Shown here: positions 1 to 32,000 of the stretch, one piece after another
Numbering within the stretch: the first letter of the stretch is position 1
How the letters are laid out: the number at the start of each line of letters is the position of its first letter
Assembly (NCBI GenBank): GCA_035935115.1
Contig: DASYXK010000021.1
Span: 268,174 to 300,173 of the forward strand
Reading direction: 5' to 3'
From: Nitrosopumilaceae archaeon
Lineage (GTDB): Archaea > Thermoproteota > Nitrososphaeria > Nitrososphaerales > Nitrosopumilaceae
DNA length: 32,000 bases
The notes under the pieces: generated by a model
The model's database searches: none
What the model was told of the DNA's origin: nothing
Seen by the model: only the letters and a program-made list of their open reading frames with translations
Translations under genes and position numbers: made by a program

Positions 1-723
1 AACATCTTGCGGTGTTGTGACTACCAGTATTCCAGTAATTGGAATAGTTTGAGCCAGTGTTAGTGGGATGTCTCCAGTGCCAGGAGGAAGATCTACAATA
101 AGATAATCCAGATCACTCCAATTAGTATCAACAAGGAACTGCTTGACAATTCCTGAAATTATAGGTCCTCTGTAAATTGCTGCTTGATGAGTCTGTTCAG
201 CAAAAAATCCAAACGAAACTACTTTTAATCCATTTGATTCAGCTGGTTGCAGCTTGTTGTTTTCAACTTCCATTACAGCTTTTCCCATTCCAAGCATCAA
301 CGGAACACTAGGTCCGTAAATGTCAGCGTCAAGCAACCCCACTTTTGCACCAGACTGTGCCAAAGCTAGCGCAAGGTTAACTGAGACTGTTGTCTTGCCT
401 ACCCCGCCTTTACCACTTGCTACACCAATGATGTTTTTTACAGTTGGCATCATTTCGTCCATGCTTAGTGCGCGGCCTTCCATTACTTTGGCAGTTACCT
501 TCAGATCAAGTTTTAAATTTCCTAGTGTGCCTACTGCTTTTCTAACATCCTCTTCTATTTGATCATTAAATGGACATGCGGGAGTTGTAAGTTCAAGAGT
601 AAATTTTAGATCATTGTTGTTGATTTCTAGATCTTTAATCATTCCCATGGAAACAATGTCTTTTTTTAGATCAGGATCAATTACTGTGCTTAATGTCTTA
701 AGAACGTCGTCTACAGATACCAT
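1..723 (-). CDS. Mrp/ApbC/NBP35-family Fe-S cluster carrier ATPase with N-terminal DUF59/MIP18-like domain (partial; 3' end runs off the window)
   Basis: Absent from the ORF track because it has no stop inside the window. Hand translation of the minus strand from ATG (complement of cat 721-723) gives MVSVDDVLKTLSTVIDPDLKKDIVSMGMIKDLEI...NIIGVASGKGGVGKTTVSVNLALALAQSGAKVGLLDADIYGPSVP...DYLIVDLPPGTGD. The deviant Walker A GKGGVGKT and the DLPPGTGD motif are Mrp/NBP35 signatures. Plus-strand ORFs 320..562 and 614..796 are its antisense shadows. Confidence 0.85.
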   Translation of the reverse strand, partial: MVSVDDVLKTLSTVIDPDLKKDIVSMGMIKDLEINNNDLKFTLELTTPACPFNDQIEEDVRKAVGTLGNLKLDLKVTAKVMEGRALSMDEMMPTVKNIIGVASGKGGVGKTTVSVNLALALAQSGAKVGLLDADIYGPSVPLMLGMGKAVMEVENNKLQPAESNGLKVVSFGFFAEQTHQAAIYRGPIISGIVKQFLVDTNWSDLDYLIVDLPPGTGDIPLTLAQTIPITGILVVTTPQDV

Positions 724-821
724 AAATTCAAAAAGTCCAAATACGATATTTAAACATAGGCAAAAATGGCTAATTTTATCATCCAAAGATTCATAAATTG
801 AAATTTTATCAAATTTCTTAG

Positions 822-1442
822 ATGTTTTCTATATCTACACTTACTGATGTAGTTAGGATTCCGCCTAAGCTGTTTGGCGAATCTCTCAAAAAAGCAGCAA
901 CTACCATACTCAGAGAAAAATACGAGAGCATGATAAATCCGGAACTTGGTTATGTAATTATGATTTTAGATACTAAAGTTGAGAAAATGGGAAAAATTGT
1001 TTCTGGCGATGGCGGTACATATCACAAAGTTGAGTTTACAGCTTTGACATTCTATCCGAAACTCCAAGAAATTGTTAGAGGGGAGATTGTTGAAATTACA
1101 GACTTTGGTGCATTTGTAAGAATTGGAGCAACAGACGCACTGTTGCATTTATCACAAATTATGGATGATTATCTAAAAAGCGATGTAAAGTCTGGCTTGA
1201 TACTTGCTAACCAAAGTGGAAGGACAATGAGAATCGGCACTACACTTCGTGCAAGAATAACTGCGGTTTCTCTTGGAAAAACTGCAGCTATGAAGATAGG
1301 CATTACATGCAGACAGCCTTTCCTTGGTGCAGACGAGTGGATAGAAGAAGAGATAAAGAAAGCAAAATCTCCAGCAGCTCAAACTGAAAAAGCTAAAGCC
1401 CCATCAGCTGAAAAAGCCAAGAAAGTTGTAGAAGCAAAGTGA
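822..1442 (+). CDS. rpoE: DNA-directed RNA polymerase subunit E' (Rpo7), S1 domain
   Basis: The N-terminus MFSISTLTDVVRIPPKLFG...YESMINPELGYVI is typical of archaeal Rpo7. S1 fold GEIVEITDFGAFVRIGATDALLHLSQIMDD. Immediately followed by spt4, the conserved archaeal gene pair. Confidence 0.9.
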   Translation: MFSISTLTDVVRIPPKLFGESLKKAATTILREKYESMINPELGYVIMILDTKVEKMGKIVSGDGGTYHKVEFTALTFYPKLQEIVRGEIVEITDFGAFVRIGATDALLHLSQIMDDYLKSDVKSGLILANQSGRTMRIGTTLRARITAVSLGKTAAMKIGITCRQPFLGADEWIEEEIKKAKSPAAQTEKAKAPSAEKAKKVVEAK

Positions 1443-1449
1443 AATTAAT

Positions 1450-1638
1450 ATGGTAAAAGAAATGGCATGTAGAAAATGTAAATTTGTAACAATAGGTAAA
1501 GTATGCCCTAATTGCAAATCAGCAGATCTGACGCCAGATTGGCGTGGTTCTATTCTCATAGTTGATCCAGCTACATCAGTAGTTGCAAAAACTTTGGGAA
1601 TAACAGTGATGGGCAAGTATGCTCTCAAGGTAACCTAG
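1450..1638 (+). CDS. spt4: Transcription elongation factor Spt4 (RpoE'')
   Basis: 62 aa with a C4 zinc ribbon (CRKC...CPNC) followed by DWRGSILIVDP. Located directly downstream of rpoE'. Confidence 0.85.
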   Translation: MVKEMACRKCKFVTIGKVCPNCKSADLTPDWRGSILIVDPATSVVAKTLGITVMGKYALKVT

Positions 1639-1639
1639 A

Positions 1640-2467
1640 TTGCACATACGTGCAAGAAAAGCGCTTGATAATTTTTTAGCTGAAGATATTGGGAAAGGAG
1701 ACATTACAAGTAATCTTTTACCAAGAAAAAAAATCACTGCAAGTATAATTTCAAGACAAGAAGGAATAGTGGCAGGAGTACAATATGTAAAGTACATCTT
1801 TGTCTCAAGAGGATGTAAAGTAAAAATTCTAAAAAAAGATGGTTCCAAAATCAAACCAAACCAGAAAATAATGATTGTCTCAGGTTTTGCCCATATCATA
1901 TTGTCATGTGAGAGAACTGCACTCAACTTATTATCAAGAATGAGTGGAATTGCAACTCAAACCAATCATCTTGTAAATAAAATAAGGAAGGCAAACCCAA
2001 AAGTAAAACTCTACTCCACAAGAAAAACAGCGCCTGGATTACGTTTGTTTGATAAAGACGCAGTAGAAATTGGCGGAGGTAACAGACACAGGATGTCACT
2101 TGATCAAATGATCATGATAAAGGATAATCATCTTGCAGTTTCTGATTCTGTTTTGGAGTTGGTTCAAAAAGCATGTAAAAAATACAGAATCGTTGAAGTC
2201 GAAGTCGAGGGCCTAAATGATGCAATTCTTGCTGCAAAAGCTGGAGCATCCATAATAATGCTAGATAATCGTTCACCAAATGAAATTTCAAAAATTGTTA
2301 ACGCTTTAAAAAAATTACACCTAAGGGACAAAATACGAATCGAAGCTTCAGGAGGCATTGATTCTGCCAACATTCAATCATATGCAAGGACTGGTGTTGA
2401 TATGATATCAGTTGGAAAAATTACTAGTTCAGCGCCAGGGCTAGATTTAAGCTTAGAAGTTAGTTGA
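1640..2467 (+). CDS. nadC: Nicotinate-nucleotide pyrophosphorylase (quinolinate phosphoribosyltransferase)
   Basis: The N-terminus LDNFLAEDIGKGDITS, plus TRKTAPGLR, GGGNRHRMSLDQMIMIKDNH and SGGI, matches NadC. It needs the TTG start at 1640, 1 nt after the spt4 stop, because no upstream in-frame ATG exists. Confidence 0.9.
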   Translation: MHIRARKALDNFLAEDIGKGDITSNLLPRKKITASIISRQEGIVAGVQYVKYIFVSRGCKVKILKKDGSKIKPNQKIMIVSGFAHIILSCERTALNLLSRMSGIATQTNHLVNKIRKANPKVKLYSTRKTAPGLRLFDKDAVEIGGGNRHRMSLDQMIMIKDNHLAVSDSVLELVQKACKKYRIVEVEVEGLNDAILAAKAGASIIMLDNRSPNEISKIVNALKKLHLRDKIRIEASGGIDSANIQSYARTGVDMISVGKITSSAPGLDLSLEVS

Positions 2468-3398
2468 TTGCAAGCATTCTTTCAATTGCAAGTTGTGCTT
2501 TTTGAGCAATATTTTTTGGAACCTTAACTTCATACTTTTCTTCTTTTAGGGAAGAATAGACTTTGTCAAGAGTTATCATCTTCATATATTTGCATACCGC
2601 ATTTTCGGAAATAGGGATGAACTCTTTATCGGGATTTTGTTTTCTCATTCTGTATAATATACCAGTCTCTGTTGCAACAACAAATTTCTTTGAAGACGAA
2701 TCCTTTGCATGATTCATCATTCCTTCTGTAGATAGAATTTGAACCTGTCTGTTTCCATAGTCCCCTGATGCAACATCATACATGACTGAAGAAGTACAGC
2801 TGCATTCTGGGTGTATTAGAAATTCAGCGTTGGCATATTGATTTAGTTTTTCTTGTACATCTTGTGATCTTATACCAGCATGTACATGACATTCTCCTGC
2901 CCAGATAAACATGTTATTTCTATTTGTCATCTTTGCAACATATGATCCTAGGAACATATCTGGCAAAAACAGAACTTCTTTATTTTCCGGAATTGATTTC
3001 ACAACATTTACTGCGTTTGATGACGTACAGCAATAATCAAGCTCAGATTTTACTTCGGCAGTTGTGTTCACATAACCTACAGTTATGGCTCCCGGATGTT
3101 CGCTTTTCCATTTTCGCAATTGATCTGCAGTTATAGTATCAGATAATGAACAGCCTGCAGCAAGATCTGGTATGAGCACTTTTTTGTCTGGACATGTAAT
3201 AGCAGCAGTTTCTGCCATAAAATGTACACCACAAAACAAAATTGTTTTTTGTGTTGTCTTTGCAGCTTGTCTTGATAATCCTAAAGAATCTCCTACGTAA
3301 TCTGCAATATCCTGTACCTCAGGAAGTTGATAGTTATGAGCCAAAATAAGAACGTCTTTTTCTTTTTTAAGCTTCAAGATTTCTGATTTTAAATTCAT
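2460..3398 (-). CDS. nadA: Quinolinate synthase A
   Basis: 312 aa with ILAHNYQLPEVQDIADYVGDSL, FCGVHFMAETA and HPEC motifs typical of NadA. The 3' end overlaps nadC by 8 nt (convergent). Confidence 0.95.
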   Translation of the reverse strand: MNLKSEILKLKKEKDVLILAHNYQLPEVQDIADYVGDSLGLSRQAAKTTQKTILFCGVHFMAETAAITCPDKKVLIPDLAAGCSLSDTITADQLRKWKSEHPGAITVGYVNTTAEVKSELDYCCTSSNAVNVVKSIPENKEVLFLPDMFLGSYVAKMTNRNNMFIWAGECHVHAGIRSQDVQEKLNQYANAEFLIHPECSCTSSVMYDVASGDYGNRQVQILSTEGMMNHAKDSSSKKFVVATETGILYRMRKQNPDKEFIPISENAVCKYMKMITLDKVYSSLKEEKYEVKVPKNIAQKAQLAIERMLAIN

Positions 3399-3492
3399 TT
3401 ATCCAAAATAAACTGGCGATTTTTATCATTTAAAGGATAAGGTCCATGACATATTTGAGGACGTGTTGCGATATGATGGCAATATTTGCCAT

Positions 3493-4326
3493 TTATGTTC
3501 CAATTCTAATATCATCTTGACAGACTGCCCTCAGGCACTCTATCGCAGACAAAATTGCAAGTCTGCTTGTTTTTGGGTTATTAGGACTTGGTACATTTTC
3601 TACCTTGATTGAGAACTTGCCAAATTTACCTTGAGCTACTATCTCATGAGTGTTTTTGTCAGTATTTGGGTCTGCAATCATTCTTACTTTTGTGTTTAAG
3701 CTTCCAAGTCCAGCCAAGCTAAGAAGAGCTGCCACGTTAATGTTAGCAGGAAAAAGTCGTACAGCTTCTTGTGCTGTACCTTCAAAAATTATCGTAGAAT
3801 CTTTAATATTTTCAATATCAAGTTTTGAAGTTTCAAAGAATTTTGCTCCTTTTAATGATCTTGGACTTTTTGTCGTAACCAATGTAATCGATTCTAATTC
3901 ATCTTTTACAGAACGTATACCATCTAGACCCAAAATTGCTCCAGATGGAAGATAAATTGATCTTTTGAAATCTTTGCAACCTTCAACTATAATATCAAAA
4001 ATGGATTCGTCTAAAAGTGCGCCAACACTCATAATCATCAAATCTTTTCTGTTTTGCAGTATACCGAGTGCGTTATCCCTAACTGCATCTTGGGATGCCG
4101 CTTCTACAATGATATCAGTTGGTGCAGCAGCAAGCAAGCCTACGTTTTCAGTGATCTCAGGTTTATCCTTTAGTTTTGTTACTAGTAATTTTGAGGCATC
4201 TTTAGAAAAATCGAAAACATGAGTTAGTTTGGCTGGAATCTTTCCTGAGTCAATTGCCAAGGCAATTTCAGTACCAATTGCACCACACCCTAAAAGTCCT
4301 ATTCTTTTCAAGATATTGAATGTCAT
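3493..4326 (-). CDS. nadX: L-aspartate dehydrogenase
   Basis: Rossmann N-terminus IGLLGCGAIGTEIA, about 277 aa, with the C-terminal NPKTSRLAILSAI typical of the NadX family. Lies upstream of nadA on the same strand. Confidence 0.85.
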   Translation of the reverse strand: MTFNILKRIGLLGCGAIGTEIALAIDSGKIPAKLTHVFDFSKDASKLLVTKLKDKPEITENVGLLAAAPTDIIVEAASQDAVRDNALGILQNRKDLMIMSVGALLDESIFDIIVEGCKDFKRSIYLPSGAILGLDGIRSVKDELESITLVTTKSPRSLKGAKFFETSKLDIENIKDSTIIFEGTAQEAVRLFPANINVAALLSLAGLGSLNTKVRMIADPNTDKNTHEIVAQGKFGKFSIKVENVPSPNNPKTSRLAILSAIECLRAVCQDDIRIGT

Positions 4327-4438
4327 AGTGAACCCTTGTTAAAGCTATTAGTAATAGGAAAAAAAATCCCCCATAAACGAGATTAGTACATAAATTGAAA
4401 TTAATCTTGTTAGATATAATAAAAGGAAGGTCAATGAA

Positions 4439-5314
4439 TTGAAACAAGCAGAATCTGGATTAATGGAGAGATTTCTCTTCAGAATAGCCAAGCAATGGAT
4501 TGCAGGTGACACCATGGAGCAAGCATTGGAATCCGCACGCCTTGCAAACAAGCATGGCATGGGTGCAATAATCAACAAGCTAGGAGAACATATGACTTCG
4601 AAAAATCAAATCGAGAGCACCGTATCAGAATATCTTGTTCTTGTCGCTAATTTACACAAATCAAAAGTAGAAGGCGGTGTATCGATCAAACCCACACAGA
4701 TAGGATTATCAAAAAACAAAAACGAGTGCTCTGAAAACTTTAGCAAAATAATAGAAAAGGCATCGTTATCACAATCTTTTGTCTGGATTGACATGGAGTC
4801 ATCTGAACATACTGATGACACCATTGTAATTTATAATGAATTATTTGATAAATATGAAAGATTAGGCATAGCTCTTCAAGCAAATCTAAAACGAACGTCA
4901 AAAGATTTGTCTGATTTACTAAAAAAAGGGGCAAAAATCCGTCTAGTAAAAGGAGCATATCATGAAGATAAGAAAACTGCTTTTCAGACAAGAAAAGAGG
5001 TTGATGAAAATTATAAGAAATTAATGGAAATGCTTTTTGTCAATGGTAATGAATTTGGTATTGCAACACATGATTCTAAATTAATTGATGAGGCCATACA
5101 ACTGTACAAAACTCATGAAAGAAAATTTGAGTTTCAAATGCTTAAGGGAATACGAGATGAATTAAAACCAATTCTTCTGAAAAAAGGATTTTCAGTCTCA
5201 GAGTACATTCCATATGGCACCAACTGGCTTCCCTATTCTATTAGAAGACTAAAGGAACGAAAGCGAAACATTCTGCTTTTGGGAAGTTCCTTTATTCATT
5301 CACATCGAGTTTGA
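4439..5314 (+). CDS. Proline dehydrogenase (monofunctional PutA-like)
   Basis: FLFRIAKQWIAGDTMEQAL, SIKPTQIGL, IRLVKGAY, GIATHD and QMLKGIR match the proline dehydrogenase TIM barrel. The track start at 4439 is TTG; ATG at 4463 (MERFLF...) is an alternative start. Confidence 0.8.
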   Translation: MKQAESGLMERFLFRIAKQWIAGDTMEQALESARLANKHGMGAIINKLGEHMTSKNQIESTVSEYLVLVANLHKSKVEGGVSIKPTQIGLSKNKNECSENFSKIIEKASLSQSFVWIDMESSEHTDDTIVIYNELFDKYERLGIALQANLKRTSKDLSDLLKKGAKIRLVKGAYHEDKKTAFQTRKEVDENYKKLMEMLFVNGNEFGIATHDSKLIDEAIQLYKTHERKFEFQMLKGIRDELKPILLKKGFSVSEYIPYGTNWLPYSIRRLKERKRNILLLGSSFIHSHRV

Positions 5315-6861
5315 GTCTGCTCTCTCATGAATTGAGGAAGATAGTATTCCCCTCCAGCCCCTTTACCTGAAATTCCAGACTCTTTCCAGCCAACAAAGGG
5401 TTGAGCTCCAACCATTGCACCCGTGGTTGCGCTTGCAGCCCTATTTGCATAAGTTACACCGGCTTCAATTTGTTCAAAGAAGGCTTCAATTTCTTTCTGA
5501 TCTTTGCTAAATATCCCAGCAGTAAGACCGTAATTAGTTTTATTTGCCATCTTTATCCCTTCATCAAAGCTATCAAACGGAATAACACAAACAAACGGCA
5601 AAAACAATTCTTCTACAATTAGCTCGTGTTCTTGTGGAAGGTCGGTAACTATTGTAGGCTCGACAAAATATCCGTGTTGATAATCCGAATCTTTTAGAAC
5701 AGAACCGCCAAATACAACCTTTCCATCTTTTTTTGCAACCTCAGAGACTCTTTGGAATTTTTTCACTGCGGCTTCATTAATGAGTGGTCCCAAAAAAACA
5801 TCTTTTTGCCAAGGATAACCTATCTTGATGGATTTTGTTTTTGATACTAGTTTTTCCATAAATTGATTTGCAATATTTTTTTGCACATAAACTCTAGAAC
5901 AGGCACTGCACTTTTGTCCGCCATATCCAAATGATGCACGTAAAACTCCTTCTGCTGCTTTTTCAAGATCTGCAGATTCAGTAATAATTGCGGGATTTTT
6001 TCCTCCCATTTCAGAAATAAATGGTCGTGGTTTTTTCTCAACAAAAGCTTCAAACCCCGACATTCCAACCTCTTTTGAACCTGTAAAAGCAATTCCATCA
6101 ACAAGTGGACTTTCAAATATTGTTTTACCTACAACGCTTCCAGCACCAGTAATAAAGTTCAGAGCTGCAGGAGGAAGCTTGTGATGTATAGATTCTACAA
6201 ACTTGAATGCTGAAAGTGGAGCATCACTAGATGGTTTGAGAATTGCAGAATTGCCCGTAATGAGAGCTCCCGTAGTCATTCCAATTGCGATAGCGGATGG
6301 AAAATTAAATGGCGATATTATTCCCCAAAGACCGTAGGGTTTGAGCACGCTTCGTGTCTTTTCATTTGGACTGACGCTCTTTGTTTCTTTAGAAAAGCCT
6401 TGATTCAATTCAAGTTGTTCTGCATAAAATCTAAGAAAGTCAACTGCTTCATCTACATCCCCCATAGCTTCAAGGCGATTTTTACCGTTTTCAAATGTCA
6501 TTATAGCAGCGAGTAGGAATTTATCAAAAGACAGAGTTTTGGCGCATTCTCTAAAGATTTCAACTCTTTTTTGATAAGATACTTGACTCCATCTTGAAAA
6601 AGCATCCTTTGCAGAGTCTATAGCGTGAAGCGCATCTTCTCTTGTTGCCAATGGAAAATTTGCAATAACAATTCTGGTATCAGCCGGAGATCGTACTTGA
6701 AACTGATTATCAGAGTAAATTTCTTTTCCTCCTATTATCATCGGATATCTTTTGCCAAAATCTTTTTTTACCGTATCAATTGCTTGATCAAATTTCCTGT
6801 TGAATTCATCGGTAAAGTTGTTTAATACTGCACTAGTCCAAGTTTTTTCATTTTCAAACAC
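5296..6861 (-). CDS. pruA: 1-pyrroline-5-carboxylate (L-glutamate gamma-semialdehyde) dehydrogenase, ALDH family
   Basis: 521 aa. ALDH motifs FTGS and EMGGKN, with the catalytic Cys in GYGGQKCSACSR. The N-terminal region (EAMGDVDEAVDFLRFYA) is typical of the RocA/PruA subgroup. Convergent with the proline dehydrogenase and overlaps it by 19 nt. Confidence 0.85.
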   Translation of the reverse strand: MFENEKTWTSAVLNNFTDEFNRKFDQAIDTVKKDFGKRYPMIIGGKEIYSDNQFQVRSPADTRIVIANFPLATREDALHAIDSAKDAFSRWSQVSYQKRVEIFRECAKTLSFDKFLLAAIMTFENGKNRLEAMGDVDEAVDFLRFYAEQLELNQGFSKETKSVSPNEKTRSVLKPYGLWGIISPFNFPSAIAIGMTTGALITGNSAILKPSSDAPLSAFKFVESIHHKLPPAALNFITGAGSVVGKTIFESPLVDGIAFTGSKEVGMSGFEAFVEKKPRPFISEMGGKNPAIITESADLEKAAEGVLRASFGYGGQKCSACSRVYVQKNIANQFMEKLVSKTKSIKIGYPWQKDVFLGPLINEAAVKKFQRVSEVAKKDGKVVFGGSVLKDSDYQHGYFVEPTIVTDLPQEHELIVEELFLPFVCVIPFDSFDEGIKMANKTNYGLTAGIFSKDQKEIEAFFEQIEAGVTYANRAASATTGAMVGAQPFVGWKESGISGKGAGGEYYLPQFMREQTQTRCE

Positions 6862-6948
6862 GGCAATCTTATGTATCTGTACAATAAATTAGCTCCTAAT
6901 TTTCTTAGCCATAAATGAAAATAGCAGTATGTTGTAAGTATACTAAAC

Positions 6949-7044
6949 ATGCATAAAATATGTAAACGCTGTAAAACCGAATATGATGATAACGGGTATC
7001 CTGTCTGCAATTATTGTTTGGAAGTACTAGACAATTACGAATAA
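6949..7044 (+). CDS. Small zinc-ribbon protein (31 aa, CxxC-x12-CxxC)
   Basis: Hand translation: MHKICKRCKTEYDDNGYPVCNYCLEVLDNYE*. Four Cys in two CxxC knuckles. An A/T-rich TATA-like stretch (ataaatgaaaata, about 6911-6923) lies about 30 nt upstream of the ATG. Below the size cutoff of the ORF track. Confidence 0.4.
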   Translation: MHKICKRCKTEYDDNGYPVCNYCLEVLDNYE

Positions 7045-7126
7045 GAGTTAGTCAAAAATTGATTACATCTTAGCTTGTACACTAATCTGTTTTAAACGCT
7101 AAACATTTTATGCTTGTATACAAAGT

Positions 7127-7972
7127 GTGCTTATGCTAAATACTGTCTATATTGATGCATTAAAAAAACGTGAGGCGACGCTTTCTATTTTAAAAGGAGA
7201 AAAATTTGATCAGATCATAGAGGAAGCCAAGCACAATTGGATAGATTACATGCCACAGAAGCAGGATTGTGAAATTGCCGGAATAGATAGTAGCTACAAC
7301 AGCACAAAATTTCAAGGGCTAGAACTTTGGGTAGTTACGGCAGTAGCTATAAAATCAGATAGTACCGTGATTTCAGAATTTCATAATCATGGTCTAGGTA
7401 CACCGTCACCTGAACTTGAGACACAGGCCAGTAAAATGGAAATAGATGCCTGTACCACATCTGTAGATAAAGCAGATGTAGTGATATTAGATGGTTCATT
7501 ATATTCTCAGTTTCTAACCAGACAATCCGCCCTTAGTTCCATGATTACAACAGCCATTAAAAAGAGAAACAATGTAGTATTCATATCAAAAACTTCTTCG
7601 GCTAGAAAACAATTTGAAAAATTTGGTTCTTTGGCAGGAGATATTTTTTACTATAATCACGCCATAAAGAAGGCAGGTTTTAGTAAAATTTTTGTTGACA
7701 AGGAATTAGGACCAGGCAAAGTTATTTCATCAACATATGCAAGGTTAAGTGAGTCTACGCCATTGATAAAAATTGAATTATTTGGATCTGATCATGATGA
7801 AACAGAAGTGAAATCACTTTTAGATAGATTGTGTAAAAATAGTGTTTCTGGATATCCGTACGCCTTAAAGCTTGCACACAACAAATGCAAGATAACGCAT
7901 ACAGATCTTGCACGACTTGTTAGTCTATATGGGCTAGGAAATGAAATTGGATCAAGGGAGGTACTAGGATGA
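7127..7972 (+). CDS. nurA: NurA 5'-3' nuclease
   Basis: EIAGIDSSYN (catalytic Asp region), VVILDGSLY and the gene context (first gene of the herA-mre11-rad50 cluster). The track start 7127 is GTG. ATG at 7133 (MLNTVY) sits about 25 nt downstream of a TATA-like cattttat and may be the real, leaderless start. Confidence 0.85.
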   Translation: MLMLNTVYIDALKKREATLSILKGEKFDQIIEEAKHNWIDYMPQKQDCEIAGIDSSYNSTKFQGLELWVVTAVAIKSDSTVISEFHNHGLGTPSPELETQASKMEIDACTTSVDKADVVILDGSLYSQFLTRQSALSSMITTAIKKRNNVVFISKTSSARKQFEKFGSLAGDIFYYNHAIKKAGFSKIFVDKELGPGKVISSTYARLSESTPLIKIELFGSDHDETEVKSLLDRLCKNSVSGYPYALKLAHNKCKITHTDLARLVSLYGLGNEIGSREVLG

Positions 7973-9489
7973 CAATCGGAGTTGTGATAGGAGAATCAAA
8001 ACCAACCGAGGTTACCGCACAATCATCTAAACCACTTGCTGTAGGAGAATATGTCATCATTGATTCACAAAATGGAAAGCTACTCGGATTAGTAGAAAGA
8101 TCAATTGTTTCAAGTGATGCACTCACAGATGTACGAAACTTTGACGAAGCTATAGAAAGCAAAGAGGTGGCATCGCTTAATTCTCGAGATAAAAGCTATA
8201 AAGTAAAAATAGGAATTCTTGGATTTTTAGACAAGTTACAAAAAGGACAAACTGTTTTGCCTGCAATTCCTCCATTACCAGGATCTTCAATACTTGATGC
8301 CACTGAAGAGGATTTGGAAATAATATTTGCCCCAAAGGAAAACGAATGGATTAGAATAGGATCTCTTCTTAGAAATTCAGATACTGAAGCCAAAGTAAAC
8401 CTGAACAAAATTGTCTCAAGACACATAGGCATACTTGCTATGACAGGCATGGGAAAAAGTAATCTGGTATCGCTCATCGCTAAGCAGATAGCAACACTTC
8501 AAGGAACACTAATAATTTTTGATTATCACAATGATTATGAAAATCTGAATCTGCCAAAAATCAACATAATGACAGCTAAAATAAATCCAAGATTATTACA
8601 AGCAGACAAGCTTGCTGAAGTAATAGAGATTAGGGAAAATGCAGACAAGCAACAAAGAGCATTGCGTGAAGCCTTTACTGATTCAGTCAAGCAAGCAAAA
8701 GATTTCTGGGCAGCATTAGAAGACAGTGTTTCATCGTTTGGGCATACGACAAAAGGATACGCGGATAGTGCAAGTCGAGTTCTTGACAAGATTGATGATG
8801 CCAAACATAGATTTTCTGATATTTTAGATCCGGATTGTGGAGATCCTGTTGATTTGATAAAAGAGGGCAGAGTCAACGTACTAAGTGTGGCTGAACTAAG
8901 TGAAAGGCAGGCAAATGCAGGTTTAGCATATTATTTGCAAGAGTTGCTAACAGATAGAAAAGACGCGTGCTGGGCAAAGAGAGGAAAAGAATCTTCAAGA
9001 AAGAATAATAAATTTTCTGCCCCTATTTTTGTAATAATTGAAGAAGCGCATGTTTTTATTCCAAAAGGAGAGCACACTGACACAAAATACTGGGCATCCA
9101 AAGTTGCAAGAGAGGGGAGAAAGTTTGGAATTGGACTTGGAATCGTATCCCAAAGACCTCGAAACATTGATCCAAATGTATTAAGCCAGATGGGTTCTCT
9201 TGCCATAATGAAAATCGTACAAGATGATGATCAACAACAAATTGCCTCAGCTGCAGAATCACTCAGCAAGGATCTGCTTTCTCAGTTGCCATCTTTGAAC
9301 ATAGGTGACGCTGTTCTCATAGGACAATGGGTCAATCTACCAGCAATAGTACACATTGATGAAGTAAAAGGAAAGACTGTGGGTTCCGATCTAAATGCAG
9401 TATCAGAATGGTCAGAATCTACAAAGTTCAAAGAAATTGGCATGGAATCAACCCGAGGGCTAATCCAAAAAGATCTATTGATGGACTAA
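7969..9489 (+). CDS. herA: HerA hexameric DNA helicase/translocase
   Basis: N-terminal HAS-barrel-like GEYVIIDSQNGKLLGLV, Walker A GILAMTGMGKSN, Walker B VFVIIEEAH and GIGLGIVSQRP. The ATGA overlap with the nurA stop indicates translational coupling. Confidence 0.9.
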   Translation: MTIGVVIGESKPTEVTAQSSKPLAVGEYVIIDSQNGKLLGLVERSIVSSDALTDVRNFDEAIESKEVASLNSRDKSYKVKIGILGFLDKLQKGQTVLPAIPPLPGSSILDATEEDLEIIFAPKENEWIRIGSLLRNSDTEAKVNLNKIVSRHIGILAMTGMGKSNLVSLIAKQIATLQGTLIIFDYHNDYENLNLPKINIMTAKINPRLLQADKLAEVIEIRENADKQQRALREAFTDSVKQAKDFWAALEDSVSSFGHTTKGYADSASRVLDKIDDAKHRFSDILDPDCGDPVDLIKEGRVNVLSVAELSERQANAGLAYYLQELLTDRKDACWAKRGKESSRKNNKFSAPIFVIIEEAHVFIPKGEHTDTKYWASKVAREGRKFGIGLGIVSQRPRNIDPNVLSQMGSLAIMKIVQDDDQQQIASAAESLSKDLLSQLPSLNIGDAVLIGQWVNLPAIVHIDEVKGKTVGSDLNAVSEWSESTKFKEIGMESTRGLIQKDLLMD

Positions 9490-10634
9490 TGATTTTCTCC
9501 CATATCTCAGACACACATTTAGGGTTTGTACAATATCATTCAGAGGAAAGAGAAGAGGACGTATATTCTGTATTTAACCAAGCAATTGACACCTCAATAA
9601 ATGATCATGTAGATTTTGTAATTTTTGCAGGAGACATATTTCATGTACCAACTCCCAGTGGAAAGGCAATCTTGGTTTTAGCAAATGCACTAAAGCGCTT
9701 AAAACAAAACAATATTGATTCTTTTTTCATTCTTGGCGAGCATGACATCAGTAGAATACGTGCAACACCTATACCGTTTGTTTACCATAATTTGGAATTT
9801 TCCAAATATATTGGAAATGGAAAACCATTCCAATACAAAGACATCATGATTTTAGGATACGACAAACGAAGAAAAAACGAAATCCATGCCTTTGAGCAAG
9901 ATTTTGCAAAGGCAGACATAGAAGCAAAGAATCACACTGGTCACAAAATTCTTGTATTACATCAAGGAATTACAGAGATCAACAAGTTTGCAGGAGAATT
10001 AAATTCTACAGATCTTCCAAAGAACTTTACATACTATGCCATGGGGCATCTTCATGAGAGAGAATTAAAAAAATTCAACCATTTAGGCGGACCTTTAGCG
10101 TATCCAGGTTCTATAGAACTTACCTCAAGTGAAGGAATTAAGGAAACACAAAAAGGATTTTACGAAGTAGACATCTCGTCATCTGAAGCAAAACCAAATT
10201 GGATAAAACTTGACATCAGACCTCAATATTCAGTTAGAACTAGTTTTGACAACCTTGCACAAGAAGTAAACAACTTGTCAGAAAAAATACAATCATTTTC
10301 AAGAAAGCCAATAGTTGAGGTAAAAATTCATGGTGACAACATAGAGACGGATCTTGTCCAATCGCAAATTGCAAGACTATTTCCTCTTACACTACGATGT
10401 TTATGGAAAACAATAATGCCAGAAGAAAGTGAAGGTTCAGTGTTTATCAATAGACCTGCAAAAATTGATGATGAAATGTTAAAGCTTGCAAAAGATATCC
10501 TAAATTCTGAAAGTCTAGCAAATTTTGCAATAAATGATCTACTTCCGTTTCTCTCAAAAAACCAGGTTGGAGAAGCAAATCATTTGGTAATTGAAAATTT
10601 TAATCAATTCAAAAAGGGTGTGAAAAAATGTTAA
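9489..10634 (+). CDS. mre11: Mre11 DNA double-strand break repair nuclease
   Basis: Phosphoesterase motifs in order: ISDTHLG, AGDIFH, GEHD, LHQG, GHLH. I prefer ATG 9489 (MIFSHISDTHLG), which overlaps the herA stop as TAATG, over the longer track ORF starting at 9408 inside herA. Confidence 0.9.
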   Translation: MIFSHISDTHLGFVQYHSEEREEDVYSVFNQAIDTSINDHVDFVIFAGDIFHVPTPSGKAILVLANALKRLKQNNIDSFFILGEHDISRIRATPIPFVYHNLEFSKYIGNGKPFQYKDIMILGYDKRRKNEIHAFEQDFAKADIEAKNHTGHKILVLHQGITEINKFAGELNSTDLPKNFTYYAMGHLHERELKKFNHLGGPLAYPGSIELTSSEGIKETQKGFYEVDISSSEAKPNWIKLDIRPQYSVRTSFDNLAQEVNNLSEKIQSFSRKPIVEVKIHGDNIETDLVQSQIARLFPLTLRCLWKTIMPEESEGSVFINRPAKIDDEMLKLAKDILNSESLANFAINDLLPFLSKNQVGEANHLVIENFNQFKKGVKKC

Positions 10635-12706
10635 ACGAAATAGAGCTTGGGAATTTTCTTTCCCATTCTAATACAAAACTAGGATTTAACAAGGGTGTAA
10701 CAGTTTTTGTTGGTCAGAACGGGACAGGCAAATCAAGTATTATAGACGGAATTACATTCGCACTATTTGGACAGCATACTAGAAATTCTAACAAGGGACT
10801 GGTTCGTCGAGGTGCAAACCAGGCGTATGCCAAGGTAAATTTCTCCATTTTAGACAGACAGTTTGAGGCAATACGCAAAATTGATTCAAAAGGAACAGTT
10901 TCTGCTCAATTTTTTGAGAAAAAAGACGGCAGTCTCATACCACTTGCATCGGGGGAAAGAAAGCAGTTTGGCGAATCCATGACAAAGACAATTGAATCAA
11001 TCATAGGAATGGATTTTGATAAGCTCAAGGTAGCATCAATTGTTCAACAAGGCGAACTTAATTCCATAATTAATGCAGACCCAAAAAAATTCAAGGAATT
11101 AGTAAATGCCATTATTGGAATTGATAAACTCGATACCGCGTTTGAAGTAATGAAAGATGTTATAGAAAATTTTCGTGTTTCTATAAAAGAGAGATTAGAA
11201 TATGATGACAGAGATATTGAAAGCCTAAAAATTAAAATTGATTTTCTTACAAAAGAGATCAATCTAGCAAAGCCGCAAAGAGAAGAGATGATCACAAGGA
11301 AGAAAATACAAGAAAGCGAACTTGTTCAACTACAAAATAAGATCGAATCAGAATCTGCAAAAGAAATAAAGATAAAAGAGCTAGAAACAAGAAAGTCAGA
11401 ACTTGTTCAGTATGTAAAAACTGCAATCACTTCTCTTAAAAAAGAAATACACGAAAAAGAGAAAAAATTTTCTGATTGTGATGGATGTTTTACCCACATA
11501 TCATCCAAAAAAGAAATGGAATCACAACTAGTAAAAGTAGAAAACGAATTAGAATCGTCAAGAAGAAAAATTCAAGAATTTGTAGAAAAAATAGGCAAAC
11601 TTGGTGGCCAGGAGGAGCTTGCAGGAAAGCTGAAATTACAAGACGGAAAGTGCCCAGTCTGTGATTCCAAAGTCGAAACTCTCAATCCTCTTTTTGAGGA
11701 GGAACACATTCGTAATGAGATTACAAAAATACGAAATAACATAGATTCACTAACAAAGATAGAAAAAGAGAATCGTGAGAAAAAACATGTTTTTGAGCAA
11801 AATCTACAAAAAGCTCTCAGTGCAGAAAAAACGCTTTCCATACATGGAATAAAACAGCCACAAGAGTTAGTACACCTAAAAGAGGAAATTTCCATGTTAA
11901 AAAATAATATCAAGAAAATTCCATCGGAGTTAAATTCGTCAGAAAATATGATACATTTGGCAATAGATCCCCATTCTGAATCAATATGTAAAACAATACT
12001 TTTACTTCAAAAAGAAACAGGCGGATTTGATCTAACAGAATTTAAAAATCTAAAAATTTCTTTTGATCAAAAACGCAAGTCACTTAGTATGACAGAACAA
12101 GAAATCGGTGCAATAACACAGAAGATACAGACGGCAGAAGAGCAACAAGAAAAAATATCTCAAGCATTAGAAGAACTTGTTTTAGTAAAAAAATATGTTG
12201 CACAATTAGAAGAAATACGAAGTCAGATTTTTAATAGAGACGGACCTGTTGCAATGAGTTTACGATCATGGGCGCTAAACTTGATATCACAAAAGGCATC
12301 AGAATATTTGTCTGCATTTAACGTAAAGATCCAAAGGGTTTTGTTGCAGGAAAAAGCTCGCGATGTAGGAATTTCATGTTATTCTGGAAATACAGTTTTG
12401 GAACTTGATTCTCTAAGCGGTGGTGAAAAAGTCAGCATAGCATTAGCTCTGCGCCTTGGAATGGCACACATTCTAGGTTCCTCTAATCTTAACTTCATCA
12501 TACTTGATGAGCCAACTACACATTTAGATGAGGAACGTAGAAAATCACTTGTAGGAATTCTCTCTAATGCATTTGAAGCTAATCTAGCTGCAATATCTCA
12601 GTTTATTATAATTACACATGATTCTGAAATATTTGAAAATTCTAATGTTGACACAATATACAATTTTGAGGCAACGTCTGAAGGAACAAAAGTAACAGCG
12701 CTCTAA
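10628..12706 (+). CDS. rad50: Rad50 SMC-like ATPase
   Basis: Walker A GQNGTGKSS, a long Glu/Lys-rich coiled coil, zinc hook CPVC (11651-11662), signature LSGGE and Walker B IILDEPT. The start overlaps the mre11 stop by 7 nt. Confidence 0.9.
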   Translation: MLNEIELGNFLSHSNTKLGFNKGVTVFVGQNGTGKSSIIDGITFALFGQHTRNSNKGLVRRGANQAYAKVNFSILDRQFEAIRKIDSKGTVSAQFFEKKDGSLIPLASGERKQFGESMTKTIESIIGMDFDKLKVASIVQQGELNSIINADPKKFKELVNAIIGIDKLDTAFEVMKDVIENFRVSIKERLEYDDRDIESLKIKIDFLTKEINLAKPQREEMITRKKIQESELVQLQNKIESESAKEIKIKELETRKSELVQYVKTAITSLKKEIHEKEKKFSDCDGCFTHISSKKEMESQLVKVENELESSRRKIQEFVEKIGKLGGQEELAGKLKLQDGKCPVCDSKVETLNPLFEEEHIRNEITKIRNNIDSLTKIEKENREKKHVFEQNLQKALSAEKTLSIHGIKQPQELVHLKEEISMLKNNIKKIPSELNSSENMIHLAIDPHSESICKTILLLQKETGGFDLTEFKNLKISFDQKRKSLSMTEQEIGAITQKIQTAEEQQEKISQALEELVLVKKYVAQLEEIRSQIFNRDGPVAMSLRSWALNLISQKASEYLSAFNVKIQRVLLQEKARDVGISCYSGNTVLELDSLSGGEKVSIALALRLGMAHILGSSNLNFIILDEPTTHLDEERRKSLVGILSNAFEANLAAISQFIIITHDSEIFENSNVDTIYNFEATSEGTKVTAL

Positions 12707-13197
12707 CCACCAGTTAGCTTGGCAAATCTCTCATTTTTGCTTAATTTTTCCATAAATTGCAAATTAGAAAGAGCAACAACTGCAGATTCTCGTACTGACT
12801 CGCTTGAATCTTCAAGAGCTCTTTGTAGTGTTTCTTTTGCTTCCTGAGAGCCTATAACCCCTAGCGCAATTGCAGCTTCATGTCTTACAAAGAAGCTAGG
12901 ATCGTTTTTGACTGCGTCTTCAAGTGGCTTTATTCCGCTACGATAACACATCTGACCAAGTGAAAATGCTGCTTCATGTCTTACAAGCTCATTTGAATCA
13001 TTTTTTAAAACATTGGCAACATGTGAAACCATTTCCTCTCCTCCAAAATCTACCAGAATGCATACAGCTCTTGTCCTTATGACAAAGTCTTTGTGATCTA
13101 AAAGACTCATAAAATACTCTTTGTCTTTATTTTCATACATTTCCTCCATTTCAGACAATAGTTCTAAACGTGTACCAGGAATAACTTCCATGCACAC
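12703..13197 (-). CDS. HEAT-repeat (PBS-lyase/E-Z type) protein, deoxyhypusine-hydroxylase-like half-size form
   Basis: 164 aa of tandem HEAT-like repeats: VIRTRAVCILVDFG / LVRHEAAFSLGQM / FVRHEAAIALGVIG / SVRESAVVALSNL. Two His-Glu pairs (H74-E75, H106-E107) lie 32 aa apart. See findings. Confidence 0.8.
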   Translation of the reverse strand: MCMEVIPGTRLELLSEMEEMYENKDKEYFMSLLDHKDFVIRTRAVCILVDFGGEEMVSHVANVLKNDSNELVRHEAAFSLGQMCYRSGIKPLEDAVKNDPSFFVRHEAAIALGVIGSQEAKETLQRALEDSSESVRESAVVALSNLQFMEKLSKNERFAKLTGG

Positions 13198-13230
13198 AAT
13201 TTTATAAGCGAATATTTATTCATTGATAAC

Positions 13231-13689
13231 ATGTCACGTTTACGATATTGGAAGCTTTCCGCAGATGAATTAAGAAAAGCGCAGTATGATCCAAAAAAGG
13301 TACTAGTATGGGAAATAAAATGTAGCAAAGACGAAAAGGGAACCCACTTTGGAGTATTTTGCTATAGAAACGGAACACCTTGGAACTATACTTCAGTTCA
13401 TGGAATAGTATTCTATTATAACATGATAAAGCGTGATGAAGTAGAAAAATTAGCCAAATTCCTAAAGGACAAATTTGGTGGAGAACAAGCAGAAAAAGGA
13501 GAACGCGTATTTTTGAAAGGTTCTAGAGAAATTTACCTACCAAAAGATATTGCAGATCTTGCCGTAGAGCTTGAAAAGACATTTGAGGTAAGCACTGAAC
13601 TTACTGTTGAGCTTGAAAACTTTTCAGCACCAGAACAAGAACAAAGCAATCTACCCTCCAACAAAATACTACCTGTTCCTGGCAAGTAA
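13231..13689 (+). CDS. Hypothetical protein (152 aa)
   Basis: Clean ORF with an ATG start and AT-rich native-like codon usage. No motif I recognise. Only 33 nt from the divergent HEAT gene. Confidence 0.55.
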   Translation: MSRLRYWKLSADELRKAQYDPKKVLVWEIKCSKDEKGTHFGVFCYRNGTPWNYTSVHGIVFYYNMIKRDEVEKLAKFLKDKFGGEQAEKGERVFLKGSREIYLPKDIADLAVELEKTFEVSTELTVELENFSAPEQEQSNLPSNKILPVPGK

Positions 13690-13698
13690 AATAGAAAA

Positions 13699-13887
13699 TT
13701 AATTCTTTTTAGGAGTAATCTTAAACAATATCCAACCACCGGACATGATTACTATACCAATTACCCATGTGGAGTTTGTGTCGTATCCTTGAATTAATCC
13801 TATAATTACAACTATTAGCCCAATTATCATCAGAGGAATCGCAACCCAGAGAAGCTTATTTGCTTTCTTTGGTGTTTTTTTAACCAT
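13699..13887 (-). CDS. Small membrane protein (two predicted TM helices, 62 aa)
   Basis: Within track ORF 13699..13995 I prefer internal ATG 13887: MVKKTPKKANKLLWVAIPLMIIGLIVVIIGLI...WVIGIVIMSGGWILFKITPKKN. It has a basic N-terminus followed by two hydrophobic helices. The upstream 36 codons look non-coding. Confidence 0.5.
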   Translation of the reverse strand: MVKKTPKKANKLLWVAIPLMIIGLIVVIIGLIQGYDTNSTWVIGIVIMSGGWILFKITPKKN

Positions 13888-14008
13888 TTTCTTACATATT
13901 TCGTTCCTAGTACACATTATAAGATTTGTCAACTGGTAACAATATGGAACAGACATCCTGACATGATAAAAGAGAATTAATATGGTTTTGAGCATTTTCT
14001 AATATCCA

Positions 14009-14806
14009 ATGGATGAACTAAAACAAGTAGGCGAACATCTGGATGAGCTTAGAAAACGCGTACTTAGAATGGTCATTGCGGTTGGCATAATCACGTTTTT
14101 CATACTTGGTTTTCATCTGACACCTTTTGTTTATAATGGAATAACATTGTATTATCCAAACCCAAATCCGTTTGACAACATGGCAGCACAAGTTACTGTT
14201 GCAATGAAACATCAGTTGCTGCCACCAACAGTACAGCTAATCCAAACAGCACCAGGTCAGGCATTTTTTGCCCAATTTTATGTTGCCGTTGTACTTGGCA
14301 TAGCAATAGGAATGCCAATAATTGTGAAAGAATTCATCGGATTTTTAGCTCCAGCATTTGGCAGAAAAGAAGTTAAGATAATCAGATCCATGACAGTTCC
14401 AGCTGTTTGTCTTTTCATAGCGGGATGCATTTTTTCTTATCTTTTTGTCACACCATACATTTTAGAATTTCTTTACAAATATGGTCAATCATCAGAGCTA
14501 TTGACTTTTCTTAATGTTGTTGACTTTATTACATTTGTATTACAATTTCTTTTATCATTTGGAATTTCATTTCAGCTCCCATTGATAATGTATGTAGTTT
14601 CGGCATCTGGATTAGTAAGCGAAAAGTTCTGGAGAAAAAATATCAGATACGCCATAATAATTATGGTGATTTTAGGTGCAGCCATAACTCCAGATGGGAG
14701 TGGTATCACCATGTGGTTTGTTTCAGGCCCAATGATAGCACTATACCTCATAGGTATGTTTTTTGTAGAACGTCGTGCAAAACAGATTGCAACACTTAAA
14801 TCTTAA
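14009..14806 (+). CDS. tatC: Twin-arginine translocase subunit TatC
   Basis: 265 aa with a six-TM profile. N-terminus EHLDELRKRVLRMVIAV, plus FISYLFVTPYILEFL and AAITPDGSGITM, is typical of TatC. Confidence 0.9.
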   Translation: MDELKQVGEHLDELRKRVLRMVIAVGIITFFILGFHLTPFVYNGITLYYPNPNPFDNMAAQVTVAMKHQLLPPTVQLIQTAPGQAFFAQFYVAVVLGIAIGMPIIVKEFIGFLAPAFGRKEVKIIRSMTVPAVCLFIAGCIFSYLFVTPYILEFLYKYGQSSELLTFLNVVDFITFVLQFLLSFGISFQLPLIMYVVSASGLVSEKFWRKNIRYAIIIMVILGAAITPDGSGITMWFVSGPMIALYLIGMFFVERRAKQIATLKS

Positions 14807-14826
14807 GCTGCTCAAATAATACACAT

Positions 14827-15003
14827 ATGGGTTATGAACAAATCCTAATAGTTGTAATAGTTATAGTTGCACTAATTTTTGGTGCAAAAAAGATCCCAGA
14901 GCTTGCGCGCACATTTGGCAAAGCAAAAGGCGAGTTTGAGAAGGGAAGATTAGAGTCAGAAAAAGAACTAAAGGACTTTAAAGATAAAGAAGATTTAAAA
15001 TAA
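14827..15003 (+). CDS. tatA: Twin-arginine translocase subunit TatA/E
   Basis: Hand translation (58 aa, below the track cutoff): MGYEQILIVVIVIVALIFGAKKIPELARTFGKAKGEFEKGRLESEKELKDFKDKEDLK*. It has one TM helix, the FGxKK(I/L)PE hinge and an amphipathic helix. Starts 20 nt after tatC. Confidence 0.8.
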   Translation: MGYEQILIVVIVIVALIFGAKKIPELARTFGKAKGEFEKGRLESEKELKDFKDKEDLK

Positions 15004-15010
15004 AAAACGC

Positions 15011-15016
15011 TTTTTT
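15011..15016 (+). terminator. Oligo-T tract after tatA (candidate archaeal intrinsic terminator)
   Basis: A tttttt run 8 nt after the tatA stop codon. Archaeal RNAP terminates at oligo-U tracts. Confidence 0.35.
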
Positions 15017-15039
15017 ATCCACAAAAAAGAGATTACCAT

Positions 15040-16131
15040 ATGATAAAAAGATCAGATATTCAAAAAATTGTCAACGAATATTCTGATCTTACCATAGGTA
15101 CACTTGGCAGTCATTCTGCACTTGAAATAATGGATGGTGCAAAAGACGAAAATTTGCAAACCGTAGTAGTGTGTCAAAAAGGACGCGAGATACCATACAA
15201 AAGATTTTCCAGACTTGCAGACGAGATAATAATCCTAAACAAATTCAAGGATATGCTTTCTCCAAAAATTCAAGCTCGCCTGCGTGCTTCAAATACAGTA
15301 ATTGTACCACACAGAGCACTTACTGCTTATCTTGGATATCTGGGTGTTGAAAATAATTTCAAAGTACCAATATTTGGAAACAGAGCATTGTTTCAGGCAG
15401 AAGAACGATCACACCAAAAGAATCAATATTATCTGCTTGAAAAAGCAAAGATAAAACATCCAAAACTTTTCAAAAACCCAAAGGACATAGACAGGCCTGT
15501 TATTATTAAGGTACAGGAGAAATCTCGTAAACTTGAGAGAGCTTTCTTTAATGTTTCATCATATTCAGAATACAAAGACAAGTCAGAAATCAAGATTGGA
15601 CGTGGACTTGTTTCAAGAGACGCATTAAAAAGTGCAAGTATTGAGGAACATGTGATAGGGACATACTTTAATTTCAATTACTTTTACACTCCAATTTCAG
15701 ATGAAGTTGACTTTCTAGGCATAGAGCGAAGATTGCAGACAAACATACATGATTTTACTTCACTTCCTGCTAGGCAGCAACTTGAGACAAACATAGAATT
15801 ACAAAATATAGAAGTAGGTCACACTCCCGCAAGCATAAGAGAATCACTTTTGGAAAAAGTTTTGTCTGCAGGAGATAAATTTGTCAATGCCGTCAAAAAA
15901 GAATACTCGCCTGGAATCATTGGTCCATTTTCATTGCAAAGTGTAATCACAAGAGATTTGGAAATTGTGGTGTATGATGTATCACTACGAGTTCCTGGAA
16001 ATCCAATTCTTGCCACAACTAGTCCGTACACAAAATACAAGTACGGAACTACATTTGGAGTTGGAAGAAGGATTGCAATGGAGCTAAAACGAGCTCAGCA
16101 AGAAGGAAGATTAGATGAGATAGTTACCTAG
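15040..16131 (+). CDS. purP: 5-formaminoimidazole-4-carboxamide ribonucleotide (FAICAR) synthetase PurP
   Basis: N-terminus IGTLGSHSALEIMDGAKDENL and ATP-grasp-like architecture, 363 aa. This is an archaea-specific purine biosynthesis enzyme family. Confidence 0.9.
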   Translation: MIKRSDIQKIVNEYSDLTIGTLGSHSALEIMDGAKDENLQTVVVCQKGREIPYKRFSRLADEIIILNKFKDMLSPKIQARLRASNTVIVPHRALTAYLGYLGVENNFKVPIFGNRALFQAEERSHQKNQYYLLEKAKIKHPKLFKNPKDIDRPVIIKVQEKSRKLERAFFNVSSYSEYKDKSEIKIGRGLVSRDALKSASIEEHVIGTYFNFNYFYTPISDEVDFLGIERRLQTNIHDFTSLPARQQLETNIELQNIEVGHTPASIRESLLEKVLSAGDKFVNAVKKEYSPGIIGPFSLQSVITRDLEIVVYDVSLRVPGNPILATTSPYTKYKYGTTFGVGRRIAMELKRAQQEGRLDEIVT

Positions 16132-16553
16132 GCTTCCATCTTTTCTTTTAGAAGATTTTTTCTTACTAGTATTGGAACATTATAAAATGATGCAAGTGCT
16201 ATTGCATCAGAAGCGCGATAGTTTCGCATAACAAGTTCATTTTTTCCAGTAAAGTACAAGTTTGCACGCAATACGCTTCCGCTTTCATAGACTTTTATTC
16301 TAACCAAGAGCAATTCGTTTAATTCAGAAATTTCTTCAATCATGTTGTAAATTGTCGGTATTGAATCTCTTTGGCCTTCAACAAAATTGGTTATGTGTCT
16401 AGCTACTTCACCCGAAAAGGCTCTCATGTGAAACTCCTTTCCGTCGTCTGATCTTAGAATCAGTAGACCCTCTACACCATAGGGATCAACAAACCCTACG
16501 TACGTTATTTTCGTGTCGACATAATCGGAGTCTTGAATCTCATTGATCTTCAC
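16128..16553 (-). CDS. Bifunctional nuclease domain protein (DUF151/BFN family)
   Basis: 141 aa. The pattern GLLILRSDDGKEFHMRAFSGEVARHI...IPTIYNMI...VLRANLYF...RASDAIALASFYNVPILV follows the DUF151 consensus (…RPSDAIALAL…PI.V). Overlaps the purP 3' end by 4 nt. Confidence 0.7.
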   Translation of the reverse strand: MKINEIQDSDYVDTKITYVGFVDPYGVEGLLILRSDDGKEFHMRAFSGEVARHITNFVEGQRDSIPTIYNMIEEISELNELLLVRIKVYESGSVLRANLYFTGKNELVMRNYRASDAIALASFYNVPILVRKNLLKEKMEA

Positions 16554-16640
16554 GATTAATTTCTATCACTCAATCATTGCAAATAAATCCTTTGGAAAAA
16601 ACAGATACAATTTAATGTCAGCAAAGGTCGCATCGAAATA

Positions 16641-17480
16641 TTGGAAAAACAGGCTACGATGCAGCGTTCTTATCGCGCCTTGATAATCGTGGGTTTTGTA
16701 GCAATAGCTGTTTCATTTTTAGTTTATGCAAGAAATGATTCAACTTCAGTCACACCAGCAGCAATTCCTGCACTACAAAGACTTGCCATAGCTACGTACA
16801 TTGTTCTTTTTATGGCATTTGGTGCAATAGGTTGGGGATTGTATAGATTCTACAAGATCAAGATATCAGATGGCGATAATTCTATTTCTTCAATTATTGC
16901 AAATACAATAAATAACAAACGAGCAAAGCAAATCTTTGTTGCAAGTGCCATAGGCTATGGAATATTTTTTGCGTTTGCTTCTGGAATAATTCTATACAAA
17001 CCAGAACTAAACGCTACAGATTATGGATTTCCAGTTCCGCATGCTGAAATCGCATCATGCTGTGATCTTCCAGGATACATGCCAATGATTCTAGCTTTTT
17101 TCACAGAGCATGTTGGTTTACAGATAATTCCTTTGAATTTTGTTTTGCTAGTAGTGGTTTCTTTTCTGGTAGGTCTTAACTTTACCATATCTTCAAAAAC
17201 ATTTACCATGTCAAGAAAAGGAAAGAGTCTTGGAACTTTTGGAGCCATAACTGGTCTCTTTGTTGGATGTCCAACATGTGCAGGCACCGCTTTTACAATG
17301 TTTTTTGGCCTAGGAGCTGGGGCTACTGGAGTCACACTATTTTTGACAAGCTATGAGGCACAGCTTCAAACTATTTTTATTGCCATCTCAATTCCAATCT
17401 TGCTTCTTACTCCTTTTATCATGACAAGAAACAACAGAAGATCCAGTTTAGGTAGTTGTGCAGTAGATTCTAAACAATGA
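16641..17480 (+). CDS. Polytopic membrane protein with CC and CPxC motifs (function unknown)
   Basis: 279 aa with several hydrophobic segments. Vicinal Cys140-Cys141 (17058-17063) and Cys210-Pro-Thr-Cys213 (17268-17279). The track start is TTG; ATG at 16659 is an alternative. Confidence 0.6.
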   Translation: MEKQATMQRSYRALIIVGFVAIAVSFLVYARNDSTSVTPAAIPALQRLAIATYIVLFMAFGAIGWGLYRFYKIKISDGDNSISSIIANTINNKRAKQIFVASAIGYGIFFAFASGIILYKPELNATDYGFPVPHAEIASCCDLPGYMPMILAFFTEHVGLQIIPLNFVLLVVVSFLVGLNFTISSKTFTMSRKGKSLGTFGAITGLFVGCPTCAGTAFTMFFGLGAGATGVTLFLTSYEAQLQTIFIAISIPILLLTPFIMTRNNRRSSLGSCAVDSKQ

Positions 17481-17757
17481 TCTTTGTAACTTGAGGAGTC
17501 TTCCAGTCACCAATGTTATAACCATCACGTCTAAGATATTTCAGAGTAAGCTTGTAAACTAGCTCGTCGTGATCAACAGTTTCCAAAATTTCTGTCCATA
17601 AAACAACTCCTGTTTCGTTAATTTTTTTGGCAATCTGTGCAGAAGTTGTTTCAGCAATCTGCCTGCATTGATCAAAAGTCTTTCCATTTTTGTATGCACG
17701 TATTCTTGTGTCACAACTGTCCATGTCATTGTTTGTACATGGTTCAATAAAAAACAT
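17470..17757 (-). CDS. Hypothetical protein (95 aa)
   Basis: ATG-initiated ORF, convergent with the membrane protein and overlapping it by 11 nt. No recognisable motif. Confidence 0.45.
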   Translation of the reverse strand: MFFIEPCTNNDMDSCDTRIRAYKNGKTFDQCRQIAETTSAQIAKKINETGVVLWTEILETVDHDELVYKLTLKYLRRDGYNIGDWKTPQVTKIIV

Positions 17758-17811
17758 CTTTTACGTATAGAATAATAATTAGAGATAATACAAATTATTA
17801 GTTTAAAAACT

Positions 17812-18726
17812 ATGATTTTAATAAATCCGCTCCAAGTTTTTTTATGGACATTTAGACGTGGAGAACGCGATGTTGTGAATCTTTACAATTCACTATCTCC
17901 GCTAATGCAACTTGCTACTGATAACAATATGCTTAATTTTGGATATTGGAAAAATAATCCTGCAGATCCACTTGCAGCACAAAATGAACTGTGTAAACTA
18001 ATTGGGGAGATTGCAGATTTGGATTCTACAAGTATTGTCATAGATGTAGGAAGTGGTTTTTCTGCACCTGCAACATATTGGAAATCACAATATGGAAATA
18101 TCAACATCACATGCATAAACACCAATTTTCAACAATTAGTGTTATCAACAAAATTAATCGGTAACAATATTTCAGATATGAAAGAGAATTCGTATGCTCT
18201 TTTACAGACAGATGATATTAGATTTGTAAATGCAACTTCTACCTCCTTACCTATTTCTAACAGTTCTGCAGATAGAGTAATCGCTTTAGAGTCTGCACAG
18301 CATTTTAGGCCGCTAAGTCAATTTATCAGAGAATCTAAAAAAGCGCTAAAAAATAACGGTATACTCATCATTGCAATGCCGGTTACCAAAATCCCATCAA
18401 AACTAGCATCATTTATGAAACTTGGTATTCTTTCATTAACATGGGCATCAGAACACTACAGTCTGGATCAAGTCAAATCTGCAATAATTAATGAAGGATT
18501 CCATATTAGTGAGATTCAATCAATTGGTCCTTACGTGTATGATCCCTTGGCTGACTATTATATAAAAAATAGAAAATATCTTAAAGAAAGGGTTTTGAAG
18601 AAATATCCTTCTTATCTTGAAAATATTCTCTATAGATCATTATTAAAAATGAAGCAAGTATCCCAGAAAGGAATCATCGATTATGTATTGATAAAATGCA
18701 GACCGAATGGTACTAGTCAGAAATAG
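17812..18726 (+). CDS. Class I SAM-dependent methyltransferase (small-molecule MTase-like)
   Basis: LNFGYW preceding motif I VIDVGSGFSAP, and the post-I/II pattern ADRVIALESAQHF...LKNNGILIIA, are typical of Methyltransf_11-type enzymes. Confidence 0.8.
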   Translation: MILINPLQVFLWTFRRGERDVVNLYNSLSPLMQLATDNNMLNFGYWKNNPADPLAAQNELCKLIGEIADLDSTSIVIDVGSGFSAPATYWKSQYGNINITCINTNFQQLVLSTKLIGNNISDMKENSYALLQTDDIRFVNATSTSLPISNSSADRVIALESAQHFRPLSQFIRESKKALKNNGILIIAMPVTKIPSKLASFMKLGILSLTWASEHYSLDQVKSAIINEGFHISEIQSIGPYVYDPLADYYIKNRKYLKERVLKKYPSYLENILYRSLLKMKQVSQKGIIDYVLIKCRPNGTSQK

Positions 18727-18816
18727 ATGGTTATGCGAACAGTTTGCTAGTTTATATAAAAAAACACGCTCATCAAAGAATAAAAATTAATATTTTCAAA
18801 TATACAGGTGTTAAAG

Positions 18817-18978
18817 ATGGGTCTTTTTAAGAAAAAGGAAGTTGTTGGAACAAAATGTAAAGAATGCGGTTTAGAGTTAAATGATCCTGAAAGACTAGAA
18901 AGGCATATGAAAAAAGCTCATCGTCATCCTTCCCAAAAAAACTTTGACGAACCAGGCAGCGGTGGGGGAATGTGGTAA
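18817..18978 (+). CDS. Small C2H2-type zinc-finger protein (53 aa)
   Basis: Hand translation: MGLFKKKEVVGTKCKECGLELNDPERLERHMKKAHRHPSQKNFDEPGSGGGMW*. C-x2-C-x12-H-x4-H spacing. A GGTG Shine-Dalgarno-like element lies 6-10 nt upstream of the ATG. Below the track cutoff. Confidence 0.5.
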   Translation: MGLFKKKEVVGTKCKECGLELNDPERLERHMKKAHRHPSQKNFDEPGSGGGMW

Positions 18979-18984
18979 AATCAC

Positions 18985-19611
18985 TTGGTCGCACTTGAGA
19001 TATTAAATAATCTGATAAACTTTATAATTTCAACAATTTCTGGTTCTGGATATATTGGCATATTTTTGCTCATGATTGCAGAAAGTGCGTTAATACCAAT
19101 TCCAAGTGAAGTAATTATGCCATTTTCTGGGTATCTTGTTTCCTCTGGCAAGTTCAATGTAGCATATGTAATAATTGCAGGCTCTATAGGAAATCTAGTT
19201 GGTTCACTTGTTGCATATTATATAGGCTTTAGACTTGGTAGAGAATTTATTTTGAGATATGGGAAATATGTATTGCTTCGAAAAAGTCATCTTGAGCTTA
19301 CAGAGTCATATTTCAAAAAATACGGAGATAGATCAACTTTCATAAGCAGGATGTTACCAGCTATTCGAACTTACATTTCATTGCCAGCAGGGGTGGCAAA
19401 GATGAACCTCAAGAAGTTCATCATATACACTCTGATTGGTTCTATAATTTGGAATTCAGCTTTAACATACATAGGAATACAACTTGGTCAGGAATGGAAA
19501 AACATTCTGCATTATTCAGATTACTTTGATGCAATTGTAGTAATAGGTGTGATAGTTGTAATTGTGATCTTCGTGCGAAGTAGAAGAAACAAACCTACTG
19601 ATGCACTTTGA
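18985..19611 (+). CDS. DedA/SNARE-associated family membrane protein
   Basis: GYIGIFLLMIAESALIPIPSEVIMPFSGYL, plus RMLPAIRTYISLPAG, is the DedA signature. It needs the TTG start at 18985, 7 nt after the zinc-finger ORF, since no upstream ATG precedes the conserved N-terminus. Confidence 0.85.
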   Translation: MVALEILNNLINFIISTISGSGYIGIFLLMIAESALIPIPSEVIMPFSGYLVSSGKFNVAYVIIAGSIGNLVGSLVAYYIGFRLGREFILRYGKYVLLRKSHLELTESYFKKYGDRSTFISRMLPAIRTYISLPAGVAKMNLKKFIIYTLIGSIIWNSALTYIGIQLGQEWKNILHYSDYFDAIVVIGVIVVIVIFVRSRRNKPTDAL

Positions 19612-19612
19612 A

Positions 19613-19894
19613 TTAACATTCCTTTAATCTTTTTAGTTCTTCTAGAATAATTTTCAAAACTTTATCATTGTCAAGCAACACGTATGGAATTTCATTTTCT
19701 TGACAGCCGTTACCGACTTCTGTATCTTCTGTTACCACAATCATACCATTTACTTCGGCATATTTGATAATGGAGTAATCGCTTTGTAATTTCTTCCCTT
19801 CCGCAATTAGTTTTTTAACACTATATGCTTCATAACCGCATTCTTTTAATTTAATATCAAATCCATCATACATTGCATCTACAAGTATTTTCAT
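19613..19894 (-). CDS. PIN-like Mut7-C/DUF5615-type domain protein (93 aa)
   Basis: MKILVDAMYDG...LKECGYEA...SDYSIIKYAEVNGMIVVTEDTE follows the Mut7-C N-terminal PIN-like pattern (LVDxM..L...GYD....D..I...A...G.I.LT.D). Confidence 0.5.
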   Translation of the reverse strand: MKILVDAMYDGFDIKLKECGYEAYSVKKLIAEGKKLQSDYSIIKYAEVNGMIVVTEDTEVGNGCQENEIPYVLLDNDKVLKIILEELKRLKEC

Positions 19895-20047
19895 TTCTTC
19901 ATACCATAGAATTGAAAATTACTATTTGTACGCTTTGTTTGTATACCATGGAAAAGAACAAAAATACAGTTTTAGAGAATGAATTTTTGAAGTAGGTTTG
20001 AATTAAATCATGTAAAATCACATGAAGGCTCGTTTCACAAATAAGTG

Positions 20048-20055
20048 TATATAAG
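20048..20055 (+). promoter_or_regulatory. TATA box for the CorA-like gene
   Basis: tatataag is centred about 26 nt upstream of ATG 20077. The spacing fits an archaeal TATA-to-TSS distance and a leaderless mRNA. Confidence 0.45.
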
Positions 20056-20076
20056 TGAGATTTTTTCTATTGCCAC

Positions 20077-21129
20077 ATGATAAAGGCTCTGAGTGTTGCA
20101 GGTTTACAATTAGATGGAACCCCTTTCAAAAAACCAAGTATTCAGCTTGAAGAAGCAATTCTAGAAATATCACATGGACATTTAACGTGGATCGAGTGTG
20201 TGGTAGATAATATTGTCAATGATACTCCTACAGTTCTTCAAAACCTTGGCATTACTATGGATCCTTCAGTTCTTCTTTCTGGTTATGTTTCAAGCTATGA
20301 AGATAAAGAAGATACACTTGGTGTGATGCTCCCATTTGTTATAACTAGTGCAAGTAAGACTCAAACATCGCCTCTCTTGATATTCTTAAAAAAAGATCTT
20401 GTTGTTACAATCCATGATGACTATGGTGGAAAGATAACAAGACTATACAACTATTCAGGAACGTTATTAAGAAAACTTCCAAAGGAACCAGAGCAGTGGG
20501 CTGATAGGCAGACTATACTTTTAGCAAGAATAATTGATGAGCTAAGTGAGACAAACTTTTCCATTTTGCGTCTAATAGTAGAAAGGGCAGAACAATTTGA
20601 AATTGATCTTGCAGGTTCAAGACAAGTAAATCGAGACATTTCACTCGAACTATCTAATATGAAGACGTCACTTCTTACGTTCCTTAATGCAGTCTGGGCT
20701 ACCTACGATACTGTTCACAACCTGAAATACGGTGATGCAGAGATGGTTTCAGATGATGAATCTATTCTTACCAAGTTTGAAGTTATTCTTGGAAGACTGG
20801 ACAGACAGATCCAAATGTCAGAAAACATCATGCAGATGGTGGCTACCGGTGCCAATGTAATCCAAACCGAAGTGACAAACAAGGTTACCGTTCTCATCAT
20901 TTGGTGGACAGTAGCTGGAACTGCAGAATTAGTACCTAATACAATTGCAACTGTTTTTGGTCTTTTACCAGGTCATGAACAATTATTCCCTTGGTTACTT
21001 AGCACAATAGTCGTTTCAGCTGGACTTGCCACAGTTGTAGCATATCTATATGTGAGACGTTTCTTTGGGCAGACTCTTAGTATGAATAAGTTAAGAAGGC
21101 TAAGAAAGAGATTAGTAAAATTCCATTAG
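20077..21129 (+). CDS. CorA-superfamily divalent-cation transporter-like protein with a non-canonical pore motif
   Basis: 350 aa with a CorA-like layout: a cytoplasmic N-domain (HLTWIECVVDN..., PLLIFLKKDLVVTIHDD), long helices, two C-terminal TM helices and a basic tail. FGLLPG (20956-20970+) sits where CorA has YGMNFxxMPE. Confidence 0.5.
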   Translation: MIKALSVAGLQLDGTPFKKPSIQLEEAILEISHGHLTWIECVVDNIVNDTPTVLQNLGITMDPSVLLSGYVSSYEDKEDTLGVMLPFVITSASKTQTSPLLIFLKKDLVVTIHDDYGGKITRLYNYSGTLLRKLPKEPEQWADRQTILLARIIDELSETNFSILRLIVERAEQFEIDLAGSRQVNRDISLELSNMKTSLLTFLNAVWATYDTVHNLKYGDAEMVSDDESILTKFEVILGRLDRQIQMSENIMQMVATGANVIQTEVTNKVTVLIIWWTVAGTAELVPNTIATVFGLLPGHEQLFPWLLSTIVVSAGLATVVAYLYVRRFFGQTLSMNKLRRLRKRLVKFH

Positions 21130-21197
21130 GTTAAAAAATTATGAAATATAATCTTTAGAATTAGATTTACCAAAATTTTATATTAATCAAATTGAGA

Positions 21198-21587
21198 TTA
21201 AGGCGTTGTTCCCCAGCCACGTGCAGTCAGTGCTTGTGCAATCTGAGAGCTTACACATGCAGGCGAACTATCTTCTTTCTTGATAATTAGAGCAAAACCT
21301 TGACCACATTGTACGCTTTTTGCAGAAACACCTGATTTGAGTTGTTGCAACGGAGATAGTACTTTATGTATGTTTGTCATAGTCATATTTCCAGTCATAT
21401 TTCCAGTCATATTTCCAGTCATATTTTTACTAGCAGTAACAGTTGTATTCATTTTCACATTAGCACCCATGTTAGCATTGTCAGCATATGCGTTATTCAA
21501 AAAGCCAATCACGCCAAGAGCAGTTACTACAGATAGACCTGCAAATAAAATCATATAAGACAAAAATCGAAGATTATTGACCATCAA
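21198..21587 (-). CDS. Secreted/anchored protein with an NxT-rich (NMTG)n repeat and a C-terminal two-Cys domain
   Basis: N-terminal signal/anchor LSYMILFAGLSVVTALGVIGF, then NTTVTASKNMTGNMTGNMTGNMTMTN. The C-terminal domain is SVQCGQGFALIIKKEDSSPACVSSQIAQALTARGWG. Confidence 0.7.
   Translation of the reverse strand: MMVNNLRFLSYMILFAGLSVVTALGVIGFLNNAYADNANMGANVKMNTTVTASKNMTGNMTGNMTGNMTMTNIHKVLSPLQQLKSGVSAKSVQCGQGFALIIKKEDSSPACVSSQIAQALTARGWGTTP
21376..21426. repeat. 12-bp tandem repeat (gtcatatttcca), about 4 copies, in-frame inside CDS 21198..21587
   Basis: Three perfect units lie at 21382-21393, 21394-21405 and 21406-21417. They are flanked by partial units 21376-21381 and 21418-21426. 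On the minus strand they encode NMTG repeats. Confidence 0.9.
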
Positions 21588-21667
21588 AATGTGATGTAAA
21601 TATGACTATTAAAAGAGTTTCTATAATTATAGGTTGAGTATTTTGACAAATATATAAGAAAAAGAGC

Positions 21668-21883
21668 TTAGCTCAAATCTTTCTGCTTTATTCCACTTGT
21701 TTCGATCTCATACCTAAGCGGTGGTGGCAATTCATGATATGCCTTGTCTACTAGAATCTTGATTTGATCATCTGGTACCTTTACCAACCGAAGCAAGTTA
21801 CCACGTTGATGCGCATACGCATTCTTCCAGAATCCAGCACCGTCAAATGTGCCTATTTTTGGCAAATATTTAGAAGATTTCAA
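21668..21883 (-). CDS. Hypothetical protein (71 aa)
   Basis: ATG ORF on the same strand as the neighbouring secreted protein. No recognisable motif. Overlapped by a less plausible plus-strand ORF, 21764..21958. Confidence 0.4.
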   Translation of the reverse strand: MKSSKYLPKIGTFDGAGFWKNAYAHQRGNLLRLVKVPDDQIKILVDKAYHELPPPLRYEIETSGIKQKDLS

Positions 21884-22013
21884 GTGTTTTTAGCATTAGC
21901 CTGTGCTTGTAATCAACTTTTTGCCAACAAAAAACTTGATCTCTTATCAAATTGGTAAAAATCAAGATTCATAAACAGATTCCACTACTATACGAAGAAT
22001 TACGGAGAAATGC

Positions 22014-23726
22014 ATGAAAAATTTTGGCACCTTAGAATATGTTCTTGATAGGTTTTCAAGAAATTGGAGCTGGAAAGTAACTGGTCCTCGTGCAGTAATA
22101 ATGGTATCAAGGGTAATACCGCAATCATGGTATGGAGATGGCCCTAATGAAGCAATAATTCCAGATACTGGTCAAAATGTCCAGAAGATAAAATGGATTA
22201 ATGACAGATACCCATTGGAAATACTTTCAAAATCAACATGGAGTAAAAAGATCGCACATTTCCGTGAAAAAAAGAAAAAGCCAAAGAAAATTGAAAAATT
22301 ACATCAGGTAAATCCAGGAAAACAATTCAAAGGAAATCTTCTTAATTTCCAAAAAGAAGGACTAGACTTTTTATTAAAATCATCAGGAAATGCATTACTT
22401 GCCGATGAGATGGGTCTTGGAAAAACTGTTCAGACACTTGCTTATCTTGCTACAGAGAATCAAACTTTTCCTGCGCTTGTAATAGCGCCTCTGGTCACTT
22501 TGAATAACTGGCAACGTGAAGTTGGAAAATTCTTGAAAAAAAGGAGCAAAAACGGACGATTATTAGAAAATCACGTACCAACTTCTACCCTAATACGAAA
22601 TGGAAAATCACAAGATTTGGGCAAGTTTGATTTCTATATAATCAACTATGATTTGCTGCACAAAAGAATAGATGATTTATCAAAACTAAATCTAAAAACA
22701 ATTATCTGTGATGAAGTTCAACATCTTCGTTCAAAATCTACAAAAAAATATTCAGCTGTTAAAAAATTAACTGGTTTGAAATCTGTCAAATACAGAATAG
22801 GTCTTTCTGGAACACCAATTTACAACCGTGGTTCTGAAATCTGGCCCATAGTTGACATATTAAGACCTGGTCTACTTGGTAGTTTTAAAGAGTTTTGTGA
22901 GTATTTCTGCTATGTAAATGAAAAAGGAAAGGCCATAGTTCTTGAAAACAAACGCGAAAGTTTGGGAGATGAGTTAAGAAAACATGTTATGTTAAGGAGA
23001 AAAAAATCAGATGTTCTAAAAGAGCTAAAGGACAAAGTTCGTTACAAGGAAGTAATTGACGCAGACATTAATTACTACCAAAAAGAGCTTGACAAGATAT
23101 GGAAAAAATTGGAAGAAGATCAAAAAAATGCTGAAACTGCATTTGATAAATTTACTTCATATAAGAGAGCCATACAAAGCGAAAGACAAGCAGCTGGAAT
23201 TGCAAAACTTCCTCATGTAATAGAATTTGTAAAAAACATTATGGAAATAGAAGAGAGTGTCATCGTATTTTGCCACCACAAAGCAATTCACCAGCTTCTT
23301 CACAAGAGTCTTGGAGAATATGCACCTGCATCAATAATTGGAGGCCAATCAGACAAGGAAAGACAAAAACACATAGACATGTTCCAGGCAGGTGAAACAA
23401 AACTAATGATTGCAGGTCTTAGAGCAGGAAATGTAGGAATTAACTTGAGTCGTGCAAGATATGTTATTTTTGCAGAATTAGATTGGAGTCCTGCCATTCA
23501 TAGACAGGCTGAAGACAGATTGCACAGGATTGGACAAAAAAATACAGTTTTTGCATACTATTTGATAGGCAATGGCACACTTGATGACCATGTAGCCAAT
23601 GTCTTGGTAGACAAGAGCTATGAGATTGATGCCATAATGGATGAAAAAATAGAATCATTTGAAAACAAGGAAAAAGCAGAACTAATCCTAGCACAAATTC
23701 ATGACAAGATAGCCTCCAAGCAATAA
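22014..23726 (+). CDS. SNF2/SWI2-family helicase (DEAD-like helicase N + helicase C)
   Basis: Motif I LADEMGLGKTVQT, motif II CDEVQHLRS, motif III LSGTPIYN, C-terminal AGNVGINLSRARYVIFAELDWSPAIHRQAEDRLHRIGQ. The N-terminal 100 aa or so are unassigned. Confidence 0.9.
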   Translation: MKNFGTLEYVLDRFSRNWSWKVTGPRAVIMVSRVIPQSWYGDGPNEAIIPDTGQNVQKIKWINDRYPLEILSKSTWSKKIAHFREKKKKPKKIEKLHQVNPGKQFKGNLLNFQKEGLDFLLKSSGNALLADEMGLGKTVQTLAYLATENQTFPALVIAPLVTLNNWQREVGKFLKKRSKNGRLLENHVPTSTLIRNGKSQDLGKFDFYIINYDLLHKRIDDLSKLNLKTIICDEVQHLRSKSTKKYSAVKKLTGLKSVKYRIGLSGTPIYNRGSEIWPIVDILRPGLLGSFKEFCEYFCYVNEKGKAIVLENKRESLGDELRKHVMLRRKKSDVLKELKDKVRYKEVIDADINYYQKELDKIWKKLEEDQKNAETAFDKFTSYKRAIQSERQAAGIAKLPHVIEFVKNIMEIEESVIVFCHHKAIHQLLHKSLGEYAPASIIGGQSDKERQKHIDMFQAGETKLMIAGLRAGNVGINLSRARYVIFAELDWSPAIHRQAEDRLHRIGQKNTVFAYYLIGNGTLDDHVANVLVDKSYEIDAIMDEKIESFENKEKAELILAQIHDKIASKQ

Positions 23727-23733
23727 AATATTT

Positions 23734-23895
23734 TTAATCTTCTTTTACTTTGTTTTTATCAAAGAAATCCTGCGGTTCTCCTAGCCTTTGGGTTAACCAG
23801 TTTTCAAGCTGTTTTATGATTTCTGCCTTTGTGAATTTGCCATCTTTTGTGACAAAATGATCTTTTTTAGATTCCCTGAATTTTTTATAATTCAT
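23734..23895 (-). CDS. Possible small hypothetical protein (53 aa)
   Basis: Hand translation: MNYKKFRESKKDHFVTKDGKFTKAEIIKQLENWLTQRLGEPQDFFDKNKVKED*. It is the only sizeable ORF in the 354-nt gap between the SNF2 gene and tbp. An alternative start lies 12 nt upstream (23907). Unsupported beyond ORF integrity. Confidence 0.3.
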   Translation of the reverse strand: MNYKKFRESKKDHFVTKDGKFTKAEIIKQLENWLTQRLGEPQDFFDKNKVKED

Positions 23896-24047
23896 GTTGT
23901 TTAACATTGTTTTATACCATACCCTAACAGATGTAGTTTTTGCTTTATTTTGATGATATGTTCTAATAAATTACATATCTCAAAAAATTCTAGAGCCAGA
24001 GATTATATCTAAAAATTAGATCATTTGTATAACAAATACTTACCGAG

Positions 24048-24056
24048 TATATATAA
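24048..24056 (+). promoter_or_regulatory. TATA box of the tbp promoter
   Basis: tatatataa is centred about 29 nt upstream of ATG 24081, implying a leaderless or very short-leader transcript. Confidence 0.5.
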
Positions 24057-24080
24057 CGGGTACATGCCGAATAGTCAGAT

Positions 24081-24638
24081 ATGCCTCAAACTAAGCCAAT
24101 GGTAAGTATTGAAAATGTCGTGGCTTCAGCATCTGTTGATCAAAGACTTGATCTCAATGAAATCACAAAAAAATTCCCTGATACAGAATATCACCCCGAA
24201 CAATTTCCAGGACTAGTATTTAGAATAAAATTGCCAAAGACTGCAACGCTAATCTTTAGTTCTGGAAAGATGGTTTGCACTGGAGCAAAATCTACAGAAC
24301 AGTCAATTAGTGCAGTAAGAAGCGTGGTACAAAAACTTCGAAAGGGCAAGATAAAAGTAAAAAATGATCCTGTCATAACAATTCAAAATATCGTAGCCTC
24401 TGTAAACCTTAATGGAAAAGTTCATCTAGAAAGAGCTGCAAGAAGCTTGCCGCGAAGCATGTATGAGCCAGAACAGTTTCCAGGACTAATACATAGAATG
24501 CTTGATCCGAAAACGGTTATTCTGATTTTTGCATCAGGAAAGCTTGTTTGTACGGGCGCAAAAAAGGAATCTGATGTATACCGGTCAGTAAACAATCTGC
24601 ATACGATGCTTGAAGAAAAAGAATTAATGATATACTAG
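24081..24638 (+). CDS. tbp: TATA-box binding protein
   Basis: 185 aa with two direct TBP repeats: IENVVASASV...YHPEQFPGLVFRI...LIFSSGKMVCTGAKS and IQNIVASVNL...YEPEQFPGLIHRM...LIFASGKLVCTGAKK. Confidence 0.95.
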   Translation: MPQTKPMVSIENVVASASVDQRLDLNEITKKFPDTEYHPEQFPGLVFRIKLPKTATLIFSSGKMVCTGAKSTEQSISAVRSVVQKLRKGKIKVKNDPVITIQNIVASVNLNGKVHLERAARSLPRSMYEPEQFPGLIHRMLDPKTVILIFASGKLVCTGAKKESDVYRSVNNLHTMLEEKELMIY

Positions 24639-24646
24639 TGACAAAC

Positions 24647-24652
24647 TTTTTT
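24647..24652 (+). terminator. Oligo-T tract after tbp
   Basis: A tttttt run 9 nt after the tbp stop (TAG 24636-24638). Confidence 0.35.
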
Positions 24653-24891
24653 CTTGATTTCTAAAAGTATCAAAGACACTATGTTTTGAAGATATAGACA
24701 ATGTGAAAATACTAATTTTATTCGCATTTTGGTTGTAAATAAAACGATCCGATTAATTATCGGTAAAAGCATTTCTAGTCTACGAAAAAAAATACACAAA
24801 TCACATATTGTGTTGATGTTAAAAATAAAATTGAAATCATATTGAAAAATAATGTAGTATCATTTCCAATAAAACAGATCGTGATTATGAG

Positions 24892-25968
24892 ATGACCGAC
24901 CTTTACCGCGTACTACCAGATGAGATGGACAAGCTCGTCATTGGATTGGGCCAGCCGCGTTACCGTGCAGACCAGTTGCTCCGTGCACTATATCACGATT
25001 CTCCCAAGGACATATCTGATCTGCACCAGCTCCCCACACCTATGCGAGATGCACTCATTTCAGCAGGGTACACTATTGGTTCTGCAAGCGAAGCTTATCG
25101 TGTTGCAAGTGAAGACATGCAAACAACAAAGTTGCTCCTCAAGTATAGTGACGGTACTATGATCGAGACTGTGCTTATGCAGTATCCATCAAAGACCAAA
25201 TTTCATCCTAGGTCTACTGTCTGTGTTTCTACTCAAGTTGGCTGTGCTATGGGTTGTGTATTTTGTGCCACAGGACAGATGGGTTTTAAACGGAATCTAC
25301 AAGCAGAGGAAATTGTTGCACAGGTACTCCACTTTGCTCGTGTCCTCCGCGAAAGAGAAGAACATGTCACAAATCTTGTTTTCATGGGCATGGGTGAACC
25401 GCTGGCAAATTATGCCGAGACCATCCGTGCTGTAAGACTATTGACACATGCACGAGCATTTGGGCTGGGGCAACGAAGCATAACCATTTCCACAGTAGGG
25501 GTCATCCCGTTGATAGACCGTCTTGCTGACGAGCAACTCCAGATTGGACTAGCTATTTCTCTTCATGCACCAAACGATAAGCTGCGTCGCAAATTGGTGC
25601 CAACAGCTGGGCCACATTCTGTCGAGGATTTGTTCTTGGCATCAAAACGCTACTTCAAAAAAACAGGGCGCCGCATTACTTTCGAATATGCCATTATCGA
25701 TGGCATCAATGATTCTCCCGAAGTTGCAGTTGAGCTAGCTCAGCTCTTAAAAGGCAATGGCGCTCATGTAAATTTGATTCCTGTAAATTCTACTGCAGGT
25801 GATTTTCAGCGTCCAGAGCGACGGCAGATATATGAATTCCAGCAAATTCTCCGCAAAGGTGGTGTTAACTGCACTGTGAGGGTGGAGAAGGGATCGGAGA
25901 TCTCTGCAGCTTGCGGTCAGCTGCGGACAGATATGGTAAATAAGATTACAAATTCAAACATAGATTAA
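24892..25968 (+). CDS. rlmN: RlmN/Cfr-family radical SAM adenosine methyltransferase (23S rRNA A2503 / tRNA A37 type)
   Basis: 358 aa. The radical-SAM cluster motif CAMGCVFC (C118-x3-C122-x2-C125, nt 25243-25266) is preceded by the conserved Cys111 (STVCVSTQVGC) at the same 7-residue spacing as in E. coli RlmN. Also GMGEPL, and the C-terminal catalytic Cys341 in SAACGQL. G+C content is much higher than the flanks. Confidence 0.9.
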   Translation: MTDLYRVLPDEMDKLVIGLGQPRYRADQLLRALYHDSPKDISDLHQLPTPMRDALISAGYTIGSASEAYRVASEDMQTTKLLLKYSDGTMIETVLMQYPSKTKFHPRSTVCVSTQVGCAMGCVFCATGQMGFKRNLQAEEIVAQVLHFARVLREREEHVTNLVFMGMGEPLANYAETIRAVRLLTHARAFGLGQRSITISTVGVIPLIDRLADEQLQIGLAISLHAPNDKLRRKLVPTAGPHSVEDLFLASKRYFKKTGRRITFEYAIIDGINDSPEVAVELAQLLKGNGAHVNLIPVNSTAGDFQRPERRQIYEFQQILRKGGVNCTVRVEKGSEISAACGQLRTDMVNKITNSNID

Positions 25969-26360
25969 AGACAAAAGAGAGGTGAAATCAGTTCAAGCAA
26001 GGCTATTGCTAAGATGTATGTTCAAAGTCAAATAGCCGATTTCTGTATGAGATCGGTTAGTTGCCGTTTCTTTTTCTAGTTCTTGCACCTTTTTTGCCTG
26101 CTGCTACATAAGATGCATGTGATCGTTTTTTCATACTTGAATTGGAGTGTACAGGTCATTATAGGGAGCTAGTCGCCAATAGTTGCTTTTTTAATGGAAT
26201 TTTTCAAGCTGATAGTAGATAGAACTAAAAAAGTCAAAGGCATTTATGGGTTGGTAAAATAGTTGTAGTTTTATTTTATAGTACACCCCAATGATACATA
26301 TTAGAATTATAGAAATTTCTACAATCAAATAAATATTAGAAAAAATTAAGATGTATCGGG

Positions 26361-27485
26361 TTGAATCTGAAACTATTATTTATTATCGTACCCATTTTAT
26401 TATTAGCTAGTTTTATTGTAATACATGAAAATTTTGCTTTTGGTCAAACTAATAGTTCTACTACATACAATGTTCCACAAGAACAATCTAATAGCGATGT
26501 TTTGATTATTAATTCCAATACCAAGGAAGCTGGACAAAATAGCGAGACCGTCAAATTACCCATATCTGAACTGCTCTTTGATGTGACACCTAATTATGAC
26601 AAACAAGGTAAAACAGTATCACTTTCTATCAAATTAAAGCCAGGACTTGATGACATATATCAAGCAATTAGTTTATTCAACAAACCACGCGATATCGTAT
26701 TTATTTATCCAAGCTTTACACAGGCGGCATATTCCAATAAGGGTTTTTATGATTACTATCACAAGATATGTGATACAAGTTGTTTGACTGTACCAATTCC
26801 AACAAAGGTAGTAGGATTTCAATCTTCAAGCATAGCAGGCGCGCTTGTACTAAAGCTGTTAAATTATCCTTATGTGAAAGATGAAGACGTAGACAAAAAT
26901 CCTGATATTTTAAAACAATACAAGCGAGTAATAGTTTTGCACAACGAATACGTCACAAAAAAAGAATTTGATGCCATAACAAGTCATCCAGATGTGGTAT
27001 TTCTTTATCCAAATGCTCTCTATGCCAAAGTAAGTGCAAATTATGACAGCAACACCATCACGTTAGTTAGAGGCCATGATTATCCAGCTGGTGTTAGAAA
27101 CGGATTTGATTGGAAGTATGACAATTCTAAATACGAGTATGACATAGAATGCAATAACTGGAATTTCTATTCCAAAGAGATCACACCTCAATATAACCAC
27201 GTATTTCTTAACTGCTATCCTGAATACAGGTTGCTTTACAGTCATGAGATCTTGCTGTTACTGCAAAAACCAGACCCAACAGACTTGGTAAATGATCTTG
27301 CAGACTGGTTGAGATACCCAAATCAGGTAACTTCAACTAGAGTATTAGGTAACTATGATATTTCTGGAACTTACATTCCACAGTGGATAGCAAAACCTGC
27401 CAATTGGTTGTTAAATGGTGATATAAGCGAATATGAATTTGACAATATCATCACCTATCTTTCTCAACAAAACATCATAAGATAA
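26361..27485 (+). CDS. Secreted or membrane-anchored protein of unknown function (374 aa)
   Basis: TTG start followed directly by the signal/anchor LKLLFIIVPILLLASFIVI. Asn/Tyr-rich ectodomain. The C-terminal Trp-rich motif IPQWIAKPANWLLNGDISEYEFDNIITYLSQQNII resembles, from memory, termini seen on Nitrosopumilus extracellular proteins. Confidence 0.7.
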   Translation: MNLKLLFIIVPILLLASFIVIHENFAFGQTNSSTTYNVPQEQSNSDVLIINSNTKEAGQNSETVKLPISELLFDVTPNYDKQGKTVSLSIKLKPGLDDIYQAISLFNKPRDIVFIYPSFTQAAYSNKGFYDYYHKICDTSCLTVPIPTKVVGFQSSSIAGALVLKLLNYPYVKDEDVDKNPDILKQYKRVIVLHNEYVTKKEFDAITSHPDVVFLYPNALYAKVSANYDSNTITLVRGHDYPAGVRNGFDWKYDNSKYEYDIECNNWNFYSKEITPQYNHVFLNCYPEYRLLYSHEILLLLQKPDPTDLVNDLADWLRYPNQVTSTRVLGNYDISGTYIPQWIAKPANWLLNGDISEYEFDNIITYLSQQNIIR

Positions 27486-27900
27486 GATTCAAGATCGTTT
27501 TACGTTGTAATTATTTTTCCTATCTATGTCTTGTTGTAAATTGATTGTTTTTTCTTATTTTCAATTTTGTTCTTTCTTTGTTTGCAATTATAATTTCAAA
27601 TTCTAAAATCCTTTTTGCCAGATGATTTTTGTATTCAAAAAAAATTTTGTGAACACAGTAAGCAATTTATCCTATCAAGTAAATTGTGTTGCAGACCACA
27701 GGACTCTAACGGGATGATGTGTATTATGGCAATCCTTTGACCGTTTGTGATATTGTGGTCACTAATTTTGTATAGTAAATAGAAATACGCAACTAAAATC
27801 GGCAATCATTCAGGATCTCTGATTTATTATCATACAAGATCTCGTCACAAAAGCGGTTTTCTGATGTGTAGTTGAGGTTATTCTAACCAATAAAGAGATT

Positions 27901-28416
27901 CTACTTCATTTTCACATTGATTATCAAAGTGTTCTCAGTAAAATCCAAGGTAGCTTGTCGCCCTAAATTTTCTAACATCCGTTCATGCTGTGTTTTATAG
28001 AAGAATGACCATTTTTTTCCCATATTGTGGTGAATTATGAACTTGATCATTCCTTTCTCACTGGATTCTAAATAATCAATACCAGATTTTCTCAGTCTGT
28101 TCCTTAGGATTGAAAAAAATCCATCAATAGTATTATCACCTGTCATCATTAGCCTGACATCCTTAGTGGAATCTGCAGTCTTAATTGCTATCTTGTAAAG
28201 TGTTTTTTCATCTAATTCATTCATTAATTCCTTAAGTACGTCGGCAAGAACTACAACCCATCCTGCTTTACTTGCGGTACTATCCCATTGGAGATATTCT
28301 GTAAGTATGTGGTTAACCAGCATGTTGAGGTTTAATCCCTCAATTTTTGCTTTTACCCTCAATTTATCCAAACTTGTACTTGGTAATCTAATACTGATGC
28401 TTTTGTCTAAAATCAT
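27901..28416 (-). CDS. Ribbon-helix-helix (CopG/Arc-like) N-terminal domain protein with an unknown C-terminal domain (171 aa)
   Basis: The N-terminus KSISIRLPSTSLDKLRVKAKIEGLNLNMLVNHILTEYL has the beta-strand/helix/helix pattern of RHH DNA-binding domains. The remaining 120 aa or so are unassigned. Confidence 0.55.
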   Translation of the reverse strand: MILDKSISIRLPSTSLDKLRVKAKIEGLNLNMLVNHILTEYLQWDSTASKAGWVVVLADVLKELMNELDEKTLYKIAIKTADSTKDVRLMMTGDNTIDGFFSILRNRLRKSGIDYLESSEKGMIKFIIHHNMGKKWSFFYKTQHERMLENLGRQATLDFTENTLIINVKMK

Positions 28417-28533
28417 GCTTTCACCTCTAGAATTCCCTCATGTGTGTTAAAACAGTATTTGTCAATAAAATCAATGTCTGTTTTATTTTGGACATACCAT
28501 ATGATATGTATTACACTGTAATACAACCTATTA

Positions 28534-28755
28534 ATGAACACAAAACTCTTGGCAGGTCTAGCTGTTTTTGTCTTGCTCATGGGCATTGGCAGTTTTGCAT
28601 TAGGGCATACCGCAGATGCAGAAAAGCCTTCTCCCAAAAAAATACTGAACAAAGTAGAAAAACAAAGAGAAAATAGGGATAAAGCACTAGAGCATGAAAA
28701 AGCAGTAAGTCATGAAAAATCTGTTAAAACACATCCAAAGTCAAATAAAAAGTAA
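28534..28755 (+). CDS. Small secreted Lys/His-rich protein (73 aa)
   Basis: Clear signal peptide MNTKLLAGLAVFVLLMGIGSFALG, then a charged tail with a duplicated HEK(A/S)V motif. Preferred over the overlapping minus-strand ORF 28413..28652, which has no protein-like features. Confidence 0.5.
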   Translation: MNTKLLAGLAVFVLLMGIGSFALGHTADAEKPSPKKILNKVEKQRENRDKALEHEKAVSHEKSVKTHPKSNKK

Positions 28756-28919
28756 AATTTTATTTGACAAATCAAATTTTTTATCATATTACTTGATTAA
28801 TTCACCATATTCATCTGGTACGATATATTTACAATTCTGATCAATCAAGACATTTTTCAAGGTCAAATGAATCAAAAATAAGGTCTAATGATGCTGATTT
28901 GAGGTGTGAAGAAGCGATA

Positions 28920-29126
28920 ATGAAGGATAAGGAGCAGTTTGGAAGGGTTCGAAATAGTCTGATGAAGTATCTAAGAGTAGAATATGGAAATGATGTAGCA
29001 GTAGGGCTCTTAGGAGAATCAATAAGAGAAAAACTGAAGGTTATTTCAAAAATACCATATGATCATTCATCAATTTTGAATCAATTCTTGGCAATTCGTG
29101 GTTGTATTATTAAAAGACATACGTAA
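28920..29126 (+). CDS. Hypothetical protein (68 aa from ATG 28920; the track ORF starts at TTG 28899)
   Basis: ORF MKDKEQFGRVRNSLMKYLRVEYGNDVAVGLLGESIREKL..., on the same strand as and 31 nt upstream of the zinc-ribbon gene. No motif recognised. Confidence 0.4.
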   Translation: MKDKEQFGRVRNSLMKYLRVEYGNDVAVGLLGESIREKLKVISKIPYDHSSILNQFLAIRGCIIKRHT

Positions 29127-29157
29127 GTTTAGCAGAACTATAAGCATACGGATTTAG

Positions 29158-29943
29158 GTGTTCGAGAAAAAATGTCCAATTTGTAATAACAAATTCAAAG
29201 GATCAGAGGGGCAAAAATGTACAGTTCATAAAATTGGACTATGGGTACTTATCTGCAAACAATGCTATGAGACATACGCTCCAACAAAGGAAGAAAAAAA
29301 TATTGAGTTTAATGCGATATGCAATGAATGTGATTCCACCATGCAAGACATTGAGGTAATTGATAAAGGAACAAAAATTATCTTCTTTTGCTCACAGTGC
29401 AAAAAGAATTGGAGCTCAAATGAAATTAAAATTACTAGCAGAAATCAGTTTGATCTGTCAGATGTGACTGTTATCACAGACAAGACAAAATCTGAAATTA
29501 GTTTGTACTACGTTGAAGCACAGATGGTTGATACTAAGGTGTTTGTGAGTAAAAAAAAAGATGAAGATTTTAAACCAATAGAAACAAAGGAGAAAAAGAA
29601 ACCCATTCTTATGAATCGCATACAACTTGAAATTGAACTAGCTAAAGGGGTTGCGAATATGACCACGTGGAATAAGAAATCTACAGATTATGATGTTCAT
29701 GATGGTTTTGGAGTTGGGTATTCCCTTACTATTGCTTTTTCTGAACCTGACAATGTGTTAATGAATTTGCTATTACCTATAATAAGAAATTATGGATTTG
29801 GTTCTATACCAGGTCGGCAATGGAGCCATTGTCATTTAGATAATCAAAATCCAACTAATGAAAAAGCAGAAAAAATTCTGACTGAAGTTACTAACTTAAT
29901 AGCAAACAAACTTCAAAAATCTGTTATTAGATATCTGCCTTAA
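29158..29943 (+). CDS. Double zinc-ribbon protein with an unknown C-terminal domain (261 aa)
   Basis: A GTG start is required because the first knuckle begins at residue 6. Cys pairs: CPIC...CKQC, then CNEC...CSQC. The C-terminal 130 aa or so carry no recognisable motif. Confidence 0.6.
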   Translation: MFEKKCPICNNKFKGSEGQKCTVHKIGLWVLICKQCYETYAPTKEEKNIEFNAICNECDSTMQDIEVIDKGTKIIFFCSQCKKNWSSNEIKITSRNQFDLSDVTVITDKTKSEISLYYVEAQMVDTKVFVSKKKDEDFKPIETKEKKKPILMNRIQLEIELAKGVANMTTWNKKSTDYDVHDGFGVGYSLTIAFSEPDNVLMNLLLPIIRNYGFGSIPGRQWSHCHLDNQNPTNEKAEKILTEVTNLIANKLQKSVIRYLP

Positions 29944-30000
29944 CTCTAAAGCTTTACGACAACAGCATGTTTCTACGAGTAAAAAGGGGGTAAATCATTT

Positions 30001-32000
30001 TTACTCGCTGTCGATAAACTCGTCTGCTGTTGGCGGATCCGGACTTAGGCCCTTTCTCTTTCTGATTTCTGCCAATATGGTAGGCAAGACAGAGTTTGGA
30101 ACAGGTGTCCAAGCTTTAAAGTGCGTGTTCCACATTGCTTTTCCTGCAGTTTGTCCACGCATCACTTCAGAAAGATCAAAAGTTTCAGATGCCGGCATTT
30201 CTCCAGTCAAAATATGTACAACTCCTTTTTGTTCCATGCTTAGTACCTTGCCTCTTTTACCAGATATTACTCCCGCAACGTTTCCAATCATTTCCTGTGG
30301 AACTCGAACTTCAATTCCAAGTGTTGGTTCTAGTAATACGGGATTTGCCAAAAGCATTGCACCCATACAAGCACGTCTTGAAGCAGGACCAAGTTGGGAT
30401 AGACCTCTGTGAGCTGGGTCCTCGTGTGGTACAAAGTGATGGAATGTAAATTTGCATCCTCTAACTTGTTCTCTTGCAAGAGGACCTTCTTTCATGGTAT
30501 CCTCAAAGCCAGACAAGATAGAGTCTGTTGATTCTTGAACAAACTGGACACCTTTGGTACCGTCTACAAAGACGTTTCCTCTTGGATCAAATCGCATAAC
30601 ACGTTTTGCCTCGTCTCTTTCCCAACCAGTGTTCCTTAAAATTTCTGCAACTTCCTTTGTGTCCTTGTATTCGTTTAGTGTTCCGTTTCTAATTAGTTCA
30701 GCAACTTTTTCATCTAGTGGTTCTACTTTTAAAAATATCTTGTTGTGTCTGTTTGGCGACTTTGCCATTATAGGACCTGCTGCTGTCCTAATTGTTTCAC
30801 GATAGTTGATCAGTGGTTGTGATGTTACAACTTGTACTCCAGCGTCTGCAATAAGTGATGTTGCAATCTCAAGGTGCAATACACCCATTCCTGCAATTAC
30901 GGTTTCTCCGCTTTCCTCGTTAATTTTCACAACAAGGTTGGGGTCTTCAATAGTAATACGACGTAAAGCTTCAACGAGTTTTGGAAGATCCTTTGGATGT
31001 TTTGGTTCTACAGCAATTTGTACAACAGGCTCCGAAACATATTGAATTCCTTCAAAGGTATGAATACCAGCTACACTTGAAAGTGTTTGACCTGCTCTTG
31101 CATGTTCTAATCCTAAAAGTGCAGGAATGTTTCCTGCAGCAAGTTCACCTACCATTTCACGTTGGTTTCCCATGAAAAAGTTAACCGATTGTACTCTTCC
31201 TTCTCGTTTGGAATCTATAAGGTATATTCTGTCACCGTCTTTTATTTTACCAGAAAATAATCTGCCAATAGCTACAGGACCTGCAGCTGGATCCACTGTC
31301 ATGTTTACAATCATCATAACAGTTGGACCATTGTCATCACAATTCAAAAGTGCTTTACCTAAATCAGATTCTAAATCACCTTTCCAAATTTTTGGAATTC
31401 TGTATTTTTGTGCAACATCAGGTGATGGATGATGTTTTACAACCATTCCAAGTACAGCGTCATAGAGTGGTGCTTTTTCTGCAAGCGCTTTGATGTCACC
31501 GCCTTCAGAATATGCGGCATAGATGTCCTTGAATGAAATTCCTTTTTTCTTCATTACATCTGCGTTAAATCCCCACTTGTCCTTTGCAGAGCCAAATGAA
31601 ACGCTTCCATCTTGAATGCTAACCTTCCATTTTTCCTTGTATTCTGGTTCTGCGTAAATGTCAATTAATCTGTTAAAGTTTGTAATAATATCTACAAGCC
31701 ACTCTTGCATTTTTTCTGGAGGGAGTCTGAGTTCTTTTATGAGACGATCTATTTTATTGATGTAAAGCACCGGTCTGACTCTTTCTTCAAGAGCTTGTCT
31801 TGTCACGGTCTCTGTCTGAGTCATTATTCCTTCAACAGAGTCTGAAACTACTACCGCCCCATCAATTGCTCTAAGGCTACGGGTAACACGCCCAGTAAAG
31901 TCAATGTGTCCGGGAGTATCAATCATGTTGATTACATATTCCTGATCTCCCTGTTCATAAAGTAAAGTAACATTTGCTTGAACAATTGTCATCTGTCTGT
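30001..32000 (-). CDS. fusA: Translation elongation factor aEF-2 (partial; N-terminus beyond the window)
   Basis: G-domain DTPGHIDF and NKIDR. Domain IV tip HEDPAHRG contains the diphthamide-target His context. The reading frame stays open through 32000, so Met at 31992 is internal. All plus-strand ORFs 30077-31432 are antisense shadows. Confidence 0.95.
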   Translation of the reverse strand, partial: RQMTIVQANVTLLYEQGDQEYVINMIDTPGHIDFTGRVTRSLRAIDGAVVVSDSVEGIMTQTETVTRQALEERVRPVLYINKIDRLIKELRLPPEKMQEWLVDIITNFNRLIDIYAEPEYKEKWKVSIQDGSVSFGSAKDKWGFNADVMKKKGISFKDIYAAYSEGGDIKALAEKAPLYDAVLGMVVKHHPSPDVAQKYRIPKIWKGDLESDLGKALLNCDDNGPTVMMIVNMTVDPAAGPVAIGRLFSGKIKDGDRIYLIDSKREGRVQSVNFFMGNQREMVGELAAGNIPALLGLEHARAGQTLSSVAGIHTFEGIQYVSEPVVQIAVEPKHPKDLPKLVEALRRITIEDPNLVVKINEESGETVIAGMGVLHLEIATSLIADAGVQVVTSQPLINYRETIRTAAGPIMAKSPNRHNKIFLKVEPLDEKVAELIRNGTLNEYKDTKEVAEILRNTGWERDEAKRVMRFDPRGNVFVDGTKGVQFVQESTDSILSGFEDTMKEGPLAREQVRGCKFTFHHFVPHEDPAHRGLSQLGPASRRACMGAMLLANPVLLEPTLGIEVRVPQEMIGNVAGVISGKRGKVLSMEQKGVVHILTGEMPASETFDLSEVMRGQTAGKAMWNTHFKAWTPVPNSVLPTILAEIRKRKGLSPDPPTADEFIDSE

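Follow-up and report, generated by a model that had tools for sequence, protein, structure and literature searches.

A single-lobe, deoxyhypusine hydroxylase-like HEAT-repeat protein of Nitrososphaerota

The locus and its genomic context

The window, a stretch of 32,000 nucleotides from a Nitrosopumilaceae genome (contig DASYXK010000021.1), carries on its minus strand an open reading frame (12703..13197) that encodes an all-HEAT protein of 164 aa when translation is counted from a GTG codon. The initial annotation reported this length, which holds for the open reading frame and probably not for the protein itself, because all 120 closest homologues are ~162 aa long and begin MEVIP...; the ATG at 13191 is therefore the most probable start, which makes the protein 162 aa long, and residues are numbered from this ATG below (Table 1). 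A divergently transcribed gene lies upstream, and the promoters of both genes are presumably located inside the 39-bp spacer that separates them. The C-terminus reads LTGG, MTGG or KTGG in 189 of 259 homologues, while a 169-aa Nitrososphaerales group ends in APRP, not TGG. As originally described, the protein is made solely of E-Z/PBS-type HEAT repeats: a Pfam search returns only HEAT_2 (E=5e-24), HEAT, HEAT_PBS and HEAT_EZ, and an AF2 monomer model (pLDDT 92.4) is all alpha-helical, with ~4.5 HEAT repeats.

Table 1 Features of the DOHH-like gene and its divergent neighbour (positions in the window)
Feature	Position	Strand	Basis or remark
Single-lobe DOHH-like HEAT gene, 162 aa	12703..13191	-	Mechanical ORF reaches GTG at 13197; start placed from 162-aa orthologues
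Stop codon TAG	12703-12705	-	Sequence
First metal-motif repeat LVRHEAAFSLGQM	12949..12987	-	Checked by translation
First His-Glu, H72/E73 (162-aa numbering) = H74/E75 (initial annotation)	12973-12978	-	
Second metal-motif repeat FVRHEAAIALGVIG	12850..12891	-	Checked by translation
Second His-Glu, H104/E105 (162-aa numbering) = H106/E107 (initial annotation)	12877-12882	-	
Fourth repeat SVRESAVVALSNL	12760..12798	-	Checked by translation
Conserved C-terminal tail ...(L/M/K)TGG	12706..12714	-	Homologue comparison
A+T-rich spacer, 39 bp, between DOHH-like gene and divergent gene	13192..13230	.	Sequence only
Divergently transcribed gene, 152-aa protein of no assigned function	13231-13689		Sequence

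Among the matches listed, which for the genome collection scanned are the top 80 of at least 582 stretches, proteins of this family, related to deoxyhypusine hydroxylase (DOHH), come from Nitrososphaerota (Thaumarchaeota, Aigarchaeota) and, in two-lobe form, from DPANN-type archaea only. In Nitrosopumilaceae the gene is convergent with rad50, an arrangement present at 74 of the 80 loci listed, and this adjacency is absent in Aigarchaeota and Nitrososphaerales. A functional tie to the adjoining NurA-HerA-Mre11-Rad50 operon was considered and rejected, as the genes are convergent and the synteny is limited to Nitrosopumilaceae. Contexts vary by lineage, and no gene partner is conserved across the Nitrososphaerota loci examined: in Caldarchaeum a deoxyhypusine synthase (DHS) gene lies ~7 kb from the DOHH-like gene, in an HR01-like aigarchaeon the DOHH-like gene comes after NifU_N, in the same orientation, with a ferritin gene close by, and the divergently oriented neighbour in a marine group shows a weak match to AhpC-TSA, of the peroxiredoxin family. 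No linkage to DHS or IF5A was found in the window, nor at the Nitrosopumilaceae, Nitrososphaerales or other loci examined. The hosts are mostly aerobes, and ammonia-oxidising archaea possess DHS (PMC8573960); in the literature searched, there is no report of the state of aIF5A (hypusine versus deoxyhypusine) in Nitrososphaerota.

His-Glu motifs and the match to eukaryotic DOHH

The initial annotation drew attention to two His-Glu motifs, 32 residues apart and placed where generic HEAT repeats vary, and both properties extend well beyond the window protein. Exactly two RHE motifs with exactly this spacing are present in 259 of 259 small homologues collected from Nitrosopumilales, Nitrososphaerales and Caldarchaeales. 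Across 27 diverse homologues, R71, H72, E73, A74, L78, G79 and Q80 are invariant in the first motif, V102, R103, H104 and E105 in the second, and V133 and S136 in the fourth repeat. As a background we used 145 large generic HEAT proteins, which of 1.8 billion representatives are those that match the window protein best. Of their 1,519 repeats of this type, 6 (0.4%) have His-Glu at the corresponding two residues, and at least three of these six belong to one internally repetitive protein. The two His-Glu motifs exceed chance expectation.

Sequence comparisons argue strongly for homology to DOHH. In BLASTP, the N-lobe of human DOHH pairs with residues 31-151 (33% identity, E=9e-15), and the C-lobe with residues 31-143 (37% identity, E=1e-12), the human sequence used being identical to PDB 4d4z, and the window protein can be aligned along its whole length with either lobe. 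In both BLASTP and hhalign alignments, H72/E73 is in register with human H56/E57 and H207/E208, and H104/E105 with H89/E90 and H240/E241. Additionally, the LGQ of the first motif repeat aligns to human L62-G63-Q64, and the fourth repeat SVRESAVVALSNL has as its aligned counterparts IEVAETCQLAVRRL of the N-lobe and VVRESCEVALDMY of the C-lobe. The fit of the local context to a single DOHH lobe, as originally proposed, is thus borne out with both lobes aligned and all His-Glu pairs in register. Kang et al. (2007) reportedly found that binding of eIF5A(Dhp) needs the Glu of each His-Glu motif together with Gly63 and Gly214 of LGQ. The residues E73, E105 and G79, which align with human E57/E90/G63 and E208/E241/G214, are invariant, and we infer from this alignment a role for them in aIF5A binding.

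Profile comparisons, which the initial annotation had suggested, return a DOHH-specific match that stands apart from generic HEAT proteins. Searched against the PDB, the family profile matches DOHH 4d4z in two stretches with 139.6 bits (E=5.6e-40), and the next natural proteins, YibA and Rpn2, reach 45 bits; an hhalign comparison with 20 eukaryotic DOHHs yields a probability of 99.8% (E=1.4e-28), at 36% identity across 125 columns. A whole-protein DOHH HMM lets long generic proteins match both of its lobes, so scores were compared per lobe, using single-lobe HMMs (N-lobe and C-lobe) built from 90 eukaryotic DOHHs. These give the window protein 73.1 bits (N) and 75.5 bits (C) and the single-lobe family a median of ~70 bits, while the 145 multi-repeat generic HEAT proteins, each scored by its best stretch, have their median at 38 bits and reach no more than 53 (N) or 62 (C) bits, which leaves the family median 8-17 bits above the top generic stretch.

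Two-lobe relatives and the lobe phylogeny

Two-lobe DOHH-like homologues of ~280 aa with four His-Glu motifs occur in DPANN-type archaea, examples being P0443 ('Nanoarchaeota archaeon') and P0427. Their His-Glu motifs are spaced 32 / 104-105 / 32, the within-lobe value of 32 being that of the single-lobe family, and the first motif of each lobe, VRHEAAF(x)LG(E/D), has the same context as in that family; however, the second motif of each lobe is VKHE or V(I/L)HE in place of VRHE. The lobes are fused, and N and C lobes are sisters in a clade of their own (100% bootstrap).

A different two-lobe form, P0121, is a protein of 363 aa that shares 59% identity with the window protein. It is a tandem of two such single-lobe units, which gives it four His-Glu motifs, and it has an N-terminal hydrophobic extension. 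The P0121 model, built from a single sequence (pLDDT 72.7), aligns with 4d4z across both lobes with a TM of 0.78 (normalised to 4d4z, 304 columns), a structure from 2015 that may be in the AlphaFold2 training data, and all other targets give a TM of at most 0.61 and an rmsd above 9 Å. The gene is the last of an operon with the order DHS - Orn/Arg decarboxylase - CN hydrolase - agmatine deiminase - P0121 (locus L084/L085). Adjoining this operon is a divergent IF5A N-domain gene with an intact hypusine loop (KAGKHGGPK), whose product is atypical in consisting of the N-domain only with a long acidic extension, and past it lies a TauD-type hydroxylase gene. The operon evidence comes from one metagenomic contig (SRR21363124_14), all seven L084 proteins are singletons in clustering, and a metagenome scan for further tandem/DHS clusters returned just two short ordinary thaumarchaeal loci. 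P0121 thus differs from the window protein in its fused lobes and in its genomic setting, alongside genes for DHS, polyamine enzymes and an IF5A N-domain protein.

A tree of individual lobes resolves three clades, comprising the eukaryotic N and C lobes (95%), the DPANN N and C lobes (100%), and the single-lobe proteins together with both P0121 lobes (95%), the latter two nesting inside the single-lobe clade. A grouping of every N lobe, or of every C lobe, appears in none of the bootstrap trees. This topology therefore indicates that fusion was repeated, with probably at least three independent lobe duplications/fusions, as one would predict for an unfused form that functions as a dimer from the outset.

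Proposed function and comparison with known systems

The reading towards which, on balance, we lean is that the window protein is a single-lobe DOHH homologue that dimerises to form a di-iron site and hydroxylates the deoxyhypusine of aIF5A. Each chain is one lobe of four HEAT repeats, and the first helix of repeat 3 and that of repeat 4 together present His, His and Glu, the ligand set that a human DOHH lobe uses for one iron, plus an extra Glu. A head-to-head C2 homodimer of two such chains would rebuild the four-His-Glu, oxygen-activating di-iron centre of the two-lobe eukaryotic enzyme, and the dimer would hydroxylate the deoxyhypusine side chain on aIF5A to hypusine. Dimerisation, iron binding, O2 chemistry and aIF5A as the substrate are what we infer for this protein; for dimerisation, the natural tandem P0121 and the recurrent lobe fusions lend indirect support.

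It is very improbable, by comparison, that the protein is a generic HEAT/PBS-lyase-type scaffold or adaptor whose likeness to DOHH reflects the common repeat consensus only. NCBIfam and Pfam return generic HEAT models only for the window protein and no DOHH-specific model, along with weak sub-threshold matches to NblB (43.1 bits against an NCBIfam cut-off of 300), CpcF (26 bits against 220) and CpcE (25.5 bits against 330). As all three scores are far under the cut-offs, membership of the phycobilin lyase/NblB group was rejected, and phycobilisomes are not known from these archaea. Consensus-designed alphaReps beat DOHH in sequence and fold searches; in the fold search with the AF2 monomer, 4d4z is the best natural match, with the highest query-normalised TM among the matches listed (0.74), and since designed alphaRep HEAT proteins fit the model as well as or better than DOHH, the fold match alone does not discriminate. 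Consistent with a generic character, 34,443 of the 1.8 billion representatives match at E<=0.001, in a search that is dominated by giant multi-repeat HEAT proteins with scores summed over many repeats and is informative for the few small or tandem matches and the background set only. This reading is nevertheless already disfavoured by the fixation of both His-Glu pairs in every small homologue against their rarity in the background, by the margin with which the DOHH lobe HMMs place the family median over the best generic stretch, and by the low NblB, CpcE and CpcF scores.

Two further explanations accept the relationship to DOHH and differ in function. We consider it unlikely that this DOHH-related metalloprotein has another job, either as a mononuclear non-haem iron monomer with His-His-Glu as a 2-His-1-carboxylate triad, or as a di-iron oxygenase whose substrate is not aIF5A but, for instance, a free polyamine or a different protein. 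One chain does provide exactly His, His and Glu with a spare Glu, there is no conserved operon tie to DHS/aIF5A across Nitrososphaerota, and the polyamine enzymes and TauD-type hydroxylase of the L084 cluster make small-molecule chemistry conceivable there. However, the conservation shared with DOHH is not limited to the ligands and includes the LGQ and ALGxIG contexts, which, in the work of Kang et al. (2007), reportedly include residues needed for eIF5A binding. The tandem form P0121 is predicted to have the two-lobe DOHH shape, and the hypusine loop encoded by the IF5A-like gene beside it is intact. That lobes were fused on three apparently independent occasions also speaks for a functional unit of two lobes. 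A non-catalytic protein that binds metal or handles iron, as a sensor, chaperone or store reusing the DOHH-type His-Glu site, is more doubtful still. Its appeal lies in the aigarchaeal lineage where the gene follows NifU_N (an IscU-type scaffold) near ferritin, and in the weak AhpC-TSA match of the divergent neighbour in the marine group; these contexts are lineage-specific and equally compatible with an iron enzyme, and the DHS/IF5A operon of P0121 would be left unexplained.

Papers up to at least 2018 describe archaea as having deoxyhypusine synthase and no DOHH, and hypusine as present in some of them (PMC5178350, PMC6105217, PMC3306375). The premise of the initial annotation that no archaeal DOHH has been assigned agrees with this literature, but not with the JGI/IMG database, where many orthologues are already labelled "deoxyhypusine monooxygenase", nor with the two-lobe homologues of DPANN-type archaea. 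The suggestion that the window protein is a candidate for the missing enzyme fares similarly: DOHH-lobe homology sustains it for Nitrososphaerota, but it does not extend to all archaea, because no homologue was found in Sulfolobales, an order with demonstrated hypusine, among the matches listed (best 80 of at least 582 stretches). The Sulfolobus hypusine case is left unsolved for the same reason.

A broader scenario would make the single-lobe protein an ancestral homodimeric DOHH active on aIF5A that was fused at least three times, with P0121 serving in a five-step route; taken jointly, we rate these propositions at a little short of an even chance. If true, aerobic Nitrososphaerota would make full hypusine, and the two-lobe enzyme would have arisen from half-proteins separately in eukaryotes, DPANN-type archaea and the P0121 lineage. 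The P0121 operon would then constitute a self-contained, spermidine-independent hypusine route, in which arginine decarboxylase would produce agmatine, DHS would transfer it, agmatine deiminase and then N-carbamoylputrescine amidase would trim it, and the DOHH-like protein would carry out the final hydroxylation, with a minimal protein consisting of the IF5A N-domain only as the target. With an easily expressed 18-kDa candidate enzyme in cultivable Nitrosopumilus, Nitrosotalea and Nitrososphaera, the presence of hypusine in Nitrososphaerota and the enzyme responsible become directly testable. The protein may also offer a minimal model of an unusual di-iron oxygenase built from HEAT repeats, with a homodimer standing in for a pseudo-symmetric monomer, and it is a plausible evolutionary precursor of eukaryotic DOHH, the fusion being apparently recurrent across lineages.

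Among known proteins, the repeat type and fold of the window protein are shared with MTH187, E. coli YibA, CpcE/CpcF/NblB and the designed alphaReps, but generic HEAT_PBS proteins lack a conserved His-Glu pair at the variable positions and have much lower DOHH-lobe HMM scores. With eukaryotic DOHH (human PDB 4d4z/4d50; yeast Lia1; EC 1.14.99.29) it has in common an all-HEAT fold of the E-Z/PBS type, two His-Glu motifs on consecutive repeats as in each DOHH lobe, and the flanking sequences VRHEAAxxLGQ, then VRHEAAxALGxIG, then VRES...AL. Mean identity between the single-lobe family and the eukaryotic lobes is ~30%, compared with 36% between the eukaryotic N and C lobes. The architecture differs, as the window protein is one lobe of 162 aa with two His-Glu motifs per chain, whereas eukaryotic DOHH consists of two fused lobes (~300 aa) with four such motifs and eight HEAT repeats in a symmetrical dyad. 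Smaller differences are the His-Glu spacing (32 in the single-lobe family, 33 in eukaryotic DOHH), the residue three positions ahead of the second His (Phe/Ile in the single-lobe family, Met in eukaryotic DOHH), and a conserved N-terminal helix (EME...YF) and ...TGG tail, both of which eukaryotic DOHH lacks. Judged by its sequence, the window protein is a variant architecture of DOHH and not a canonical member.

Homology to deoxyhypusine hydroxylase

The HEAT protein of the window is, with near certainty, homologous to deoxyhypusine hydroxylase (DOHH). With a human DOHH sequence that equals PDB chain 4d4z over residues 1–289, BLASTP aligns its residues 31–151 with DOHH 13–134 (33% identity, E=9e-15) and its residues 31–143 with DOHH 164–277 (37% identity, E=1e-12). 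The archaeal His-Glu pairs fall on H56/E57 and H89/E90 in the first alignment and on H207/E208 and H240/E241 in the second, in register with either lobe, so that the match to a single DOHH lobe proposed in the initial annotation holds. The detailed ligand assignment of these DOHH residues is as reported by Kim et al. (2006) and by Han et al. (2015).

DOHH is also the best natural match in the PDB, whether the search uses the single sequence (E=7e-22) or the family profile (139.6 bits, E=5.6e-40; YibA and Rpn2 reach 45 bits). Only alphaReps, designed consensus HEAT repeat proteins, score above it in these sequence searches, an expected effect of their idealised repeats. Compared by hhalign with 20 eukaryotic DOHHs, the family reaches a probability of 99.8% at E=1.4e-28; the alignment spans 125 columns at 36% identity and pairs up the His-Glu columns. 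Because HEAT proteins all resemble one another, we built separate N-lobe and C-lobe HMMs from 90 eukaryotic DOHHs. These give 73.1 (N) and 75.5 bits (C) for the window protein and a median of ~70 for the family. When the best-scoring stretch is taken from each of 145 generic HEAT proteins, the median is 38 bits and no score exceeds 53 bits (N) or 62 bits (C). This separation shows the family to be specifically DOHH-like, beyond mere HEAT likeness.

The three motifs quoted in the initial annotation are found exactly in translation, and the two His-Glu pairs indeed lie 32 residues apart. Pfam returns HEAT_2, HEAT, HEAT_PBS and HEAT_EZ and no other family, in agreement with a protein made of HEAT repeats alone; NCBIfam matches to NblB, CpcE and CpcF are all far sub-threshold. 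The open reading frame stands as originally placed, but its start probably does not: almost all of the 120 closest database proteins listed are 162 aa long and begin MEVIP, which makes the ATG at 13191 the likely start. The invariant columns given below are numbered in the 162-aa form. The window has a G+C content of 35.8% and is most closely related to Nitrosopumilaceae and Nitrosotalea-like thaumarchaeal genomes, which match the window protein at up to 98% identity.

Features of the window and of the loci compared
Sequence	Coordinates	Strand	Feature
Window	1640-4326, 15040-16131, 24081-24638, 30001-31992		Housekeeping genes: NAD synthesis (QRPTase, NadA, aspartate dehydrogenase), PurP-type FAICAR synthetase, TBP, elongation factor 2
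Window	7127-12706	+	NurA-HerA-Mre11-Rad50, complete DNA-end-resection operon; gene ends overlapping, Rad50 last
Window	12703-13197	-	HEAT protein, 164 aa counted from GTG
Window	12706-12714	-	C-terminus ...(L/M/K)TGG
Window	12760-12798	-	Third quoted motif, SVRESAVVALSNL
Window	12850-12891	-	Second His-Glu repeat, FVRHEAAIALGVIG
Window	12949-12987	-	First His-Glu repeat, LVRHEAAFSLGQM
Window	13231-13689	+	152-aa protein, no Pfam match; divergent from HEAT gene
Window	13699-13995	-	98-aa ORF, small membrane protein by appearance; in only 5 loci
Window	16641-17480, 21198-21587, 27901-28416, 29158-29943		ORFs without family match
L081, HR01-like aigarchaeon	2700-4698		Half-DOHH gene and iron-related neighbours
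L084 (Logan SRR21363124_14, same contig as L085)	2857-9092		Compact 'hypusination' cluster: IF5A-like gene, divergent from the co-directional DHS, Orn/Arg decarboxylase, CN hydrolase, agmatine deiminase (PAD_porph), P0121 last
L084	9222-9635	-	Second short ORF
L086	8001-8849		P0427, ~280-aa two-lobe HEAT protein (others: P0436, P0438, P0443, P0445, P0448, P0450, P0483)
L089, Caldarchaeum	7629-7916		ThiS/Urm1-like neighbour, divergent from HEAT gene

Conservation of the His-Glu pairs and the predicted fold

A search of 1.84 billion representatives returns mostly giant multi-repeat HEAT proteins, and 145 of these served as a background set, with 1,519 VRxxAAxALG-type repeats between them. His-Glu occupies the two variable positions in 6 of the background repeats (0.4%), at least three of which come from a single internally repetitive protein. 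By comparison, all 259 small homologues retrieved (150–200 aa, from Nitrosopumilales, Nitrososphaerales, Caldarchaeum/Aigarchaeota and 'archaeon HR01') carry exactly two RHE motifs spaced by exactly 32 residues; the pairs, whose loss in orthologues had been named among the observations that would count against the proposal, are therefore retained. Invariant columns of a 27-sequence alignment, with identity down to 37%, include R71, H72, E73, A74, L78, G79 and Q80 as well as V102, R103, H104 and E105.

P0202, a 1029-aa generic HEAT protein, has three consecutive near-identical repeats with WVRHEAAQALGEL at residues ~700–800, spaced by 30–31 residues. No other background protein has His-Glu in neighbouring repeats, so P0202 may be a further HEAT array that binds metal. 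Separately, 189 of the 259 homologues (Nitrosopumilales and Caldarchaeales) share the (L/M/K)TGG C-terminus of the window protein, and with it a terminal Gly-Gly; the 169-aa group of Nitrososphaerales has APRP at this end.

The AlphaFold2 model of the window protein, made with the 27-sequence alignment, is all-helical and confident (pLDDT 92.4) and comprises four HEAT repeats after an N-terminal helix, with the His-Glu pairs near the start of helices 68–81 and 100–113. In a Foldseek search of the PDB, alphaReps are top by E-value and 4d4z is the best natural match, with the highest query-normalised TM-score among the listed matches (0.74). The fold by itself has no discriminating power.

Two-lobe relatives and the origin of the lobes

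The tandem relative P0121 (363 aa, 59% identical to the window protein) consists of two such units head-to-tail, with four His-Glu motifs; it also has a hydrophobic N-terminus. Its single-sequence AlphaFold2 model, which is of moderate confidence (pLDDT 72.7) and for which 4d4z was possibly in the training data, covers both human DOHH lobes (304 columns) with a TM-score of 0.78 normalised to 4d4z; all other PDB targets give at most 0.61, with rmsd >9 Å. The gene closes a cluster whose deoxyhypusine synthase (DHS) matches human DHS at E=1e-65. Divergent from the cluster lies the gene of a 203-aa protein whose C-terminal 65 residues match the N-domain of aIF5A from M. jannaschii, with the hypusine loop reading KAGKHGGPK against KPGKHGGAK. 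This DHS/IF5A-like neighbourhood, seen on one 18-kb contig, is the strongest functional clue tying the family to hypusine formation. All seven proteins of the locus that were looked up are singletons in a 15-billion-protein collection.

Several other features of this locus were observed. The IF5A-like protein has only the N-domain, preceded by a long acidic extension at its N-terminus; its GKHG loop is intact. The CN hydrolase is N-carbamoylputrescine-amidase-like. The second short ORF begins ...AKTGKQGHIK, which looks like another hypusine loop. Nearby are a TauD/GBBH-like hydroxylase, cNMP-binding HEAT proteins and an NRPS-like reductase/decarboxylase.

Searching with P0121 retrieves named eukaryotic DOHHs at E ~1e-24 and also ~280-aa proteins with four His-Glu motifs spaced 32 / 104–105 / 32. 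One of these carries the label 'Nanoarchaeota archaeon', and the locus of one also contains PCNA and NOG1. They have the look of complete two-lobe DOHH-like proteins from DPANN-type archaea, and we found no mention of them in the literature searched. In a neighbour-joining tree of 55 lobes (136 columns), the N and C lobes group together within eukaryotes (95% bootstrap) and within DPANN (100%), and the single-lobe Nitrososphaerota proteins group with both P0121 lobes (95%). Cross-clade grouping of N lobes or of C lobes occurs in zero bootstrap replicates. Mean identity is ~30% between single-lobe proteins and eukaryotic lobes and 36% between the two eukaryotic lobes. At face value, the tree points to at least three independent events of lobe duplication and fusion, as expected if the unfused protein already works as a symmetric dimer. 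The same pattern could also arise from concerted evolution of the lobes or from distance-method artefacts.

Genomic setting, distribution and proposed function

The HEAT gene is convergent with rad50, the gene ends overlapping by 4 bp, an adjacency present in 74 of 80 Nitrosopumilaceae-type genomes and absent from the other lineages compared. A 39-bp A+T-rich spacer separates it from the 152-aa gene, which is divergent from it and stays next to it at 43 of 83 compared loci, for the most part in Nitrosotalea-like genomes. The 32-kb window contains no DHS or aIF5A gene; ammonia-oxidising archaea possess DHS, arginine decarboxylase and agmatinase (PMC8573960). In Caldarchaeum DHS lies ~7 kb away, and the surroundings differ again in Nitrososphaerales and further lineages. 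In the HR01-like aigarchaeon a NifU_N (IscU-type) gene lies directly upstream of the half-DOHH gene in the same orientation, and a ferritin-family gene is two genes away from the half-DOHH gene; no such iron-related neighbourhood was seen in the other lineages compared.

At least 582 stretches encode a relative (pattern scan, one genome per GTDB species), and the best 80 of these are all from Nitrosopumilaceae-type or otherwise Nitrososphaerota-labelled genomes. Among the matches listed in this and the other searches there is no relative from Sulfolobales, Thermoproteales, Asgard archaea, halophiles or methanogens, a pattern that need not mean true absence. That no archaeal DOHH has been assigned agrees with published statements (PMC5178350, PMC6105217, PMC3306375), and we found nothing relevant on hypusine or DOHH in thaumarchaeal, aigarchaeal, DPANN or Asgard groups in the literature searched; it is qualified by the two-lobe DPANN-type proteins and the JGI/IMG label 'deoxyhypusine monooxygenase' on many family members (NCBI: 'HEAT repeat domain-containing protein'), a label that presumably stems from automatic orthology assignment. 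The family is a candidate for the missing archaeal enzyme, but it cannot by itself explain hypusine in Sulfolobales.

The interpretation in the initial annotation is supported to the extent that sequence analysis can support it. The window protein is a single-lobe DOHH homologue with the full per-lobe ligand set, conserved across Nitrososphaerota. In the likeliest mechanism, which we hold with somewhat more belief than doubt, it would homodimerise to rebuild the di-iron centre, and this dimer would then hydroxylate deoxyhypusine on aIF5A. It is unlikely that the protein is instead a related metalloenzyme that acts on a different substrate or has a mononuclear site, and less likely still that it binds iron without catalysis. 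A generic scaffold, a role with which the predicted fold alone is compatible, is highly improbable for a family set apart from generic HEAT proteins by the lobe HMMs. The window protein is best classed as a DOHH variant and not a plain member, because one defining feature is missing: DOHH fuses two lobes in one chain, whereas the window protein is a single lobe.

Follow-up and report, generated by a model that had tools for sequence, protein, structure and literature searches.

The stretch of DNA analysed here (32,000 nucleotides from a Nitrosopumilaceae archaeon, hereafter the window) carries on its plus strand an open reading frame of 358 aa plus stop (24892–25968), identified as rlmN by its profile and PDB matches. 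The translation scores 368.3 bits against the RlmN profile TIGR00048, above the curated equivalog cutoff of 290, and the match spans residues 4–351 of the protein and positions 9–349 of the 355 in the profile. It also aligns with the RlmN structures 6fz6 (E=5e-91) and 3rf9 from Escherichia coli (E=4.5e-62), and with Pfam Radical_SAM (E=5.7e-17). All five catalytic cysteines find their counterparts in the 3rf9 alignment: Cys111 pairs with E. coli C118, the radical-SAM motif C118-x3-C122-x2-C125 with C125, C129 and C132 (codons for Cys111 and the motif at 25222–25266, plus strand), and Cys341, within AACGQL (starting at residue 339; 25906–25923, plus strand), with C355, the methyl-carrying cysteine. 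The same structural alignments place the GMGEPL motif at residues 166–171 (25387–25404, plus strand), a position that was verified. These residues, together with the assignment to the RlmN/Cfr family of radical-SAM methyltransferases with a full catalytic set, had been read from the sequence in a preliminary description, and both the HMM and the PDB alignments agree with them.

The N-terminal domain scores 21.5 bits against PF21016 (Pfam RlmN_N), slightly below the cutoff of 24, and the 6fz6 and TIGR00048 alignments begin at residue 4 and span the domain. At the other end the PDB alignments stop at residues 347–352. The last ten codons (25936–25965, plus strand; 6/30 G+C) form an AT-rich C-terminal tail outside the conserved domain, the sequence of which is unlike among the window and its close relatives L171, L172, L170, L167 and L084. 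Bacterial RlmN proteins (E. coli 3rf9/5hr6; 6fz6; TIGR00048) can be aligned over the full length, the alignment running through the N-terminal domain, radical-SAM core, CX3CX2C motif and both mechanistic cysteines; what sets the window gene apart from them is its archaeal host and the short, variable tail of about 10 residues. Whether the gene is RlmN or Cfr, which had been regarded as undecidable from sequence, is clearly settled by the HMM scores in favour of RlmN: the Cfr profiles TIGR04432, NF000424 and NF011024 gave 264.1, 264.5 and 266.6 bits against cutoffs of 550, 530 and 468, and Cfr identity was rejected because these values fall so far short while TIGR00048 was passed. With Cfr (a C8-methyltransferase of 23S rRNA A2503 that confers antibiotic resistance) the protein has superfamily, fold and catalytic cysteines in common (PDB 9p0p, E=1e-57), but the trees put it with housekeeping RlmN and it has no mobile-element context. 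Within the genus dN/dS of rlmN is about 0.1, which indicates purifying selection. To judge from its sequence, the ORF is a complete and intact RlmN, a predicted RNA-methylating radical-SAM enzyme. Two alternative-frame ORFs inside it (24920–25162 and 25223–25435) were considered as overlapping genes and dismissed as the chance ORFs expected in GC-rich sequence.

Bacterial RlmN acts on A2503 of 23S rRNA and on A37 of some tRNAs, and the window protein would be a functional enzyme of this bacterial type, methylating C2 of adenosine. By analogy with the family, C118, C122 and C125 would hold a [4Fe-4S] cluster at which SAM is cleaved to a 5'-deoxyadenosyl radical, Cys341 would bear a methyl group derived from a second SAM, and Cys111 would resolve the covalent enzyme–RNA intermediate. 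The product, m2A, was catalogued for Bacteria only in a 2020 review (PMC7694415), and searching the literature for thaumarchaeal m2A turned up nothing.

Upstream of rlmN lies tbp, the gene of the TATA-binding protein (24081–24638, plus strand; Pfam TBP, E=1.6e-60), with a host-typical GC3 of 0.274. The AT-rich intergenic region between the two (24639–24891, plus strand), presumably the promoter region, is about 90% conserved with L171–L173 by blastn; alignments running from tbp across this spacer reach the rlmN start itself in L171 and stop about 22 nt short of it in L172–L173. The spacer also preserves the decayed vestige of a small ORF (24806–24883, plus strand), matched by tblastn at 52% identity across 27 aa (E=0.005) and co-linear with the start of rlmN. 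Two loci, L167 and L177, retain this ORF undamaged, with lengths of 80 and 65 aa respectively; in both it overlaps the beginning of rlmN, and the two versions share 52% identity (E=1e-20). Its GC in these two loci is 0.25–0.29 despite abutting GC-rich rlmN, and a native AT-rich ORF overlapping the start means that the compositional boundary follows rlmN itself.

On the 3' side, a block at 25985–26238 is 86% conserved with L172–L175 by blastn and absent downstream of rlmN in L170. Within it, on the minus strand, lies a conserved ORF for a basic peptide of 25 aa (26057–26134; MKKRSHASYVAAGKKGARTRKRNGN), which is 100% identical in L172–L175, the DNA differing by four synonymous changes and the stop codon alone. 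A Pfam search of the small ORFs flanking rlmN, this one included, returned no family. The next gene (26361–27485, plus strand) encodes a protein of 374 aa that has a hydrophobic segment at its N-terminal end and matches DMFA2_C weakly, below the Pfam cutoff; its homologue stands upstream of tbp in L171 and is convergent with, and directly after, rlmN in L176. These features bear on an earlier proposal of a transferred fragment of about 1.3 kb with its 3' junction near the C-terminus, which cannot be upheld: the AT-rich last codons are the variable tail, and most of the intermediate-GC stretch behind them is covered by the conserved 25-aa ORF.

The compositional contrast with the neighbourhood that first drew attention to the gene is confirmed. 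Recounting reproduces every G+C count of the preliminary description: 32 of the opening 61 nt, 13 of the 51 nt just upstream, and 23/60 in each of 26081–26140 and 26141–26200. The final ten codons, described there as AT-rich, have 6/30. Sliding-window GC is 0.42–0.49 within rlmN and 0.26–0.38 in the flanks, and the gene as a whole has a GC of about 46.8% (0.468) and a GC3 of 0.412, compared with a GC3 of 0.237–0.360 in the window's remaining 26 ORFs, only one of which (27901–28416) exceeds 0.29. Scored on the window's own synonymous usage, rlmN averages a log-likelihood per codon of −1.298, where the remaining ORFs give −1.021 ± 0.045 (z = −6.2); CGN codons specify 85% of its arginines versus 32% in the background. 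By composition and codon usage, then, rlmN looks foreign to its host, and the anomaly is real and far beyond chance. The coding background has 36.3% GC, rlmN 46.9%, and the RlmN protein written in host-preferred codons would give 40.1%, so that amino-acid composition accounts for about 4 points of the excess and the choice among synonymous codons for about 7. EF-2 has no GC3 enrichment, indicating that GC-ending codons are not generally favoured, and searches of the window for tRNAs and Rfam families found none, so that neither an integration site nor an RNA gene explains the GC.

The bacterial origin of archaeal RlmN is not new. Nitrosopumilus maritimus was the sole archaeon found with RlmN in a 2009 study that proposed horizontal transfer (Kaminska et al. 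2009/2010; PMC2836569), so the gene was already a known case of transfer in Nitrosopumilus, and the view that the family arose in bacteria and is seldom met in archaea finds support there. The RlmN of N. maritimus and other Nitrosopumilales, annotated under that name in NCBI MAG records, falls in the same archaeal clade as the window protein, with the same length and catalytic residues; the window's genus differs in having the gene after tbp, not at the Nitrosotalea site, and in its non-host codon usage. Among the best 120 protein matches, all at 73% identity or more, every labelled sequence is from Nitrosopumilales (Nitrosopumilaceae, Nitrosotalea and Nitrosarchaeum, 73–91% identity to the window RlmN). 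Close bacterial relatives were reached by a search seeded with an outlier, P0121: sequences labelled Tepidiformaceae, Tepidiforma, Dehalococcoidia or Chloroflexi are 70–73.5% identical to the window RlmN. Two other routes obscured them. Representatives at 50% identity lump close bacteria with the archaeal cluster, which, combined with a listing of only the best 120 matches, made bacteria seem at most 52% identical, and pattern-based contig scans, swamped by the universal VFMGMGEP motif, returned distant bacteria (39–50% identity) and two archaeal loci (L001, L087) but missed the close archaeal and close Chloroflexota relatives.

In a tree of 244 sequences the 122 archaeal RlmN form one clade within a radiation labelled Dehalococcoidia and Tepidiformaceae, with a bootstrap of 99, or 94 after Dayhoff-6 recoding; the RlmN trees are neighbour-joining only. 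The 2009 tree placed archaeal RlmN with plants and cyanobacteria (PMC2836569), whereas here the nearest sequences are of the Dehalococcoidia/Tepidiformaceae type. RlmN proteins of this type have an amino-acid composition of the GC-rich kind, and a GC-rich bacterium as the ultimate donor, as had been proposed, is borne out by this measure, the donor GC being inferred from the amino-acid composition of the closest bacterial proteins. The tree suggests a single transfer from a GC-rich Chloroflexota of the Dehalococcoidia/Tepidiformaceae type that would have founded the one Nitrosopumilales RlmN clade.

It is the timing of the transfer on which we depart from the preliminary description, which read the gene as recently acquired by this genome. 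The tbp–rlmN adjacency recurs in at least four other assemblies (L170, L171, L172–L173 and the contig of P0004), and the two genes have diverged together: dS for rlmN and tbp at tbp-site relatives is 0.46/0.24, 0.54/0.30 and 1.07/0.72, both rising in parallel. rlmN is neither absent at its site in close relatives nor nearest to homologues in the donor group. Orthologues at the same locus and nesting among archaeal sequences, two of the observations that had been named beforehand as speaking against recent transfer, are both present, and the earlier interpretation as a whole is partly supported. Direct uptake by this genome of a fragment of about 1.3 kb from a mid- or high-GC bacterium, inserted beside tbp, would fit the sharp step in composition at the start codon, the strongly foreign codon usage and the bacterial origin of the family. 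We nevertheless hold it to be very improbable, given that the closest labelled relatives among the best 120 matches are all Nitrosopumilales and the best bacteria reach only 70–73.5% identity, that the archaeal sequences are monophyletic, that the same site is occupied in relatives diverged by a tbp dS of up to 0.7, and that what was taken for a 3' junction is a small native ORF that is itself conserved. A chimeric join of bacterial reads to an archaeal contig during assembly or binning has to be considered for a metagenome-assembled source, but the tbp–rlmN junction recurs in independent JGI, Logan and NCBI assemblies, where the flanks keep about 90% identity as far as the start codon, and the chance of such an artefact is negligible.

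Within the window's genus, a sister of Nitrosotalea, rlmN appears instead to have passed down by vertical descent in its place behind tbp. RlmN and EF-2 give the same genus relationships and set the window's genus next to Nitrosotalea; EF-2 is 93–98% identical within the genus and 90–91% to Nitrosotalea, the corresponding values for RlmN being 82–91% and 77–80%. Nitrosotalea-type genomes keep rlmN at a different site that is itself conserved (aspS-gatCAB … rlmN, a 71-aa ORF and a purP-like gene; L081, L082 and L086). PurP was discarded as a benchmark of vertical descent, since this purP-like gene is only 32–35% identical to the window PurP (15040–16131) and the two are paralogues. In the window's clade rlmN has at least five different immediate contexts. 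The change of site and the range of contexts leave room for a second-hand transfer, in which the ancestor of the genus replaced or re-acquired rlmN from a GC-richer carrier of the archaeal-type gene; this would account for the gene's change of chromosomal position as well as for its raised GC. It gains some weight from the RlmN of the window's clade having the most GC-type amino-acid composition among archaeal sequences, and from an inferred GC3 of about 0.6 at the clade root, which is hard to square with a long stay in AT-rich genomes. Against it, none of the 122 sampled sequences of the archaeal clade is of the GC-rich type, so that no candidate donor is seen; the agreement of the RlmN tree with EF-2 on the position of the genus also argues against it, and the various contexts share the beta-propeller gene, the 374-aa gene and tbp, which points to local rearrangement and not to import. 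A 12-taxon model, moreover, gives a GC-rich common ancestor for the window's clade and the Nitrosotalea clade, with no separate stem for the former. We regard second-hand transfer as unlikely, although it is the rival to be taken most seriously.

The reading we prefer, and consider probable, is that an old Chloroflexota-derived RlmN has been inherited vertically after tbp while amelioration of its codons is still in progress; the foreign look of the gene would then be due to codons that have not fully drifted to the AT-rich style of the host, and in all likelihood not to a recent arrival. On synonymous third positions of rlmN a non-stationary T92 model is strongly preferred to a stationary one (2ΔlnL 43 with 8 taxa, 23 with 4 taxa and 44–58 with gamma rates), with estimates of 0.52–0.69 for root GC3 and 0.19–0.21 for equilibrium GC3. 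Two controls do not reject equilibrium, namely tbp in the same genomes (2ΔlnL 1.8) and rlmN of Nitrosotalea (3.0). GC3 of rlmN runs from 0.46 in L171 through 0.45 in L167, 0.44 in L177, 0.41 in the window and 0.37 in L172 to 0.33 in L084, 0.30 in L176 and 0.27 in L170, with 0.25–0.32 in Nitrosotalea, and it tracks the inferred branch length. The codon-usage z of Nitrosotalea rlmN is −0.1, as against −6.2 in the window, and the CGN bias of arginine is still present in the Nitrosotalea copies. The GC-rich, CGN-rich codons may accordingly be pictured as an undecayed remnant of the bacterial origin, with synonymous sites drifting from an ancestral GC3 of about 0.6–0.7 to the host level of about 0.2–0.27; the window's lineage would be among the least decayed, and the Nitrosotalea copies would already have arrived at host third-position composition.

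Several results count against this simple course. Fitted synonymous path lengths vary 3–4 fold between sister lineages, from about 0.3 (window, L171, L167) to 1.0–1.7 (Nitrosotalea), while root-to-tip distances of the RlmN protein vary by only about 15%; allowing two equilibrium classes, in a model devised post hoc, improves the fit slightly (2ΔlnL about 7); and incomplete amelioration through a family-level radiation outlasts what is usually assumed, which is a point against it. A parsimony count of lineage-specific changes in the window, L171 and L167 lacked the expected GC-to-AT excess, in small numbers with ambiguous polarisation, and likelihood models were used instead. These fits do not tell a slower pace of evolution apart from a weaker pull towards AT or from codon selection. 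Some factor other than time, whether selection at the codon or mRNA level in this one gene or its re-introduction, more than once, among soil Nitrosopumilaceae, might have kept the synonymous sites of rlmN from host composition, a reading to which we give little credence. The lineages concerned would be those of the window, L171, L167 and L177.

The selective version, in which GC-rich, host-rare codons are maintained in rlmN of some lineages (for example for translation throttling or mRNA shaping), seems to us distinctly improbable. It can draw on the high GC3 shared by the deeply separated L177, L167, L171 and the window, whose flanks all have 31–37% GC, on the lack of net GC loss among the parsimony singletons and the better fit of the two-class model, and on a synonymous-change excess in L170 that is larger than its amino-acid or transversion excess. 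Yet the "high" equilibrium of the two-class model is 0.29, at host level and with a GC-rich root, stationarity is strongly rejected, and orthologues with host-like codons are intact and conserved both in Nitrosotalea and in L170; the unenriched third positions of EF-2 likewise speak against it. Were a factor other than time at work after all, a bacterial gene would have stayed compositionally foreign through the radiation of a whole genus.

The analysis narrows the donor lineage to Chloroflexota of the Dehalococcoidia/Tepidiformaceae type, at about 70–73% identity, and carries a caution, in that a sharp step in GC and codon usage at a gene boundary did not here signal recent transfer. rlmN is common to the whole archaeal family and has been at the tbp site through a genus-level radiation. 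Its orthologues offer a natural series of amelioration stages, with GC3 from 0.46 to 0.11, that could calibrate rates in slow-growing archaea, and the purifying selection on rlmN predicts that m2A would be found on thaumarchaeal rRNA or tRNA.

The protein encoded by rlmN (24892–25968, + strand, 358 aa) is classed from its sequence as RlmN-like, not Cfr-like, because it exceeds the cutoff of TIGR00048, the NCBIfam equivalog model for RlmN (368 bits against 290), and stays below those of all Cfr models (about 264–267 bits against 468–550), because its best solved-structure matches are RlmN proteins (6fz6, E = 5e-91; E. coli 3rf9, E = 4.5e-62), and because Cys111, Cys118, Cys122, Cys125, and Cys341 align with C118, C125, C129, C132, and C355, so that all five catalytic cysteines of the E. 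coli enzyme have counterparts. Cfr identity was ruled out on these scores. Pfam recovered the Radical_SAM domain, with the RlmN N-terminal domain scoring just under its cutoff, and the residues named in the preliminary description (Cys111, C118-x3-C122-x2-C125, GMGEPL at 166, and Cys341 in AACGQL) were verified. Within the window's genus, dN/dS of rlmN is ~0.1, and the gene is therefore under purifying selection. By analogy with the family, the three clustered cysteines would bind a [4Fe-4S] cluster for reductive cleavage of SAM, and a second SAM would methylate Cys341; the 5'-deoxyadenosyl radical would then take a hydrogen from this methyl group, the new radical would add to C2 of the target adenine, and the protein–RNA crosslink would be resolved by Cys111. 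Bacterial enzymes modify 23S rRNA at A2503 and several tRNAs at A37, and m2A is listed for Bacteria only (PMC7694415); a literature search found no paper on m2A in Thaumarchaeota.

The compositional anomaly of rlmN is confirmed, and all the hand counts behind it were reproduced: G+C is 32/61 in the first 61 nt versus 13/51 just upstream. Overall GC is 46.8% and GC3 is 0.412, while GC3 of the 26 other ORFs in the window ranges from 0.237 to 0.360, and the sliding profile gives GC values of 0.42–0.49 within rlmN and 0.26–0.38 in the flanks. Scored against the window's own synonymous usage, rlmN has a codon usage z of −6.2, with arginine encoded as CGN in 85% of cases versus 32% in the background. 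Of the 10.6 points of GC excess, amino-acid composition accounts for about 4 and codon choice for about 7. Only one other ORF exceeds a GC3 of 0.29. It spans 27901–28416 (− strand), encodes 171 aa, and has an N-terminus weakly resembling CopG antitoxins (E = 0.0019); at 0.36, its GC3 is surpassed in the window only by that of rlmN, and its codon usage (−1.108) departs further from the host's than that of any ORF except rlmN. It may be another non-native gene.

The boundaries of the ~1.3-kb transferred fragment proposed earlier proved wrong. Its AT-rich end, the last ten codons (G+C 6/30), is the C-terminal tail of RlmN outside the conserved domain, which differs among close relatives and lies where structure alignments stop (residues 347–352). 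The intermediate-GC tail taken as a transfer scar (23/60 in both 26081–26140 and 26141–26200) falls in a block (25985–26238) that is 86% identical to the related loci L172–L175. Inside it lies a minus-strand 25-codon ORF (26057–26134), without a Pfam family, whose very basic peptide MKKRSHASYVAAGKKGARTRKRNGN is 100% conserved in these loci, where the DNA of the ORF differs only at four synonymous sites and in its stop codon. It probably represents a genuine gene for a small protein. Upstream of rlmN, 24806–24883 (+ strand) is the decayed remnant of a 65–80-aa ORF, also lacking a Pfam family, which is intact in L167 (6061–6303) and L177 (937–1134) and overlaps the rlmN start codon there. These two copies are 52% identical and have a GC content of 25–29% though abutting GC-rich rlmN; the compositional boundary therefore follows rlmN itself, as expected if rlmN alone is of bacterial origin.

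The order tbp (TATA-binding protein) then rlmN also occurs in L170, L171, L172–L173, and the 27-kb contig encoding P0004, with RlmN identities to the window of 87%, 91%, 89%, and 90%, respectively; this contig and the window both have PurP, CorA, SNF2, and EF-2. The tbp–rlmN spacer is ~90% identical to that of L171–L173, nearly or fully reaching the rlmN start codon, and dS of rlmN and tbp climb together across relatives (0.46/0.24, 0.54/0.30, 1.07/0.72). EF-2 of the window is 93–98% identical to a Nitrosopumilaceae set and 90–91% to Nitrosotalea, and RlmN identities rank the same way (82–91% and 77–80%). Since orthologues stand at the same locus and the window's RlmN is nested among archaea, the recent, genome-specific acquisition first suggested is contradicted. 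In other members of the window's clade, rlmN neighbours a beta-propeller gene, ParB, PPDK, or TIM. A 374-aa gene (26361–27485, + strand) with an N-terminal hydrophobic segment and a weak DMFA2_C match follows rlmN in the window; its L171 counterpart lies upstream of tbp, and its L176 counterpart is convergent to rlmN. Because neighbours recur among these arrangements, they point to local rearrangement, and the tbp to EF-2 interval looks rearrangement-prone and variable. Copies of the 374-aa gene with changed order or orientation relative to tbp and rlmN are L171 769–1890 and L176 1287–1814; a nearby small ORF (27523–27615, − strand; L176 2–166) also shifts among close relatives, and in the P0004 contig this interval instead contains several tiny ORFs along with a beta-propeller gene.

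Nitrosotalea-type genomes have a different, conserved rlmN site, where rlmN comes after aspS-gatCAB and is followed by a 71-aa ORF and then a purP-like gene. This conserved ORF, of 71–74 aa and 73–75% identity, always separates rlmN from the purP-like gene (L081 11231–11446; L082 11104–11319; L086 11181–11405); it has no Pfam family and is not adjacent to rlmN in the window. The PurP-like (DUF1246/DUF1297) genes there (L081 11471–12496; L082 11346–12371; L086 11419–12444) are distinct from that of the window (15040–16131, + strand), and are regarded as paralogues because they are only 32–35% identical to it.

Among the best 120 matches to RlmN in a large protein collection (73–100% identical), every named one is thaumarchaeal (Nitrosopumilaceae, Nitrosotalea including N. 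devaniterrae, and Nitrosopumilales), and a cluster look-up added Nitrosarchaeum. The notion that bacterial RlmN comes no closer than 52% was rejected as an artefact of the restriction to the best 120 matches and of the use of clusters at 50% identity. When the GC-rich-type outlier P0121 served as query instead, many sequences labelled Tepidiformaceae, Tepidiforma sp., Dehalococcoidia, and Chloroflexi came up that are 70–73.5% identical to the window's RlmN. Neighbour joining of 244 sequences placed the 122 archaeal ones in a single clade nested within this Dehalococcoidia/Tepidiformaceae-type bacterial radiation. Archaeal monophyly has a bootstrap of 99 on amino acids and 94 on Dayhoff-6 recoded data, in which most GC-driven amino-acid exchange is eliminated. 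Within the archaeal clade, the window's RlmN belongs to a group of 12 whose sister is the Nitrosotalea-type group (bootstrap 83, only 7 after recoding). Relatives and trees together suggest that a Dehalococcoidia-like bacterium passed rlmN once to Nitrosopumilales. The Cfr/RlmN family was described as absent from Archaea except Nitrosopumilus maritimus, where it was horizontally acquired (PMC2836569), a proposal that the single predicted transfer refines. Some source labels look unreliable: P0311 ("Hyphomicrobiales") is placed among Dehalococcoidia-type RlmN, and P0087 ("Nitrososphaeraceae") inside the Nitrosotalea-type clade. The C-terminus of P0160 is rich in Arg and Pro, as is typical when GC-rich DNA carries a frameshift.

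The GC of rlmN differs among orthologues though all flanks have 31–41% GC. GC and GC3 are 0.505 and 0.46 in L171, 0.492 and 0.45 in L167, 0.473 and 0.44 in L177, 0.470 and 0.37 in L172, 0.468 and 0.41 in the window, 0.435 and 0.30 in L176, 0.434 and 0.33 in L084, 0.409 and 0.27 in L170, and 0.41–0.42 and 0.25–0.32 in Nitrosotalea-type loci (L081, L082, L001). Codon usage of Nitrosotalea rlmN is host-like overall (z = −0.1), yet its arginine codons are mostly CGN. The opposite extreme of the series is a relative on the metagenome contig L087 (168–1217), 66% identical to the window protein, with 0.317 and 0.11.

Third positions of codons with a conserved amino acid were analysed under a non-stationary T92 model. 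For the eight window-clade sequences, leaving the root composition free gives a better fit than the stationary model (2ΔlnL = 43; root GC3 0.57–0.63, equilibrium GC3 0.20–0.27), and adding gamma rates yields 2ΔlnL of 44 (8 taxa) and 58 (12 taxa; root GC3 0.67–0.69, equilibrium GC3 0.20). The four tbp-linked genomes alone give 2ΔlnL of 23 for rlmN; equilibrium is not rejected for tbp of the same genomes (1.8) or for Nitrosotalea-type rlmN (3.0). The 12-taxon fit puts the GC-rich state at the common ancestor of the window's and Nitrosotalea-type clades, with synonymous root-to-tip paths of ~0.3 for the window, L171, and L167, 0.5–0.9 for L177, L176, L084, and L170, and 1.0–1.7 for Nitrosotalea. 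On these models, the simplest reading is that rlmN is still ameliorating from a bacterial composition, the window lineage less far than most. The model can explain tip differences by branch length only, and a slower clock is not separable from weaker AT pressure or mild codon selection in some lineages. Caveats on this reading also include protein root-to-tip distances that differ by just 15%, a slightly better fit of a post hoc two-class equilibrium model, ambiguous parsimony counts of GC changes, and an L170 rate ~1.7–1.9 times that of the window by amino-acid and transversion differences, not 3.5–4 times. Also conceivable is a secondary transfer of the archaeal-type gene from some unsampled carrier with a higher GC content; no archaeal-clade member sampled has a GC-rich-type amino-acid composition, which argues against any donor within the sample.

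The origin given in the preliminary description is thus partly supported: rlmN is foreign and of bacterial, GC-rich origin, and its acquisition was neither recent, nor genome-specific, nor directly from a bacterium. The presence of bacterial-type RlmN in Nitrosopumilales was known before; what is new is the Dehalococcoidia/Tepidiformaceae-type lineage of the likely donor and an apparently unfinished amelioration in one genus.
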